From Eubacteriales bacterium (lineage in GTDB: Bacteria > Bacillota > Clostridia > Oscillospirales > CAG-272): a stretch of DNA of 64,000 bases. A program made the position numbers and the translations under genes. Below, piece after piece: positions 1 through 64,000 of this stretch (its first letter is position 1; every line of letters begins with the position of its first letter). The notes under the pieces were generated by a model. The model made no database searches. It had not been told where the DNA came from and saw only the letters and a program-made list of their open reading frames with translations. Location of the stretch: assembly GCA_045544955.1 (NCBI GenBank), contig JAZPZY010000029.1, positions 24,412 to 88,411 on the forward strand, given 5' to 3'.

Positions 1-1587
1 ACAAAACTGTACGAATACGCATTTCTTTCGTCAGATCTTGACAAGTCGGATAACAAGTATCTGGCACTCAGCGGCAGGATCATGAATCTGGCAAACGAAG
101 CCAATTCCGCCTCCTTCTTCCTCTCTCCCATGCTGGTAAAGATCAAGGACAAGACGCTTGATACGTGGTACACCGAACTGCCCAAACTGTCCGAGTTCCG
201 GCGAACCATTGAGCTGACCCGCCGCTATCGCAAGTACACGCTTTCCGATGATAAGGAACAGCTTTTAGCGGACGTCGGCATCTGCCTTGGCACCAACGCT
301 AAGGTGGAGGGCGTTTTCTCCAATGCCGATCTGACCTTTGGCAAGATCCGCAATGCAGAGGGAAAGCTGGTTGAGTTGACCAATTCCACCTACGTGCTCC
401 ATCTTACCAGCAAGGACAGACGCGTCCGTCGTGCTGCCTTTAAGAAACTCTATGCCACCTACAAGCAGTTTGGCAACACCTTTGCTTCCTTGCTCGGTAA
501 TACCGTAAAGGAGAGAACCACTCTTGCGAAGATCAGAGGATTTAACTCCAGCATTGAGGCATCCACCTTCAACGACGAGGTAACGCCCGTTATTTATAAC
601 AACCTCATTGACACCGTTAACCGTAATATGCAGGTCGTTTACGACTATTTCGATCTGAAAAAAGAGGTTTTGGGACTTCCTGCTTTGCACATGTATGACC
701 TCTATACGCCCCTTATTCCCGATTGTACCAAGGAATATAGTTTCGACGAGGCAGTAGAAACGGTTATTGATACGGTAAGAATCCTCGGGGACGAGTACGC
801 AGGCACACTGGAGGATGGGATCAAGAATCAGAAGTGGGTTGACGTATACCCCACAAAGGGGAAACGCGGCGGTGCGTACAGCGCCGGCTGCTATGACACA
901 CAGCCGTATATTCTTCTCAACTATAACGAAAAGATTGATGACGTTTCTACTCTTGCACATGAAGCGGGACACTCCATGCACTCCTACTATTCCCGTAAGC
1001 ACAACACCCCGCAGGAGTCGAACTACACGATTTTCGTAGCAGAGGTTGCCTCTACCGTAAACGAATTGCTTTTCTGCCACAAGATGCTTCGTGAGTCAAG
1101 CAGTCGGGAAGAGAAGCTGTCCATCCTCAACCAGCTGATGGAAACCTATAAGGGGACGCTTTACCGTCAGACCATGTTTGCAGAGTTTGAACGTGACATT
1201 CACGCTATGACCGAGTCCGGCGTCACACTCACGCAGGAAAGCCTTTGCGATACGTACTACAATATCGTAAAGAAATATTTCGGCAAGAGCGTCGTGTGCG
1301 ATAAGGAGATTGCGCTTGAATGGATGAGAATCCCTCACTTCTACCGCTCCTTCTACGTATACAAGTACGCTACCTGTATTTCTGCAGCATCTGCCATTGT
1401 GCACAGAATTGAGAATGAAGGCGAAGCGTATATCAAGCAGTACCTTGCATTCCTTTCCTGCGGCGGCAGAATCAGTCCTGTTGACAGCTTGAAGGTTGCC
1501 GGCATTGATATGGCTGACCCGTCCGTTGTAGATGCGGCTATTACAGACTTCAAAGAAGCGATCGAAATGTTCAAAGAACTTTATTGA
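1..1587 (+). CDS. pepF: Oligoendopeptidase F (M3B metallopeptidase), N-terminus cut by window edge
   Basis: Frame 1 is open from base 1 (TKLYEYAFLSSDLDKSDNKYLALSGRIMNL...), so the ATG at 82 is internal. Zinc motif HEAGH occurs in LAHEAGHSMHSYYS. Overall sequence is typical of PepF-family peptidases (recalled family knowledge). Confidence 0.9.
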   Translation, partial: TKLYEYAFLSSDLDKSDNKYLALSGRIMNLANEANSASFFLSPMLVKIKDKTLDTWYTELPKLSEFRRTIELTRRYRKYTLSDDKEQLLADVGICLGTNAKVEGVFSNADLTFGKIRNAEGKLVELTNSTYVLHLTSKDRRVRRAAFKKLYATYKQFGNTFASLLGNTVKERTTLAKIRGFNSSIEASTFNDEVTPVIYNNLIDTVNRNMQVVYDYFDLKKEVLGLPALHMYDLYTPLIPDCTKEYSFDEAVETVIDTVRILGDEYAGTLEDGIKNQKWVDVYPTKGKRGGAYSAGCYDTQPYILLNYNEKIDDVSTLAHEAGHSMHSYYSRKHNTPQESNYTIFVAEVASTVNELLFCHKMLRESSSREEKLSILNQLMETYKGTLYRQTMFAEFERDIHAMTESGVTLTQESLCDTYYNIVKKYFGKSVVCDKEIALEWMRIPHFYRSFYVYKYATCISAASAIVHRIENEGEAYIKQYLAFLSCGGRISPVDSLKVAGIDMADPSVVDAAITDFKEAIEMFKELY

Positions 1588-1603
1588 TGAAAATAGATAA
1601 AAC

Positions 1604-1635
1604 GAGAACAGGACACCGGCAGGTGTCCTGTTCTC
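1604..1635. terminator. Strong hairpin after pepF, no clear U-tract
   Basis: Perfect 14-bp inverted repeat GAGAACAGGACACC-GGCA-GGTGTCCTGTTCTC read directly. No T-run follows on the + strand, so intrinsic-terminator status is uncertain. Confidence 0.45.
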
Positions 1636-1898
1636 CCGAGGGTGAAATACAATATGAGGAAGGTCTTTTATACATAACATTTGAAGATATGGGTTCCCTG
1701 AAGGAAAAGATTCTTTCAGAGCCTGAGAATTACGAGATAATTCCAATCTGTTTAAAGGAAAAACAGGGAGAACTTTCTCTGTCGGGCTCTGCATGGCCTG
1801 ATTGACGAAGGAGCGTTCTTTTTCCATTTAAAAATATTTGGTATAGCACAATTCCTCTTTGGAGATTTGAATATGATGTTTGATAAGGAGACAATATC

Positions 1899-2384
1899 GT
1901 GAGCAGAAAACTTGTAGCATACTTTTCCGCAAGCGGTGTGACCGCAAAACTGGCGAAGACTTTATCCGAAGCCATCGGTGCAGACCTGTATGCCATTGAG
2001 CCGGCAGTGTCTTACACCAAGGCAGATCTTAACTGGATGGACAAAAACTCCCGCAGCAGCGTGGAGATGAGGGATCCTGCATCCCGGCCGGCAATTGCAG
2101 GCAAGCGTGACAACATGGACGAATACGATACCATTTTCGTGGGCTTCCCGATCTGGTGGTATGTGGCACCGACCATCATCAATACGTTCTTTGAAAGCTA
2201 CGATCTCACTGGCAAGACCATCATCCCCTTTGCCACTTCCGGGGGAAGCGGCATGGGCAAGACGAACGAAAAACTGCAGCCCAGCTGTCCGGGTGCCAAG
2301 CTGGTGGAAGGCAAGGTGTGGAAGAAGGATGCCCATGGGAGCGATCTTGCGGCCTGGGCAGAGAACCCGGTCTGCGGACTGTGA
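1899..2384 (+). CDS. Flavodoxin-family protein
   Basis: GTG start 8 nt after AAGGAG. Short-chain flavodoxin-like motifs YFSASGVT (FMN phosphate loop), FVGFPIWWY and PFATSGGSG. Confidence 0.8.
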   Translation: MSRKLVAYFSASGVTAKLAKTLSEAIGADLYAIEPAVSYTKADLNWMDKNSRSSVEMRDPASRPAIAGKRDNMDEYDTIFVGFPIWWYVAPTIINTFFESYDLTGKTIIPFATSGGSGMGKTNEKLQPSCPGAKLVEGKVWKKDAHGSDLAAWAENPVCGL

Positions 2385-2477
2385 AACAGCGGCGAAATTT
2401 GGTGATTACTGCCACTGTATCCCGGCTTTTTTATTTCGGTCAAAATGGATGCCTTGCGGATAAAGAATACTTGCGGG

Positions 2478-2512
2478 GGTGTTGCATCACAAATGCAGCA
2501 CCTCCGTTTTTT
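2478..2512 (+). terminator. Rho-independent terminator downstream of the flavodoxin gene
   Basis: GGTGTTGCAT-CACAA-ATGCAGCACC stem-loop (one G-T pair) followed by TCCGTTTTTT. Confidence 0.65.
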
Positions 2513-2549
2513 CAACCGGAATTTTTGCGGAAAATTTGGCAGAAGCCTA

Positions 2550-2605
2550 TTGACAATGCGTGTCTACTGTGGTAGACTGTACACAGAAAGTCTACTGGTG
2601 TAGAC
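2550..2605 (+). promoter_or_regulatory. blaI/blaR1 promoter with two palindromic operators
   Basis: TTGACA (2550-2555), 17-nt spacer, TAGACT (2573-2578). Two perfect palindromes GTCTAC-N4-GTAGAC lie at 2562-2577 and 2590-2605. The first overlaps the -10 element, as expected for BlaI/MecI/CopY-type autorepression. Confidence 0.7.
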
Positions 2606-2626
2606 AAATGAGCGGAGGAAATACGT

Positions 2627-2998
2627 ATGAGCATACCGAAGATACACGAAGGGGAATACCGTTTTTGTCTGATTCTGTGGGAGCATGAACCGGTCAGTGC
2701 AGGGGATCTTGCCAGATTGTGTGCTGATCAGCTGGGATGGAAACGGACGACAACCTATACGATCATCAAGCGTTTAGGAGAGCGAGGCGTTCTCAGGAAC
2801 GATAACGGTACCGTTACCTCTCTTATTTCCAAGGAGGACGCCCAGTCCTATGAGATCGACGAGCTGGTGGAAAAGCGGTTTGAAGGCTCGCTGCCGGCAT
2901 TTCTGGCGGCGTTTACCAAACGGCAGGATGTGTCCGCAGATGAACTGGACGAACTGCAGGCGATGATCGATCGGGCAAGAAAAGGAGGCGGCAAATGA
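2627..2998 (+). CDS. BlaI/MecI/CopY-family winged-helix transcriptional repressor
   Basis: 123 aa. GGAGGA RBS. N-terminal wHTH-like sequence (WKRTTTYTIIKRLGERGVL). ATGA overlap with the downstream M56 gene. Confidence 0.85.
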   Translation: MSIPKIHEGEYRFCLILWEHEPVSAGDLARLCADQLGWKRTTTYTIIKRLGERGVLRNDNGTVTSLISKEDAQSYEIDELVEKRFEGSLPAFLAAFTKRQDVSADELDELQAMIDRARKGGGK

Positions 2999-5244
2999 CG
3001 GGAATCTTTCTCTATATCGTTAATATGAGTATCACCGCAACCGTACTGGCTGCTGTGGTGTTGCTCTTGCGTCTGCTTTTGAAGAAGGCACCGAAATGGA
3101 TCAGTGTGCTTTTATGGGGATTGGTGGCCTTGCGGCTGATCTGTCCGTTTGCCATGGAGAGCCCCTTCAGTTTGATGCCGAAAACGGATTGGGTTGAAAG
3201 GGAACCCGTGACGGAGGAGAATTTTTTTCTGAACAGTGTACCGGACAGTATCCCTGCTTTTGATTCATCATCCTTTGCGGAAGATATCACGGTACACTAT
3301 TATACGATGGAGATTCCGGAGATCGAACTCTACAAAGACGACGGTGTATACTCTATTTTGGCCTGTGTCTGGGCGGCGGGAATGGTGGCGCTTCTTCTGT
3401 ATACGGTGATCTCAACTGTCCGTCTTCGCAGAAGCATCGGAGCGGCGGTTTGGGTTCGTGATAGCGTATGGGAAAGTTCCGCCGTGGATTCGCCGTTTGT
3501 TCTCGGCATTATCCGACCGCGTATCTATGTCCCCCGCGGTATGACGGAAGAAAAACTCGCTTACGTTATCGCCCATGAACAGGCACATATCCGCAGGAAA
3601 GATCACTTATGGAAGCCGCTTGGATTCCTTCTTCTGGCGGTGCACTGGTTCAATCCCGTGATGTGGCTTTCGTATATTTTGCTTTGCCGGGATATTGAGA
3701 TGGCGTGTGATGAGCGGGTGGTGAAAGAATATGACAGCCCGCAGCGTGCCGATTATTCCGAGGCTCTGCTGGAATGCAGTGTAAGGCGGTCGATGATCTC
3801 CGCCTGTCCGCTGGCATTCGGCGAAGTCGGGGTAAAACAACGGATCAAGTCAGTGCTGAACTATAAGAAGCCCGCATTCTGGATCGTGATGCTGGCGGTG
3901 GTTGCGTGTACAGTGACAGCGGTGTGCTTCCTCACAAATCCGATGTCAATACCGAATCCGTGGGTCAAGGAGTACGTGGTCGGCGGGGAAGGCATACTGG
4001 GGCAAGTGGATAAAGAAAAGTACGAAAGCGTGCACGAAGATTTTGCCATTGGTGCCGATAAATACGGGCGTGCTGTCTTTAAGGATCCTGGCAAAGCCTT
4101 TTCTACTATGAAAGGACTGTATAAAGAGGGACTGACACAGATCCGCAGGGAAAAGAATCTGCCGCCCATTTCGCAAATGACGTATAAACTTTACAAAAAA
4201 TACGGCTGGCAGGTAACGTCCGGCTCAGCAGAGGCACAGAAGCAGGCTTCTTTTATCTCCGGCTTTTTGGATATTTACGAAAACAGCTTTGATACGGAAA
4301 AGCCGAACACAGATCTTCCTGCCCCCACAGTGGAAGGGGACTTGGGGACGGATACAGTTATCGCTTCCAATGTTGCAGAAGAACCGCTTCCCTATGAAAC
4401 GCTGAAACAGCAGCAGGAAGAAATATGGGAATATTGCAAGGCCGTAGTAAGTGCTTCAGTTATTATAGAGTATCAGGAGAAAATTTTATCTGCCGCTTGC
4501 AATCCCGGTGAAAATTATGTTACGGTTTTTGTACATGATTTTTCTGAGGAAGACGTACAGCGTTTTGAAAAAACATTTGGTCATTTATCGTATATTCTCG
4601 TTTCTGTGGAGGAACCCATAGAAACGTCCCCGGAATCCCCCAAACAACTGACCCTTGACGACGTGATCACTCTCTCCGATAAGGGCGACGATCTCACCTG
4701 GGAGGATTTCGCTGAGTATTCCCATACCGATATCGGCTCGGGACTGTATATCTGGCATCTTCCCATTGATGAACTTTTTTCCGTAAAGGTCGGCGGCGGT
4801 TCGATCATGACGGCACCAATGTATATTTATCTTTGTGCAGGATCCGGTGAGCAGGAAACACGGATAGACATCCGCGACGGCGGCGTGAGGTCTTTCATCG
4901 AAGTGCAGAAGAGCCTGGGTGATGCGCTGCTGTTCGGCAATCCCCTCCGTTATTACGTTGAGTTGGCATGGGAAGAAGCAAAACAGATCGCAGAATCTAA
5001 AAACGTGGAAATTGATAAAAACCGTTTTTTAATCGGGCATGTCGGGAATGATGCGGCTATATGGGTTGATTTTTATATAAAAACCGATGGAGCGTGGAGC
5101 CGTGAAACGATAAGAATCACCATAATGCCAAGTGTAGACGGCACGTACCGAGTAGTGAATGATCCGCTGATCGTCATACCTGATACACCCGCTGAGACTT
5201 CCGGCGAATTTGAGTATCGTCCGATTCCCGGGGAAGAGACGTGA
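2995..5244 (+). CDS. BlaR1/MecR1-like M56 peptidase signal transducer with a long non-PBP C-terminal domain
   Basis: N-terminal transmembrane helices. Zinc motif HEQAH in VIAHEQAHIRRKDH. About 420 aa C-terminal region follows the last TM segment and has no recognisable penicillin-binding KTG-type motif. Confidence 0.8.
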   Translation: MTGIFLYIVNMSITATVLAAVVLLLRLLLKKAPKWISVLLWGLVALRLICPFAMESPFSLMPKTDWVEREPVTEENFFLNSVPDSIPAFDSSSFAEDITVHYYTMEIPEIELYKDDGVYSILACVWAAGMVALLLYTVISTVRLRRSIGAAVWVRDSVWESSAVDSPFVLGIIRPRIYVPRGMTEEKLAYVIAHEQAHIRRKDHLWKPLGFLLLAVHWFNPVMWLSYILLCRDIEMACDERVVKEYDSPQRADYSEALLECSVRRSMISACPLAFGEVGVKQRIKSVLNYKKPAFWIVMLAVVACTVTAVCFLTNPMSIPNPWVKEYVVGGEGILGQVDKEKYESVHEDFAIGADKYGRAVFKDPGKAFSTMKGLYKEGLTQIRREKNLPPISQMTYKLYKKYGWQVTSGSAEAQKQASFISGFLDIYENSFDTEKPNTDLPAPTVEGDLGTDTVIASNVAEEPLPYETLKQQQEEIWEYCKAVVSASVIIEYQEKILSAACNPGENYVTVFVHDFSEEDVQRFEKTFGHLSYILVSVEEPIETSPESPKQLTLDDVITLSDKGDDLTWEDFAEYSHTDIGSGLYIWHLPIDELFSVKVGGGSIMTAPMYIYLCAGSGEQETRIDIRDGGVRSFIEVQKSLGDALLFGNPLRYYVELAWEEAKQIAESKNVEIDKNRFLIGHVGNDAAIWVDFYIKTDGAWSRETIRITIMPSVDGTYRVVNDPLIVIPDTPAETSGEFEYRPIPGEET

Positions 5245-5320
5245 ACGGTGTGCAGCCGCCGGTTAGGAGATGGAAAAGGAGCCGACTGTAAAAAAACTGC
5301 AAAGGCATAGATGCAAAGCC

Positions 5321-6307
5321 TCATCCATTCTGGTATTCTATCTTTTGTTCTTTTTCTATCGGATATGCCGCAAGCGTTGTTCCCTGTAAGTCCTCTTTAT
5401 ACATGTCCACCGCCAATATCCGGCTGTTATCATATGTGGAATAATAATAGATCCCGCGGTCGGCATTACAGCAACAGCTGTATACGGTAATATCATAAAG
5501 CCCACGCCCTGCCTGCACGCATCCGCGCTGCATTTCCACAGCCTTCAGTATGTGGAAAAACGGGCTTACGCTTTCCGCTTCAGTGTTTGCGGATACAGAA
5601 TTCAGCTTCACGAATACCGCTCTTACAAACCGTGACATAGACGATGCATCTCCCGGCAGCCCCAGCGCACCCATTCCGCGGGAATACGTCTTTAATGCCA
5701 AAGAACTGTTTTCTCCGGCAAAGGTATTTTCCGGCTCTCCGTTTGTGAGACGCATATAATCGTTCAGATGAAACATATGATAATCAAACGTTGGATTGTT
5801 TGTAAGCACGCCTACCGGATTGTCATAAATTTTGATGCCTTCTATTACGGGTTCTACCGTAATAGAGCGTTCTCTGTCGGAGATGATCCAGTGAAGGGGG
5901 GATAGCGGAAGCGCATTGCTGAAGTTTTCGTTCAAAAGATTGATCCGCTTCAGCAGGATTTCTGCCTCTGCTACCGAAGAACACTGCCCCAGGATAAAAG
6001 GAATCAGTTCAAACGGTGTTACGTTGTCTTTCCCCTCGCAATACGGCTTATAGTCTGCATTTTCCGGAAAATGCAGACCGGCTGCACAAAGTCCTTTTTC
6101 ATTTATTGCATCATAATATAAGGGATAGTTTTCAGAAATATACGCCATGCCGATCATTGCAAAATGACTTTCCATGTTTTCCATCTTGCGAAAAGGAAAT
6201 ACGTAATTTCGCGGAGTAATGGTGACAGTTTCTTTATACGAGAATTCCAAATCCAGATTTCTGCCGAAATAATGATCTTTCGTTTTGTAAGTGATGGCTG
6301 TACACAT
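5321..6307 (-). CDS. Choloylglycine hydrolase / linear amide C-N hydrolase (Ntn; bile salt hydrolase-penicillin V acylase family)
   Basis: Starts MCTAITYKTKDHYFGRNLDLEF, with Cys2 as the Ntn nucleophile as in clostridial BSH. 328 aa. GGGAGA RBS 7 nt upstream. Confidence 0.85.
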   Translation of the reverse strand: MCTAITYKTKDHYFGRNLDLEFSYKETVTITPRNYVFPFRKMENMESHFAMIGMAYISENYPLYYDAINEKGLCAAGLHFPENADYKPYCEGKDNVTPFELIPFILGQCSSVAEAEILLKRINLLNENFSNALPLSPLHWIISDRERSITVEPVIEGIKIYDNPVGVLTNNPTFDYHMFHLNDYMRLTNGEPENTFAGENSSLALKTYSRGMGALGLPGDASSMSRFVRAVFVKLNSVSANTEAESVSPFFHILKAVEMQRGCVQAGRGLYDITVYSCCCNADRGIYYYSTYDNSRILAVDMYKEDLQGTTLAAYPIEKEQKIEYQNG

Positions 6308-6463
6308 ATTGCAATCTCCCGTTACGCATTGCCGTTTCCGACGTGCGAAGACAAAGTGCTTTCATATCCCGCTGGTGTGATCATCCGGAGAGGCTTTATT
6401 TAGTACAGTTCCCATAAGGCAGATGTTTTATAACAGTTTTGTTTTTTCATAACCTCAACATGA

Positions 6464-6498
6464 GCAAAAAGGGGCTGTTGCACGGAAATGCAACAGCC
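6464..6498 (-). terminator. Insulating terminator hairpin upstream of the BSH-family gene promoter
   Basis: On the - strand: GGCTGTTGCA-TTTCCG-TGCAACAGCC followed by CCTTTTTGC. A TTGAGG ... TGTTATAAA promoter-like sequence lies downstream of it, about 120 nt before the start codon. Confidence 0.55.
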
Positions 6499-6666
6499 TC
6501 GATTTGTTTGTTCGGGTGAAAAAGAGATTCATCTGCCGGTCAAAAGATGGAAATATGGCTTTTGGACACAAAAGCAACCTGAGTAAAAAAATCGGCAATA
6601 TATCGCTGTAAAGTGCGGGTTCATTGTGCTATACTATCCCTATATGATGCCGCAGGGAGATGAACA

Positions 6667-8901
6667 ATGACACAGGAATATTATTTCGGACGGGCAAAAT
6701 GGGTGGGAGCCGCCCAAAGAACGCCTGGCACCTTTTCCGTGTTACGCGGGAAGTTTTCGTTGGAGTCAGTGAAAAAAGTGTCTTTGCACGTTCTGGGACT
6801 GGGCTTCTTCAAGTGCTACATAAACGGCATCTGTGTGAATCCCGATACGTTTCTGCCTCTTTCCTCCGATTATGAAGGCAGCTGTGATCCCAGAGACGAG
6901 ATCCTGTCAGGACACCGGATCTACGTGCCGCATTTTGATATAACGGATTTCGCTGAAATTGGGGAAAACACCATCGCCGTCCACTTCGGCGGTGGCTGGT
7001 ACACCCATCCGGAACGTATTTACGGTCTCCCGAAAGCGATCTACCGCATTACAGCCGAGGAGAAGGGCAAAACGGCGGAGTACGTATCGGATGAAAACTG
7101 CCGTATCGGTGCAGGATATATCGAGGACTATCACTTTACGCAATACGAGCGTCAGAACTACGGTGAGCATCCGCTGTGCTTTGACGGAAACTTTGACGAT
7201 AGCCAGTGGGACAGAGCGACGATTGCAGAGCCCCTTCAGACGGAGTACTGTGAGACGGATTGCCCCGTGGACGCTTTGATCGAAACACTGGCTGTCCGGA
7301 GAGTAGAAAACGGCATGGGACGTGCCGTGTACGACTGCGGACAGAATACCACCGGTTATCCCGTTTTTACGATCCGGGCAAAAAAAGGCGAAAAGGTGCA
7401 GGTCCTGTTTTCCGAGGAGATCCTGGAGAATGGGATGCTGGACAGCACCCACGCCCACGGACAGGAATTTTCCATAATAAGCGACGGTACGGTGCGGTGT
7501 GTGCAGCCGGAGTTTACCTGGTTCGGATTCCGGTACTTTGCGGTGATCGGTGCGGCGGAGCCCCAATGCGTCAAGGTCGTACATGCGGATATACCGATCT
7601 GCTCCACTTTTGACAGCGATAACGAAACGCTGAACTGGACGTATAAAACCTTTATCCATACCATGCTTTGCAATATGCATACGGGGCATCCCTCCGATTG
7701 TCCCCACATTGAGCGGCTGGGATATACCGGCGACGGCCAGCTGACCTGTCACGCATCCCTGTCGGTGCTGGATGCCGGGCGTTTTTATAAAAAATGGCTG
7801 CAGGACATTGCGGACGGGCAGGATACGCTTACCGGGCACGTGCAGTATACCGCTCCCTATATGTTCAGTGGCGGCGGACCCGGCGGCTGGGGCTGTGCCA
7901 TTGTTATGGTGCCATATCAGTTGTACCGGCATTTCGGCGATACGGATATTCTCAAAAAATATTACCCCAACATGCGCCGCTATATCGATTATCTGGAGGA
8001 ACATTCGGAGTTTGGTCTGGTCACCAGCGATAAGGAAGGAGACTGGTGCCTCGGCGATTGGTGCGGTCCGAATATTCTGTACCCCGATAAGGATATCACC
8101 TGCCACAACCAGCAGGTGATCCTGCCGGCACCCATGGTAAATACGTATTTCATGGTGAAGTCCCTAAGGACGATGTGTGAGATTGCCCGTATCATTGGCA
8201 AGACGGAGGATATCCCGGAATACGAAGAAAAAGCGGCGTACCGTTCAAACGTGATCCGGGCGGCCTATTTCAATACCTTTGACGGCAATTTCATCATGAA
8301 CGTACAGGGTGCTAACGTATACGGGGCGGATTTGGGGTTGGGAGACGAAAGAACCTACGCCAATATCGTTGATTATTACGAAAAACTTGGCTGCTTTGAT
8401 ACGGGAATTTTTGCCACGGATATTCTGCTCCGGCTGCTGTTTGAACACGGAGACGGAGAACTGGCCGTCCGCCTTCTCACGGAAAGCGGACGGCAGGGCT
8501 ATGGGCATTGGCGGCAAAACGGAGCCACCACCTTCCACGAATACTGGGACAGCGGCAGAAGCCGTTCCCATAATCATCCCATGTTCGGTGCTGCCGTTGC
8601 TTATTTCTTTGCGTATCTTCTGGGTATAAAGCAGAAGGATGGCACGGCGGGGTATACATCCCTGGTGATTGCACCGCAGACCGTTTCCACTCTGCATCGG
8701 ATGGCGGGCAGCATGAAAACACCAGGCGGAGAGGTTTCCGTCCGGTATGAAAAGGACGGCACTTCTGTTCGCTTTAACGTGGTGATTCCGCCACGTACCG
8801 AGGCGGTGTTTCGGTACGCCGGGGAAGAGTTGCCCCTTTCGGAGGGGAAAAACGAGATGGTTTTTCCTCTGAGCGGACAGAATAATACAAAGGACAGGTG
8901 A
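6667..8901 (+). CDS. GH78-family alpha-L-rhamnosidase-like glycoside hydrolase (cytoplasmic)
   Basis: 744 aa with no signal peptide. Contains the GH78-type signature PSDCPHIERLGYTGDGQ (compare DCPxRERxGWxGD). AGGGAG RBS. Confidence 0.75.
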   Translation: MTQEYYFGRAKWVGAAQRTPGTFSVLRGKFSLESVKKVSLHVLGLGFFKCYINGICVNPDTFLPLSSDYEGSCDPRDEILSGHRIYVPHFDITDFAEIGENTIAVHFGGGWYTHPERIYGLPKAIYRITAEEKGKTAEYVSDENCRIGAGYIEDYHFTQYERQNYGEHPLCFDGNFDDSQWDRATIAEPLQTEYCETDCPVDALIETLAVRRVENGMGRAVYDCGQNTTGYPVFTIRAKKGEKVQVLFSEEILENGMLDSTHAHGQEFSIISDGTVRCVQPEFTWFGFRYFAVIGAAEPQCVKVVHADIPICSTFDSDNETLNWTYKTFIHTMLCNMHTGHPSDCPHIERLGYTGDGQLTCHASLSVLDAGRFYKKWLQDIADGQDTLTGHVQYTAPYMFSGGGPGGWGCAIVMVPYQLYRHFGDTDILKKYYPNMRRYIDYLEEHSEFGLVTSDKEGDWCLGDWCGPNILYPDKDITCHNQQVILPAPMVNTYFMVKSLRTMCEIARIIGKTEDIPEYEEKAAYRSNVIRAAYFNTFDGNFIMNVQGANVYGADLGLGDERTYANIVDYYEKLGCFDTGIFATDILLRLLFEHGDGELAVRLLTESGRQGYGHWRQNGATTFHEYWDSGRSRSHNHPMFGAAVAYFFAYLLGIKQKDGTAGYTSLVIAPQTVSTLHRMAGSMKTPGGEVSVRYEKDGTSVRFNVVIPPRTEAVFRYAGEELPLSEGKNEMVFPLSGQNNTKDR

Positions 8902-8907
8902 TTGTTT

Positions 8908-10788
8908 ATGATAAAACTGTTTTTGGAAAACAGCCATGAGGTTGCGGATGCACTGCGTGCCGTATCGGCGGCACTGGACATAACGTGCAGTGATGTGAAA
9001 AGCGGAGAGATCATCCTTTCCGCACGCCCATCCGGTAACGGAAGTACCGTGGTGCAGTTCAGTGAGGGGCATGCCTGCATTGCTTATGGGAACGGACTGC
9101 CGTCCTTTCTGCGCGCCCTTGCAAAACTGACGTACCGATACAAAAAGGGTGAGAAGTCGTTTGCATTTACCGAGACGCCCGTGTTCAGTAAGGTGGGCAC
9201 TATGCTGGATGTTTCCCGCAATGCAGTGATGAACGTGGCCTCCGTGAAGGAGATGCTCCTTCGTACCGCGCTTATGGGCATGAACACCTTTATGCTGTAT
9301 ACCGAGGATACCTATGAGGTGGAGGGGTATCCCTTCTTCGGCTATATGCGTGGCAGATACACAAAGGCGGAGCTCAGGGAGATGGATGCCTTCGCGTGTA
9401 CGCTGGGGGTGGAACTGATTCCGTGCATCCAGACCCTCGGCCATCTGGCTACCCATCTTTCCTGGCCGGAAGCGGGCGGATATAAGGATACGGCCAATGC
9501 CCTGCTGGTGGGCGAGGAGCAGACGTATACGCTTATTGACAAAATGCTTGATACGGTATCCGAATGCTTTACCACGCGCCGGGTGCATCTGGGGCTTGAC
9601 GAAACGAGAGATATCGGCACGGGCAAATATTTAGAGAAGAACGGCTACCGGGACCGCGCCGAGATTCTTTCGGAGCATATCGATCGGGTTACGGAGATGG
9701 CAAAGAACCGCGGACTTGCACCCATTATGTGGAGCGATATGTTTTTCCGCCTGGCAGGGCGGGGAATCCCGGGCTACCGCGACTACGATCTGCGCGTGGA
9801 GTTTGACGGCAAGAATATAAAAAAGCCCCCGGAGGGGATCACCCAGGTGTTCTGGGATTATTACCATGACAGTGAACGCTTCTATGCGGAAAACATTGAG
9901 AAGCACAGAAAGTACCTGGACTCCGATCCCATATTCGGCGGCGCCGTTTGGACGTTCAGCGGTCACGGGCCGCTTTATGCGCTTTCCCTTCAGAACACAC
10001 TGCCGGCACTGAACGCCGCCAAAGCGTGCGGAACCCGGGAGGTGCTGGCTACGGTGTGGCACAGCGGCTCGGAGGGAAGCCTGGTTCTGTCGCTTCCGGG
10101 ACTTGCCTGGTATGCAGACTACGCGTACACCGGGCAGTACGGGGAGGAATCGGTGGCTGAATGTTTCGGCGCGGCAGTGGGCGAGGATTACGCCTCCGTT
10201 CTTCTTTCCGAGCTTCCGGAGCATCCGGACGGCGGCAGATACAGCCTGTCCCGGGCACTTCTGTATAACGATCCGCTTCTGGGTATGGTAGACGCACATA
10301 TTGGCGAATTGGACATGATGGGGTATTACCGCACGGTGTCCGAAAAACTGGACGGAGTGACTATAGGCGGATTTCTTTCCCCTGCGTTTGATACCATCCG
10401 CGCCCTTTCCCGCCTGCTCGTACACAAGGCGGATTTCGGTAAGAGACTCACCGAGGCGTATCTTGCCGGTGATCGCGCGGCACTTTCTGCCCTTCAGAGC
10501 GAATGTGACGTGATTGCTGATCTTATCGACAAGCTGGCGGATGCCCATAAGGAATCCTGGATGAAATACAACAAGCCCTTCGGGTGGGAGATACACGATA
10601 TTCGCTACGGCGGACTGAAAGCGCGTATGCTCACCGCAAGGGATCGCATACGCGCCTATCTGGACGGCAGTATTGAGAGGATCGATGAGCTGTGCGAGGA
10701 GCGCCTGCGCATAACCGGCAAGTCCGGCTTTGATGGGATTTTCCTATCCCTCAAGTATCAGACCTACGCTACCCCCAACATTCTCTGA
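8908..10788 (+). CDS. GH20-like beta-N-acetylhexosaminidase family protein
   Basis: ATG at 8908 (in-frame TTG at 8902 directly after the upstream stop). TIM-barrel motifs GMNTFMLYTEDTY, LIPCIQTLGHL and the HLGLDE Asp-Glu pair resemble the GH20 catalytic core. No signal peptide. Confidence 0.65.
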   Translation: MIKLFLENSHEVADALRAVSAALDITCSDVKSGEIILSARPSGNGSTVVQFSEGHACIAYGNGLPSFLRALAKLTYRYKKGEKSFAFTETPVFSKVGTMLDVSRNAVMNVASVKEMLLRTALMGMNTFMLYTEDTYEVEGYPFFGYMRGRYTKAELREMDAFACTLGVELIPCIQTLGHLATHLSWPEAGGYKDTANALLVGEEQTYTLIDKMLDTVSECFTTRRVHLGLDETRDIGTGKYLEKNGYRDRAEILSEHIDRVTEMAKNRGLAPIMWSDMFFRLAGRGIPGYRDYDLRVEFDGKNIKKPPEGITQVFWDYYHDSERFYAENIEKHRKYLDSDPIFGGAVWTFSGHGPLYALSLQNTLPALNAAKACGTREVLATVWHSGSEGSLVLSLPGLAWYADYAYTGQYGEESVAECFGAAVGEDYASVLLSELPEHPDGGRYSLSRALLYNDPLLGMVDAHIGELDMMGYYRTVSEKLDGVTIGGFLSPAFDTIRALSRLLVHKADFGKRLTEAYLAGDRAALSALQSECDVIADLIDKLADAHKESWMKYNKPFGWEIHDIRYGGLKARMLTARDRIRAYLDGSIERIDELCEERLRITGKSGFDGIFLSLKYQTYATPNIL

Positions 10789-11580
10789 TCAGGCTTTTTT
10801 TCTGCGGTACTGAAGCGGCGTCATGCCTGTTTCACTCTTAAAGACGCGGCTGAAGTAGGAAACACTGCTGAAGCCGCAGCGCAAGCTTACCTCTGTCACC
10901 GTGATGCGCTCCTTTTCCAGCATCACCTTTGCCATGACGATGCGCGTCTTGAGCACGTATTCCATGACGCTCATTTTTGTTTCTGCCTTGAAACGACGGC
11001 AGAAATGGTATTTGCTCACGTGGATGGCGTGACAGATATCGTCTATGCCCATATCCTCAAATATGTGCTGGTTTATATATTCAATGGCGCGGCTCACAAG
11101 CCCCGACGCACTGGGCACGCTTTCCAGAGAATATTTGTCGGCAAGGGCGCAAAGCTTCAGGGCAAGCCCGCCGATCATGGCACAAGAGCGTCCGTTGGAT
11201 GCGTCACTTTCTGCGATCTCCTTCAGTGCCATATCAAAGCTGTCGTGCATATCCGCCGGGATAACGGCGTAAACGAATGCGCCTTCGCTGTATTTTTTGG
11301 CAATATCCCCGCCCACGGCATGCAGAAGTTCCTCCAGAACCGACTGTGGCACAAACAACTTCGTCCGCTCGTAGCAACGGGGATCGGCGGGCATGGTATA
11401 GTGATATTTCCCCGATCCGATAAAGCAGAGAACGCCCCGTCCGATGGGATAGGCATTTTCGCTGCATACGATGGAGCCGCCCTCGGAGTAGGTATACAGA
11501 AAGGTCGCCTTTTCCGTGGCATGCCAGATCTTGAACATGGCGTCACGGCCGTGCTCCCGGTATATGATCTCATAATCCAT
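10789..11580 (-). CDS. AraC-family transcriptional regulator (cupin + HTH)
   Basis: Start placed at MDYEIIY (ATG preceded by AGGAG). C-terminal AraC HTH (KYHFCRRFKAETKMSVMEYVLKTRI...SYFSRVFKSETGMTPLQYR). Its stop codon abuts the stop of the convergent GH20-like gene. Confidence 0.85.
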   Translation of the reverse strand: MDYEIIYREHGRDAMFKIWHATEKATFLYTYSEGGSIVCSENAYPIGRGVLCFIGSGKYHYTMPADPRCYERTKLFVPQSVLEELLHAVGGDIAKKYSEGAFVYAVIPADMHDSFDMALKEIAESDASNGRSCAMIGGLALKLCALADKYSLESVPSASGLVSRAIEYINQHIFEDMGIDDICHAIHVSKYHFCRRFKAETKMSVMEYVLKTRIVMAKVMLEKERITVTEVSLRCGFSSVSYFSRVFKSETGMTPLQYRRKKA

Positions 11581-11686
11581 TGGTGTGACTCCTGTTGCTG
11601 ATATGTTTGGGGTTATTATATCACATATGTGAAAAAAAAGCAACGTGAGTAAAAATATATAAAGAAACGTATCTGCTGGAGGTAAA

Positions 11687-13087
11687 ATGCTGTATTCAAG
11701 AGAAATCCCTGAAAAGAAACAAGTCGATCTTCTGGTGGCCGGCGGCGGCTTCGCCGGATTTGCGGCCGCCTACGCTGCGGCAAGAGAGGGACTTCACGTG
11801 CTGCTGATCGAGCGGAACTGCTGTCTCGGCGGCGTGGGCACGTCGGGACTGGTCACCGATATCCTCGGCGCAAAATATATAGACGGGGAGGGGAACGTCA
11901 CCCTCACCGCAGGGGATGTTTTTGAACAAATAGAGAAGCGCCTTCTGAAAAGAGGCGCGGCGGTGGATATCAAAGATGTGGATTTCAACCGGACGCCCCA
12001 CGGCTGGCTTCGGGGGCTTGCCCACGGACTGATCTTCGATAAGGAGGAGATGAAGCTTCTCCTTGAGGAAATGCTTTCGGAGGTTGGGGCAGAACTGCTG
12101 TACGCCACCGAGATCGTGGACGTTATAAAGTCGGGGGATACGGTTCAATCCGTCATCGTGCATAACAAGAACGGTCTTTGCGCCATCGGCGCAGACCGCT
12201 TCGTTGATGCTACCGGCGATGCCGATCTTGTCCGTCTCGCCGGATGCCCTGTGTTCAAGGGCGATGCGGACGGCGGACTTTCGGCGGCATCCCTTGAGAT
12301 GCAGGTGGAGAACGTGGATGATGCAGTCCTTACGGAATATATGGATCGGACCGGAGATCGCCGATTCAAAGCGATCATCGCAGAGCTTACCGAAAGGGGC
12401 GTGTGGCGCTTTCCGTACAACATATTCATATCGGTAAAGCTTGTCCGCGAAGGGACGTATATGATAAACACCATCCGGCAGGTGGGCGTTGACGGCTCTG
12501 ACGCGGAGCATCTCACCCGCGCCGTGCTGGACGGCAGACGGGAAAACTACGAGCTTTTTTCCATCATGCGGCAGTATTTCCCAGGTTTCTCAAAGGCATC
12601 GGTGCGTGAGATTGCGCCGAGCATAGGCATACGGGAAACGTACCGCATCGACAGCGAGTATATTCTCACCGTGGACGATCTCGCCTCCGGAAAGACGTTC
12701 AGCGACAGCGTGGCACTTTCCTCTTACGGATGGGATATGCCCCATCCGAAGGATCCGAATTTGCATCCTGCGGCGGATATTGCACGTCCCTCGCCGTATT
12801 CCCCGATTCCGTACAGATGTCTTTTGCCAAAAGGAGTGGATAATCTGATCACCGTGGGCCGGTGCATCGGTGCGGAGAGGGAAGTGCTGGGGCCTCTCCG
12901 GGTAATGGGAGCCGTGATTGCCATGGGTACCGCCGCCGGTATTGCGGCTGCCGTGGCTAAGGAGTACGGACGCCCGTTCCGGGACGTTCCCGTAAAGGAA
13001 CTCCGCCGCCGTATCACCGCCCGGGGCGGTATTACCTCGCCCGGTGAGGTAAAATATCTTTTCAAAGGAGTAAAGGAGAACCCATAA
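11687..13087 (+). CDS. FAD-dependent oxidoreductase (FAD_oxidored-like)
   Basis: N-terminal Rossmann dinucleotide motif DLLVAGGGFAGFAAAYAAAREG. 466 aa. Stop overlaps the next start (TAATG). Confidence 0.7.
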   Translation: MLYSREIPEKKQVDLLVAGGGFAGFAAAYAAAREGLHVLLIERNCCLGGVGTSGLVTDILGAKYIDGEGNVTLTAGDVFEQIEKRLLKRGAAVDIKDVDFNRTPHGWLRGLAHGLIFDKEEMKLLLEEMLSEVGAELLYATEIVDVIKSGDTVQSVIVHNKNGLCAIGADRFVDATGDADLVRLAGCPVFKGDADGGLSAASLEMQVENVDDAVLTEYMDRTGDRRFKAIIAELTERGVWRFPYNIFISVKLVREGTYMINTIRQVGVDGSDAEHLTRAVLDGRRENYELFSIMRQYFPGFSKASVREIAPSIGIRETYRIDSEYILTVDDLASGKTFSDSVALSSYGWDMPHPKDPNLHPAADIARPSPYSPIPYRCLLPKGVDNLITVGRCIGAEREVLGPLRVMGAVIAMGTAAGIAAAVAKEYGRPFRDVPVKELRRRITARGGITSPGEVKYLFKGVKENP

Positions 13088-14142
13088 TGGCAATAGAAAA
13101 ATTCACCGTCAGCAAAGACGACAGCATCTACGAAGCGTGGCCGGACGTGGTGCTGACGGCGGGAGGGAAACTTATCGCCGTGTTTACCGAATGCACCCGT
13201 CACAGTGATCGGGAAAACGCACGGATCGTGCTGGTGGAGAGCACCGACCGGGGGCGTACCTGGTCGGAGAAAAAATATCTTACCGAAATTTGCCCCGCGG
13301 ACAATTACTTCAACTGTGCCAGAATCACCAAACTTCCGGACGGCACGCTCGCCATCCTCTGTGATAAACTGACACGAAATCCCGACATCAAAGCCGAGTG
13401 CCAGTCCTCTGAGATTCACCTGTGGACGGCGGATCCGGAGGGGATCGAATGGCGTCACGAGGCGGCGTATCCCTTCTGCGGCATCGTGCCGGATAAACTT
13501 TTGGAACTTCCTTCCGGTCGGCGGATCATTGCCGCCCATTTCCTCAATGAAAAAACGGACAAGCTGGAGCAGTATCTGTGGTACAGTGATGACCACGGTA
13601 AAACCTGGTCAGACCGTGTTACCGTTGCCGCCTCGCCCGAGTACAATCTCTGCGAGGTGTCGCTTCTCCCCTGCGGTGAGAATACGCTGGTGGCTCTGCT
13701 GCGGGAAAATTCCGGCCTTGGCGAGGATATCCTCATGACCGTATCCCACGATGAGGGTGAGACCTGGTCGGAGATCGGCCACACGCCCATCTGCGGTGGA
13801 CACAGACCTACCTCCGGCCGGCTTTTGGACGGCAGGATCATGGTGACGTATCGGTTCGTCCCTTCCCATGGATTTCAGAACGCTTTCGCCGCCTTTATCA
13901 CGGAGAAGTCCCTTCTCTCGGGTGACCGCGGTGCAAAAATTCGTGTGATGCCACTGGACTACGACCGCAATCCCGTTTCCGATACGGGCTATACGGGCTG
14001 GGTACAGTTCGACGACGGCGAGATCTACGTGATAAACTATATCAAGGATGATGCCAAAAAGGCGTACATCCGGGGCTACAGCTTCCGTCCGGAGGACGTG
14101 GAATTTCCGAGGGATCGCTTCGGCGAGGATAACTATTTCTGA
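13087..14142 (+). CDS. BNR/Asp-box beta-propeller protein, sialidase (GH33)-like, cytoplasmic
   Basis: Three Asp-boxes SxDxGxTW: STDRGRTW, SDDHGKTW, SHDEGETW. 351 aa with no signal peptide. Confidence 0.75.
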   Translation: MAIEKFTVSKDDSIYEAWPDVVLTAGGKLIAVFTECTRHSDRENARIVLVESTDRGRTWSEKKYLTEICPADNYFNCARITKLPDGTLAILCDKLTRNPDIKAECQSSEIHLWTADPEGIEWRHEAAYPFCGIVPDKLLELPSGRRIIAAHFLNEKTDKLEQYLWYSDDHGKTWSDRVTVAASPEYNLCEVSLLPCGENTLVALLRENSGLGEDILMTVSHDEGETWSEIGHTPICGGHRPTSGRLLDGRIMVTYRFVPSHGFQNAFAAFITEKSLLSGDRGAKIRVMPLDYDRNPVSDTGYTGWVQFDDGEIYVINYIKDDAKKAYIRGYSFRPEDVEFPRDRFGEDNYF

Positions 14143-14175
14143 TTAAAAAATATTTCTATAAAGGTGGAACGTATT

Positions 14176-15045
14176 ATGAAAAACTTCAAAGGCATATTCA
14201 CGGCACTTCTGACTCCGTTTGATGCAACCGATGCGGTGAACGAAAAAGAACTCCGCCGGCTGATCGATTTTAATCTGGACATGGGCGTTAACGGATTTTA
14301 CGTTACGGGAAGCACGGGTGAGGCGTTTATGCTCACCACCGAGGAGCGTATGCGTGTGATGGAGATCGTCCGTGATGCGGCGCCTGCGTCTACGCTGATC
14401 GCCCACGTTGGCTCAGTGGACGAGCGTGCGGCAGTCAGACTCGCCGCCCATGCGGCACACCTTGGATATGATCTGGTATCCTCCGTATCGCCGTTCTATT
14501 ATAAGTTCTCCTTCCGTGAGATCAGAGAATATTACGAGCGCGTGGCGGACGCCGCAGGGATTCCCATGCTCGTGTATCACATTCCGGCTTTCTCCGGCGT
14601 CAATATGGGGGTGGGCGAGATGGATGCCTTCCTCTCCGATTCTCGGTTTATCGGTATAAAGTACACGTCCAACGACTTTTTTACCATGGAAAGCTGCAAG
14701 AGTCTGCATCCCGATAAGCTGATTTACAACGGCTACGACGAAATGCTTCTTGCCGGTCTTGCCATGGGTGCGGACGGAGCCATCGGCAGTACGTATAACT
14801 TCATGGCGGACAAATTTGTGAAGATCTACTCCTTGTTTGCCGAGAACAGGATCGACGAGGCAAGAGCCGTCCAGCAGGAGGCAAACCGCATTATCACCAT
14901 TCTTTGCGATTTGGGCGTTATGCAGGCAGAGAAGGAAGTCCTCTGCCAGCTTGGCTTTGATTTCGGCGAGTGCCGCCGTCCTTTCGGTGAACTGAACGAA
15001 GAACAAAAGGGAAGAATTGCCCGGGAGATCATACCGCATCTCTGA
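14176..15045 (+). CDS. nanA: N-acetylneuraminate lyase (DHDPS/NAL class I aldolase family)
   Basis: Start at MKNFKG (AAGGTGGA RBS). Colinear similarity to E. coli NanA from memory: LLTPFD, GSTGE, PFYYKFSF, VYHIPAFSGV, GIKYTS (Schiff-base Lys region), YNGYDE, GADGAIGSTYN, CRRPFG. Confidence 0.85.
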   Translation: MKNFKGIFTALLTPFDATDAVNEKELRRLIDFNLDMGVNGFYVTGSTGEAFMLTTEERMRVMEIVRDAAPASTLIAHVGSVDERAAVRLAAHAAHLGYDLVSSVSPFYYKFSFREIREYYERVADAAGIPMLVYHIPAFSGVNMGVGEMDAFLSDSRFIGIKYTSNDFFTMESCKSLHPDKLIYNGYDEMLLAGLAMGADGAIGSTYNFMADKFVKIYSLFAENRIDEARAVQQEANRIITILCDLGVMQAEKEVLCQLGFDFGECRRPFGELNEEQKGRIAREIIPHL

Positions 15046-15053
15046 GAAAGATG

Positions 15054-15073
15054 CCTGCCGTCGGGCAGTTTTT
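15054..15073 (+). terminator. Small terminator after nanA
   Basis: CCTGCC-GTCG-GGCAG followed by TTTTT. Confidence 0.5.
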
Positions 15074-15104
15074 CGACGTGTGCCGAGCGGATTTTACAAA
15101 AAAG

Positions 15105-15338
15105 TGCAAAGCGTCATCCATTCTGGTATTCTATCTTTTGTTCTTTTTGCTCATTGCTATTTGTAATATAAAAAGGCAATGTGCTTTCTTATAACAATGG
15201 TATAATCATCCGGAGGAGGCCTTATTTAGTACGGTTCCCATAAGTCATCTGTTTTATAGCACAGGATTTTTTTCATAACCTCAAAATGAGCCACAAGGGG
15301 CTGGTGCATTTCAGAATGCAACAGCCCCATATTTTTGC
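15105..15338 (-). pseudogene. Ghost copy of the BSH-family locus (3' end plus upstream terminator/promoter region, CDS deleted)
   Basis: 15105-15148 matches 5312-5355 (stop codon plus last ~11 codons, EKEQKIEYQNG) with one mismatch. About 15176-15338 matches about 6352-6510 (leader, promoter-like region and GGCTGTTGCA hairpin) at roughly 85 percent by eye. The ~1-kb CDS between them is absent. Confidence 0.75.
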
Positions 15339-15380
15339 GTCGTTTGCGCAAACATTTGAAATTTTGCAAAAATTTGCAGA

Positions 15381-15436
15381 CATCCTCCTTGTTTTCGTGA
15401 ATCACATCGTAAAAACGCCGCACTGCGGCTTTTTTT
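15381..15436. repeat. Repeat sub-element E3 with bidirectional terminator (GCCGC-ACT-GCGGC flanked by A5 and T7)
   Basis: CATCCTCCTTGTTTTCGTGAATCACATCGTAAAAACGCCGCACTGCGGC resembles 53163-53212 and 63763-63802 (CATGCTCCTTATTTTCGTGAATCGCTTCGTGAAAATGCCGCACCGCGGC). It is positioned to terminate eda on the - strand. Confidence 0.7.
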
Positions 15437-15488
15437 CGCACATCATTTGAAACGCATCATTCATTTACGTTGGCACGCCATCTTTGTA

Positions 15489-16139
15489 TCAGAATTGCGA
15501 AGTGAACAATTTTGCACGGCGTGTTATTTCTTCATAATTGCCTGCGAATATAGCCTTTTTATCAGCTATGGCAGTAGCAACACCGATTCCCTTTGCGCCT
15601 GCTTCAAGGTATTCCACCAAATTCTCATGGTTGACTCCACCGGTAGCTACGAACTTTATGTGTGAAAGCGGAACTGTAAGTGCCTTCAGATAAGAAATCC
15701 TGACTTCAGAATTTGGAAACAGCTTTACAAAATCAGCGCCATAACGATGCGCGTTTGCCGCCTCGCTGGGGGTAAATGCACCGGGGATCGACACCATACC
15801 AAGCTCACGCGTTTTCCTTATGACCGGCTCATAGCAATCGGGAGAAATAATAAATTCCGCTCCGGCCTTGTAAGCAAGTGCAAGCTGTGTTTCTGTCATA
15901 ACCGTTCCCGCACCGATTCTGACTTTGCCCTCAAAATTCTCTTTTAGCGCGCGGATATTTGCCGCAGTAACCTCGTCGCTCACGGTGCCTGATTGATCAA
16001 AGGTAACTTCAACCAGTTTGACCCCGCCTTTTTCCATTGCATCAACCGCACAGATCAACTGATCTGTCGTAAATCCGCGCATAATAACAATGATTTTATT
16101 TTTTTCAATATCTTTAATGATTTCTTCTCTGTTAAGCAT
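15489..16139 (-). CDS. eda: KDPG / 4-hydroxy-2-oxoglutarate aldolase
   Basis: 216 aa. Eda-family motifs VIMRG, VEVTF, GAGTV and FVKLFPN (Schiff-base Lys context). AT-richer than its surroundings. Confidence 0.8.
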   Translation of the reverse strand: MLNREEIIKDIEKNKIIVIMRGFTTDQLICAVDAMEKGGVKLVEVTFDQSGTVSDEVTAANIRALKENFEGKVRIGAGTVMTETQLALAYKAGAEFIISPDCYEPVIRKTRELGMVSIPGAFTPSEAANAHRYGADFVKLFPNSEVRISYLKALTVPLSHIKFVATGGVNHENLVEYLEAGAKGIGVATAIADKKAIFAGNYEEITRRAKLFTSQF

Positions 16140-16141
16140 TA

Positions 16142-16732
16142 TTATTCTCCCAAAATGATTTTTATTGTTTCTTTTAAGGAAAGCTTTACCGCTTCATCGC
16201 TTGCTGTATCAAAAATCATAAATCTGTCAACTGCTCCCGCATCCTCAAGCTCATACGGCGGAGCATAATTCGTTTTTTTGACGTAGGCTTCCCAGTTTTC
16301 AAGCTTCAGAATATCTCTGTCGGAGTTCCTTTTTTTCATTCTTTCATAGCAGAGTGATAATGGTGCCGTAACCCATATCATCAAAAGCTCGGCATCAAGA
16401 TCGTTTGCCTTGTCTTTAAGCGATCTCATATATTCTGTGCTGCGAACCTCTTTACCGAAAGGCGCACTCAAAATAACATGCCTCGCAAAGCGAAGCGTAG
16501 AAAAAGCGATAGTAAGAATGGTGGAATATTCGGCAGAGCGAAGATTATTAATATAAAACTCTCCGTCCATATCAATCTCTTTGCCGCAAACGGTGAATGA
16601 GGTGCGAAGCAGATCACAAAGATCATCTTTATCAAGGTAAACCACATTCTCAAGCGACTTTGCGATCAGCTCGGAAACGTACGTCTTTCCGCAAGCTGGC
16701 GGTGCAGCAACAAAGATCAATTTTTTCTTCAT
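16142..16732 (-). CDS. P-loop NTPase / small-molecule kinase-like ATP-binding protein
   Basis: Walker A-like AAPPACGKTYV near the N-terminus. About 196 aa. Start uncertain (ATG at 16732 or GTG at 16744, neither with an ideal RBS). Only 2 bp from eda, so probably co-transcribed. Confidence 0.55.
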   Translation of the reverse strand: MKKKLIFVAAPPACGKTYVSELIAKSLENVVYLDKDDLCDLLRTSFTVCGKEIDMDGEFYINNLRSAEYSTILTIAFSTLRFARHVILSAPFGKEVRSTEYMRSLKDKANDLDAELLMIWVTAPLSLCYERMKKRNSDRDILKLENWEAYVKKTNYAPPYELEDAGAVDRFMIFDTASDEAVKLSLKETIKIILGE

Positions 16733-16986
16733 AATAACGTGCACGGCCTTTCAAAAAATTCAATAATATGTCGTATAGTGCAGCATATCCGTTGTTGATC
16801 GTCAAGAAAAAACACGATTTATCCCTTTAGCGAAAGAGTGAGCGTTGTGTTACGCCCCGTTTCAAGGGGGATACGTTCTTTTTATTGGCAATTCAAATTC
16901 AAATCTCAATTTCACCGGCGTTTTATCTGATTATTTACAGAAAAGAGGCGGGGGCGCTTTGCGGCGGCTGTCTTTTTCGTCTGTGG

Positions 16987-17874
16987 TCACGCGTGTGTTT
17001 TTCTGTATTCGCCGGGGGTCATGCCGAATCGTTTTACAAAAGCCAGATGGTACCCGGCAAGTGAGGTGTAACCTACCGCATAGGCGATCTGCTCCACAGC
17101 CATGTTGGTATTCGTCAGTTTGCGAAGGGAGGTCTGCAGGCGGCGGTCCGCCAGCTTTTCCCGAAACCCGGTGCCGAATATTTCGTGCATGGTGCGGCTC
17201 AGCTGCCGTTCCGACAGTCCCAGTTCCCTCGCAAGATCTGCACCGGTAACCTGCTTTGTGAAGTTTTTATCGATCCAGTTTTCGATATAATTGTACCGGC
17301 TGTTTCGCTCGGTAGCGGGCGGCGGAGAAAAAGCCGCCACCGGTGTGGGAGAATCCGTAATCGCACGCAGAACGTTTATGAAAAGCTGCTGGATAAGAAG
17401 CGTAAGCTGGGTTTTGCCGGCGAGGGCGGTTTCAGTCAGCTCCCCGTATATTTTTCCCAAAAGCACAGGGACGTCCGATTCGTCCCGGAAAATGATCGGT
17501 GCGGTCAGTTTTTCCAGTGCCCCCTGAAAGGTTTCGTACAGCGGCTCTTCTTCCTTGTGTGCCTCACCGGAATGTGTACAGGAAAATCGCAGGTATACGA
17601 GTTTTTTCGGGTATCCATCCGAGTAGGCACAGTGATACACGCCCGGCGGTGTCATGCATGCCATGGACGAATTCATGCTGATGTCGCAATCGTCGTCGAA
17701 TACGATGTTGAACGGTGTATCCACGGACGAAACCAGTTCAAAATACGGATGGGTATGCAGATAGGGTACGTATCGCACACCCGGTTCACCCGGATGGGAA
17801 TTTACCACGATGCTCAGCTTCATATCTGTAAGCCGCACGTCCAGTGACACACGGAAGCCGTTTGCTTCTATCAT
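16987..17874 (-). CDS. AraC-family transcriptional regulator, divergent from module 1
   Basis: C-terminal AraC HTH (LSERQLSRTMHEIFGTGFREKLADRRL...GYHLAFVKRFGMTPGEYR). AAAGGAGAG RBS. Confidence 0.85.
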   Translation of the reverse strand: MIEANGFRVSLDVRLTDMKLSIVVNSHPGEPGVRYVPYLHTHPYFELVSSVDTPFNIVFDDDCDISMNSSMACMTPPGVYHCAYSDGYPKKLVYLRFSCTHSGEAHKEEEPLYETFQGALEKLTAPIIFRDESDVPVLLGKIYGELTETALAGKTQLTLLIQQLFINVLRAITDSPTPVAAFSPPPATERNSRYNYIENWIDKNFTKQVTGADLARELGLSERQLSRTMHEIFGTGFREKLADRRLQTSLRKLTNTNMAVEQIAYAVGYTSLAGYHLAFVKRFGMTPGEYRKTHA

Positions 17875-18142
17875 TCCACACTCTCTCCTTTCCCGAAAAA
17901 TGCAGCTGAAATGAGGCGATTCTCTGCTCTCATTGTATCATATTCTTGTCGGCTTGGCAAGGGGAAAATGCCATTCTCCTTAAAAAAATGAACATGCCTT
18001 AAAAAACCGGACAAAAGCCTTTGGAATATTGGCATGCGGCAGTATTTTTTTTGTAAAGAGGCGGTGATATAATGTAGGTAACAGCGGTACTGCTTTCGAT
18101 TATTGCACCGCCGAAACGTTTCTGAAAGGTGAACGAATACTT

Positions 18143-18913
18143 ATGAAATTCACAACTACATAGAGCCATCGCCCCTACACGCTTCCTTTCCGTGAAAAGC
18201 GTGCGGTTAATCCGTACGTTTGCCGTCTTTCTCACGATGCATCCAGCTTCACGCTGGAATACATTGATAACGGTGCTCCAGAGGCAGCACACCGGCTCCT
18301 GTGGCGTGTCCGGGATACCGGTGCGTTCAGTGAGGTTCCGCTGACCGATGGCACTATTACCGTAAACGGGCTTTCCGCCGATACGGATTACGAATTGTAC
18401 GTGGAGCGTGCGGACGGGAGCGGTGCACGGTCCGAAACCCGCCTCGTGCGTGTGGGATTTGTCCCCGGCAAGGTGATAAACTACCTTCATCCCGAGGACA
18501 CCGCCTACGCCTTTTCCGGCACGTCGGTGGATTCGCCTTCTCTGGTAAAACTGCCCACCGGACGGCTGATCGATCTGCCCATCCGGGATTCCAAATCCCC
18601 CATTCTGTTTGACGACGTGACCGGGCGGTACTATATGCTCTGCAACTACGCACCCGAGGGAGCAAACGTGGGACGCACGATCTGTGCCCTTATGTGGTCG
18701 GAGGATCTTGAATCCTGGACGCTTGACCGCCTCGTTATGGATTTCAGAGAACAGCCGCCGAAGCTGTTCGGTATTCAGTATTTTGATTACGTCTTTGACG
18801 GGGAGGATATCGTTTTTATCAGCCGTACAGCTTGCTGCGGTGCTTCCAATTTCCACGATGCAAACCACCAGACCTTCCATCGGATCAAAAACTTCCGCGG
18901 GGAGGGAAAATAA
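18143..18913 (+). pseudogene. Beta-sandwich + sialidase/BNR-like fragment gene interrupted by an in-frame TAG at codon 7
   Basis: ATG at 18143 (AAAGGTGA RBS) reads MKFTTT, then TAG at 18161-18163. The same frame stays open to 18913 (SHRPYTLPFREKRAV...YELYVERADG...FHRIKNFRGEGK). The first in-frame restart codon is TTG at 18395. Confidence 0.55.
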
Positions 18914-18965
18914 ATACGACCGGCGGAGAAAGCAACATAAAAAATACTATTCGGAGGATAAAATT

Positions 18966-20030
18966 ATGAATAACAAACTGAAAGTAGGACTGATCGGACT
19001 GGGCGGCATCTGCCGTTCCGCACACATGCGCGGCTACGCACAGATGGACAATATCGAAATTGCCGCCATCTGCGATATTCTGCCGCGGAAAATCAATGCG
19101 TTCCAGAAAGAATTTCACCTGGAAAACGTGCCTGCCTTTACCGATTATAAGGATCTTCTGCAGGTAGAAGGGCTGGATTTCGTGGATATCTGTACCCCCA
19201 ACTATCTGCATTCCGTGATCGCCGTGGAGGCGTTGGAGCAGGGGCTTCACGTATTCTGCGAAAAGCCGGATGCGGTATCCGTGGCAGAAGCACAGAGAAT
19301 GATGGCGGCGGCGGAAAAATCCGGCAAGAAACTCATGGTCATGCGGAACAACCGTTATCGCAAAACGGCAAGATACGTGAAGAACTTTATCGAAGAAGGA
19401 AAAATGGGCGAGATCTACTGCGGCCGCTGCGGCTGGCAGAGAAGACGGGGCATCCCGGGCAAGGGCGGCTGGTTTACCACGAAAGAACAGTCCGGCGGCC
19501 CTCTTATTGATCTGGGCGTACACATGATCGACCTTGCCATCTGGCTTATGGGCAATCCCACGCCGGTTGCGGTATCTGCCTGCACGTATGCAAAGTTTGC
19601 CGACAACAAGGTTTCCGACTCCGTGCATTCCGCCTTCGGCGAAAAAAAGGACGACGGCATCTTTGACGTGGAGGATCTCGCCATGGGATTCATCCGGTTT
19701 GACAACGGTGCCTGCCTGCAGATCGAGTTTTCCTGGGCGTCGAATATTGAAAAAGAAAACGTGTTCGTGGAGCTCCGGGGCACGAAAGCCGGCATGGAAT
19801 TCAAGGATAACGGCGTGAAGATCTTTACGGAAACCGAGGGTGTGCTGGAGGATCTTCAGCCCAAGATCACAGACGTTCCCGGCATACACGGGGAAAACCT
19901 CCGTCATTTCGCCGACGTTCTCATGAATGGGGCGGAGCCGGATTTCACACCGATCCAGGGCGTGAATATGATAAAAATTCTGGAAGCCATGTACAAATCG
20001 GCAGAAACCGGCTTTGAAGTCCGGCTGTAA
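18966..20030 (+). CDS. Gfo/Idh/MocA-family NAD(P)-dependent oxidoreductase
   Basis: Start MNNKLKVGLIGLGGICRSAH (Rossmann GxGxxG) 8 nt after GGAGG. EKP motif (FCEKPDA). The long 5' extension in the ORF track overlaps the upstream gene and is not used. Confidence 0.85.
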   Translation: MNNKLKVGLIGLGGICRSAHMRGYAQMDNIEIAAICDILPRKINAFQKEFHLENVPAFTDYKDLLQVEGLDFVDICTPNYLHSVIAVEALEQGLHVFCEKPDAVSVAEAQRMMAAAEKSGKKLMVMRNNRYRKTARYVKNFIEEGKMGEIYCGRCGWQRRRGIPGKGGWFTTKEQSGGPLIDLGVHMIDLAIWLMGNPTPVAVSACTYAKFADNKVSDSVHSAFGEKKDDGIFDVEDLAMGFIRFDNGACLQIEFSWASNIEKENVFVELRGTKAGMEFKDNGVKIFTETEGVLEDLQPKITDVPGIHGENLRHFADVLMNGAEPDFTPIQGVNMIKILEAMYKSAETGFEVRL

Positions 20031-20065
20031 ACTGCAGAAAAATCATTTCCGAAAGGAGCAAACGT

Positions 20066-21034
20066 ATGGAACTTTCCGTTATGTCTCCCGTTTTGAATAA
20101 AATGGGAATGGAGGACGCCCTCAAATATCTCAGCAGTCTGGGCGTGGACAGTATTGAGCTGGGTGCCGGCGGCTATCCCGGCAAAAAGCACCTGAATCCC
20201 CGGGAGTATATTGACAATCCCGAAAAGGTGCAGTGGCTCCGGGATCTTTTGAAAAAATACAATATAAAAATCTCGGCGATCGCGTGTCACGGCAACCCCG
20301 TGCATCCCAATAAGGAAACGGCGGCACGGTTTCATAACGAATTTGTGGACGCCATGAAGGTGGCCGCCCTTCTGGGGGTGGACACGATGGTTGGCTTTTC
20401 GGGATGCCCCGGCGATTCGGAGACGTCGAAGAATCCCAACTGGGTTACTTGTGCCTGGCCGCCGGAGTATCTGGAAACGCTGGACTGGCAGTGGAACGAG
20501 GTGCTTATCCCCTACTGGAAAGAAACGGCGAAACTGGCAAAAGAGATCGGCATAAAGAAAATCGCCTTTGAAATGCATCCGGGATTCTGTGTGTATAATC
20601 CGGCAACACTGCTGAAACTCCGTGAGGCGGTGGGAGATATCGTCGGTGCAAACGTGGATCCCAGCCATCTGTTCTGGCAGGGGATGGATCCCTGCCAGGT
20701 GATCAAAATGCTGGGCGGGGATGCGATCTATCATTTCCACGCCAAGGATACGAAGATCGATGCGGCGAATACGGCAAAAATCGGCGTGCTGGATACCCAG
20801 AAATACGGCGATATAAATAACCGTGCCTGGGTATTCCGGACGGTGGGCTACGGCCACGGAAAAGAAGTGTGGAACGACATTATTTCCACGCTGAAGGTGG
20901 TGGGCTACGACGGTGCCATTTCCATCGAACACGAGGACGGGCTTATGTCTCCCCGGGAGGGGCTGGAAAAGGCCATTGCCTTTCTGAAGGAAACCATTAT
21001 TTACGAAACAGCCGGAAAGATGTGGTGGGCGTAA
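20066..21034 (+). CDS. Sugar phosphate isomerase/epimerase (xylose isomerase-like TIM barrel) family protein
   Basis: 322 aa. AP-endonuclease-2/xylose-isomerase-like TIM pattern (IELGAGGYPG..., AFEMHPG, ISIEHED). AAGGAG RBS. Confidence 0.75.
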   Translation: MELSVMSPVLNKMGMEDALKYLSSLGVDSIELGAGGYPGKKHLNPREYIDNPEKVQWLRDLLKKYNIKISAIACHGNPVHPNKETAARFHNEFVDAMKVAALLGVDTMVGFSGCPGDSETSKNPNWVTCAWPPEYLETLDWQWNEVLIPYWKETAKLAKEIGIKKIAFEMHPGFCVYNPATLLKLREAVGDIVGANVDPSHLFWQGMDPCQVIKMLGGDAIYHFHAKDTKIDAANTAKIGVLDTQKYGDINNRAWVFRTVGYGHGKEVWNDIISTLKVVGYDGAISIEHEDGLMSPREGLEKAIAFLKETIIYETAGKMWWA

Positions 21035-22125
21035 TGAAAATCTATAAGCTGGGCATCATCGGATTCGGAAGCATGGGAGCTTCGCACTACAAAATTATTT
21101 CGGATAAATTCAATCTTCCCAAATATCCCGGTTACGTAGAGAACGTTCAGGTAAAAGGCGTTTTTGATCTGAATCCCAAAAGAATGCGGGCGGCAGAAGA
21201 GTACGGACTCATTGCTTATCCCTCAAGAGAGGCACTGCTCTCCGATCCGGAGATCGATATCGTGCTTGTTGCCACAACCAACGAGGCACATATGGAAAAT
21301 GCTATTGCGGCCCTGGAGGCGGGGAAGCACGTGATCTGTGAAAAGCCGGTTACGATAAGTTCGGATGAACTCAAACAGATCATGGAAACGGCAGAGCGGA
21401 CGGGAAAACTGTTCACGGTGAACCAGAACCGCCGTGTAAACCGGGATTTCGTCCTTATGCGGGAAAAGGTGGAAAGCGGTATTCTGGGAAACGTGTACGT
21501 GATCGAATCCCGCGTGGAGGGATCCCGGGGCGTTCCTGCCGGCTGGCGTACCGTGAAAAAGCTGGGCGGCGGCATGATGCTGGACTGGGGCGTACACCTT
21601 ATCGATCAGATCCTGTATATGCTCCCGCAGAAGGTGACGCAGGTTTACTGTAAAATGCTCCACGTTCAGTACCAGGACGTGGACGACAACTTTCATCTGC
21701 TCCTTACCTTTGCGGACGGACTTACGGTCATCATTGAGGTTTCCACCAATAACTACATAACCCATCCCCGGTGGTACGTGCTGGGTGAGCGGGGAACCAT
21801 GACGATTGAAAACTGGGACTGCACGGGGAAGATCGTTCGCCGGACGGATACGGACGGGGAATGGGAAGAAGAGGTCGTAATGACCGCCGCCGGTCCCACG
21901 AAAACTATGGCGCCGCGCAATCCCAAATCCACCGAAACCATCGAACTGTCTATGCCCGAGGGGCTCGTGGACAGTTTAAGCAAAACTTACGACCAGCTGA
22001 CGGCGGCAATTGAGGGGAAAGCGCCCCTCACCATCACCGCAGAGCAGGCGATGCGTGTTATGAAGGTGATGGAGGCGGCCTTTGCCTCCGCCGAAACGAA
22101 CCGGGTAATGGACGTTGATCTGTAA
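21034..22125 (+). CDS. Gfo/Idh/MocA-family NAD(P)-dependent oxidoreductase (second copy)
   Basis: ATG overlaps the upstream TAA (GTAATGA). MKIYKLGIIGFGSMGASHY Rossmann motif. ICEKP motif. Confidence 0.85.
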   Translation: MKIYKLGIIGFGSMGASHYKIISDKFNLPKYPGYVENVQVKGVFDLNPKRMRAAEEYGLIAYPSREALLSDPEIDIVLVATTNEAHMENAIAALEAGKHVICEKPVTISSDELKQIMETAERTGKLFTVNQNRRVNRDFVLMREKVESGILGNVYVIESRVEGSRGVPAGWRTVKKLGGGMMLDWGVHLIDQILYMLPQKVTQVYCKMLHVQYQDVDDNFHLLLTFADGLTVIIEVSTNNYITHPRWYVLGERGTMTIENWDCTGKIVRRTDTDGEWEEEVVMTAAGPTKTMAPRNPKSTETIELSMPEGLVDSLSKTYDQLTAAIEGKAPLTITAEQAMRVMKVMEAAFASAETNRVMDVDL

Positions 22126-22152
22126 ACAAGCTGAATACGGAGAGGAGTTTCT

Positions 22153-25100
22153 ATGAAAGGTATGTCCAAAAGAATTTGTGCTCTTTTGCTGGCGTCCGTT
22201 CTGTCGGCGGGCGTTCTTCCGGCGTGCCGTGCCGAAGATACCCAAAAGGCCGACGAGACGCAGAAAGCCGAGGATACACAAAAAACTGACGACACGCAGA
22301 AAGCCGAGGACTCCCCAAAAACGGAGGACACTCAAAAGGCGGAAGAGCCGGAGGGACGTGTTCTCATCGACTGGAACTGCGACACGCTTGAAGAGGAATT
22401 TATATCTCTCGGTGCCAATACGTATCCCCATTATTATTTTGCCGATTCTTCAATGAAGGGCGTGGAACCGGGCACCGTGTACATGGCCGGCAACGCAAGA
22501 GCTTCCGGTTACGCCACCATGACGTTGCAAAGCGAAATGACTACCGCCGCCGTCACCCTGGAGATGGATATGAAGGTGGATTCTTTCGTAACCCCGGCGT
22601 CAAATCCGAACACGCGGGGATTCGTTATTGAGTTTACACTGCCGAACGGCAAGCTGCTGTATATCGCTTTGCGGGATATGGACGGCACGACGGATGAGGA
22701 CGGCAATAACGCCACGCTGCACGTATCCAGCCTGGACCGTGCCTCCGAATACGGATACAAGGAACGGATCGCCATTCCCACGGACGGAAAGTTTCACACC
22801 TGGACATTCCAGTACGACGGGGAAAGCTTGCTCCGCCTTTCCATTGACGGAGAAACCGTGCAGGATTTCCCGGAGGTAAACGTCTTCCATAGCAAGGACG
22901 CCGGGCGGCTGCAGCTAAAAAACGTTATGCTGAACCGGACGGAGGATTCCGCCTTGAACGTGATTACGTTTGACCGTATCAAGGTAACGGAGGGCACCAC
23001 CCTTCTGCGGCGGGAGATCGAAAGTGCCGCCGTGGCTCCGGGTGCCGTGGCAGAACGATTCACCGTTACTGCCCGGTTGAATCGCCTGGAAGAGAACGGC
23101 ACGCTTACGGTATCGGTCTTCCCCCGGGGTGAAGAGGAGCGGGCGGTGACAGCATCCCTGATGCCGGAAGCCCTTTCGACGGACGTAACCCTGGAGGATC
23201 TTCCCTTTACCGGGCTGTGCACCGTGCTTGTGCAATACGCCGACGCACAGCCTTTCTCGTTCAACTATTATCTGTATCATTCCTATGAGAAAATTGCCGC
23301 CGGTGACGAAGTGAAGGCGAAGCAGGCTGACGCGGCCTACGTATTCACAGATCTGGGGGCAGCAGAGGTGCCCGAAGATTCCACTTGGTACACGTTGGCG
23401 TGGGAAACGGCAACAGATTCCGGCTCCGCCCTTTGCACCCCTGCCGTGGGGAAGGCGCAGCCGCTTACCGTGCCCGTAACCCTTACCGGTAAATACGCCG
23501 TATTTGCCGGCTATGTGGAAGGCTCTCAGGCCATCGGCGTAAACGGAACGGAGGTGTCTCTTGATGCCCCCGGAAAGATTGGCACCAATATCTGCGAGAC
23601 GTTCGTCGCCGCCGTGGATGCGGACGGGGAGGAGATCACCCTTGAAAACGTCCCCCATGCTTTCGCACAGATTGCGTATCTGAAGTTCTTGTCCATTTCG
23701 GACGAGCTTTACGATATTGCCACCCGCAAGGACGATTCCCACACCTTTATCACCGACAACGACGGGTATTCCACACTGACGGATAAAAAGCACGGTGATT
23801 ACGAAACGCTGTTCAACAGTGACTTTGTGAAGCCGTATAACAGTATTGATCAGCGGCAGTTTATCTGGTGCACCTTCTCCACCTCCATTCTGAACTACGA
23901 CAGTGAAGTCTGGTGGGAGTACGTGGAAAGCCGGCTGCGTGATCTGAACATCCCCGAGGACAAGTGGCCTGAGGATTTCCTTGACCATGTGGACACGGAG
24001 GGAAACCATCCGGATTATGATGGGCTGATGCGTCAGGTGGACAAAAACGCCTACAGCAATATACGTGCCTTGAACAAGGAAGGCTATCCCCATAAGGTGC
24101 TTTCCGATATGGCGGCTGAGAAGATCGAGGACAGCCAGTTCTACGTATCGCTCCGTATGTCTCACTACGACGACGGTCAGTACGCTTTCCAGACCGGTGC
24201 CCTACATCATCTGCATCCCGAATGGATCAGAGAAGGCGGCGTACAGGCAAGCTACGCACACGAGGAGTACCGGAATTATCTCCATGATATTCTCATTGAG
24301 ATGGCCGAGCCGGAAAACGTCACCGGTGTCCTTATGGATTTTGGCAGATATTACTACATTTTCGGCGACGAGCTGACGGACGTGGAAAAACGTACAGAGA
24401 TCATGAACGAATTTGTGAAGAGCGTGCGCGACGATCTGCCAAAGGGTAAGAAACTCACCGTACGTGTGTTGGATCCCATCTATGAAAAGGCCACCGTATG
24501 GGGGCTGGACTATAAAACGTGGGTAAAGGAAGGATGGGTAGATCGGGTATACATCTCCTGCCAGTCTCACGAGACGTTCTTTGATTTTGACGAATACATT
24601 ACGTTCTTCGAAGAGTATCCGGAGACGGAATTCTATTTGGGCGTAAACGCAACCCTGTCCGGCACCGATACGACCAAGGCAGAAGAAGAAATCCTGCAGG
24701 CGGGAGGCACTGTTCAGCAGCGGAAGCGGGTGGACAAGATGGACATCATGCTTCGCATCAGCGACTTTTACGCCGCCGGTGCGGACGGCGTGTTCACCTT
24801 TAACTGGTCGGGTACCGCGTCCATGTTCCAGAACGTCCAGAACGCCACCCGTATGCTGAAGTGGTACTATTTCACCTATCCTACGACGCTTTCACAGCCC
24901 CCAAAGGCTATGTTCACCGACAAGGGCGGTCAGCGTGTGATCTTTGATTATGACTGCGCGTCTCTCTCCGTTCCGTTTGTCAGCCTGGGGGACAATGCGT
25001 ATCCGAACTACTACTTTGCCGATCACAGAATGGACGAGACCGTTCCCGAGGGCGTAATCTATCTTGGTGGCACGGCCGCGGAAAAAACCGGCTATGCCAC

Positions 25101-26082
25101 CCTCACCCTGCCTCTTACCGGTGCAGGAAAAGCGTATACGGTTACAATGGATCTAAAGATCGACTCCATCATGCAGCCCTCCGCGTCGCCTACCTGGCGG
25201 GGACTCATTTTCGAGATCTCCAATCCCGGGGCACCGCTTCTGTATTTCACGCTGAACGGCATGGAGACGGATGGGGACGGAAACAACGCCGTTCTGTATC
25301 TGTCAAAGAAAAAACGTGCCGGCACCGACGTGGAAAAGAAGATCGCTCTGCCCGATGATGACGAATTCCACACCTGGACCGTTGACTTTGACGGCAAGGG
25401 CGGCGTGGTGATCTCTATCGACGGAAAAGAACTCGTGAAGGCGGACGGCATTACCGTCCAGCCGAAGCAGGATAAACCGATCCTGCAGATCAAAAATATG
25501 ATGATGGATATCGCCGCCGGGCAGAACTCCCTCTTTATCGATTCCGTAACGGTCACCTCCCAGGTGGAGGCACACACCACGGCACCGCTTATCCAGGAAA
25601 CAAATGCCGAAAAGATCGCCGCCAAGGCCACCGTGGAACGCCGTGCCGAGGTGCTGGGATTCCCGGTAAAGGATTCTGATTTTGAAAAGGCATGCACCGT
25701 TGAGAATGCCGCAGATCCCGGAAAGTATACCTCCCACGGAAAGGAAGCCGAGGTCCAGTTTGCCTACGATAAAACGGCAAAGCAGCTGACGTTGTACGTA
25801 ACGTATAATCTGAATTCCTGGCTGAAGGATCTTTATCTGACGGACAGTGCGGGAAACAGCGTTGACTTCTATTCGGACAGAACGTACGGGGCGTCAAAGG
25901 CGGGGAATACCCTGTGGAGCCACGCCTATGCGGAAAAGAATCACGCAGACGCGGTAAAGACCGTCACGCTGGTTATCGATAATGTAACCGAACTGCCGGA
26001 GAAATACGTACTGTTTGCCAACAACTGCGGCACGAGCACCGGTTTCACGGCAAAGATCACCGTGGAATTTCCAAAAGAATAA
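22153..26082 (+). CDS. Giant secreted lipoprotein: acidic linker, lectin/LamG-like domain, TIM-barrel glycoside-hydrolase-like core, second LamG-like domain, C-terminal beta-sandwich (function unknown)
   Basis: Signal peptide with lipobox LPAC (Cys25). Internal duplication of a ~200-aa module (YPHYYFAD/YPNYYFAD, DGNNATLHVS/DGNNAVLYLS, FHTWTFQYDG/FHTWTVDFDG). Central region is weakly reminiscent of GHL10/DUF187-type TIM barrels. Paralog of 37770-41690. Confidence 0.8.
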   Translation: MKGMSKRICALLLASVLSAGVLPACRAEDTQKADETQKAEDTQKTDDTQKAEDSPKTEDTQKAEEPEGRVLIDWNCDTLEEEFISLGANTYPHYYFADSSMKGVEPGTVYMAGNARASGYATMTLQSEMTTAAVTLEMDMKVDSFVTPASNPNTRGFVIEFTLPNGKLLYIALRDMDGTTDEDGNNATLHVSSLDRASEYGYKERIAIPTDGKFHTWTFQYDGESLLRLSIDGETVQDFPEVNVFHSKDAGRLQLKNVMLNRTEDSALNVITFDRIKVTEGTTLLRREIESAAVAPGAVAERFTVTARLNRLEENGTLTVSVFPRGEEERAVTASLMPEALSTDVTLEDLPFTGLCTVLVQYADAQPFSFNYYLYHSYEKIAAGDEVKAKQADAAYVFTDLGAAEVPEDSTWYTLAWETATDSGSALCTPAVGKAQPLTVPVTLTGKYAVFAGYVEGSQAIGVNGTEVSLDAPGKIGTNICETFVAAVDADGEEITLENVPHAFAQIAYLKFLSISDELYDIATRKDDSHTFITDNDGYSTLTDKKHGDYETLFNSDFVKPYNSIDQRQFIWCTFSTSILNYDSEVWWEYVESRLRDLNIPEDKWPEDFLDHVDTEGNHPDYDGLMRQVDKNAYSNIRALNKEGYPHKVLSDMAAEKIEDSQFYVSLRMSHYDDGQYAFQTGALHHLHPEWIREGGVQASYAHEEYRNYLHDILIEMAEPENVTGVLMDFGRYYYIFGDELTDVEKRTEIMNEFVKSVRDDLPKGKKLTVRVLDPIYEKATVWGLDYKTWVKEGWVDRVYISCQSHETFFDFDEYITFFEEYPETEFYLGVNATLSGTDTTKAEEEILQAGGTVQQRKRVDKMDIMLRISDFYAAGADGVFTFNWSGTASMFQNVQNATRMLKWYYFTYPTTLSQPPKAMFTDKGGQRVIFDYDCASLSVPFVSLGDNAYPNYYFADHRMDETVPEGVIYLGGTAAEKTGYATLTLPLTGAGKAYTVTMDLKIDSIMQPSASPTWRGLIFEISNPGAPLLYFTLNGMETDGDGNNAVLYLSKKKRAGTDVEKKIALPDDDEFHTWTVDFDGKGGVVISIDGKELVKADGITVQPKQDKPILQIKNMMMDIAAGQNSLFIDSVTVTSQVEAHTTAPLIQETNAEKIAAKATVERRAEVLGFPVKDSDFEKACTVENAADPGKYTSHGKEAEVQFAYDKTAKQLTLYVTYNLNSWLKDLYLTDSAGNSVDFYSDRTYGASKAGNTLWSHAYAEKNHADAVKTVTLVIDNVTELPEKYVLFANNCGTSTGFTAKITVEFPKE
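22231..22356 (+). repeat. Seven tandem 18-bp (6-aa) repeats encoding an acidic linker (AEDTQK-like)
   Basis: In-frame units AEDTQK ADETQK AEDTQK TDDTQK AEDSPK TEDTQK AEEPEG directly after the lipobox cysteine. Confidence 0.9.
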
Positions 26083-26109
26083 ACGATACCGATACAAGGA
26101 GGACGTACA

Positions 26110-26889
26110 TTGCGAAAGGATTATCACATGCATCCCACCGTGCTGAAGGCCCCCGGGCGGTTTGATCTGTTTGTACAGAAGGCCCTGGCGTGCGGTATCG
26201 GAGAGATCTGTGTAACGGATCACATGCCCCTGTCCATCTCCGGTGCCAAGGATCGCATCCGGGCCGGTGAGGTGAAAAATTACTGCCGCCGTGTCCGGGA
26301 ACTTGCGGAAAAGTACGAAGGGATCCTGCGTATCAAGTGCGGTATCGAGATCGATTATCATCCGTCCGCCCTTGCGGAAATCGAAAGTGTTCTGGAGGAC
26401 GGCACGTTTGACTTCATTCTTGCCTCCTCCCATATGCACGTTTTTATTGGGGATTTTGAAAACTACACTTTTTCCGATTTTGCAAAGGCGGCTCTTGAAA
26501 ATTCCCTGAAGGCGGCGGAGACCGGCTGGTTCCACGCCCTGTCCCATCTGGATATGTACCGGTTTGCCTTTGAGAATCCCCACCGGTTTCCGCTTATAAA
26601 GAATGCGTATTCGCCCGAGATGAATGAGTGCCTTATAAAGGAACTGCTGGATACGGTCGTTCGCCGGGGCATGTTTTTGGAGATCAATCCGCACCTGGCG
26701 GAGGCAAAGCAGGATCTGTCTTTTGTGTATCCGGCGGAGCCTATCGCACGGTGGGCACTGGAAAAAAACGTGCAGTTTTCCTATGGCTCCGATGTACATA
26801 ATCCGGATTCCGTGGGCGTGTATCTGGAGGTTTTGGAAAATCATCCCGTATACGGAAAAGCGTTGAAACAATGGGAGGATGAAGTATGA
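26110..26889 (+). CDS. PHP-family phosphoesterase (HisJ histidinol-phosphatase-like)
   Basis: TTG start 7 nt after AGGAGG. N-terminal DYHMH metal motif, VTDH, SSHMH and GSDVH motifs typical of PHP/HisJ. Confidence 0.75.
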   Translation: MRKDYHMHPTVLKAPGRFDLFVQKALACGIGEICVTDHMPLSISGAKDRIRAGEVKNYCRRVRELAEKYEGILRIKCGIEIDYHPSALAEIESVLEDGTFDFILASSHMHVFIGDFENYTFSDFAKAALENSLKAAETGWFHALSHLDMYRFAFENPHRFPLIKNAYSPEMNECLIKELLDTVVRRGMFLEINPHLAEAKQDLSFVYPAEPIARWALEKNVQFSYGSDVHNPDSVGVYLEVLENHPVYGKALKQWEDEV

Positions 26890-27794
26890 AAACAACCAAA
26901 GAAATCACTGAATTGCTGTCCCGGTGCCGGCACGTGGACTCCCACGTGCACACCCATCTTTGCGACGGACAGGCAGATATGACCGTTTTAAGTATCGCCG
27001 CCGCCGCCAAAGAGAAAAGCGTGGACGGCATTATCCTCACCCCTCATTTTCACAAAGCAGTGCATGACGAGACGGCAGCGTGGTATGACGATACGGACGA
27101 AAGCATCTTTCTTTCCCTGCGAGAAGAGATCGACCGCTACGAACGTGATGACGGATCGGTACGGTTTATCCTTTCCACGGAAACGGATATTCTGAATCTT
27201 GACGGGGAACTGTCTCTCCACCCCTCACCCGAAACAGAGCGCGCCCTCGATATGATCGCACCTACGCTGAACTATCATCCCTGCCTTCCGCTTATTTTCG
27301 TGGGTCTGACCACGGGGAAGAGGATTGACGGACTGCACGACAGCGGCATGTATGGGGAGGCCGCCGCAAAGCTGGGCGGCATCGGCGAGGTGTTGTCCCT
27401 TGCCTTTGAAACCGAGATCAATGCGGTAAAGAAATGCCCGTACCCTGCCATGCTGGGACACCTGTTTATGCCCTATTCTTTTCATCCGCGCCGGAACAAC
27501 TGCTTTGGTGCCACGCCGGAGCATCTTTCGGGGATGAAAAAGGAGGTGAGACGTCTGCTCTCCGCGTGCCGGGAAAAGAACGTTATCGTGGATCTCACCG
27601 GCGTTCACGTGGCGGAAGGTCAACGCGCGGAGGAGAAAATAGAAAACAATGGATTCCTTGTGGAATTTCAGAAATTCGCTATCCGTGAATGTGAGAATCT
27701 CGGTGTCACGGCGTATTTCGGAAGCGATGCCCACAGCCTTGCCGGCATTGGAAAGAGTGCCGATTATTACCGGCTGCTGTACGGAAATCCATAA
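26886..27794 (+). CDS. PHP-domain metal-dependent phosphoesterase (second, divergent)
   Basis: ATGA overlap with the upstream gene. DSHVHTHLCDG N-terminal motif, TPHFH, and GSDAHS near the C-terminus. Confidence 0.65.
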   Translation: MKTTKEITELLSRCRHVDSHVHTHLCDGQADMTVLSIAAAAKEKSVDGIILTPHFHKAVHDETAAWYDDTDESIFLSLREEIDRYERDDGSVRFILSTETDILNLDGELSLHPSPETERALDMIAPTLNYHPCLPLIFVGLTTGKRIDGLHDSGMYGEAAAKLGGIGEVLSLAFETEINAVKKCPYPAMLGHLFMPYSFHPRRNNCFGATPEHLSGMKKEVRRLLSACREKNVIVDLTGVHVAEGQRAEEKIENNGFLVEFQKFAIRECENLGVTAYFGSDAHSLAGIGKSADYYRLLYGNP

Positions 27795-27823
27795 AAATTT
27801 TTTATATATGAAAGGATAAAACC

Positions 27824-29287
27824 ATGCGTATTCTCTCAATGTTTCTGGTGCTGATACTGCTCATGAGCTTTGCCGCCTGCACGAAGGCCCCGGACGCTCC
27901 CGCAAAGACCGATCCCGCCGAGACGACGGCGGCCACTGAACCTGCTGAGACGGAAGATCTTACGCTAAAGGACAATCTTCCCGAGGAGACCTTCAACAAC
28001 GAGGCAATCGCCATCTGGTCCGGACACAACCTGTACAATAGCTACTTTAATCCCGATCCGGATAAAGAGGGCGACGTCATGTGCGAAGCCACAAACAAGC
28101 GAAACGCCGCAGTAGAGGAGCGTTTTGATGTGGTTCTTGACTGGAAAGTCGGCGCGGAGGGCGACAAAAATAACGGTGCCCGTCTTACTGCCATGCAGTC
28201 CAGCATTCTTGCCGGTGACCGCATCGACCTTGTAACCCATATTTCCACCTATTTGACACCCCGGATGACTGCCGGATGTTTTGTAAATCTGGCAAACAAC
28301 GAAATCCTTGATCTCGAAAAGCCCTGGTATTTCGACTTTGTCACCGATAACCTCCGTGTCAACGATCGGTTGTACGGCGTTTCCAGCTGGTTCGATTTCA
28401 ACACGATCAACCGTTCCACCGTTCTGTTTTACAATATGGATATGGCAGAAGACTACAACGTGGGCGATCTGTACCAGATGGTGTACGACGGCACCTGGAC
28501 CTACGACAAGCTGATGGAGATCTGTGAATCTGTGGGGTCCGACGTGAACCAGGATGGCAAATACGACGATGAGGACCGGTACGGACTTGCCGGCAAGCAG
28601 GATCGCTGGTTCCAGCAGGCATATACCACCGGATACACCTTTGTTACCACTAATGAGGACGGTACGCTGACCGTTACGGAAATGGACGACCGTCTGATAG
28701 GTGCCTTTGATACCGTGCAGAAGATCTTCAGCGCCAACTGGTATCAGAGCTTCTATACCTACGGGGAAACACGCCGGGATGGCGCTATCATGAAGGAAGG
28801 CTTCAACAATGACCGCATTATGTTCATGATGCTTATGCTGCAGGAGACGGGCAACCAGGTTCTCCGTGACGGCGGTAAGTTCGGCCTGCTTCCCACGCCT
28901 AAATTCACGGACGATATGGAGTACGGCTCCGCAACGCTGCCGGCCATTTCCTGTGTTCCCGTTACCGCAGGAAACGTGCGGACCAATTCCATCGTGCTGG
29001 AAGCTCTGGCAGCCGAATCGTACAAGACCATGCGTCCTGCCTACTTCGACGTGGCACTGTCCTACAAGTACGTAAACGACGCCACCTCCCGGGATATGCT
29101 GGATATCGCCCTGTCTAACCTGTACTGTGATTTCGGTTATATGTTCATGGACTGCGGTTTTGGCCGTGAGATCCCCATGACGCTGACCCGTACAAACAGT
29201 CTGGCTTCCTGGATGGCAGCCCACACGGCAAAGACCAATGCCGGGCTCGCCGCACTGGTGGAGCAGATCATGGCTCTGCCCGAATAA
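27824..29287 (+). CDS. Lipoprotein, ABC-type extracellular solute-binding-protein-like (orphan, copy 1)
   Basis: Lipobox SFAAC. Pro/Ala/Glu/Thr linker. 487 aa. Resembles the large sugar-SBP class of Firmicutes (recalled). Same length as, and highly similar to, 45491-46954. No permease or ATPase genes are adjacent. Confidence 0.7.
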   Translation: MRILSMFLVLILLMSFAACTKAPDAPAKTDPAETTAATEPAETEDLTLKDNLPEETFNNEAIAIWSGHNLYNSYFNPDPDKEGDVMCEATNKRNAAVEERFDVVLDWKVGAEGDKNNGARLTAMQSSILAGDRIDLVTHISTYLTPRMTAGCFVNLANNEILDLEKPWYFDFVTDNLRVNDRLYGVSSWFDFNTINRSTVLFYNMDMAEDYNVGDLYQMVYDGTWTYDKLMEICESVGSDVNQDGKYDDEDRYGLAGKQDRWFQQAYTTGYTFVTTNEDGTLTVTEMDDRLIGAFDTVQKIFSANWYQSFYTYGETRRDGAIMKEGFNNDRIMFMMLMLQETGNQVLRDGGKFGLLPTPKFTDDMEYGSATLPAISCVPVTAGNVRTNSIVLEALAAESYKTMRPAYFDVALSYKYVNDATSRDMLDIALSNLYCDFGYMFMDCGFGREIPMTLTRTNSLASWMAAHTAKTNAGLAALVEQIMALPE

Positions 29288-29343
29288 GCGAGGATAGACT
29301 AGATATCAAGACACATGCGGATGTGTGTGTGTTCATGAAAAAC

Positions 29344-29384
29344 AAAAAAACGCACCCGGAATCATTCGATTTCGGGTGCGTTTT
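29344..29384. terminator. Bidirectional terminator between SBP copy 1 and the C-N hydrolase operon (repeat sub-element E1)
   Basis: A7, then CGCACCCGGAAT-CATTCG-ATTTCGGGTGCG, then TTTT. The same CACCCGAAATC...GATTTCGGGTG hairpin recurs at 36309-36338 and 53054-53079. Confidence 0.75.
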
Positions 29385-29390
29385 GGCTTT

Positions 29391-29435
29391 TGGCGAGGGG
29401 ATTTGAACCTCCATGATCTCCTGATTATGAGGGGG
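29391..29435 (-). repeat. tRNA-Met(CAU)-like 3' half (pseudo-tRNA fragment), copy R1
   Basis: Minus strand reads CCCCCTCATAATCAGGAGATCATGGAGGTTCAAATCCCCTCGCCA: CTCATAA anticodon-loop-like, GGTTCAAATCC T-loop-like, acceptor-like 3' end. No complementary 5' half exists upstream. Confidence 0.65.
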
Positions 29436-29511
29436 ACCTGGTGGAAATAGATGAAGTTGGTGATTGTAAACGTGCCTGTTTGGCGGCTTTTTTAATCCGA
29501 GGGGATCCTTC

Positions 29512-30384
29512 TCACATGATCTTATCAAAGTTTTCGAAGATCTCCTCCCACTCTTTCGGGGCTGTGCCCTCAGAGGCAAGGGAGACGTAGGAATTGTAAT
29601 TGCGGCACTTGTGCATATACTCCCGCAGATCCTCACTGCATGTGGGGGTATCCGAGGTGTTGGTGCGGACCACTTTACCCATTTCGATCTCCACCACACG
29701 GAAGGCGTTGACAGTATCCAGTTTTGTGACCACGTTTCCCTCGGGATCGACCATGCCCGTGTAGGCGATATCCCAGAAGGGGGAAAGCTGACAGGATGCC
29801 ATATACATAGAGTGATCAATGGCACGGGTACGCAGCTTCATTTCCCACTGGGGCTTCAGCGTATCGCCGTACAGGGGATAGAGAACCAGCTGTGCTCCCT
29901 TATTGCCGAGAGAGGCCGCCGCCTCCGGGAAATAGTTGTCAAAGCAGATGATGATGCCCACCCGTCCGAAATCCAACTGGAACACAGGGTATTCCGTGCC
30001 GGGAACCAGCCCCTTTTTCTGTTCCGAGGCGGTGATATTGCACTTGCAGTAGCGTCCGACGAAATTTCCGTCTCTATCGAGGATATAGGAAGAATTGCGG
30101 ATCTTGCCGTTCTCTCCCACGTAATAATCCCACGGGACCACGTAGGCGTGGTATTTCCGTGCCAGCTCCGCACAGCGAAGATGCCATGCGTCGGCGATTT
30201 CTTTCAGTCTGTCGGGTTGCCGAAGAACGTCTCTGTTTCGTACGTACTGGAATGCCTCGGGGAAGAATACCAGATCCGCGCCCTCCTTCAGGCAGTTTTC
30301 GCCAAGTGTCATCAAAACGTCCTGCCGAGCCCCGATGTCAAAGACCATTTCGTTGTCAACCTGTATAAGTCCTATCTTTGCCAT
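29512..30384 (-). CDS. Carbon-nitrogen hydrolase (nitrilase/amidase superfamily)
   Basis: 290 aa. Catalytic-triad contexts FFPEAF (Glu) and VGIIICFDNYFPE (Cys). AAGGAG RBS. 10 bp downstream of the DUF2264-like gene. Confidence 0.8.
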   Translation of the reverse strand: MAKIGLIQVDNEMVFDIGARQDVLMTLGENCLKEGADLVFFPEAFQYVRNRDVLRQPDRLKEIADAWHLRCAELARKYHAYVVPWDYYVGENGKIRNSSYILDRDGNFVGRYCKCNITASEQKKGLVPGTEYPVFQLDFGRVGIIICFDNYFPEAAASLGNKGAQLVLYPLYGDTLKPQWEMKLRTRAIDHSMYMASCQLSPFWDIAYTGMVDPEGNVVTKLDTVNAFRVVEIEMGKVVRTNTSDTPTCSEDLREYMHKCRNYNSYVSLASEGTAPKEWEEIFENFDKIM

Positions 30385-30394
30385 AACGCTCTCC

Positions 30395-32278
30395 TTATTC
30401 CAGTGTTACTGTTTTGGTGATGCCGTCGAAGGTGACGGTGACGGTGTTTTCTTCCATGCGGATCTCCGGCTTTTCTTCGGGCTTTTCCCCGGTGGAGAAA
30501 AATACGGTGGTAACGAACCGGTATTCACCGGCCTCCAGCATCTCCCCGGTTGTCCACGTGGGGTAATAGGCAAGGGGCGAGAGATTGTGCATACCGGGAT
30601 GGATCGTGCGCGTGCCGAGCACCGTAGGAACGTCCGACACTACGCTGATCTCGCTGAGTGTATTCCCGTAGGTGATTCTGGCACCGTCAAACTGTACGCT
30701 GTCGTCCGTTACGCCTACGCAGAATCCGCCCTCGCTGACCCGGTACTTCTGTCCGAGGACTACCTTGTGAATGCGGACGTGATATCCCTTTGACAGGGGC
30801 AGCACCCAGGTGGTTATTTTGCTCTCTGCATCGTTAGCAAAGGGATAGTGGCAGGATACCTGCATATCGGGTGTAGTGCTGATCGTGTAGATCCTTGTAC
30901 GCAAAGACTCCATGGAGGCATCCTTCGTGGAGAGGGAGATCATATTATCAAGAGCCGCCTTATCCCGGGAGGAAATGGAGAATCCGGCGCGGGAGTTGTA
31001 GCAGAATTTTCCGTAATATCCCGCCATATCGTTGAAGGCACTGTTGGTCGTCTGGAAATAGTGGATGGCGTTGTTGAACAGCGTCACACCACCGAAATCC
31101 TTTTCCGCTTTTATGAGAATATCCAGCCCGTCCGTCTCACATTCCACGGCGTAGTCGCCCCGGTCGATCAGAAGCGGTGCCGCCTTGCTCTGCCAAAGGG
31201 GATGATCCTCACCTGCCAGCAGGCACATAAATCCCTCTGTATAGCAGGTGGTGGCACCGTCGGAGGAGTAGTTCTCGCCGAAGCGGGGGGAGGCGTACAG
31301 ATAGCCGCAGGGGAAGCATCCGTCCTCGGTGGGGATGCTCTTTGTGAAATAGTAGTCGATGTTTTTAAGGATGATGCTCTTGGCAAGTCCCATATCGATC
31401 TTACAGCCGGCTGTCGCCGCCAGACCGAATGCGGATACCATGGCAAAGCGGTAGCTGAGCGAGCGTCCGTAGGCGGGCACGCCGCCGTCCGTGTCGAAAT
31501 AGTGAGCGAAAAACGTAAGAAACTCCTCGCTTCGCTTCAGGTATTTCTCCCGTTTTTCGGCGTATCCCGGTGCCGTCTTATCGGCTACCAGCGTCCACAG
31601 CAGGGTGTAGGCATGGTGTGCCCACGCTTCGTAATAGTCAAAGCGGCCGAAGTCCTTGCCGTCGCAGTACCAGCCGTGTCCTACGTACAGTTCCTCCAGG
31701 GCGGCGTATCCTTCCTTCATATACGGCTCGGCCGTGGGATCGCAGTATCCCAGTTCCTTCAGGATCTCTATGCTGAAAATGGGATACCACCAGTGATTGT
31801 TGGGCCAGGAATTTTTCAGTGCGATCATGGCCTGGTTGTGGATCCATCGGGCGATCTGCTCCTTTGTGTCTGCATCCAGCGGCTCCCACAGGGATTCTTT
31901 GGCGAAATGCACCGCCACCAGATAGGCGGCGATCTCGGTGATGCACTGATTGGCAAAGCCGATCTCTGCCGTTTGGGGGATATGCCGGTCGAACCGCCGG
32001 GGCGAATCGGCGGCAGTGCCCTCACAGATGACCTTCGTGATAAACCGGCATACGTGTACCGTCTCACCGCCCACGGGAATCACAAAATCCGGATCGGAAA
32101 GAAAAGGCGCGATGCCCCACAGTGGGCGGAACAGCTCCTCCAGCCGGGTGCATTCGTAGCCTACGTGATCCACCAGAAGCGGAACGTACGCCGATTCGTA
32201 CCGGGCGGCGGTACGCGTCATCAGTTTTATGTAGTAGTTTTTGGAAAGCTCGTACAGCTCTTTTCTTGAAGTAAGCAT
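30395..32278 (-). CDS. DUF2264-like protein (putative alpha/alpha-barrel glycan-active enzyme)
   Basis: 627 aa, cytoplasmic. N-terminal region (LFRPLWGIAPF..., WPNNHWWYP) recalls DUF2264 family members. The assignment is from memory, not a search. Confidence 0.5.
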   Translation of the reverse strand: MLTSRKELYELSKNYYIKLMTRTAARYESAYVPLLVDHVGYECTRLEELFRPLWGIAPFLSDPDFVIPVGGETVHVCRFITKVICEGTAADSPRRFDRHIPQTAEIGFANQCITEIAAYLVAVHFAKESLWEPLDADTKEQIARWIHNQAMIALKNSWPNNHWWYPIFSIEILKELGYCDPTAEPYMKEGYAALEELYVGHGWYCDGKDFGRFDYYEAWAHHAYTLLWTLVADKTAPGYAEKREKYLKRSEEFLTFFAHYFDTDGGVPAYGRSLSYRFAMVSAFGLAATAGCKIDMGLAKSIILKNIDYYFTKSIPTEDGCFPCGYLYASPRFGENYSSDGATTCYTEGFMCLLAGEDHPLWQSKAAPLLIDRGDYAVECETDGLDILIKAEKDFGGVTLFNNAIHYFQTTNSAFNDMAGYYGKFCYNSRAGFSISSRDKAALDNMISLSTKDASMESLRTRIYTISTTPDMQVSCHYPFANDAESKITTWVLPLSKGYHVRIHKVVLGQKYRVSEGGFCVGVTDDSVQFDGARITYGNTLSEISVVSDVPTVLGTRTIHPGMHNLSPLAYYPTWTTGEMLEAGEYRFVTTVFFSTGEKPEEKPEIRMEENTVTVTFDGITKTVTLE

Positions 32279-32300
32279 AAAATCCTCCTTTTATCGCTTC

Positions 32301-33308
32301 TTACCGCTTCGGCGGATAGCAGACGATGACCTCGCCGCACGTTACGGATACGGTGCCGCAGCCGTACGGCACGAACCATTTTTCTCCCCGTTTAACGGAG
32401 AGGCGTTGTTCCCCGATAAGAAGCTCGCCGTCCTCCGTTACCACCAGGCTTACAAAGCTGTCCGGTACAACAGAACCGCCGGTTTGCAGTTTTGCGAGTG
32501 CAAAGCAGGGCGTGTCTTTATAACTAACGAGGGAAGTGCAGAAGCCGTTCTGCTGTTTTGGCTCAATGAAATACGCTTTCCGTGCCGTGTCCTCGCTTAC
32601 ACCCTCATAAATATAGCAGTCCAGCATGGCGTCCTCGCCCACACCGTAGTGGATCTGCATGGGCGTCAGTGCCTCCCCGGCCAGGGTGATCTTTTCCATA
32701 CGCATGGTGTAGTCGGTGGGCTCCTGAATCTCCAAAAGGAAGCAGCCGGCACCGATGGCGTGGGGCGTTCCCGCCCGGACGAGCACGGTGTCTCCCGGCT
32801 TTACGGGAAAGCGGTGCAGGGCAGACAGCATACCCTCTACGTCCTGCGTTTCAAAGAGTGCCTTCCATTTCTCCCTTGTGATGCCCTCTTTGAAGCCAAT
32901 GTAAATGGATGCACCGTCCTCTACGGCAAGAATATGCCAGCACTCCGTCTTGCCGTAATTCGTGCCGAAATGCTTTCTTGAAAAATCGGGCGTGGGATGT
33001 ACCTGTATGCCGAGACGCTCCGCCGCGTTCAGATATTTCACCAAAACACCGCTGTCCTCTCTGCCGGGGCCCAGATCGTCAGGCGTTATCACCTCGGTGA
33101 TGGGCAGAGCTTCCCCATCCACCATTACCCGGGAGATACCCTCTCCCGGTCGGTAGACCCGGTTTTTCGCCTCCACGAAGGAGGAGATCCAGTCCTCCGG
33201 CAAAAAGGAGTCGGCAGGATTCGGATTGCCCACGAACTGATCCAGCAGGCGTCCGCCTCGATAGGTGCGGTATACCCGGTTTTCCGTTTGCAAAAGCGGT
33301 TTTTTCAT
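32301..33308 (-). CDS. manA: Class I mannose-6-phosphate isomerase
   Basis: 335 aa. Cupin metal-site contexts LGIQVHPT, KTECWHIL and GTPHAIG typical of type I PMI. Confidence 0.75.
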   Translation of the reverse strand: MKKPLLQTENRVYRTYRGGRLLDQFVGNPNPADSFLPEDWISSFVEAKNRVYRPGEGISRVMVDGEALPITEVITPDDLGPGREDSGVLVKYLNAAERLGIQVHPTPDFSRKHFGTNYGKTECWHILAVEDGASIYIGFKEGITREKWKALFETQDVEGMLSALHRFPVKPGDTVLVRAGTPHAIGAGCFLLEIQEPTDYTMRMEKITLAGEALTPMQIHYGVGEDAMLDCYIYEGVSEDTARKAYFIEPKQQNGFCTSLVSYKDTPCFALAKLQTGGSVVPDSFVSLVVTEDGELLIGEQRLSVKRGEKWFVPYGCGTVSVTCGEVIVCYPPKR

Positions 33309-33310
33309 GT

Positions 33311-35278
33311 TTATTTCTCTCTTTTCAGAATAATTACGTCATTGGCAGGCACGGTGACTGTCTCGGCAAAGCCGTATCCTTCCACCTTTGAGCAAACGTC
33401 GGTTTCGGTGTAGTTGAATACGAAGGCAAAAACGGCGTCCTCGTTTTCGGAAACACGTACGTGAAGCGGAGCGTCGACGGTAATATCCCGCAGACAGAAC
33501 CGATCCGCCAGCGAAGCGGCAAACGGCGTGCCCGTGCCGGCACCCTTGTTTTCTCCGTACCATACGTAGGTTGCCGCCGTGATGACGACGCCGTCACCCA
33601 GACGCTTTTCGATCACGGCAGGATAGCCGTCGGCAAAGGTGCCCACAGCCTCCCCGTCCGTCACGTGAAGAAGATCCCGTCCGTAATAGCCGGCGTATGC
33701 TTTTTCGCCGCAGACGAAATCCAGCCCCTCGTAATCGCAGTCCACGTATTCGCATCCCATGGCCGCATTGAAATCTCCGCCTGGCATGGCAGAGTGCATC
33801 ATGGAGAACTCGTCCGTGATACCGATCTTGCCGTCGCAGACGATCACGCCGCCCTCTTTTACGAATTCGGTAAGGGCACGGGCGGTGGCGGCACTTATCA
33901 CCACGGTGTTGGAGAGGATCAGCATTTTATACTCCTTGATGCGGTCGATCTTTACGATATCGCATCGCACGCCGGCACGCCACATGGCCTCGTACGCACC
34001 GCACAAAGAGGAGAGATAGATGTTCTGATCTACGTCCTCGTAGCATTTCGTGTAGCATATCTGGAAATCGTGGCTGGTTTCGTCAAACAGGATGCCCACC
34101 TTCGCCCGGACCGGCGTCAGCGTGCCCGTCTCCCGGAGTACTTCTGCAAATTCCTTGGCAAACACAAGCCGGGGCGTGCTCCGGTTTTTGTAGTCCACAA
34201 GTCCCCGACCCGCCGTTTGCAGTCCCTTGTCAAAGGGACGCCATTTCCAGTATATCAGACCCTTGGCACCCGCCGCCAGTGCCTCCGTGCACCACTGCTT
34301 CAATTCGTAGGGACGGACGCAGGTGGTGGGATTGAACAGTGCCTTTACGTGGGTCTGCATCTCAGAGACGAAAAATCCGTCTCCCGCCGAGGCGGCGTAG
34401 AACGCGTCAAAGGTGTTCCAACGGGTGTGAGGCGCGGAGCAGTACGTCTCCTGCTTCGGGTAAAAGGAAACGCCGATCTCGTCTGTGGTATCCTTCAGTA
34501 CATAATCGTCCTGGGGACGCTCATACACCCAACTGCCGTTTGTGATCATGGAGCCGATGTTGTCGGCGATCAGCGGATGTGCCGTATCCACTTCCCGGAT
34601 CGCGTCGCACCAGTTTTTCAGGTAGATCCCCAAAGCCTTCTTGCGGAAGGAGGCAAGATCCGCCGCCGGCATAACGCTCATCCACATCCAGGGGGCGTAG
34701 GATACCTGGGAAAACTCGGTATAGGTACGCTCCCATACGTCGTTCAGTCTTTCAATCGTGCCGTATTTCTGACGAAGAAAGGTGCGGAACGCCTCCATGG
34801 TGTACGCATCGTAAGAGAAGAACATGGTCTCGTTGAATACGTCGTACCCCGCAAGGGAGGCATATCCCCGATAGGCCAGCGCCGCTTTTTTGTAGTGGGC
34901 GCAGATCAGCTCGTTTACCTCGGGATGAAAGTAGTTCAGATACCCAAAGCTTGCGGGCGTGAGCTTTTTGTGGCCGTTCTCATCCACGGCGTAGTATTCG
35001 TCCTTCATCTGAAAATCGGGAATGTATTCCATCATAGGAAGCTGGCCTGCCAGCTCCATGATCACGCCGATCCCTACCTTTTCAGCGATCTCCAGTACGG
35101 TTTTTCCGGTGTTGAAAGGGTATCCCTCCTTCTTTTCTTCCCACCAGAAGGCGGCAGGCCATATCACCACTGTATCCATCCCTGCCTCTTTCATCTGGCA
35201 AAAATTCTGCTCGATCACCTCGGGCGTGTCCTCCCGGGTCAGCTTCAGAACCGAGCCGTATGCAAATTTCCGTTTCAT
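33311..35278 (-). CDS. GH42-like beta-galactosidase
   Basis: Start moved to MKRKFAYG (GGGGAGA RBS at 7 nt). N-terminal TIM barrel followed by a trimerisation-like middle domain, an architecture typical of GH42. No signal peptide. Confidence 0.65.
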   Translation of the reverse strand: MKRKFAYGSVLKLTREDTPEVIEQNFCQMKEAGMDTVVIWPAAFWWEEKKEGYPFNTGKTVLEIAEKVGIGVIMELAGQLPMMEYIPDFQMKDEYYAVDENGHKKLTPASFGYLNYFHPEVNELICAHYKKAALAYRGYASLAGYDVFNETMFFSYDAYTMEAFRTFLRQKYGTIERLNDVWERTYTEFSQVSYAPWMWMSVMPAADLASFRKKALGIYLKNWCDAIREVDTAHPLIADNIGSMITNGSWVYERPQDDYVLKDTTDEIGVSFYPKQETYCSAPHTRWNTFDAFYAASAGDGFFVSEMQTHVKALFNPTTCVRPYELKQWCTEALAAGAKGLIYWKWRPFDKGLQTAGRGLVDYKNRSTPRLVFAKEFAEVLRETGTLTPVRAKVGILFDETSHDFQICYTKCYEDVDQNIYLSSLCGAYEAMWRAGVRCDIVKIDRIKEYKMLILSNTVVISAATARALTEFVKEGGVIVCDGKIGITDEFSMMHSAMPGGDFNAAMGCEYVDCDYEGLDFVCGEKAYAGYYGRDLLHVTDGEAVGTFADGYPAVIEKRLGDGVVITAATYVWYGENKGAGTGTPFAASLADRFCLRDITVDAPLHVRVSENEDAVFAFVFNYTETDVCSKVEGYGFAETVTVPANDVIILKREK

Positions 35279-35409
35279 TCCGATTTCTCCCCTCGCATTT
35301 TTCTTCATTATAACACTTTTTTGTGTGCATTTCTTGCTGTTCGTTGCAAAATATATTGCATTTTTTGCGATTTTCTGTTACCATATAAAAAACGGGCAGG
35401 AGGAGAACG

Positions 35410-36237
35410 ATGAGCGGTACGATCTATAAATTTGAGAGGGAAATGCTGAAGGGGGAAGACATCCACATCCGGAAAAAGAGCGATAACGCTTATTACAAAA
35501 AGCATTGGCACAACTATTTTGAGATTATCTATTACAAGAACTGTGCAGGCTATTGCTCTTTGAACGGGATGGAATACCCGCTGCGGGGGAACTGCCTCTT
35601 TTTTCTCACGCCCAGTGACTTTCACCAAATCGTAACAGAGGAGGTACCGGATTCTTACGCACTGATCATTTCCTTCAGCGAGCAGATCGCAGATAAAAAA
35701 ATACTGGAAAAGCTCACCGGAGAGGCCATCGTGCTGTACGATCTTCCGCCGCTTCTCGCCGGGCAGATCGAAGAGCTGTACACGGTATTCAGCGGAAAAT
35801 CCGCCTTTCGGGAGAGATACCTCCATCACCTGCTCAACTGCATCCTGATCTGTATTCTGGAACAGGGACAGCGTGTGTTGCCGGCGGCAAAGGATATCCA
35901 TCCTATCGTCAGAGAAAGCATCGCGTATATGCTGGCTAATCCATCCGCACCTATCACGCTTCATACCTTTGCCGAAAAATTCTGCATTACGGAAGCTTAT
36001 TTCTCCCATCTGTTTCATGAGAACGCCGGCGTTTCCTTCAAGCAGTATCTGACCTCCTTGCGGATGGAGTGTGCCAAACGAATGCTGTCTGAAGGGGAGT
36101 TTTCCGTGATCGACGTGGGATTTGAGTGCGGCTTTGTCAGCCCGTCCCAGTTTTCCCGCAGCTTCAAAAAGCACACAGGCATGACGCCTTCGGAATACCG
36201 TGCGAAGAAGAACTCGGCGGCTGGAATGACGGGGTAA
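35410..36237 (+). CDS. AraC-family transcriptional regulator, divergent from the GH42 operon
   Basis: AGGAGGAG RBS. C-terminal HTH (ITEAYFSHLFHENAGVSFKQYLTSLRM...SQFSRSFKKHTGMTPSEYR). Confidence 0.85.
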   Translation: MSGTIYKFEREMLKGEDIHIRKKSDNAYYKKHWHNYFEIIYYKNCAGYCSLNGMEYPLRGNCLFFLTPSDFHQIVTEEVPDSYALIISFSEQIADKKILEKLTGEAIVLYDLPPLLAGQIEELYTVFSGKSAFRERYLHHLLNCILICILEQGQRVLPAAKDIHPIVRESIAYMLANPSAPITLHTFAEKFCITEAYFSHLFHENAGVSFKQYLTSLRMECAKRMLSEGEFSVIDVGFECGFVSPSQFSRSFKKHTGMTPSEYRAKKNSAAGMTG

Positions 36238-36270
36238 GGCGTATCGGTCTATAAGAAATTAACGGTGGAT

Positions 36271-36479
36271 TTTTTTGTGCACATTTTCATGATAGCACAA
36301 AGAAAACGCACCCGAAATCAACTGATTTCGGGTGTTTTCTCCCTTGTCACGCTCGCTGTTTCGCCTACCGGCGGAGGTCACGCTCCAAGCCCATGACCTC
36401 CTCCGTCGGTCATGAAAGGGAAGTCCATGCTCACATCGAGAAACGAGAAAAGCCACCTAATCGGGTGGCTTTTCGTTTC
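36271..36479. repeat. Composite intergenic repeat R2 (E1 terminator, CATGACC/GGTCATG hairpin, second terminator)
   Basis: Three parts:
- 36309-36338: CACCCGAAATCA-AC-TGATTTCGGGTG + TTTT (terminator of the AraC gene, + strand).
- 36392-36414: CATGACC-N9-GGTCATG.
- 36440-36479: GAAACGAGAAAAGCCACC-TAATC-GGGTGGCTTTTCGTTTC (terminator of GH43, - strand).
The core CGCTCCAAGCCCATGACCTCCTCCGTCGGTCATG recurs at 37557-37590 and 63578-63604. Confidence 0.8.
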
Positions 36480-36516
36480 TGTGTTGTGCGTCCTTAATAG
36501 ATGCCTGACGAAATAA

Positions 36517-37392
36517 TCAGGTCATTATCACAGGTTGTAGCTTTCCGTCACAAATAGACAGCTCGTCAATGCACAGTTTGCGATGGTGAGGGTTGGAATC
36601 ACCTATAGAGCGGCGGTGATATGCAACATACCATTTACCGTGATAGCAAAATGCGCTGTTGTGTCCAGGACCGTTGGCGATTTCACCTGCGCTTAATACA
36701 TCTGAATAATAGACAAAATTTGTACAGGGGGTGTCCGAGACGGCAGCCTTAACGCAATACGTACCGTTTGTCCATGATCCTGACGAATACATAAGATGAT
36801 ATTTACCATCAATTTTCATCACGTAAGGAGCTTCGACATACTTAACAGGCGTAAGCTCTCTTGCAATTCCGCCAAAGTTTGGCTGAGGCATCGGTTCAAA
36901 GCCGTCCATCATGTCATTCATTTTGCAAACCATTAAATGTGTCCAACCACCATAATACAAATATACACTTCCGTCATCATCTTTGAACAGATGCGCGTCG
37001 ATTGGCTGTGCATTGTTGTAAATGGAATTCAGTAGAGGTCTGCCATCCTCAAATACATTTTTAAAAGGACCTATCGGTTTATCACTCACACCAATATAAA
37101 GTCCGCCGATCTCCGCTTCACTGTGAATATCGTTGGCGGCAAATATGATATAATATTTACCGTTTTTATCAATAACAGTAGGTGCCCACACAGCCTTTGT
37201 AACACCTTTGTAAGTGGACATATCGAGAATATCGTAATGTATTTTGAAATTTTTCAAATCATCCGTTGTTACAAGATCAAGATTTTGTTGGTCCTCATAT
37301 TTCAGCGAACGCGTAACATACATATAAACGGTGTCGCCATACACCCGCGATTCAGGATCGGCATACCAATTTTCAACAATAGGATTTTCCAC
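36517..37392 (-). CDS. GH43-family glycoside hydrolase (beta-xylosidase/alpha-L-arabinofuranosidase type)
   Basis: Start re-placed at GTG 37392 (GGAGG 7 nt upstream), giving VENPIVENWYADPE. Catalytic contexts YADPE, DAHLFKDDDG and VEAPYV. AT-richer than neighbouring genes. Confidence 0.85.
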   Translation of the reverse strand: MENPIVENWYADPESRVYGDTVYMYVTRSLKYEDQQNLDLVTTDDLKNFKIHYDILDMSTYKGVTKAVWAPTVIDKNGKYYIIFAANDIHSEAEIGGLYIGVSDKPIGPFKNVFEDGRPLLNSIYNNAQPIDAHLFKDDDGSVYLYYGGWTHLMVCKMNDMMDGFEPMPQPNFGGIARELTPVKYVEAPYVMKIDGKYHLMYSSGSWTNGTYCVKAAVSDTPCTNFVYYSDVLSAGEIANGPGHNSAFCYHGKWYVAYHRRSIGDSNPHHRKLCIDELSICDGKLQPVIMT

Positions 37393-37458
37393 AATAATAC
37401 CTCCAAAATCTATTTTTACCAACGCTTTTCTTATAGAAATCATCAAATATACATCCTC

Positions 37459-37487
37459 ATTGTACCACGTTTAAGATTTTTTGTCAA
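37459..37487 (-). promoter_or_regulatory. Near-consensus sigma-70-type promoter for GH43
   Basis: Minus strand: TTGACA (37487-37482), 17-nt spacer, TACAAT (37464-37459). This implies a ~60-nt leader to the GTG at 37392. Confidence 0.65.
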
Positions 37488-37524
37488 TGAGTTTACTCAA
37501 TCGTTTCATCTTGGGTTTCAAGTT

Positions 37525-37713
37525 ATTCACCCGCCTAACCGCCACCGGCGGCGGTCGCGCTCCAAGCCCACTCCCTCCTCCGTCGGTCATGGAAGGGAAC
37601 AGTTCTCATCTCACAGGCGAAACGAAAGAAAACAGCCACCCTACGATGACTGCTTTCTTTCGTTTGGTTGCGAGGATGGGATTTGAACCTCATGACCTCC
37701 GGGTTATGAGGGG
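37525..37713 (-). repeat. Composite repeat R3: tRNA-Met(CAU)-like 3' half, terminator hairpin, GGTCATG-containing core
   Basis: Three parts:
- 37665-37713 on the minus strand: CCCCTCATAACCCGGAGGTCATGAGGTTCAAATCCCATCCTCGCAACCA.
- 37621-37665: hairpin AACGAAAGAAAACAG...CTGCTTTCTTTCGTT, positioned to terminate giant paralog 2.
- 37557-37600: core shared with R2 and R5. Confidence 0.8.
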
Positions 37714-37769
37714 ACACGCTTTATAGGCTGAGAATCAACCGTTGATTTGCGATATGTTTTACGCCATAC

Positions 37770-40700
37770 TTACGGAAAATCGATGGTGATCTTTGCAGTA
37801 TAGGTATTGCTCGTACCGCAGTTTGAGGCAAATACCACGTATTTATCCGGCAGTTCGGTGACGTTGTTTACCGTGAAGGTCATGGTTTTGATGGCGGCGG
37901 CATGACCGTTGTCCGCATACTGATGGCTCCACAGGGTATAGTCGTTGCCCGTTTTGCCCCACTGTCTGTCCGTCTTGATCTCTACGATCTTACCCTCGCC
38001 GTCGACCACCATAAAGTCGAACAGCCAGGAGTTCAGATTGAAGTTCACGTCCACGCGGAGTTTTTTCGCCTCTGCGTCAAAAGCGTATTCCACCTCGGCG
38101 GTCTTGCCGAAGGTTTTATAGTTGCCGGCCTTGTCCGAATTTGCCACGGTCAGTGCTTTTTCCCAATCTCCGTCGCTTACGGGCAGGGCCAGAACCTCCG
38201 CACGCACGTCTACGGTAACGGCGGCTTTTTCTTCCGCCACGGCCGGCGCTTCCTCCTTCGGCTTCTCGGCGAAGGGATCGATCACAGTGGGACCTACCTC
38301 GGAGATCATGGAAACGTTATCCACGTACACGGCGTTATGGCCGGAGGCGATATCCATCATGACGTTGCGGATCTCAAGCTGACTGAGGCCTTCCTTGGTG
38401 GGCTCAGCCACGATGTCCTCTGCCTTCAGGATCTCCTTACCGTCGATCTTGAAGACTGCGGCACCCTTACCGTCAAAGTCGACGGTCCAGGTATGGAACT
38501 TGTCATCTGCGGGAAGCTGGATCTTCTGCACGATATCGTCGCCGGCGCGGCTCTTCTGGGACAAGTGAATGACGGCGTTATTGCCGGCGGCATCCTTTTC
38601 CATGCCGTTCAGCACGAAATACAGAAGCGGAGCGCCCGGTGTGACGATCTCAAAGACCAGACCTCGCCAGGTAGGCAGCTTTGCGGGTATCATGAGCGAT
38701 TCGATCTTCAAATCCATCGAAAGCGTATAGGAGGTACCCACGCCGTTTGTGGGAATCAAAAGGCTGGCGTACCGCTGGGCATTTTTGGCCTCGCCGCCGA
38801 TATAGAGCTGTCCCTCAGGCACAGCCGCATCCATGGCGTGATCGGCAATGTAATATTCCGGGTATTTGTTTTCGCCCCGCTTTACGATGGGGCTGGCGAG
38901 AGAATCGCAGTCGTACTGGAAGATCACGCGCTTTCCGCCCGGATCCGTAACCTTGGCGGGCTGAGGCTGCACAAGGGACGTGGGATAGATAAAGTTATAC
39001 CACTTCATCATGCGGGTGGCGTTCTGCACGTTTTTGAACATGGCATCGGTGCCCGACCAGTTGAAGGTGAACACGCCGTCCGCACCGGCCGCATAGAAGT
39101 CGTAGATGCGGAGCATGATGTCCATTGCGTCCACGGACTCACCGCCCCGGACGCTTCCGCCGGCGGCAAGGAGATCCTCCTCTGCCTTGGTCAGATCGTG
39201 GCCGGAGAGCGTAGCGTTTACGCCCAGGTAGAATTCCACCTCGGGATGCTCGTCAAAGTAGGCGATATACTCATCGAAATCGAAGAAAGTCTCATGTCCC
39301 TGGGCGGAGATGTATACACGGTCAACCCAGCCGTTTTCCACCCAATCCTTATAGTTAAGGCCCCAGCCCAGCGCCAGCTCCTGCACGGGATCAAGAACAC
39401 GCACGGTGAGCTTCTTGCCCTTCGGCAGATCGTCATGCACGCTCTTCACGAACTCGTTCATGATTTTGGTACGTTCTGCCACGTCCTTCACCTCGTCGCC
39501 GAAGATCCAGTAGTAGCGGCCGAAATCCATGAGGATACCGGTCACGTTTTCCGGCTGTGCCATTTCCACCAGAATATCGTGCAGATACGCACGGTATCCT
39601 TCGTGATAATAGCTGAGCTGTCCGCCGCCCTCTCTCACCCATTCGGGATGGAGGTGATAGAGAGAGCCGGTCATGAAGGCGTAGTCTGTGCCCATGAAGT
39701 GGGACATACGGAGAGATACGTAGAACTGGCCGTCCTCGATCTGCTCCGCCATCATATCGGAGAGAACCTTATGGGGATAGCCGATCTCGTTCAGTGCACG
39801 CATATTGGCGTAGGCATTCTTATCGAGATTACGCATGATCTCGTCGAACTCCAGATGCTCACCCTCGGTATTCACGTGGTCAAGGAAATCCTTGGGCCAC
39901 TTTCCCTCGGGGATATTCAGCTCCTTCAGGCGAGCTTCCACGTGCTTCCACCACGCTTCACTGTTATAGTTCAGTATGGAGGTGGAGAAGGTGCACCAGA
40001 TAAACTGACGCTGGTCGATGTAGGAGTACGGCTGGCTGAAATCCTCGCTGTACAGCGACTCGTAGTTGCCGTTTCTGGTATTGCAGAGGGTGGAATAGCC
40101 GTCGTTGTCGGTGATGAAGGTATGGCTGTCGTCCTCTTTTACGGCGATCTCATACAGCTCGTCGGTGAGGGATACGAATTTCAGATACGCGATCTGTGCT
40201 GTCTTAAGCGGTATGTTTTCAAGGGTGATGCCCGCGCCGTCCGCATCCAGCACGGTGATAAACGCTTCCACGATATTGGTGCTTGCCTTGGCGGTGCCCA
40301 GGTCTGCCTCAGTACCGTTCAGGGTAATGCCCCGGGAGCCTTCCATATAGCCGGCGTACACGGCGTATTTACCGGTAAGCGTCACGGGAACGGTAAGTTC
40401 CTCCACCGTCTCCGAGGGCTGAATGCAAAGAGCAGCACCCTTACTGCTTCCGGTCTCATACTGTACGGTGTACCACTCCGAGCCATCGGCGATCTTCACC
40501 TTTTCAAGATCGTTGAACAGATACGCAACCCCTGCGTCCTCCGCCTTGATCTCCTCATCGGCGGAGACGTTCTTTACGTCCTTATACAGCCAGTAATCGA
40601 AAGTGTACGGCAGTGCATCGGCGTAATTCACTTCCACCGTGCAGAGGCCGGTGAAAGGAATATCCGTAAGCGTAACAGGGACGGCGACGTCCTCCGGTGT

Positions 40701-41690
40701 CAGATCGACGGTCACTGCTTTCTCTTTATCCCCGCGGGGATAGACGGACAGGGACAGTTCGGCCTCCTCCACCAGGCGGTTCAGTTTGGGGGTAACGGTG
40801 AATTTGCCGGCTGTGGCATCAGATGCCACAGCGACTGTTTCGATTTTTGAATAATCCAGCACGGTGCCTTCCGTCACCTTGATATTATCAAAAGTAACGG
40901 AGTTGCCGGTGGAATCCTCCGTCATTTCCATCATAATGTTTTTGAACAGGAATTTGCCGCCCGTACCCTCGTGGTAACCGTCCACCTCCGGGAAATCCTT
41001 TACCAGTTCTCCGTCTATGGAAACGCGGAGCATGCTTACCCCGTCGTACTGGAAGGTCCATTTATGGAACGCGTCGTCCGTGGGGATGGCGATCCGCTCC
41101 ACGTACGCCACGTCAGAGCCGCGCTCCATCTTGGAAACACGGAGGGTAGCGTTCTTGCCGTCCTCGTCCGGCTCGCCCATGTCCTGCAGCACGATATAAA
41201 CAAGCTTATTGTCCGGCAGCTCAAACTCCATAACGAAGCCGCGGAACATAAGGTTCGCCATAGGCGTGAGCAGCGCGTCGATCTTCATATCGATATCGAT
41301 GGTACATGCGGCGTCGGTCATGGCACGGGGGGAGGTGATCGTCATGGTGGCGTAGCGGCCGCCCTTTTCACCGCCCATGTAAACGGTGCCTTTTTCCACG
41401 CCTTGTGTGGTCAGATCGGCAAAATAATAGTCCGGATACTTATTGCCGGAAACGGCAGTCACGGACGGATCCAGATAGTTGCAGTTCCAGTTGAAGAGCA
41501 ATTTTCCGGCCGGCTTTTCCTCTTTTTTTGCGTCCTCTTTCTTTGCGTCCTCTGCCTTTGCGGCGGTTTCGGCTTTTTCGGTTTCTGCAGCGTCTTCCGC
41601 GTGCACCGGCCGGCTGAACGTGGGCAGAACGCCCGCCAGCATGACCGCCGCCAGAAGAAACGCGCAGATTCTCATTTGCATACGCTTCAT
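37770..41690 (-). CDS. Giant secreted protein, paralog of 22153-26082 (LamG-like, TIM-barrel-like, LamG-like, beta-sandwich)
   Basis: 1306 aa. Signal peptide with an SPase I-type site (PVHA-ED), not a lipobox. Lys/Glu/Ala-rich linker. Long identical runs with paralog 1 (DDSHTFITDNDGYSTL, IDQRQFIWCTFSTSILNY, GYPHKVLSDM, LPKGKKLTVRVLDP, FYAAGADGVFTFNWSGT). Confidence 0.8.
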   Translation of the reverse strand: MKRMQMRICAFLLAAVMLAGVLPTFSRPVHAEDAAETEKAETAAKAEDAKKEDAKKEEKPAGKLLFNWNCNYLDPSVTAVSGNKYPDYYFADLTTQGVEKGTVYMGGEKGGRYATMTITSPRAMTDAACTIDIDMKIDALLTPMANLMFRGFVMEFELPDNKLVYIVLQDMGEPDEDGKNATLRVSKMERGSDVAYVERIAIPTDDAFHKWTFQYDGVSMLRVSIDGELVKDFPEVDGYHEGTGGKFLFKNIMMEMTEDSTGNSVTFDNIKVTEGTVLDYSKIETVAVASDATAGKFTVTPKLNRLVEEAELSLSVYPRGDKEKAVTVDLTPEDVAVPVTLTDIPFTGLCTVEVNYADALPYTFDYWLYKDVKNVSADEEIKAEDAGVAYLFNDLEKVKIADGSEWYTVQYETGSSKGAALCIQPSETVEELTVPVTLTGKYAVYAGYMEGSRGITLNGTEADLGTAKASTNIVEAFITVLDADGAGITLENIPLKTAQIAYLKFVSLTDELYEIAVKEDDSHTFITDNDGYSTLCNTRNGNYESLYSEDFSQPYSYIDQRQFIWCTFSTSILNYNSEAWWKHVEARLKELNIPEGKWPKDFLDHVNTEGEHLEFDEIMRNLDKNAYANMRALNEIGYPHKVLSDMMAEQIEDGQFYVSLRMSHFMGTDYAFMTGSLYHLHPEWVREGGGQLSYYHEGYRAYLHDILVEMAQPENVTGILMDFGRYYWIFGDEVKDVAERTKIMNEFVKSVHDDLPKGKKLTVRVLDPVQELALGWGLNYKDWVENGWVDRVYISAQGHETFFDFDEYIAYFDEHPEVEFYLGVNATLSGHDLTKAEEDLLAAGGSVRGGESVDAMDIMLRIYDFYAAGADGVFTFNWSGTDAMFKNVQNATRMMKWYNFIYPTSLVQPQPAKVTDPGGKRVIFQYDCDSLASPIVKRGENKYPEYYIADHAMDAAVPEGQLYIGGEAKNAQRYASLLIPTNGVGTSYTLSMDLKIESLMIPAKLPTWRGLVFEIVTPGAPLLYFVLNGMEKDAAGNNAVIHLSQKSRAGDDIVQKIQLPADDKFHTWTVDFDGKGAAVFKIDGKEILKAEDIVAEPTKEGLSQLEIRNVMMDIASGHNAVYVDNVSMISEVGPTVIDPFAEKPKEEAPAVAEEKAAVTVDVRAEVLALPVSDGDWEKALTVANSDKAGNYKTFGKTAEVEYAFDAEAKKLRVDVNFNLNSWLFDFMVVDGEGKIVEIKTDRQWGKTGNDYTLWSHQYADNGHAAAIKTMTFTVNNVTELPDKYVVFASNCGTSNTYTAKITIDFP

Positions 41691-41752
41691 TGTGGATAAT
41701 CCTTTCTGTTATTTAATAGAAATATCGTCTTCAAGTATTATGTTTGTTAATG

Positions 41753-42841
41753 TCAGACATCAGTAGTTTGCTCTTTTTTCAGTGCGTGTCGGTAGAGAAA
41801 ATGGGCAGCGGCTGCGGCACAGATACCGCCGATCAGTTTTCCGAGGATCATGCCGTCGAGAAACGTGTCGTCAAACGCCATGGTAAACGCAAGATGATCC
41901 CCGAACACAAAGGAAGCGGATACCGCGAACGCCATGTTCATCATGATTCCCTTGGCATCCATTTTTTCGATCATGGCAAACATGGGAATGCTGTTGGACA
42001 AAGAGGCAATCAGTCCCACGACGGACGTCTCGTTGATCTTCAGCAGTTTTCCGAAAGCAATCAGCGGCTTTTTCAGAAGCCGCGATGCGATGGCGATCAG
42101 CGGGAATACCCCAGCCAGCGTAACGGCAATGCCCCATACCGATTCAAACGCCACCCCAATGGATTCCATGTGAGGGATCAGTTTGATACCGGTGAAATAG
42201 TCAAAAATGCCTGCCGCCAGGCCGATGGTGATTACGATTACCACAATATTGCCGATGACAGAGAAGATCTTCCGGCTTACGTCCGCGTTCCATATCAGTC
42301 CGAGGCACACAATACCGGACATAAGGATCACCGGAAGAAGATTCCAAAGCAGAGCGAGAGGCGGACATCCCTCGATTAAACCGCCCGCGATGCAGCCGAG
42401 CGGCATGGTTACAATACCGCAGAGGATGCCGTTTAAGATATCCTTGTGGTATTTTTTATCCACGGTGCGAAGGGGAACCGGAACGGTAAAGCAGATGGTA
42501 ACGCCCAGCATGGAGGCAACGATCAATCCGTTAAACCCGCCCCATACCGTATCCGGGGACAACTGCTTTGCCAGCGGGGCACCGCCCATGTCGTTGGCAA
42601 GAAATCCTGCGACGAAGGACGGATCCAGGTGAAGCAGATCGGACAGCGGTCCGAACACGGGAATGATGACTTTTGAAAGCGTAGGAGCCAAAACGATCAT
42701 ACCGATCATAGCCATAGCCAGAGAGCCGGTGGCGAGGATGCCCTTTTCAAACTCTTCGCCGATTTTCAAATGGTTGCCCGTGATCCGGTCAAGGGCACCG
42801 AGAAGGGCAAACACGCCGAGAACGATTTGCAGAATATTCAT
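41753..42841 (-). CDS. eutH: EutH-family permease (ethanolamine-utilisation-protein-H-like membrane protein)
   Basis: Polytopic membrane protein colinear with E. coli EutH from memory: ALDRI, FEKG...AMAMIGM..LAPTL, DPSFVAGFLANDMGGAPLAK, IPMFAMIEKMD..G, AFAVSASFVFGDHLAF, GKLIGG. Start probably the second ATG (42841; GGAGG 7 nt upstream). Confidence 0.8.
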   Translation of the reverse strand: MNILQIVLGVFALLGALDRITGNHLKIGEEFEKGILATGSLAMAMIGMIVLAPTLSKVIIPVFGPLSDLLHLDPSFVAGFLANDMGGAPLAKQLSPDTVWGGFNGLIVASMLGVTICFTVPVPLRTVDKKYHKDILNGILCGIVTMPLGCIAGGLIEGCPPLALLWNLLPVILMSGIVCLGLIWNADVSRKIFSVIGNIVVIVITIGLAAGIFDYFTGIKLIPHMESIGVAFESVWGIAVTLAGVFPLIAIASRLLKKPLIAFGKLLKINETSVVGLIASLSNSIPMFAMIEKMDAKGIMMNMAFAVSASFVFGDHLAFTMAFDDTFLDGMILGKLIGGICAAAAAHFLYRHALKKEQTTDV

Positions 42842-42860
42842 CGTCATTCCTCCGTAAAGG

Positions 42861-45380
42861 TCAGTACAGAATTTTTACGGGACCGTACAGTCCGCTTTCC
42901 AGGGAATCGGCGTGGAAAATATTTTCTCTGCCGTGATAAGGGGTCAGCTGCCATTTTTGCCATTTGTCGAAGGAGTCGGTGTGAAGATATTCGTTGGCAC
43001 CCGTGTTGGATACGCGGATTTCCAGAAGATTCTCTTCCTTCAGCAGATCAGTCGGAATGTCAATGCAGTAAGGCTCCATCGTTTTTATCCCAACGGACGT
43101 ACCGTTTACGAATACTTCGCAGGAGCAGCGGACTTTTCCCAAATCCAGACGGATCCGGGATGCCTTTTCGGGCAGGGTAAACCGGGTTTTGTATATGCCG
43201 CTTCCGGAAAACGCCTTTCCCACGTAGCGGCTCCAATCGCCCGGTACTGCCGGCATCTCCGGCTCACTGAGCGTCCGGGTTTCGTATTCCATGGCACCAA
43301 CAACAAACTGATCAATGGGACGGAAGAGGAAGTTTTCGAGAACCAGTTCCCGGCGAAGGATATCCTCTTTTTCCGTTTCTGCCGGCATGTCGCCCTGCCA
43401 CAGGAAAAGAATCCGGCCGACGGGCAGAGTGAAGGTGGAGGATTCCGGTGCAAAAATCCGGCCGTTTTCCGCCTCCAGCACGTAAATGGAGCCGGGGAGG
43501 GAAACGTCAAAGGTGACTTCCGTGGCGGCTTCATTGAAGAGCATATACAGGGTGCCGTTGTCACAGTGACGGACACAGAGACGGAGCAGATCGGTTTCGC
43601 CCGAAACGGTGATGGACGTGGGAGCCAGGGATTCGATGCTGTCCATGACAGCCGCTTTTTCTAATCCGTCCGGTACGGTATCGGCAAGGACGAAGACCTT
43701 GCCGCCGCCGGCCATAAACCGACGGAGCACCGCTTTTACTTTCTCGGGCATGAAGCGACATTCCGGCACGACTACCGTGCGGTAGCACGTTTTGCCCATG
43801 ACAATTTTTCCCGCATCCGTCTGTTTTTCATCCGCAAGCAGGAATACGTCATCATCTGCAACGTCAAAGAGGAGACGGGCGTTTTCCATTTTTTTAGCCG
43901 CCGCTTCAAAGGCCTCTGCCGCCAGTGCGTTATCCTTTCCGGACAGAAGATCGGGCACGGGCATATACAGGGCAGTATCGGCAGCTCGCTCACCCAGCGA
44001 GGCGAGGTAGGACAGACGTTCCGCATATTCGTTGAAAACGGAAAGATCCCGATAGCAAGCGTGTTTTTCGGTGAAATAGGGAAGCTCGCCCATCATCAGA
44101 AAACCGCGGCGCCAGTACGGAACGGCAAAGAGGTTGAACAGATTTATACCGCGGACGGCCTGGTAATTCAGTACGTACCGCATCTGATTGTAATCGAGTC
44201 CCTCCCCGTATACACCGAAGGATTCGGTCATGGCATACCGCTCGCCTGCCTGGGCGGCGGCAGAGGAAGCATACCGGGGGAAGAAGGTGTTCAGTGCCTC
44301 TCTTTTTTCGGCGGGGTTTTCCTTGATCTCGGGGAAGATCTGCCGCCAGATCACGTCAACGCCCGGGATGTCAAAGCAGCGGAGTGCACGGAGAAGGTTG
44401 AAATTACCCGAATCGGTGCACGCCCGATAGGCGGTGTGGTCCAGATCCATGTGCCCGGTGAAGGCCATGCCGTGCCGGTTGGCCCAGTTCTTGTTACGGA
44501 GCATGAAATTCTCACAGAACAGCCGGCTGCACAGATCAAACCAGGCGATCCTTGCAAGACTGCCTTCCCGTGTGGGAACGCGGGTGCCCGCAAGATCCGG
44601 CAGGAATTTTCGTATGCTGTAACCGTTCTCTTTTTCAAAAAGATCTTCGATTTCTTTCCGGAACGGCACCTTACGGGGCGTGGTGGGCTCATCGGTGAAA
44701 ACCGCCAGAATATTCTCTCCCAGCAGATCCTTGAGATAGGGCTTGTAGGCTTCGTGGGTCATCTCGATAAACTTGTCCGTGGCCTCTGCCAGCGTGGCGT
44801 CCGGCAATTCGGGGATCGCTTCGCCGAAGCGTTCCTTATGGTAACAGTATTCGGTGATTTCGCAGTCGGCGGCGAAAACGTGTCCGCTTTCGATGGGTGT
44901 GTCTCCGTCAAGAAGGGCAAGTGCCACGTCCTTTTGTGCCTCGTACACGTCCCCCTTGGAAAAGGCGGCCTTGCGTGCGGAGAGACTCTGTCGGCCGTAT
45001 TCGGGATATTCGTTCATCACCTTGCCGCAGGCACCGCCGGAGGGCCAGCCGCCCTCGCCGTAAAACCACATATACATACCGCGTTTTTTCATCTCTTCGG
45101 CGGCATAGCGATATTCTTCAAAATAGGGTTTCGTGAGGTAATCCGGCTCCAGCATGGTGGGGATACTCTCCGGGCGGAACGTCTTGGGCTCTGCAATGAT
45201 AGCGATGGCTTTGATGCCCAAACGCTGCATTTCGTCCAGTTGGCTGTCGATCTCCTCCCGGGTGATGGGGCCGTTCCAGATCCAGTTATAGACCGGGGAG
45301 TGAAGGGAAGACGGGGATTTGAAATCTGTTTCGGAAAAAGTGTTTTTCTCGCTGTACAGCTTTTTTACGATGCTTTCCAT
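42861..45380 (-). CDS. Large cytoplasmic glycoside hydrolase, GH106-like (alpha-L-rhamnosidase-type) with a C-terminal galactose-binding-like domain
   Basis: 839 aa with no signal peptide. N-terminal PVYNWIWNG...GIKAIAII... and WFYGEGGWPSGGA recall GH106-type glycosyl hydrolase proteins. The C-terminal GSGIYKTRF...VFVNGTSVG resembles the GH2-type sugar-binding jelly roll. Family assignment is tentative. Confidence 0.5.
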   Translation of the reverse strand: MESIVKKLYSEKNTFSETDFKSPSSLHSPVYNWIWNGPITREEIDSQLDEMQRLGIKAIAIIAEPKTFRPESIPTMLEPDYLTKPYFEEYRYAAEEMKKRGMYMWFYGEGGWPSGGACGKVMNEYPEYGRQSLSARKAAFSKGDVYEAQKDVALALLDGDTPIESGHVFAADCEITEYCYHKERFGEAIPELPDATLAEATDKFIEMTHEAYKPYLKDLLGENILAVFTDEPTTPRKVPFRKEIEDLFEKENGYSIRKFLPDLAGTRVPTREGSLARIAWFDLCSRLFCENFMLRNKNWANRHGMAFTGHMDLDHTAYRACTDSGNFNLLRALRCFDIPGVDVIWRQIFPEIKENPAEKREALNTFFPRYASSAAAQAGERYAMTESFGVYGEGLDYNQMRYVLNYQAVRGINLFNLFAVPYWRRGFLMMGELPYFTEKHACYRDLSVFNEYAERLSYLASLGERAADTALYMPVPDLLSGKDNALAAEAFEAAAKKMENARLLFDVADDDVFLLADEKQTDAGKIVMGKTCYRTVVVPECRFMPEKVKAVLRRFMAGGGKVFVLADTVPDGLEKAAVMDSIESLAPTSITVSGETDLLRLCVRHCDNGTLYMLFNEAATEVTFDVSLPGSIYVLEAENGRIFAPESSTFTLPVGRILFLWQGDMPAETEKEDILRRELVLENFLFRPIDQFVVGAMEYETRTLSEPEMPAVPGDWSRYVGKAFSGSGIYKTRFTLPEKASRIRLDLGKVRCSCEVFVNGTSVGIKTMEPYCIDIPTDLLKEENLLEIRVSNTGANEYLHTDSFDKWQKWQLTPYHGRENIFHADSLESGLYGPVKILY

Positions 45381-45432
45381 AGGTTATGTATCTCCTGGTA
45401 AAGGGGAGTTTGTGTGAATGATTACGGGAAGC

Positions 45433-45460
45433 AAGGGGGAGTCTTTGAAAAGTCCCCCTT
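45433..45460 (-). other. Intercistronic hairpin after SBP copy 2 (no U-tract)
   Basis: AAGGGGGA ... TCCCCCTT with an inner CTTT/AAAG extension. It lies in the 110-bp gap between the SBP and the GH106-like gene. It could be an mRNA stabiliser or partial terminator. Confidence 0.45.
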
Positions 45461-45490
45461 GGGTATTTAGTTCGACGTCAGCAAATCCGG

Positions 45491-46954
45491 TTACTGCGGC
45501 AGTGCCATAATCTGAGCTGCCAGCGATTTCAGGGCGGCATTCGTTCTTTCCGTATGGGTTGCCATCCAGGATGCCAGATCCGAAGCCTGGGTCAGCGTCA
45601 TGGGAATCTCTGTTCCAATGTCACAGTACATATACATATAGCCGAAATCGCAGTACAGGTTGGACAGGGCGATATCCAGCATTTCGCGGGAGGTTGCATC
45701 ATTTACGTATTTGTAGGACAGTGCCACGTCGAAATATGCGGGACGCATGATCTTGTAGGCTCCGGCTGCCAGTGCTTCCAGAATGATGGAGGTGGTTCTG
45801 ACGTTGCCCGTGGTAACAGGGATGCAGGAAATAGCAGGCAGCGTTGCCGCACCGTACTCCATATCGTCCGTGAACTTGGGCGTAGGCAGAAGACCGAACT
45901 TGCCGCCGTCTCGCAGAACCTGGCTGCTGGCGTTGCTCAGAAGACTTATCATAAACAGAATACGGTTGTTATTGAATCCGTCGAGCATGATTGCGGTATC
46001 GCGTGCCGGCTGCCCGTAGGTGGCAAAACTTTGATACCAGTTGGCATCAAAAATCTTATGTACGGTGTCAAAGGCACCTATAAGACGGTCATCCATGTCG
46101 GAAACTCTGAGCGTTCCGTCCTCGTTGGTGGTGATAAAGGTGTATCCCGTAGTGTAAACCTGTTGGAACCAGGCATCCTGACGGCCTGCCATGCCGTAGA
46201 TATCACTGTCATCATATATGCCGTCGTTGTTTACGTCGGAACCGACGGATTCGCAGATCTCCATCAGTTTGTCGTAGGTCCACGTGCCGTCGTAGACCAT
46301 CTGGTATATATCACCTACATTGTAATTTTCGGCCATCTCCATGTTGAAGAACAGGATGGAGGAGCGGCTGATGGTATTGAAATCAAACCAGCTGGATACA
46401 CCGTACAGACGGTTACCTACGCGCAGATTATCGATCACGTAGTTGAAATGCCACGGTTTCTCAAAGTCCAAAATCTCGTTGTCAGCCAGGTTGAGAAAAC
46501 AGCCTGCAGGCATAAAGGGGGTCAGATACGTTCCTATGTGATTCACAAGGTCAACCCGGTCACCAGCGAGGATGTTGGACTGCAGTGCGGTAAGACGGGG
46601 ACCGTTTGCCGCATCGCCGGCAGCACCGGTTCTCCAGTCAAGCACAACGTCAAATCGGCTCTCCACCTCGGCGTTTCGTTTATTGGTGGCTTCCGCTACT
46701 ACATCGCCTTCTTTGTCGGGATCGGGATTGAAGATATTCGTGTACTCGTTGTGTCCGCACCAGATAATGATTTCTTCATTGCCAAAGGTTTCCGCGGGAA
46801 GATTATCAGCCAGGGCGGGATCTTCCGTTTCAGCGGGATCGGTGGCTTGTGTGGTTTCTGCGGGATCGGTGGTTTCTGCGGGGGCGGGGTTCTTCGTGCA
46901 GGCGGCAAGTCCTGCCATCATCACGAGAACCATCAGAAGAGACAAGATACGCAT
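45491..46954 (-). CDS. Lipoprotein, ABC-type solute-binding-protein-like (orphan, copy 2)
   Basis: Lipobox GLAAC. 487 aa. Long identical runs with copy 1 (VYDGTWTYDKLMEICESVGSDVN, LRDGGKFGLLPTPKFTDDMEYG, MRPAYFDVALSYKYVNDATSR). Confidence 0.7.
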   Translation of the reverse strand: MRILSLLMVLVMMAGLAACTKNPAPAETTDPAETTQATDPAETEDPALADNLPAETFGNEEIIIWCGHNEYTNIFNPDPDKEGDVVAEATNKRNAEVESRFDVVLDWRTGAAGDAANGPRLTALQSNILAGDRVDLVNHIGTYLTPFMPAGCFLNLADNEILDFEKPWHFNYVIDNLRVGNRLYGVSSWFDFNTISRSSILFFNMEMAENYNVGDIYQMVYDGTWTYDKLMEICESVGSDVNNDGIYDDSDIYGMAGRQDAWFQQVYTTGYTFITTNEDGTLRVSDMDDRLIGAFDTVHKIFDANWYQSFATYGQPARDTAIMLDGFNNNRILFMISLLSNASSQVLRDGGKFGLLPTPKFTDDMEYGAATLPAISCIPVTTGNVRTTSIILEALAAGAYKIMRPAYFDVALSYKYVNDATSREMLDIALSNLYCDFGYMYMYCDIGTEIPMTLTQASDLASWMATHTERTNAALKSLAAQIMALPQ

Positions 46955-47017
46955 GGTCGAAAATTCCTTTCAGAAATGAATTTGTTTATTCTGTACGCTG
47001 ACAGTATGGGGCTTTTT

Positions 47018-48115
47018 TCATTTCTCGTTCGTCTGATTGTAGGTGGGGAAAAGCTCCCGCCACACGTCCGTATGCGCTTCGCAGTCCAGATAATGGGCGA
47101 ATTTTGCATTCTGCCGGTCGGTTGAGGCTGCCCCGTACGCATCGGCTACGGTGCTCAGGTAGTTTTCTTTCACGCTCTCGCAGAAGGCGTGCCAGCCCGC
47201 TTTCCATGCGCCGGTTCTGAGTTCCTCATTCCGTTCAGCAAACGATGCCAGAATCCGCTCTTTTTCTTCCCCCTTGGCGAGCGCGATGCCGTTTCCCTCC
47301 GGAGATGCCGTGAAGGGAATGAAGTCGATTTCGTTGGTTTTCGTGTCGTATTTTACGGCAAGAGACGTATTCCATACGTCACCGTCCACGGCAAAGGCGG
47401 GACTGATAAAGTGGAAATTTCCCTGTCCGTACAGGATGTGACCGCCTGCAAACTGCTCATAGCAGCCGATGCAGTGGCTGTGCTGGCAGAGCACCACGTC
47501 CGCACCGTTTTTCACCATGGCGCGGCAGGCCTTGTAAAGCCGCGGCGACGGATAGCGGCAGTGCTCCTTGCCGCCGTGATAGATCACGATCACCCGGTCG
47601 TTCTGCTTTTTCGCCTCTGCGATATCTTCCATGGTATCGTATTCGTCATAAGGGCGGGAGCCCATCCGGTCATCGAGGGCGTAGGAATATTCATGCTCGC
47701 ATACGGCGATGATCGCCACCTTTTCGCCGTCCTTTTCAAAGACGATATTCTTTCGCGAATCGGCATAGTTGTCACCGAAACCTGTATAGGAAAGACCTGC
47801 CTTGTCGAGAAGGGCGAAGGTGTCCTTTACCCCTTTTATCCCGAAATCGAAAAAGTGGTTGTTGCTGAGGCCGCAGCAGTTGACGCCGATGCCGGCCAGA
47901 ACCTCTGCTACCTCCGGCGCTGCCTTCAAAGCGGGGCCGAATTTTTCAATTTCCTTTTCGCTTTCCGTCAGAACGCATTCCAGATTGACGAAATTTATAT
48001 CGTTTCCCTGAAAGACGGGCAGTGTATCCATGAAGAGCTTTCCGGTTTCCTTATTATGAAACAACGGATTGGTAACTTGAGTGGGAGAGAGATCCCCCAG
48101 CAGCAAAGCTTTCAT
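47018..48115 (-). CDS. CapA/PGA_cap-family metallophosphatase-like protein (cytoplasmic)
   Basis: 365 aa. Motifs FVNLECVLT, GLSNNHFFDFG, VIYHGGKE and CQHSHC are typical of CapA-family proteins. No signal peptide or TM segment. Has its own TGaTACAAT promoter-like sequence upstream. Confidence 0.7.
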   Translation of the reverse strand: MKALLLGDLSPTQVTNPLFHNKETGKLFMDTLPVFQGNDINFVNLECVLTESEKEIEKFGPALKAAPEVAEVLAGIGVNCCGLSNNHFFDFGIKGVKDTFALLDKAGLSYTGFGDNYADSRKNIVFEKDGEKVAIIAVCEHEYSYALDDRMGSRPYDEYDTMEDIAEAKKQNDRVIVIYHGGKEHCRYPSPRLYKACRAMVKNGADVVLCQHSHCIGCYEQFAGGHILYGQGNFHFISPAFAVDGDVWNTSLAVKYDTKTNEIDFIPFTASPEGNGIALAKGEEKERILASFAERNEELRTGAWKAGWHAFCESVKENYLSTVADAYGAASTDRQNAKFAHYLDCEAHTDVWRELFPTYNQTNEK

Positions 48116-48223
48116 AAACGTTCCTTCTTTCCGCGTTTTTATTTTGTTTGGATAATTGTATCACAAAAAGTCCAAAACAACAATGAACTATATTGAGAGG
48201 AAATATAGATTTTATGAACGATT

Positions 48224-50122
48224 TTAGTCCGTTACGCTGCGGATCACGTGACGCAGCACCGCCGTATGCCGGCTGATCACCGTATCAAATACCGTATGTA
48301 TTTCGGGCTTGTGTTCGAAAACATATTTCCGCTGTTTTTTCACCAGCTTATCTTTGGTTTTGTCATCGTGCAGGGTGCAGGCGGCGATCAGATCGCAGTA
48401 GAGCAGGCACATTTTCGCATGGTGCATAAGGAGGTTCCAGTTCTTGCACCTGTTCTGCTTTTTTTGAATGAACGCGCGGGAGAACGCCCGGATGAGTGCC
48501 TTTGCCTCTTCGCAGTTTTTTAGTATGATCTCTTTGTTTTTGTGTTCTTCAAACTTGTACAGGTCAAGCAGATCACTCAACTTCCGCAGGTAGGATGCAA
48601 CCTCGCCACCCAGCGCGCCGAAATCCGCCGCGTAGTATTCGTCACAGATTTCTTCAAAGTCAGCCTCCTTGTTCCACAGTGTTTTCGCCATGGCGTAGGC
48701 GGCGATGCCGGTGGGGAAGGCTGCCTGATTCACCTGACAGCTGATCATGCCGTTCAGCCCGATTTTTTCGAGATTTGCCATATCCAGGTGGATTATTTTT
48801 GCTATATTATAACATCCGGGATCGGCGTACTGGGCTTCGTACAGATGATAGTCAAAATCAAAACTGTCCCCGCCGAACAGCTCCTGCCAGGGCTTCAGCA
48901 TAGCAAGATTTTCGCCCACCTTTTTGGGGAAGACGAGCTTGTTGCGCACGTAGGGCGGTACCTCAGCCTTTTCCGATTCGTCGTGATCCGTAAACGTCTT
49001 TCCGTACGTTCGGGTCAGCGGCGCGAACATCATGATAAACCGGTCGGGATTCGTAAAGCGGATATGCTGGGGCGCCCACAACAGATCCACATATACGAGG
49101 AACACGATCTTGACGTCCATATTGTTTTCGGTGAGCTTGCGGTCCAGCTCATTCAGCAGCATGACGTAATAATCGGCGGGGCGCATTTTTGCACATTCTG
49201 TGCATTCGCAGTTGTTGTTTTCTCCGTCGCCAAGCCAGACGTGCATATGGGAAATTTCCGGATGTTTTTTACAGTGCGCCACCACGGCATCGGTGATTTT
49301 CTCCCGTACGACGGGATTGGAAAAGCACAGATTGGAGTTGAGGGGCTGTCCGTTCCAGAATTTCCGCTCCCCGTCCAGCTGTGCGAGATACGGTGCAATG
49401 GAGTCGGGAATCGTGTCTACCTTCTGCCAGTCGGTGCAGTGGATGCCGAAGGGTTCGCATGTCCAGGAGTGTCCCACCGCCTGATAGTGGAGCCCCCGTT
49501 TTACGATCTCCTCCTCCAGCCGTTTCACGATATGATCCACGTCATCATCACTGACCGGCGCGGCGGGGATCACGGAGGTCCCGCCGTAATTATACCAGCG
49601 CTTGAAGAATTCACTGGGAGTCTGAAACTGGATATAGTACGAGTTCATGCCCACCTTGGGCAGCCATTCGATGGTATTGTATACATGCTCATAGCTTACC
49701 TCGCCCTCGATGCAGATACCCCGGTGGCGGTAGGAGGGAGATTCGTTTACCTGTACGGTAATCTTTTCTTTTTCCAGCGTGAGGGAGGGAATCCTCTCGC
49801 CGTCCTTGCCGGGATATACAAAGCGGCAGCCCAGGGCAAACAGCAGACGGTACACCGCCATCAGTACAGAGCGTTCGTTGGAACCGGTGACAATACCGCC
49901 GCCGTTCAGGATGTCTATAAATATGGTGTCGTCGTCTGAGGCGGGGACACTGCCGTCCAGTCCTACCCAGAGAATATCCTTGCGTGCGGGATCTCTTTCA
50001 TCGTAGACCCGGGCATCAATGAATGCGGTTGGATCCATTTGTTTCAGATACTTTGCAAGTTCATCAAAAGCATACTGTATGGTGGGGCTTTTGCCGATAC
50101 GTGCGAGAATCAGGTTCGTCAT
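48224..50122 (-). CDS. DUF4838-like protein (putative glycoside-hydrolase-like TIM barrel)
   Basis: Start at MTNLILARIG (AAAGGTG 6 nt upstream). About 632 aa. RHRGICIEGEVSYEH...WLPKVGMNSYYIQF recalls DUF4838 / GH20-like N-terminal plus TIM architecture. Assignment is from memory. Confidence 0.45.
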   Translation of the reverse strand: MTNLILARIGKSPTIQYAFDELAKYLKQMDPTAFIDARVYDERDPARKDILWVGLDGSVPASDDDTIFIDILNGGGIVTGSNERSVLMAVYRLLFALGCRFVYPGKDGERIPSLTLEKEKITVQVNESPSYRHRGICIEGEVSYEHVYNTIEWLPKVGMNSYYIQFQTPSEFFKRWYNYGGTSVIPAAPVSDDDVDHIVKRLEEEIVKRGLHYQAVGHSWTCEPFGIHCTDWQKVDTIPDSIAPYLAQLDGERKFWNGQPLNSNLCFSNPVVREKITDAVVAHCKKHPEISHMHVWLGDGENNNCECTECAKMRPADYYVMLLNELDRKLTENNMDVKIVFLVYVDLLWAPQHIRFTNPDRFIMMFAPLTRTYGKTFTDHDESEKAEVPPYVRNKLVFPKKVGENLAMLKPWQELFGGDSFDFDYHLYEAQYADPGCYNIAKIIHLDMANLEKIGLNGMISCQVNQAAFPTGIAAYAMAKTLWNKEADFEEICDEYYAADFGALGGEVASYLRKLSDLLDLYKFEEHKNKEIILKNCEEAKALIRAFSRAFIQKKQNRCKNWNLLMHHAKMCLLYCDLIAACTLHDDKTKDKLVKKQRKYVFEHKPEIHTVFDTVISRHTAVLRHVIRSVTD

Positions 50123-50174
50123 GGTAAACACCTTTCTTTTTGGTTTTGTCAGACGCTGACGCGAAAAAATAAAA

Positions 50175-50927
50175 TTATCCCATTTTTCTCATTTCCATGG
50201 GCGTACGGTCAAGGTATCTTCTGAACAGTCGGGAGAAATAGTTGTAGTTGTCAAAGCCAAGGAGCTGCGAAATTTCCGAAAGCGGCATGTCGCTCCCCGT
50301 AACAAATTCCTTTGCCACCAGCATTTTCTGCTCGTTTATATAACTTGTCAGGGTTTTGCCCGTCTCCCGGCGGAAAATGTAAGAAACGTATTCCCGGGAG
50401 AGATTCAGCTGTGCACTGATGCTTTGCAGAGTGAGCTTTTCGGTACATTTTTCATCTACGATTTTGAGTATCGTGTTTACGTACGCATTCTGTGAGCGGA
50501 GGGAGTTTTTCTCAAGAAGTTCCAGCAGAATGTAGTTGAGAAGATTGGCGATTTTTGTCTTTTGGAAAGGATCGGGCGGAATATGGCTGTACGGGAACAC
50601 CTGTATCAGCCGTTTCATATCCGCGGTAAAACTGTCCGGTAGATAGGCGGGAAGGGAGGGATCAAAACCGTCAAAGGCCTCGAAATTAAAACTCACGTAC
50701 CGCACAGGTGCGTCTTCCTGCTTCCGCTCCCGTATCATGCCCGGCTTTATAAAGATCGCATCGTTTTTGTTCAGAACGTACGTAGTGCCGTTTACGCCGT
50801 ACGTGATGCTGCCTTCCAAAACAAAGGTAAGATCGTAATAGGCGATCGGCTTTGGTGTGATCACAAAGCATCCCGGCAGCTTCACGTTGCAGTAGTGCAG
50901 AAGATTCTTTACGATGTATTGTTCCAT
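50175..50927 (-). CDS. AraC-family transcriptional regulator at the head of module 2
   Basis: AAGGAGG RBS. Cupin-like N-terminus and C-terminal HTH (LSREYVSYIFRRETGKTLTSYINEQKM...YNYFSRLFRRYLDRTPMEMR). Confidence 0.85.
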   Translation of the reverse strand: MEQYIVKNLLHYCNVKLPGCFVITPKPIAYYDLTFVLEGSITYGVNGTTYVLNKNDAIFIKPGMIRERKQEDAPVRYVSFNFEAFDGFDPSLPAYLPDSFTADMKRLIQVFPYSHIPPDPFQKTKIANLLNYILLELLEKNSLRSQNAYVNTILKIVDEKCTEKLTLQSISAQLNLSREYVSYIFRRETGKTLTSYINEQKMLVAKEFVTGSDMPLSEISQLLGFDNYNYFSRLFRRYLDRTPMEMRKMG

Positions 50928-51134
50928 TTTTTTGCCTCCTTTTCTGCCGGATCTTAAAATTGTGCAAAAATGCGCCGTGTTGATTAAAATCGTTCATTGC
51001 CGTAGAAAAAAGCTTGTATTATAATGAATAATGTGCCGGTGCATACAACCATTATGCACCAATCAGCGGTAAAAGTCAATATAAATTTGTGCAATTCCAG
51101 ATAGTTTTTTATCGATATGCCAGGAGGGAATCGT

Positions 51135-52634
51135 ATGTTTGAAAAGGTAACGCCGGAGGCGGTGGGCGTCTCCTCCAAAAACGTGGAGAAATACGTGCGG
51201 CTGATGGAGCGGTATCATCTGCCCGTGCACGCCATGTTGATGATCCGTCACGGAAAGGTTTTCTACGAGAACTATTGGGAGCCGTTTCATGCGGGGTATC
51301 TGCACAGAATGTATTCCGTAACCAAAAGCTTCGTGGCGATTGCCATAGGCTTTCTCGTACAGGACGGGCTTGTGGATTTGGATGCTCCCGCCGTTTCTTA
51401 CCTTGATGCGGAAATCACCAAAAATGCGGGCGAGTACGTCAAAAAGCAGACTATCCGCCAAATGCTTATGATGTGTACGGGCGGAACCTGTAAAGTCAGT
51501 CACTTCTTCGCGGAAAAGCCGGCGGACAGACTGAAGCATTACTTTGACCGCTCCGCCCCGGAATATAAAGAGGTGCCGCATCTTCCGGGAACCGTTTTCG
51601 AGTATGACAGTACCGGTTCCTTCGTGCTGGGGGCCATCGTGGAGATTGTCAGCGGAAAAACGCTGCTTGCCTATCTGAGAGAAAAACTTTTCGATAAGAT
51701 CGGCGTTTCCAAGGACGTGTATTGCCTTAAGAGTCCCGGCGGTCATACGTGGGCGGACTCCGCTCTGCTCTGCACCGCTATGGATCTTGCGAAAACCATG
51801 CAGTTTTTGCTGAATGGCGGGGTGTGGAACGGCGAGCAGATTCTGGACGCCGCCTTTGTAAAGGAGGCAACGTCCAACCTGGTTTCTACAGACAGAACGG
51901 GGCACGCATCCCAGGATACGTATGGTTACGGCTATCAGATCTGGAAAACAGCACACGATGGCTTTGCTTTTTCCGGCCTCGGTCAGCAGTATGCGGTAGC
52001 CGTTCCCGAAAAGGATATGGTTTTCGTCATTAACGGCTACAGCCAGGGGAATCCTTCGGCAGAAGAGATTATCCTCGGCCGGTTTTTTGAGGAGATCGAG
52101 GAGCTGGCAGCCGACGGCGCGCTCCCCGAAGATGCGGCGGCGTATGCAAGCCTTATGGAATATTCCAGGTCTTTGAAACTGTACGCGCTGGACGAGAGTG
52201 CGGAAAAAAATATTTCCGCAGAGATAAGCGGAAAAACCTTTGTCATGGATGAAAATCCCATGGGAATTTCAAAAATGAAGTTTACCTTTACGGATGATGT
52301 CTGTACGTTGGATTACACGAACGTACAGGGAGATAAAACCGTATATTTCGGCATGGGAAAGAACGTGTTTGGTAAATTTCCCGAGGAGGGATATTCCGAT
52401 ACGGTCGGCAATACATATGCGCCCGGCAACTATTATGCATGTGCCGCCAGTGCTGCGTGGGATCACGAGAGAAGTCTGAAAATTCTCGTGCAGGTGATAG
52501 ACAAGTACTTTGGACGTTTGTATATGCGTGCCGTCTTTACCGAGGACGGACACCTGGCTGTTATGATGCATAAGGACAGCGAAGGCTTTATGGATGAGTA
52601 CAGCGGTTATGCACAGGGAAAGCTGCAAGGATAA
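51135..52634 (+). CDS. Serine hydrolase, beta-lactamase/transpeptidase-like (class C-related) family
   Basis: Start at MFEKV (GGAGG 7 nt upstream). SxxK active-site motif in MYSVTKSF. About 499 aa with no signal peptide. Confidence 0.75.
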   Translation: MFEKVTPEAVGVSSKNVEKYVRLMERYHLPVHAMLMIRHGKVFYENYWEPFHAGYLHRMYSVTKSFVAIAIGFLVQDGLVDLDAPAVSYLDAEITKNAGEYVKKQTIRQMLMMCTGGTCKVSHFFAEKPADRLKHYFDRSAPEYKEVPHLPGTVFEYDSTGSFVLGAIVEIVSGKTLLAYLREKLFDKIGVSKDVYCLKSPGGHTWADSALLCTAMDLAKTMQFLLNGGVWNGEQILDAAFVKEATSNLVSTDRTGHASQDTYGYGYQIWKTAHDGFAFSGLGQQYAVAVPEKDMVFVINGYSQGNPSAEEIILGRFFEEIEELAADGALPEDAAAYASLMEYSRSLKLYALDESAEKNISAEISGKTFVMDENPMGISKMKFTFTDDVCTLDYTNVQGDKTVYFGMGKNVFGKFPEEGYSDTVGNTYAPGNYYACAASAAWDHERSLKILVQVIDKYFGRLYMRAVFTEDGHLAVMMHKDSEGFMDEYSGYAQGKLQG

Positions 52635-52810
52635 CAGAAAAAATTCTGATTTGTAAGAGCATGGCAGCAGCATCGTACAGCACTGCCAGAAACATCCAAA
52701 TTGTTCTGTAAGAAACCACGTGTTACTGTTTTTATGCAGTTGAATTACCGCATCGCTTTCATCATCACACATTTCAAGTTTTCCATATAAAATACGGGTC
52801 AGAAATGATA

Positions 52811-52843
52811 TGCACGCCAAAAGTGTCTGACTTTTGGCGTGCA
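52811..52843. repeat. Isolated perfect 14-bp-stem hairpin in an AT-rich non-coding stretch
   Basis: TGCACGCCAAAAGT-GTCTG-ACTTTTGGCGTGCA read directly. No adjacent gene end that it obviously terminates. Confidence 0.6.
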
Positions 52844-52990
52844 CATCAAAATGAAGTGAACCCAAAAGTTTAGACAAAATAAAGTATCAAATCATTTGCG
52901 AATGGACTTGGACGGACCGTAGTTCCGCCTGTGATAGAACAGAACCAGATGCTGTTGCGTTTGAGTCTGTAAATTCATAGGGGTAAAGAT

Positions 52991-53251
52991 GGGGGGAGTG
53001 TCAAAAAAACACGCACTTTTTTGTGCACATTTTCATGATAACACAAAGAAAAACACCCGAAATCAACCGATTTCGGGTGTAATTTTGGCTTATGGGATGG
53101 GATTTGAAAGGCCCTTCCGAAAATATAGTCGCCTGGTCTCGCCTCGGTACACTCGGTCTCGCCATGCTCCTTATTTTCGTGAATCGCTTCGTGAAAATGC
53201 CGCACCGCGGCGTTTTCGCTCGCTCCCCCATGACCTCCGGGTTATGAGGGG
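52991..53251 (-). repeat. Composite repeat R4: E1 hairpin plus a tRNA-Met-like 3' half split by a ~117-bp insertion carrying sub-element E3
   Basis: Three parts:
- 53054-53079: CACCCGAAATC-AAC-CGATTTCGGGTG.
- 53094-53108: GGGATGGGATTTGAA, the T-loop side.
- 53229-53251: CATGACCTCCGGGTTATGAGGGG, the anticodon side.
In R3 the last two are separated only by CCT. Here about 53109-53225 intervenes, and it contains CATGCTCCTTATTTTCGTGAATCGCTTCGTGAAAATGCCGCACCGCGGC. Confidence 0.8.
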
Positions 53252-53515
53252 CTCCATTTTAGACAGAAGAAAAACAGAGTTACATAACGCCCAAATTCAA
53301 GGGATATACGTTCTATATTTCACGCCGTTGAATACTTGCATCCTTAACGTACCCGGTTCAATAGGTGTAGGCATGGGTAAAATGGGGGTAGAGTTGGCTT
53401 TAAGTATACCGTTTTCTGAAAAAGTAAGTTAAAGATCCACTTTTATACATTTAGAATTTGCTGCATTTTCAAACAAGTATGCGGATATACTTTTTTTGAA
53501 GATACAGATAAACTG

Positions 53516-54502
53516 TTACAGCCCCCGACTATATACCCAGTGTCCGCCCTTGCGGTGTTTAACAAGTTTTCCGTCCGTAGTCAATCCAGCAAGAATCCGA
53601 TTCGCCGTAGCAGCAGACACGCCGCACAGCGTACGCACATCCGCATTCATGATAAACGCATGTGGTTCGAGGAATTTTTCAATCTGTTTCCAACGAATCG
53701 CTGTTTTATCTATCTTCGCATCGCTCATTTCGTCGCTCATGCTGATTGCATCAATGAGTGATGCTTTGATCGTTGAGAGCATGAACTCAATAAATACTGT
53801 GGATTCTCCGGCATCGTTGGAGGCATTGATAGCGGCATAGTATTCGGCCTGACGGGCGTGAATCATAGACTCAACAGGCAGCCAGGCAAATGCCGGATTC
53901 CATTTTGAAAGCAGCAGGGTATGCCACAGGCGGCCTATACGTCCGTTGCCGTCAGCGAAAGGATGAATCAGCTCAAGTTCATAATGGAAGACGCAGCTGC
54001 GGATCAGCATGTGTACGTCACTGCTTTTTACCCAGTTCAGAAGTTCCATCATCAAATCCGGAACATACTGGGGAAGGGTACCGAAATGGAGGACGTGTCC
54101 ATTCTGATCGACTACGCCAACGGGGCGGGAACGGAATTCTCCGGATTCCTCCACCAACCCTTGTGTCATAATGCCATGTGCCAACAGCAGGTCGTCTACA
54201 GAATAAGGATCAAGGTCATCCAAACGCTCATATATCTCGTAAGCATTTTTTACCTCGGCAATATCCTTGGGCGGAGCCATAACCTGTTTCCCGTTAAGAA
54301 CCGCCGTAACCTGTTCCAGGCTTAAGGTGTTCTGTTCAATAGCAAGAGATGCGTGGATCGTTCGGATCCGGTTTGTACGCCGCAGGGTAGGGTTAGCAGA
54401 CAACTGATTGGCGGACGTCAGCTTACCGACCAGTTCTGCAATTTCCGCCACTTTATGGATGATCGCATTTGTTATTTGAAAAGGGGGATTTTTGTTTGGC
54501 AT
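53516..54502 (-). CDS. Fic-family protein (AMPylase-type Fido domain with C-terminal wHTH)
   Basis: Canonical Fic motif HPFADGNGRIGR. N-terminal inhibitory-helix-like SLAIEQN. C-terminal winged-helix-like tail. GGAGGGTG RBS. Confidence 0.85.
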   Translation of the reverse strand: MPNKNPPFQITNAIIHKVAEIAELVGKLTSANQLSANPTLRRTNRIRTIHASLAIEQNTLSLEQVTAVLNGKQVMAPPKDIAEVKNAYEIYERLDDLDPYSVDDLLLAHGIMTQGLVEESGEFRSRPVGVVDQNGHVLHFGTLPQYVPDLMMELLNWVKSSDVHMLIRSCVFHYELELIHPFADGNGRIGRLWHTLLLSKWNPAFAWLPVESMIHARQAEYYAAINASNDAGESTVFIEFMLSTIKASLIDAISMSDEMSDAKIDKTAIRWKQIEKFLEPHAFIMNADVRTLCGVSAATANRILAGLTTDGKLVKHRKGGHWVYSRGL

Positions 54503-54894
54503 CGTATCACCCTCCGAAACGTATTATGTTGATATAATTTATTATACCAGACTTTGTGACGAAAATCAATACATCGCTCATATCATCACTCAAAATGATG
54601 GATGGTGTTAAAATACGGAGATAATTGTAAGGTTGTCACACCCAAAACGCAGGGGCTTACGTATTTCTATACGACAGCCATCCACCTGCAAATCCCACAA
54701 ATCTCACTGATATATTATCCATCGGAAGCCGGGGTATAATCTGCGGCTATCTGTTCATCTGCTCAATCCGCACTCGGCCATTGCACGCGTAAACACTGAC
54801 AAATGTGTGCCTTTGCGGTACAACAATGGAGAAAAATGCTCAATATCGGTAAACTCTGCAAAGGAACATCATCTCAGCTTTTCGTGCTTTTTAG

Positions 54895-54932
54895 AAAAAA
54901 TTGTGGGCTGCCGCATTTTAATGCGACAGCCC
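54895..54932 (-). terminator. Terminator of the SLH-protein gene
   Basis: Minus strand: GGGCTGTCGCAT-TAAA-ATGCGGCAGCCC (one mismatch) followed by ACAATTTTTT. Confidence 0.7.
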
Positions 54933-54950
54933 CATTATTTGGCTGAACAT

Positions 54951-55964
54951 TCAGTCGTTACCACTCATAAGATCACCGAGATCCACAGAACCATCGCCGC
55001 CGATTTCGATGTAATTCTGTTTTTCCTCGTATTCTTGTTTTGCGGTCTTCAGCCATGTGTAAAATTCCTTTGAAGAAAGAAACGTTTCTTCAAATGCACT
55101 TTGCTCCGACGCCGTCATGTGCATATACGTTTCATAGGAACATACATCGGCAGACGGCGGCGGATCGGACGGTGCAGGCGGATCCGGCTTTTCCGGCTCG
55201 GCCGCGGGCGGCTCGGGGGGATCCGGTTCCAGATCACCACCCGGAATATAGGGCGGCCAGAAGGGGATCGTCCAGCTGTCCTCCTCCGTACTGTCGGAAT
55301 CGGGCGGATCCGGGGGCAGGACAGGAGTGTCTGTTTCTTTGCTTATGCCGTTTTTTTGAATATCCGCCGCTTTCAGAAAATCCTCCGCGGTGAATACTTC
55401 ATTTTCCATCAGCAGATGGGCAAGAGACTCCTCGTCCAGCAAAAGGGCATTCCAGAAAACGGTGACCGCCTCGCCGCGGCAGAAGTCCTGATTGGGTACA
55501 GAGACGGAAATCAATCCCAGAGATGCCGCCAGTGCGTACGGATTATCCCAGCGGAACTGCGCCGCCTCTCCGCTGTCTTTGTAACCGAGAACCCGGAGTA
55601 CCAGCGTCAGAAACATGCAGTCCGTCATGGGGGAATCGGGAGCAAATTCCGTATCGGAAATACCGTTTGTGATCTTATGCATAAAGGCGTAGTTCACATA
55701 CGGCTTTGCCCAATCGGGTACATCCGTAAAGGGGGCGGTATAAGATATGGCTTTCGCCCGCGCTTCTTTACCGATCATACGCACGAGAAGCGTGATACCT
55801 TCTGCCCGGGAAAGGCGGCCGTCCAGATCGTAATCTACGTTATTACCGAGGAACAGCCCCAGATGATGCAGCGCGTCTGCCGTATTGAGCTGCTGATCCG
55901 TATAGGCACTGACCGCGGGGATAAAAAGCAGAACGGTCAGAAGAATGGCGAGGATTCTCTTCAC
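54951..55964 (-). CDS. Secreted SLH-domain (S-layer homology) protein with a Pro-rich linker and acidic C-terminal domain
   Basis: GTG start after AAAGGGGTGG. Signal peptide (LLFIPAVSA-Y). SLH-like repeats (FTDVPDWAKPYVNYAF...NGISDTEFAP...). PPDPPDS/PEPPAAEPEKPDPPAPSDPPP linker. The C-terminal IEIGGDGSVDLGDL resembles a calcium-binding loop. Confidence 0.7.
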   Translation of the reverse strand: MKRILAILLTVLLFIPAVSAYTDQQLNTADALHHLGLFLGNNVDYDLDGRLSRAEGITLLVRMIGKEARAKAISYTAPFTDVPDWAKPYVNYAFMHKITNGISDTEFAPDSPMTDCMFLTLVLRVLGYKDSGEAAQFRWDNPYALAASLGLISVSVPNQDFCRGEAVTVFWNALLLDEESLAHLLMENEVFTAEDFLKAADIQKNGISKETDTPVLPPDPPDSDSTEEDSWTIPFWPPYIPGGDLEPDPPEPPAAEPEKPDPPAPSDPPPSADVCSYETYMHMTASEQSAFEETFLSSKEFYTWLKTAKQEYEEKQNYIEIGGDGSVDLGDLMSGND

Positions 55965-55997
55965 TGTACCACCCCTTTCTTTATACTTTCCTATCCA

Positions 55998-56132
55998 TCA
56001 GCCAACCACGCCGTCCCATACACCGGAAGTGTTTTCACCGGTCCATTCGTCTTCCAAGCCCTCGCCGTTGGCAATCGCTTCCGTGTAAAATGAGAGAATT
56101 TCCACGGTGGGCTTTACGTATTTTTCTTTCAT
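55998..56132 (-). CDS. Small acidic ORF (44 aa) between the giant GH127-like gene and the SLH gene
   Basis: ATG 6 nt after GAGGT. Sequence MKEKYVKPTVEILSFYTEAIANGEGLEDEWTGENTSGVWDGVVG. Below the length cutoff of the supplied ORF track. Starts 31 bp after the giant gene stop and ends 33 bp before the SLH start. Confidence 0.45.
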   Translation of the reverse strand: MKEKYVKPTVEILSFYTEAIANGEGLEDEWTGENTSGVWDGVVG

Positions 56133-56163
56133 ATTGTTACCTCGTCTTTTCAGAATCCGCCGC

Positions 56164-59100
56164 TTACAGGCAGCGGAATTTCTTTACGTCAAACATCAGA
56201 ACGACCATGGCAGGCTCGCTTTCGAGAGACAGGGATGCAGGTGCCGCTGTGACATTGTAGGCGGGCGTGCAAAGCACCACGCCGGTGTCTGCCGTGCCCA
56301 CCAGTTCAATAGCGGCGGTCAGATCCGAAAAATCGGCGATGCCGGTTACGGTCACCTTGAACGCCTGCCCTGCCTTCAGTACAGACTGAATCAGCACAGG
56401 ATCCGGACGCAGAATTACGTCACCGCTTGTGAACTGGGAACTGGTCAGCCGAATTTGAATATTCAGATTCTCGGCTGTTCCATCTGCCAGGTGAGCAGTT
56501 GCCGCTTTGAAATCGGGGAGGAATTTCCAGGAGAATGCGTCGCCGTTTTTGCTGACGACAGGTTGGTTGTAGTTCAACTTTGCGTCTACCAGCCGGTATC
56601 CCGTCTCACCGTTCACCTTCACAGGGAGATAATCGTTATCAAAGGGGAGTTTGAGGACGCCCTCCGCCTCTACTGAAATTACGCCGCTTTCCGTGGCATC
56701 GATCACGTGAGAGCCGGCGGCGGCGTTTACGGCGAGGGCTGTCAGCGCTTTGCCGTTCAGATCCAGCGTGACGCTGGCAGGAACCTTGATTTCCATATCA
56801 CAGATCACGTTCTGCATCATGCGTACAGTGGTGCCGGCAGGCGCTCCGTTCAGTGCGTTCTGCAGTACGGCGGCGGAATCGCTGTCCGCTTCCACGATTA
56901 CGTTTCTGCCCACGGAGAGTGACGCGTTGGCTCCCGCACTGACGACGTATTTATTTGCCGTTGCGGTGAATTTGAATGTACCGCCGTTGATAGCGGCAGC
57001 AGCTGTTCCGGTCACGCTGAAGATCGTGCTGCTGCTCGAAGAGAACGTACCTCCGTTTACGGTCAGCGTACCGCTCTCCCGTACTGCCACGTACGTGCCG
57101 GCTTCAAACGCACCGCCGTTGATGGTCACGGAGCCGCCGTCCACGGCTCTGCAGTAGATCAGCCGTTTCGCGGTTCTGTACGTGCCGGCATTGATGATAA
57201 ACTGTGCGCTCTGGTTGCGGTTGAAGAAGATGCCGTAATCACCGCTTGTGTAAGTTTTGGCATCCACCACACCGTCACCCACGGGGTTTTCCGCCGTGGC
57301 AGAGGAGTCCGTCAGAATCACCGTGCAGGCTGTATCCGTGTCAAAGGTGAAGGCGTTTGCATTGGTGGAGTAAAGCGTCTGCCCGTTCAGATCGACGGTA
57401 AGAATACCTGCCGCCGGATGAATGTAACCACCGGGCACATCCGTCTTGATGTCAAATTGATTCACCGTTTTCTGCAGGACGATATACTGGACTTCCCGGT
57501 CGGTGTTGGACTCGGCCAGTGCTTGTGCAAAAGTACCCGCACCGAACAGGGTATTGGCATCGGTGCCCCAGTATGCTTCTGCGTCGATAGGCTTTGCGAT
57601 CCTGTAAGCTTTGCCTGATTTCATCACGGTAACCCGGGTGTTCAGTTCATCGACCAGGGCGTATCCCTCGGGGAGAATAAACTGATCGGTGATCTCTACG
57701 TCACGGTACGCAGTGCCGTCGTAGTATCCGTTAAAGACGGTCATACCGTTTACGTCGTCGCCCATGGCGGAAGCATCCAGCCGGCCGCCGCAGTAGTAGA
57801 ACGTACCGCGGATACCGTCAACGAGGGTGATATCGCCGGTTTTGTAGTTTTCGTCGCCAAGCACTACCATGGCTTTATGCCCGGAGGCGGTGCCCAGGTA
57901 AATGGGCGCCACGCCGTTTGACACGTTGTCCTTCTGGAAACTTTGAATTTTGCCCTTCCGGATCGTAACGGTACCGCCGTTGGCGAACAGACCGTAGTAT
58001 CCGTGATACGTACCGCCGTTTATGGTAACGTGCAGACCCTCCGGGGAACCGCGGGTAAGAAGCGGTGCATACGTGTTCTGTGTGGCGCTCATTACGTCGC
58101 CATCACCGCCGGTAAAGGTGATGTTTCCGCCCGTAATGTTGGCGTTGGTGGCAAAGATCGCCGCCAGCTTCGTTGTCAGATCGTGTCCGTTCAGATCAAA
58201 GACGAAATTTGCATAGCTGGATTCAAACAGCTTGTCGTTGGTGGTGATGATGTCCCCGCCGCTGAAATCCTTCAGCAGCTTTACGTAGGTGATGCCGTTG
58301 TCGGCGGATTTGAGTGCGGTGAAGATATCTGCCAGCGTGCCGGTGTACCACATGCCGTCTGCCGTCTGATAGGTGACCTCCGCATTGGCGGGAGTGACGA
58401 GGCAAAGCAGTTCTTTGCCGTTCACTGTGGCTTTAATGTTCGCCACACCGATACCAACGAAGGTCACCGTGCCGTCCTGGGAAACCATAGCCACGGCCTC
58501 GTTATCGGAGGACCAGTTGACAACGGTGTTCGTGATTGCTTCACCCGGGTGGGCGGTGCAGACTACCTGCAGGCGGACGGGGGCATCCCCGGCCTGACCG
58601 GTAATTGCCGTGGTGCTGAGTGCATAATCGCACCTGCCGATGGCATCTGCCGCAAGATCCAGACTGCTTCGTGCCAGAGAGAGGGCGGAAAGCGTCGCCG
58701 TGGGATTGGCCGCGGTGGTGCTTGCCAGTGCCTGTGCCCAGGCGAATCGCTCCAGCGATGCCTCGCAGACGCCGGCGGTGTTTACACCGCTTGCCGCAAG
58801 GATAGAGGCGTGCAAAGCCGATGCCTGCGGGGCAGCGGTGGTATTGAGAACCGCACCCGTGGTGATCTCGTATTCAACAGACCGCTTCGCTTCTTTATCG
58901 CCGTTCAGTGCCACGAGGCGGAAGTAATAGGTCTTGCCGTTTTCGGGAAACTGTACGGCGAATTTATCCGTTTTGAGGTTCAGATAGGTGGGAATATTCA
59001 ATCCGCGCAGGTTCATGATAGTGCCTGTGTACACGCCGGGCTCGGTGCCGTACACGATCTTGTACGTATGGGTGGGAGATTCAAAATTGGTAGCGATCTG

Positions 59101-62100
59101 CACACCCTTGTAAATGCTCTGCACGTCTTTCAGCTGAAATTCGGGGAGGGTGCCGTCCGCACTCAAAAACTCGCTCTTTTCAGCATCTGTAAGGCCACGT
59201 ACTGTAAAGGCGGATACCGCAAAAGGTGCATTATAGGAACGGAGTCCCACGGAGCCGCTTGCAAACAGGTTGTTCTGTCCCTCGTAGACGAACTCGCCGT
59301 CCACATATACCCGGAACGTGTTACCGTAAACGAGAACTTTCAGCGTGTATTCCGTGCCTGCCGTGTACGTTTTGCCGGGCACGGATACCGTTTGGCTTTC
59401 ACTCTCCCACCATCTGTTTCCGTCCGTGTAGCCGATCTTCAGCTGCATATTCGCAGACGTGGGGATGATGCCCACATAGTAGCCTTTGTATTTGTCCACG
59501 GCGGCGTCAGAAACTTGGGACACACGGATAATTACTCCGTAGTTGGAGCCGGTAGTTCCGCCCGAGAGGGTGGTCTCCACGGCGTAATCCGTCCAGGACT
59601 CGCCGCCGGTTGTCATCTTGAGGTTGGAACTGGCACCCACGTTCATCTTGCCGTCTGCAAAGGTGACAACGTCCTCCCCGTAGAAGGTCCAGTCCTTCTC
59701 TGCGGTGTCCGCACTGGTGAAATCGGACACGTGCGTACCGATATCGACTGTGCTTTCCGAGGGAACGAAGGCAGGAATGTTGACGGACACTTCATTGGAG
59801 TATACCTGCTGACCGTTCAGAAGGGCGGACAGGCGGAAATAGTAAGTATGTCCCGGGATCAGTCCGGAGATCACCGCCGCCGCATCGTAGAGATTGCGCA
59901 CGGTGTGGGTGTAACTGCCCGATGCGGTGCCGTATTCTACCGTGTAGAAACTGATAAGGTCTCTGTTAAGATTGGTTTTGAGCGTTACGGTACTTTCCCC
60001 GGTAAGGGTGGCGGAGTGGATCTTTATTTCCGTCATGGGAGAAACGGGAATTACCTGAATACCCGTGATGGTCACACCGGTTGGATTGAAGAAGCGGACG
60101 TTGTTGTACTGCCCGGCGTCAAATTTGAAGCCTTTCACGGTGGATTTCGTCAGCGAATCGATACAGGTGGGAAGCTTTGAGATCAGCCCCGTGAGCGTGT
60201 AGACACCGCTTGCATCCAGCACCAGTGCTTCTTCGTATTTTGAGTTTATGTTCATGGTGGCGGTGCCGGCACCCGTGTAGAATACCTTGAGTGTGTAGTC
60301 TGCCGCAGGACGCAGAATCACGTTGTCAAACTCCACCACGTTTCTGCCGTCCTCCACATAGTAGAACGCGCTGTCTGCATCCCGAATGGTGGAGTAATCG
60401 GCAGGCACCTCCGCACCTACCCAGGGCATCAGCGTGATTCGCAGTTTGGTACAGCCGTATGGAACGAGAGTGATATCCTCCCAAAGTACCGGATTCTCCG
60501 CGAGGGGAGAGAAGGGCGGCTCGGGTACGATGTTGGCACGCAGTTCCCACTGGGGCACCTTCTGTCCTTTCGCGGCGATCTTCACCGGCGCGTTTTCCAG
60601 CGTGAAGGGCTGCAGGGGAATCTCATCTGCCACCGTTACGGTCAGGCAGTTGTTGATGTTTTCATCGTTCAGCACCAGTGCGTAATTCCAGTCGCTGGCG
60701 GCGAAGGTCTCGTAGTTATGGATAGTGTCTACGGGAATGGGATAGGAGGTCTGTGCGGTGGAAAGATCCGTCAGTTCCCGCCATTCTTCCTTCACGCCCA
60801 GGCTGAAGTTCAGCGCACCGTATTTTACGCCCACGGAATTGTTGTACCAGTAGGAGATCCGCAATTCACGGGGGAATACGATCTCCACAACGTCGCCTTT
60901 TGTCCACGTCCGTTCTACACGGAGGAATCCGTCCTCCACCGTTCCCGTGACGGTCTGTCCGTTTACCTTGAATGAGGGTGTCTTGCACCAGCCGGGTACA
61001 CGGAGCAGAAGCGGGAATACGGCAGTCTCACCCTCGTAGGTGATGCCGATGGTATCCTTGAAGGGGTAGTCCGTTTCCTGATGGAACACCGCCGTTTTGC
61101 CGTCCGCCACCTTGGCGGTCACCCGGTTGGGACCGTAGGCGATAACGGCAAGACCGCCGTCATCCGTTGCCATATACATGGAGGAGACGAACTTGGGCCA
61201 GCCCATGTGCATATTGGGCAGACAGCACTCGTAGCCGGAGGGCACGCTGTAAGCTGCCTCACTGCCCCGGTCATCCGACTGCTCGTGGTCGCCGCGGGTA
61301 GCCATCACCCGGTTTTCCGCCTGAAAATAGATATGTCCCGTAAAATCGGAGGTAAAGCAGGCGGGCAGGGCATTGTAGGCCACATTCTCCAACTCGTCCC
61401 CGATCCAGCCCTCGCCGATGATGCTCATGCCTGTTTCGTAAGAAAGCATACCCTCCACTACGGCACAGGTCTCAAGGCCCCGGTGGGGGTAATTGTCCCG
61501 GGCGCGCTCATCCGAATGTACGAAGCCGTCAATCCGTCCGTGGTCGATGCCCCAGTTGCGGATTGCTTCTCTGAGGGCGATGCGGTCCTCCTCCTTGCCC
61601 GTCATCTGCCAGAGGATGGCAGGGGTGCGGAGTGCCAGGGTGGAGTCCACCGTATGCTCACGGGTGGTGGTATTGATGTACACGTCCGTCCAGGTCCGGT
61701 CACAGTTTTTGGAGCCGGTAGATTCTGCAATCATCTCCGCAAGACCCAGCAGCCAGTCACTGTCCTCCGGCTTTGCCGGATCGTACACCCGGTTGTAGTA
61801 CCACAGAATCACTTCGATATTTTCGCCGCCGCGGGCAATGCTCCAGAGCTGGAAGGGATTTTTGGGAATCTGGGTCATCTGGAAGGCGAAATAGCCGCCC
61901 AGCACTTCCATTACCCGCTCATCGGGATCCCCCTCGTTTTCGGTGGATTCATAGTAATCCCGGAGGGTGCCCAGCACCATCATATGCGGCCACCAGTCGT
62001 TCCCGGTGAGGGAGGATCCGTCCCCGTGGACGGCGGGGCCGAAATAGCCGGTCTTCTTGCCGCTTTCCAGAATGGGATCGATCCACTGCATGGCCATTTC

Positions 62101-62487
62101 TTTCAACTCGGGATCGTCCAGCGTCCACGCCAGCGCCACAAGACCGCGGAGATAGCAGGGGCCCTTTTCCCAATAATAATCGTAGGAACTGTTCGTGCCG
62201 CCGCGCCAGGCGTTATCCGCACTCCATATGGCCCAGTACTGGTGGAGCAGGCTGGTCAGATTCTCTTTCTGATAGAGCATCTGCTGGAGCAGCCAGTCCT
62301 CGGCACGCACCGCCCCTTGGGGCAGCTTGGAAAAAGCGTTTTTGTGCAGTTTTCCTGTGTTGAACGTGTAATTGGCTTCTGCTGTCTCAACACTGGTCGC
62401 TGCGTACGATATGATCTCCATAGACGTAGTCAGTATCATGAACAAACAGAGAACGGCGCAGAGAATGCCTCGCGTTTTTTTGTTCAT
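56164..62487 (-). CDS. Giant secreted multidomain protein: GH127/GH146-like (DUF1680) beta-L-arabinofuranosidase-type domain, Fn3-like domains, DUF1080/LamG-like domain, Big_2 Ig-like domain, long beta-helix-like repeat region
   Basis: Start at MNKKTRGILCAV (AGGGAG RBS), about 2107 aa, with a signal peptide. ETCAVVEG and GYECCLPNMHMGWPKF match the ETCA / CCxPN active-site contexts of GH127 HypBA1 (recalled). WTFYG...YKGYYVGI...FRVYVDGEFVYEG is DUF1080/concanavalin-like. VVNWSSDNEAVAMVSQDGTVTFVGIGVANIKATV is Big_2-like. Repeated GGT(F/Y) motifs suggest a beta-helix. Confidence 0.75.
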   Translation of the reverse strand: MNKKTRGILCAVLCLFMILTTSMEIISYAATSVETAEANYTFNTGKLHKNAFSKLPQGAVRAEDWLLQQMLYQKENLTSLLHQYWAIWSADNAWRGGTNSSYDYYWEKGPCYLRGLVALAWTLDDPELKEMAMQWIDPILESGKKTGYFGPAVHGDGSSLTGNDWWPHMMVLGTLRDYYESTENEGDPDERVMEVLGGYFAFQMTQIPKNPFQLWSIARGGENIEVILWYYNRVYDPAKPEDSDWLLGLAEMIAESTGSKNCDRTWTDVYINTTTREHTVDSTLALRTPAILWQMTGKEEDRIALREAIRNWGIDHGRIDGFVHSDERARDNYPHRGLETCAVVEGMLSYETGMSIIGEGWIGDELENVAYNALPACFTSDFTGHIYFQAENRVMATRGDHEQSDDRGSEAAYSVPSGYECCLPNMHMGWPKFVSSMYMATDDGGLAVIAYGPNRVTAKVADGKTAVFHQETDYPFKDTIGITYEGETAVFPLLLRVPGWCKTPSFKVNGQTVTGTVEDGFLRVERTWTKGDVVEIVFPRELRISYWYNNSVGVKYGALNFSLGVKEEWRELTDLSTAQTSYPIPVDTIHNYETFAASDWNYALVLNDENINNCLTVTVADEIPLQPFTLENAPVKIAAKGQKVPQWELRANIVPEPPFSPLAENPVLWEDITLVPYGCTKLRITLMPWVGAEVPADYSTIRDADSAFYYVEDGRNVVEFDNVILRPAADYTLKVFYTGAGTATMNINSKYEEALVLDASGVYTLTGLISKLPTCIDSLTKSTVKGFKFDAGQYNNVRFFNPTGVTITGIQVIPVSPMTEIKIHSATLTGESTVTLKTNLNRDLISFYTVEYGTASGSYTHTVRNLYDAAAVISGLIPGHTYYFRLSALLNGQQVYSNEVSVNIPAFVPSESTVDIGTHVSDFTSADTAEKDWTFYGEDVVTFADGKMNVGASSNLKMTTGGESWTDYAVETTLSGGTTGSNYGVIIRVSQVSDAAVDKYKGYYVGIIPTSANMQLKIGYTDGNRWWESESQTVSVPGKTYTAGTEYTLKVLVYGNTFRVYVDGEFVYEGQNNLFASGSVGLRSYNAPFAVSAFTVRGLTDAEKSEFLSADGTLPEFQLKDVQSIYKGVQIATNFESPTHTYKIVYGTEPGVYTGTIMNLRGLNIPTYLNLKTDKFAVQFPENGKTYYFRLVALNGDKEAKRSVEYEITTGAVLNTTAAPQASALHASILAASGVNTAGVCEASLERFAWAQALASTTAANPTATLSALSLARSSLDLAADAIGRCDYALSTTAITGQAGDAPVRLQVVCTAHPGEAITNTVVNWSSDNEAVAMVSQDGTVTFVGIGVANIKATVNGKELLCLVTPANAEVTYQTADGMWYTGTLADIFTALKSADNGITYVKLLKDFSGGDIITTNDKLFESSYANFVFDLNGHDLTTKLAAIFATNANITGGNITFTGGDGDVMSATQNTYAPLLTRGSPEGLHVTINGGTYHGYYGLFANGGTVTIRKGKIQSFQKDNVSNGVAPIYLGTASGHKAMVVLGDENYKTGDITLVDGIRGTFYYCGGRLDASAMGDDVNGMTVFNGYYDGTAYRDVEITDQFILPEGYALVDELNTRVTVMKSGKAYRIAKPIDAEAYWGTDANTLFGAGTFAQALAESNTDREVQYIVLQKTVNQFDIKTDVPGGYIHPAAGILTVDLNGQTLYSTNANAFTFDTDTACTVILTDSSATAENPVGDGVVDAKTYTSGDYGIFFNRNQSAQFIINAGTYRTAKRLIYCRAVDGGSVTINGGAFEAGTYVAVRESGTLTVNGGTFSSSSSTIFSVTGTAAAAINGGTFKFTATANKYVVSAGANASLSVGRNVIVEADSDSAAVLQNALNGAPAGTTVRMMQNVICDMEIKVPASVTLDLNGKALTALAVNAAAGSHVIDATESGVISVEAEGVLKLPFDNDYLPVKVNGETGYRLVDAKLNYNQPVVSKNGDAFSWKFLPDFKAATAHLADGTAENLNIQIRLTSSQFTSGDVILRPDPVLIQSVLKAGQAFKVTVTGIADFSDLTAAIELVGTADTGVVLCTPAYNVTAAPASLSLESEPAMVVLMFDVKKFRCL

Positions 62488-62656
62488 AGATCGGTTCTCC
62501 CTTTCTTTTTTTTGGAATTTTTGGAAAAATATACTTGCATTCATGGGAAATCGATGGTATAATCAAAACAGAAGACGGCTTCTGTTATATTGATTATACC
62601 GCAGCCTTTTTCGGCATACAACCACCATCACCGTAGAAAAGGGGAGAAAATCCGAC

Positions 62657-63430
62657 ATGACGGAAGGCGCGAACAGATACATGGGCGGCGGCCGTTTTAC
62701 ATCCCGGGCACCATGGATCCATAAGAGCGTCCCGGGAAAAACCTATGAGCTGATGCTTGTCACGGAAGGCGAGATGTGGATGCGTGAGGACGGCGTGGAC
62801 TATCCGCTCACAAAGGACATGGTTCTGGTGCTGGAGCCGGGGAAATTCCGGGAGGGATACCGGGTGTCTAAGAGCAGAGTCTCCTTTTACTGGATCCATT
62901 TTCTCGATCCCGATCCCGATTTTTCGCAGTATAAGAAGTATCTGAAGATTCACGATCCGCAGAACCTTGCCATGCTGTGCCGGCAGCTCACTCATTACGA
63001 AACGAAAAAATTTCCGCCGTCCGTGTGCAATTCACTGCTGCACGTGCTGCTGCACGAGCTTGTCCGGCAGAGCCGGGACGAAACAGAAATCGCACCTCTG
63101 CCCTATCGGATCGAGCAGTGGATCAATAACAACATTGATCTCTCTCCCACAGTGGCAGACGTGTCGGATATGTTCGGATATAACGCCGAGTACCTTTCGA
63201 GAGTTTATAAAAAAGCGTACGGAACGACTCTCAAAAAAGCCATTGACGAAAAATCCATGAACCGGGCAAAGCGGCTTCTTTTGGAAAGCGATCTTTCTCT
63301 TACTGCCATTTCCGAACGGTTAGGGATGAGTGATTATAAGATTTTTCTGAAATTCTTTAAGTATCACGAGGGAGTTACTCCGTCGGAATACCGGAAACTG
63401 TACCGGGTGATACGTGTAAATAACTGCTGA
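62657..63430 (+). CDS. AraC-family transcriptional regulator, divergent from the giant GH127-like gene
   Basis: Cupin-like N-terminus and C-terminal HTH (YNAEYLSRVYKKAYGTTLKKAIDEKSM...DYKIFLKFFKYHEGVTPSEYR). Confidence 0.85.
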   Translation: MTEGANRYMGGGRFTSRAPWIHKSVPGKTYELMLVTEGEMWMREDGVDYPLTKDMVLVLEPGKFREGYRVSKSRVSFYWIHFLDPDPDFSQYKKYLKIHDPQNLAMLCRQLTHYETKKFPPSVCNSLLHVLLHELVRQSRDETEIAPLPYRIEQWINNNIDLSPTVADVSDMFGYNAEYLSRVYKKAYGTTLKKAIDEKSMNRAKRLLLESDLSLTAISERLGMSDYKIFLKFFKYHEGVTPSEYRKLYRVIRVNNC

Positions 63431-63503
63431 ACAAAAATGTGTGGGCAGGTATAATTGGAGGCCTTGGCTACGGGGGGATTGGAAAGGCCCTGTCAAAAAG
63501 CAT

Positions 63504-63555
63504 AGTCGTATCGTGCGCATTGCCTTGCACGCGCCCGATACGACTTGTTTTCTTG
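63504..63555 (+). terminator. Terminator after the AraC gene
   Basis: AGTCGTATCG ... CGATACGACT (10-bp outer stem, GC-rich inner stem) followed by TGTTTTCTTG. Confidence 0.6.
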
Positions 63556-63577
63556 TCGCACTCTCGTTATCCACCAC

Positions 63578-63802
63578 AGCCCATGACCTCCTCCGTCGGT
63601 CATGGAAGGGAACAGTTCTCATCTCACAGGCGAGACAAAAGAAACAGCCACCTTACGATGACTGCTTTCTTTCGTTTGGTTGCGGGGATGGGATTTGAAA
63701 GGCCCTTCCGAAAATATAGTCGCCTGGCCTCGCCTCGGTACACTCGGCTTGCCATGCTCCTTATTTTCGTGAATCGCTTCGTGAAAATGCCGCACCGCGG
63801 CG
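63578..63802 (-). repeat. Composite repeat R5: CATGACC/GGTCATG core, terminator hairpin, T-loop side of the tRNA-like half, then the E3-bearing insertion (anticodon side missing)
   Basis: 63578-63699 is nearly identical to 37565-37687 (R3). After GGGATTTGAA it continues with the same insertion sequence as R4 (AGGCCCTTCCGAAAATATAGTCGCCTGG...GCCGCACCGCGGCG) and then diverges. Confidence 0.8.
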
Positions 63803-63826
63803 ATCCGGCAGCCTGTTTTGGCTTTT

Positions 63827-64000
63827 TTACCGAAGAAAATCGAACGCCGCGCCGGTAACGCTGCCGGTGAAAATATCGAAGTCTCGGTTTCCCTTTTCAA
63901 AATGAGCGCACAAATCGATAAGGAACTGACGGACCAGCGACATATTCCGAAGATACGTATACCCGGCGGAGCGGATTTTCACAAGCTCGGCAAACGCCAT
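63827..64000 (-). CDS. C-terminal end of an unidentified gene (or a short ORF) running off the window
   Basis: Minus-strand frame open from 64000 to TAA at 63829-63827 (MAFAELVKIRSAGYTYLRNMSLVRQFLIDLCAHFEKGNRDFDIFTGSVTGAAFDFLR). The E3 hairpin lies just downstream as a terminator. No family recognised. Confidence 0.35.
   Translation of the reverse strand: MAFAELVKIRSAGYTYLRNMSLVRQFLIDLCAHFEKGNRDFDIFTGSVTGAAFDFLR

Follow-up and report, generated by a model that had tools for sequence, protein, structure and literature searches.

The 64-kb stretch of DNA analysed here (the window) contains a three-gene operon encoding a secreted protein of 2107 aa (the giant, or cargo), a 44-aa peptide and an SLH-domain protein (the anchor). 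We estimate an about even chance that this operon, the peptide included, yields a glycosidase displayed at the cell surface. The same trio recurs elsewhere, and its presence beside peptide-modifying enzymes in gut Clostridia points to what may be an undescribed way of mounting surface proteins.

The operon and its GH127-type cargo

The three genes lie on the minus strand. The cargo gene (62487..56164) starts at an ATG at 62487, preceded by a AAAGGGAG ribosome-binding site, and stops at 56164; the mechanical ORF from 62544 comprises 2126 aa. It is followed by the peptide gene (56132..55998), recognized by its translation and a GAGG ribosome-binding site, and by the anchor gene (55964..54951), which encodes 337 aa between a GTG at 55964 and a stop at 54951. 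The genes are co-oriented and separated by only 31 and 33 nt; inspection of the ORFs and ribosome-binding sites confirmed the coordinates and the shared orientation given in a preliminary description of this DNA. The operon is closed by the only strong intrinsic terminator for the three genes (54932..54905, minus strand), composed of a 12-bp stem with 8 GC pairs and a T tract. An AraC-family regulator gene (62657..63430, plus strand; Pfam HTH_18/HTH_AraC) is divergently transcribed, and the ~110-nt region between it and the cargo gene contains a ~40-nt palindrome at about 62560-62600; this protein is probably the regulator of the operon.

The head of the giant is a divergent GH127-type domain with a complete predicted set of Zn, Cys and Glu catalytic residues. 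It comprises a catalytic domain at aa 111-433 and a middle domain at aa 446-539 (60871..62157, minus strand), detected by the Pfam models PF07944 for the (alpha/alpha)6 catalytic domain (46.6 bits, cut-off 24.9) and PF20736 for the middle beta-sandwich (68.9 bits, cut-off 24.2), and its ETCA and ECCLPN motifs align with solved GH127 structures. The GH127-like domain of the preliminary description was therefore borne out, and the catalytic Cys and Glu residues, when checked against GH127, were found to be conserved: E327, E339, C341, C421 and C422 are invariant in a 38-sequence family alignment, and the last four line up with the ETC and CC of 4qjy, 5mqo, 6ex6 and 3wkw (HypBA1). In HypBA1 the acid/base Glu is E322, and the Cys3-Glu Zn site, which includes the nucleophile Cys, is formed by E338, C340, C417 and C418 (PMC8106489). 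In 4qjy and 6ex6, the Glu of G-E-S/A-F is the exact counterpart of E327; against HypBA1, E327 falls one column off the acid/base Glu, beside a gap, and the giant has a 4-residue deletion between this Glu and the ETC motif. The profile of the giant's family matched 4qjy with an E value of 6.5e-47 and HypBA1 with 1.4e-24; as a single sequence the giant matched the solved GH127 proteins from the ETC motif onward only (E 3e-15). The head belongs to a distant GH127 subfamily. The NCBIfam model for aceric acid hydrolase (AcerHdlse) scored far below its threshold on the giant (74.6, cut-off 950). With respect to the GH127 beta-L-arabinofuranosidases (HypBA1, 3WKX; Geobacillus, 4QJY; Bacteroides, 5MQO/6EX6) and GH146 (5OPJ), the giant shares the catalytic and middle domains and keeps the Cys3-Glu zinc site, the nucleophile Cys and the acid/base Glu, but it is extracellular, 2107 aa long and multidomain.

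In the giant the signal peptide and the GH127-like head are followed by a CBM-like region, an Fn3-like module, DUF1080, a second Fn3-like module, Big_2 and three beta-strand-rich modules. Both DUF1080 (3keto-disac_hyd, LamG-like; aa 931-1088, 59224..59697, minus strand; PF06439, 36.2 bits vs 26.8) and the Ig-like Big_2 domain (aa ~1288-1366, 58390..58626, minus strand; 27.3 bits vs 22.8) had been noticed before, and Pfam placed them above their cut-offs. The fn3 model reached 15.9 bits, below its cut-off of 25, so that the Fn3-like modules are proposed from their motifs. The view of DUF1080 as a keto-sugar-active enzyme found no support. The GH127-DUF1080 pairing is also present in five homologous giants, and both GH127 and GH43 giants contain DUF1080 as an accessory domain. 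Two of the beta-strand-rich modules (aa 1369-1635 and 1636-1857; 56917..58383, minus strand, delimited by motif positions) each start with a helix and an xDLNG motif, and jointly bear [IV]NGG[TA][FY] motifs. Instead of the approximately 700 aa of GGT(F/Y) repeats originally described, four or five GG[TA][FY] motifs were found, all within aa 1489-1840. An AF2 model of the C-terminal 747 aa, derived from a 14-sequence alignment, showed regular short strands at residues 330-510 of the fragment and a low-confidence pLDDT of 50.5, so that the suggested beta-helix is not established.

As previously noted, the giant carries no LPXTG or transmembrane anchor of its own: a search for [LIVSNA]PX[TSA]G retrieved no LPXTG-like motif, no hydrophobic segment is present at the C-terminus, and the sole hydrophobic 19-mer is the signal peptide.

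Module A, the SLH anchor and their recurrence

The C-terminal ~250 aa of the cargo (56167..56916, minus strand), defined by homology to other giants, constitute a putative docking module that we call module A, with the consensus VTLDLNGK..VID..DN.YLPV..G.NGY..SD.F..KF.P.F. It shares 39% identity with the C-terminus of the L001 giant (E 4e-31), is conserved in loci L002, L007, L013 and L033 as well, and recurs in several secreted proteins of small size (P0278-P0283). Module A is always located at the extreme C-terminus of secreted proteins, and the peptide gene comes next. Weak relatives of the two preceding beta-strand modules bear an SLH or sortase signal in cis where the giant has module A.

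The anchor comprises a signal peptide, a triple SLH domain (aa 21-210; 55335-55904, minus strand), a Pro/acidic spacer with 34% Pro (aa 211-274) and a 60-aa C-terminal domain, CTD60 (aa 275-337; 54954-55142, minus strand). Pfam detected one SLH repeat (29.2 bits) of the three initially reported. In the AlphaFold model of the anchor (pLDDT 80.6), residues 21-210 scored above 90 and matched the triple-SLH crystal structures of SpaA-SLH and Sap over ~170 residues with TM values of 0.63-0.80; the model thus supports the three repeats and predicts a genuine triple-SLH fold. TRAE-like ligand motifs are present as SRAE (R53) and CRGE (R163), both invariant, and repeat 2 carries MTDC, without Arg; the second repeat of SpaA likewise lacks this residue.

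The C-terminal 63 aa of the anchor have a pI of 4.2 and contain IEIGGDGSVDLGDL, a loop nearly invariant across the anchor family that fits EF-hand positions 1, 5, 6 (Gly), 8 (hydrophobic), 9 and 12. In the AF2 model CTD60 forms three helices and then a hairpin; the helices precede the acidic loop, after which only 6-8 residues remain, and the domain matched no Pfam family at E values up to 10 and no PDB sequence. SLH-bearing proteins serve as anchors in cellulosomes, and this, together with the EF-hand fit of the loop and its near invariance, would agree with IEIGGDGSVDLGDL acting as the dockerin for a cohesin-like domain of the giant. We regard this cohesin-dockerin display, and with it the dockerin reading of the preliminary description, as highly improbable. 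On architecture the dockerin fails because only one loop is present, followed by those few residues, whereas dockerins have two duplicated segments of ~22 aa; the three helices before the loop and the lack of Pfam and PDB matches also led us to reject CTD60 as a dockerin, and Pfam detected no cohesin in the giant.

In Clostridia, the anchoring scaffoldins of cellulosomes bear SLH domains and hold enzymes via cohesin-dockerin pairs. The arrangement in the window resembles them in having a separate SLH protein as the proposed tether for a secreted glycoside hydrolase, and a small acidic, possibly Ca2+-binding module on a Pro-rich linker. In contrast to cellulosomes, it has no detectable cohesin or dockerin, its small module resides on the anchor and not on the enzyme, and it includes, as an obligatory third member, a gene for a leader-type peptide, joined in the full system by RiPP-like enzymes.

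The order module A, peptide and CTD60 anchor was found in the window (L005), in L001, L002, L007, L013 and L033, and twice in L086; module A followed by the peptide is also present in L088 and L094. Altogether, about ten independent loci from several genera contain the trio, its module, peptide and CTD60 belonging to the same families throughout. The cargo upstream of module A differs between loci, from 283 aa to 2742 aa, and contains GH127 in the window and CBM4_9 in L094. The anchoring device is exchangeable, being SLH in most loci and a lipoprotein (lipobox) in L086, with CTD60 kept in both. Giants with a different C-terminus (type B) have anchors devoid of CTD60, that is, the C-terminus types of cargo and anchor co-vary. 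The cargo gene is accompanied most constantly by the gene for the 44-aa peptide, each cargo gene having its own (e.g. in L026, L086 and L094). L088 has cargo and peptide with no anchor nearby; L008 and L011 have the CTD60 anchor, a SipW-like peptidase and capsule genes, with cargo and peptide absent nearby.

A functional tie between the SLH protein and the giant is supported: in many genomes, members of the SLH protein's family adjoin secreted proteins with the same C-terminal module. The preliminary description had proposed a two-component system in which the SLH protein anchors the giant; the anchoring part gains partial support from this adjacency and from the co-variation of the C-termini, but the two-component part did not hold, as the peptide is a third and more constant partner and other loci add a RiPP-like maturation set. 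Conversely, it is hardly credible that the giant is a freely released exoenzyme adjacent by chance to unrelated genes. The giant has no recognized anchor and many homologous GH127 giants carry other C-terminal modules, which would fit this idea, but the conserved gene order, the shared terminator and the 31-33-nt gaps contradict it.

A self-anchoring cargo, in which module A binds a capsule, EPS or SCWP glycan while the SLH-CTD60 protein and the peptide serve another envelope or RiPP-like process that only happens to be encoded at the same locus, seems unlikely to us. Such an explanation is consistent with the invariable position of module A at the end of secreted proteins, with the Wzz, CpsD-like, CpsB and LCP capsule genes that adjoin the complete cassettes described below, and with the retention of anchor, peptidase and capsule genes in L008 and L011 without any cargo. 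It also agrees with one locus in which module A constitutes a 278-aa protein whose gene immediately precedes those of an M15 peptidase and a holin, as is typical for phage receptor-binding proteins. However, module A had no PHROG match and no relative among 2.9 million viral contigs, so that its phage link rests on this single locus; moreover, self-anchoring leaves unexplained why the C-terminus types of cargo and anchor switch together and why CTD60 is retained when a lipobox replaces SLH.

The 44-aa peptide and its putative maturation genes

Judging from its sequence, the 44-aa ORF encodes a conserved lasso-type leader peptide and is not filler. A conserved 21-aa leader (Y5-x-x-P8-x-V10 ... 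E-A-I-A21) precedes a variable acidic tail of 23 aa; regex and HMM searches traced the family to about 25 loci (E 1e-8 to 1e-11), and the exact peptide, unnamed, recurs in other assemblies. Since family conservation stops at residue 21, Y5 lies at -17, a spacing shared by about 25 family members; in lasso leaders the YxxPxL motif is located about 17 residues before the core (PMC10368454). The peptide has no signal peptide, and exporter genes, an RRE (PqqD) and modifying enzymes are absent throughout the 64-kb window.

Maturation genes are present in most related loci, and complete cassettes add ScmC (HPr-kinase-like), a lasso-type PqqD, a SipW-like peptidase, NTP_transf_5 and an ABC exporter. 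One complete cassette lies on contig 120, placed in the same MAG as contig 67, which bears a 98% identical anchor; this placement rests on binning, which could join the two contigs wrongly. The leaders of the window peptide and of the contig 120 cassette peptide are 70% identical. Given a complete paralogous cassette in the MAG of a near-identical contig, the maturation enzymes for the window peptide probably act in trans.

In the tapA-sipW-tasA operon of Bacillus subtilis, SipW is a signal peptidase dedicated to matrix proteins. Similarly, in the related loci the gene for a SipW-like peptidase of the ER type (Ser/His) neighbours those for secreted surface or matrix proteins; this enzyme, which the window lacks, differs from SipW in having no N-terminal membrane anchor and in travelling with the RRE and the leader peptide, which makes a role as a cytoplasmic leader peptidase more likely. 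The kinase-like protein weakly matched ScmC (32.8 bits, cut-off 125) and HprK_rel_A (21.4, cut-off 200), and PqqD weakly matched ScmD; a precomputed Pfam match to PF27840 was also present at complete cassettes. The SynChlorMet cassette (ScmC/ScmD) and the HprK-related kinase A/PqqD systems are known only as NCBIfam/TIGRFAM definitions, the former receiving no mention in the literature searched. Our matches fell far under the cut-offs, and the annotations of the related loci list no ScmE/ScmF radical-SAM partners.

The clusters of phosphorylated or glycosylated lasso peptides (paeninodin PadeK; pseudomycoidin PsmK/PsmN; BsfK/BsfB1/BsfN) have several features in common with the related loci, namely the YxxPxL-type leader, the discrete PqqD RRE, the HPr-kinase homologue, the nucleotidyltransferase of the PF14907 type and the ABC exporter. 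Unlike in these clusters, neither a lasso cyclase (Asn-synthase-like) nor a B2 protease was listed when the precomputed Pfam annotations were inspected for L001-L004 and L086, and a SipW-like S26 peptidase is found instead; most of the peptides do not end in Ser, and the cassette goes together with large secreted proteins and with anchors to wall or lipid. The enzymes are missing from the window.

In type B loci, the last 6-10 residues of the anchor are identical to those of the peptide, a score reached by 0/20000 permutations. Across 32 codons, the two tails differ by 14 synonymous changes and 0 non-synonymous ones, and the genes have unrelated 3' flanks; the type B anchor tail therefore copies the peptide tail under purifying selection. 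In type A loci, including the window, the peptide tail is unlike the anchor C-terminus (p about 0.4-0.5), so that the idea of a tail epitope is carried over from the sister type B.

These data bear on whether the operon is primarily a RiPP-type system, with the 44-aa peptide as a modified (phospho- or glyco-) signalling or antimicrobial product and the giant and SLH protein as targets, receptors, immunity or structural partners. The YxxPx[LIV] leader with its conserved spacing and the PqqD, HPr-kinase-like protein, NTP_transf_5, peptidase and ABC exporter of related loci agree with this proposal, as homologous characterized sets phosphorylate and glycosylate lasso precursors (PMC8498205, PMC10368454). 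We nevertheless consider it rather improbable: no cyclase or other class-defining enzyme was seen in the annotated loci, the window is devoid of maturation and export genes, every cargo gene comes with its own peptide gene, and anchor tails that copy peptide tails under selection tie the peptide to proteins and not to a diffusible role.

A possible mode of surface display

In the display model that we favour, the cargo would be exported by Sec, with the GH127-type cysteine glycosidase head at its front, Fn3-like, DUF1080 (LamG-like) and Ig-like spacer or binding domains in its middle, and then the beta-strand-rich modules with module A at the end. The anchor would be exported separately, its triple-SLH domain binding the secondary cell-wall polymer and its disordered Pro/acidic spacer projecting the helical CTD60, which ends in the single EF-hand-like acidic loop. 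We infer a non-covalent capture of module A by CTD60, in which Ca2+ may take part, so that the enzyme would be held on the wall. The 44-aa peptide would probably be matured in trans by the RRE (PqqD), the HPr-kinase-like ScmC and the SipW-like leader peptidase. In the least certain step, suggested by analogy with the sister cassette type, its variable tail would act as a cargo-recognition epitope assisting, capping or regulating docking.

A broader and more tentative proposal regards the locus as a satellite of an envelope system, not described so far, that gut Clostridia (Oscillospiraceae, Flavonifractor, Faecousia and relatives) would possess. In this system a peptide with a lasso-type leader is genetically coupled to secreted cargo and to wall or lipid anchors, its variable tail being the recognition epitope, possibly phospho-glycosylated, by which docking would be mediated or regulated. 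If true, RiPP-type chemistry would assemble the cell surface and not a diffusible natural product. The peptide would be handled by the PqqD RRE, the HPr-kinase-like enzyme, the PF14907 nucleotidyltransferase, the SipW-like peptidase and the ABC exporter; the anchor of one branch would carry the selected tail copy, and that of the window's branch would use the 60-aa helical domain, which may bind Ca2+.

The operon and its GH127-type cargo

The minus strand of the window carries an operon of three genes. The first encodes the giant, a secreted GH127-type protein of 2107 aa (ATG at 62487, stop at 56164, AAAGGGAG ribosome-binding site); it is followed, after 31 nt, by a 44-aa ORF with a GAGG ribosome-binding site (56132..55998) and, after a further 33 nt, by an SLH protein of 337 aa (GTG at 55964 to 54951), and the sole strong terminator of the region (54932..54905) comes after this third gene. 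Both the giant and the SLH protein, hereafter the anchor, start with Sec-type signal peptides; exact look-ups found neither the giant nor the GTG-start anchor on record.

Pfam supports the GH127 catalytic and middle domains, a DUF1080/3keto-disac_hyd domain and a Big_2 domain in the giant; the fn3 match is under threshold. Scanned in full with HMMER, 1.84 billion representatives yielded 5935 relatives of the N-terminal 700 aa, many of them multidomain proteins of 1300-2600 aa. Judged by its sequence, the head is a member of the GH127 kind, in a large GH127-like subfamily of extracellular multidomain enzymes (about 5900 representatives at 50% identity). The preliminary description had named beforehand the conservation of the catalytic Cys and Glu residues as a test capable of refuting it. 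A family alignment of 38 sequences shows no variation at E327, E339, C341, C421 and C422, and its profile matched the structures 4qjy (E 6.5e-47), HypBA1 3wkw (1.4e-24) and GH146 5opj (8.3e-22). In the structure alignment, E339 and C341 fall on the ETC motif and C421 and C422 on the CC motif, while E327 corresponds to the Glu of G-E-S/A-F in 4qjy and 6ex6 and lies one column off, beside a gap, in the HypBA1 alignment. In HypBA1 the aligned positions form the Cys3-Glu zinc site and provide the nucleophile Cys417 and the acid/base Glu322 (PMC8106489). The test therefore did not refute the preliminary description, and the head of the giant looks like a catalytically competent GH127-type enzyme. 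An NCBIfam model for aceric acid hydrolase was considered as a clue to the substrate and discarded; since it covered a 200-aa stretch only and scored 74.6 bits against a cut-off of 950, we name no substrate.

Other readings of the giant fared less well. DUF1080 had been proposed as a keto-sugar-active domain, and we saw no sign of a second catalytic centre; because the GH127...DUF1080 pairing is repeated in five close relatives, which differ in their C-terminal modules (CBM35, CBM6, GH43, FIVAR, LRR), the domain looks like a standing accessory of the head. The supposed ~700 aa of GGT(F/Y)-type repeats came down to four or five GG[TA][FY] motifs in the C-terminal third, and the beta-helix drawn from them found no confirmation, as the AF2 model of the C-terminal 747 aa (pLDDT 50.5) was too poor for a fold search. 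Word-based homologue searches gave 7 and 6 matches, so a deep alignment could not be built. The giant does appear to be without an anchor of its own, as first described: a scan found neither a sortase-like motif nor a C-terminal hydrophobic segment. In weak relatives of its beta-strand modules, the place taken in the giant by module A, its last ~250 aa (aa 1858-2107), is filled in cis by SLH domains or a VPATG sorting signal.

The SLH anchor and a recurring cassette

Pfam recognizes one SLH repeat in the anchor; the AlphaFold model (pLDDT 80.6, residues 21-210 mostly >90) aligns with the triple-SLH fold in crystal structures of SpaA and Sap (TM 0.63-0.80 over ~170 residues), which bears out the three repeats originally noticed. 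The motifs SRAE and CRGE are invariant in the anchor family, and the Pro-rich spacer was also correctly described (64 residues, 34% Pro, pI 4.05). The C-terminal domain that follows, CTD60 (63 residues, aa 275-337), is modelled as three helices (pLDDT ~90) and a hairpin, IEIGGDG[ST][IV]DLGD, near-invariant in the family. Its loop fits EF-hand positions 1, 5, 6, 8, 9 and 12 and had been likened to a dockerin; yet it is single, stands at the extreme end of the protein and had no sequence match in Pfam or PDB, where a cohesin likewise found no support. CTD60 is not a dockerin. The anchoring of cellulosomes by SLH scaffoldins is the closest functional analogue of a system that has no cohesin or dockerin.

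We traced the genomic neighbourhoods of the homologues of the SLH protein (143 with E of 1e-3 or lower; 388 genomic relatives). A common cassette unites the ~30 closest and is missing around the more distant SLH proteins. In the loci that we call type A, the order is a cargo ending in module A, a small peptide, ScmC (an HPr-kinase-like P-loop protein), PqqD, an anchor with SLH and CTD60, and a SipW-like S26 peptidase, often with NTP_transf_5 and an ABC exporter. Module A of the window giant is 39% identical (E 4e-31) to that of the giant of L001, a complete cassette, and is also conserved in L002, L007, L013 and L033 as well as at the C-terminus of short secreted proteins. At L086, two tandem cargo-peptide-anchor units (6720-8453 and 10221-13824) consist of module A proteins of 283 aa and 855 aa, each followed by a gene for a 45-46-aa peptide and then by a 183-189-aa lipoprotein (lipobox, S/T/N-rich linker and CTD60, no SLH) whose sole conserved part is CTD60; PqqD, NTP_transf_5, ScmC and the SipW-like peptidase accompany them. 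At L094, a protein with CBM4_9 and module A precedes a peptide, after which comes another module A protein. The cargo and the anchoring device (SLH or lipobox) thus vary, and module A, the peptide and CTD60 are the three constants. In the sister cassette, type B, the giants end in a domain unrelated to module A and the anchors lack CTD60; the C-termini of cargo and anchor therefore switch together.

Together, the recurring trio, the co-switching C-termini and the relatives anchored in cis support the core proposal of the preliminary description, that the SLH protein serves the giant, as comparative rather than direct evidence. The independent type A units are about ten, with small co-occurrence counts, and nearly all related loci are MAG or metagenome contigs, several of them truncated, with one from a cultured isolate. 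A search of JGI metagenomes for more loci added two short contigs. The isolate is Flavonifractor sp. An82 (NZ_NFHG01000027.1, 1419-13075), whose complete type A cassette comprises a 2437-aa cargo, the peptide, ScmC, PqqD, an SLH-CTD60 anchor, the SipW-like peptidase and an ABC exporter, and which offers an experimental handle.

In the arrangement that we favour, the SLH domain would bind pyruvylated SCWP, a property of its family, and CTD60 would bind module A, perhaps with Ca2+. The chief alternative has module A itself bind a surface glycan. Capsule genes (Wzz, CpsD-like, CpsB, LCP) commonly follow the type A cassette, and two Candidatus Flemingiibacterium loci, L008 and L011, have an SLH-CTD60 anchor followed by the SipW-like peptidase and capsule genes (~10000-12500), with no cargo, peptide, ScmC or PqqD in the 10 kb upstream; both the neighbourhood and the anchors without local cargo fit self-binding. 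So does a 278-aa module A protein at L085 (1169-2005), which has no signal peptide and no partner peptide, is followed immediately by a Peptidase_M15_3 gene and a holin and is placed like a phage receptor-binding protein. The connection of module A with phages, however, gained no support in phage-library searches: a phage origin was dismissed, as lysis genes adjoin it at one locus only and there were no PHROG matches and no viral-contig relatives. We rate the window system, in which CTD60 would hold the giant, as trans-anchored surface display of a glycosidase in a new form. Gut Clostridia without cellulosomes or sortase signals must still hold very large glycan-degrading enzymes on their surface, and a modular cargo-peptide-anchor cassette, if true, would be a new answer to Gram-positive surface display.

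The small peptide and its putative tailoring enzymes

A leader HMM picked up the family of the 44-aa peptide at about 25 non-redundant loci (E 1e-8 to 1e-11); its gene always comes right behind that of the cargo, ahead of ScmC or the anchor. Gene callers also predict it, without a name, in public assemblies; the exact peptide look-up returned only contigs of <1 kb. On this comparative ground the 44-aa ORF is a real, conserved gene. The conserved part, M-K-x-x-[YF]-x-x-P-x-[IVL]-E-[IV]...E-x-[IV]-[IA], stops at residue 21 and so puts its aromatic residue at -17, a spacing shared with the YxxPxL leader motif in lasso precursors handled with PqqD-type RREs (PMC10368454). The remaining 10-25 residues are variable and acidic, often ending near an aromatic residue.

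The enzymes found alongside look like those that tailor phosphorylated and glycosylated lasso peptides. There, the precursor is phosphorylated by an HPr-kinase homologue, with stimulation from an RRE, and a nucleotidyltransferase adds hexoses (PMC8498205; PMC10368454). By this likeness, PqqD would bind the peptide and ScmC, possibly with NTP_transf_5, would modify it; the SipW-like peptidase would trim it before export, after which it would assist or regulate docking. In its workings the set resembles the tailoring half of lasso clusters that contain a kinase; it does not belong to them because there is no cyclase, neither this enzyme nor a B2 protease being present among the annotated related loci. 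Lasso-type sets of RRE, kinase and nucleotidyltransferase without a cyclase are common orphans of genome mining, and coupling to a surface protein, with anchor tails that copy the peptide core, would give them a testable role.

This copying is seen in type B, where the last 6-10 residues of the anchor are those of the cognate peptide (for example EGDNGTGWG, PNQTPWG, VGGENQLPLG and NTTPEF). At 10 of the 11 type B loci the cognate pair scores higher than any non-cognate one, and none of 20000 shuffles reached the observed sum. In the DNA of four independent pairs, all 14 differences across 32 codons are synonymous (0 non-synonymous), and the 3' flanks are unrelated; the identity of the tails is therefore selected and not the product of recent gene conversion. 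Shared tails lie at 9779-9808 / 11108-11137 in L025, 7337-7369 / 8726-8758 in L034, 9909-9932 / 10736-10759 in L026 and 1446-1466 / 2570-2590 in L021. L026 has two cargo genes, each followed by a peptide gene, and both peptide tails equal that of the single downstream anchor. These data suggest that the type B tail may be a recognition epitope common to peptide and anchor. The mimicry is significant in type B only (type A p about 0.4-0.5); it was rejected for type A, including the window (permutation p ~0.37), and for the window peptide set against an HMM of the anchor tail and compared with shuffles (p = 0.48). CTD60 presumably takes over the epitope role in type A loci; for the window locus, the epitope idea is an extrapolation from type B.

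ScmC, PqqD, NTP_transf_5, the SipW-like peptidase and the ABC exporter are all absent from the 64-kb window. A near-identical contig, L005 (anchor 98% identical; 97.4% nucleotide identity over 5.1 kb), shares one MAG with the complete type A contig, L001/L006, and the two leaders are 70% identical. With the caveat that shared MAG membership depends on binning, the simplest reading makes the window trio a satellite that would rely in trans on the complete cassette.

ScmC and the HprK-related kinases are known as families solely from database definitions. In the literature searched, no paper dealt with SynChlorMet/ScmC or HprK-related-kinase families, and neither PqqD nor an HPr-kinase homologue was linked there to SLH proteins. 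No Pfam or NCBIfam family covers module A, CTD60 or the peptide. The proposed reading, if true, would give a function to these three and to the ScmC-like kinase, which have none in Pfam/NCBIfam now; that the cassette behind it represents a system of a new kind, with RiPP-type machinery serving surface assembly, we consider less likely than not, though with a substantial chance.

Genomic setting of the operon

The window is a glycan-utilisation neighbourhood, with GH78, GH20, GH42 and GH106-like genes, a BNR sialidase-like gene and DUF2264; a scan of it against Rfam found no RNA families. A gene for an AraC-family regulator (62657..63430) diverges from the operon, and between it and the giant gene there is a ~40-nt near-perfect palindrome (62560-62600: TATAATCAA-TAT-AACAGAAG CCGT CTTCTGTT-T-TTGATTATA), a candidate operator or divergent promoter element.

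A direct repeat of ~130 nt (53084-53212 and 63675-63802; copies 93-98% identical, 10.59 kb apart) encloses a Fic gene, the operon and the AraC gene. Neither an Rfam match nor an unusual fold was found for it, and it could delimit a segment that was inserted or recombines. The L005 contig, of a closely related strain, is collinear with the window down to 53211, then has the repeat and then jumps to 36259..30349, so that ~16.6 kb are strain-variable (window 36260-52910 compared with L005 5147-7502). This stretch holds genes for a GH106-like protein, PGA_cap, DUF4838, AraC, a beta-lactamase-like protein, EutH, a 1306-aa protein and a putative sugar-binding protein without a Pfam match. Among the glycoside hydrolase genes there are two secreted paralogues of ~1300 aa, which belong to no Pfam family at all; encoded at 22153-26082 (plus strand) and 37770-41690 (minus strand), they are 59% identical over their full length.
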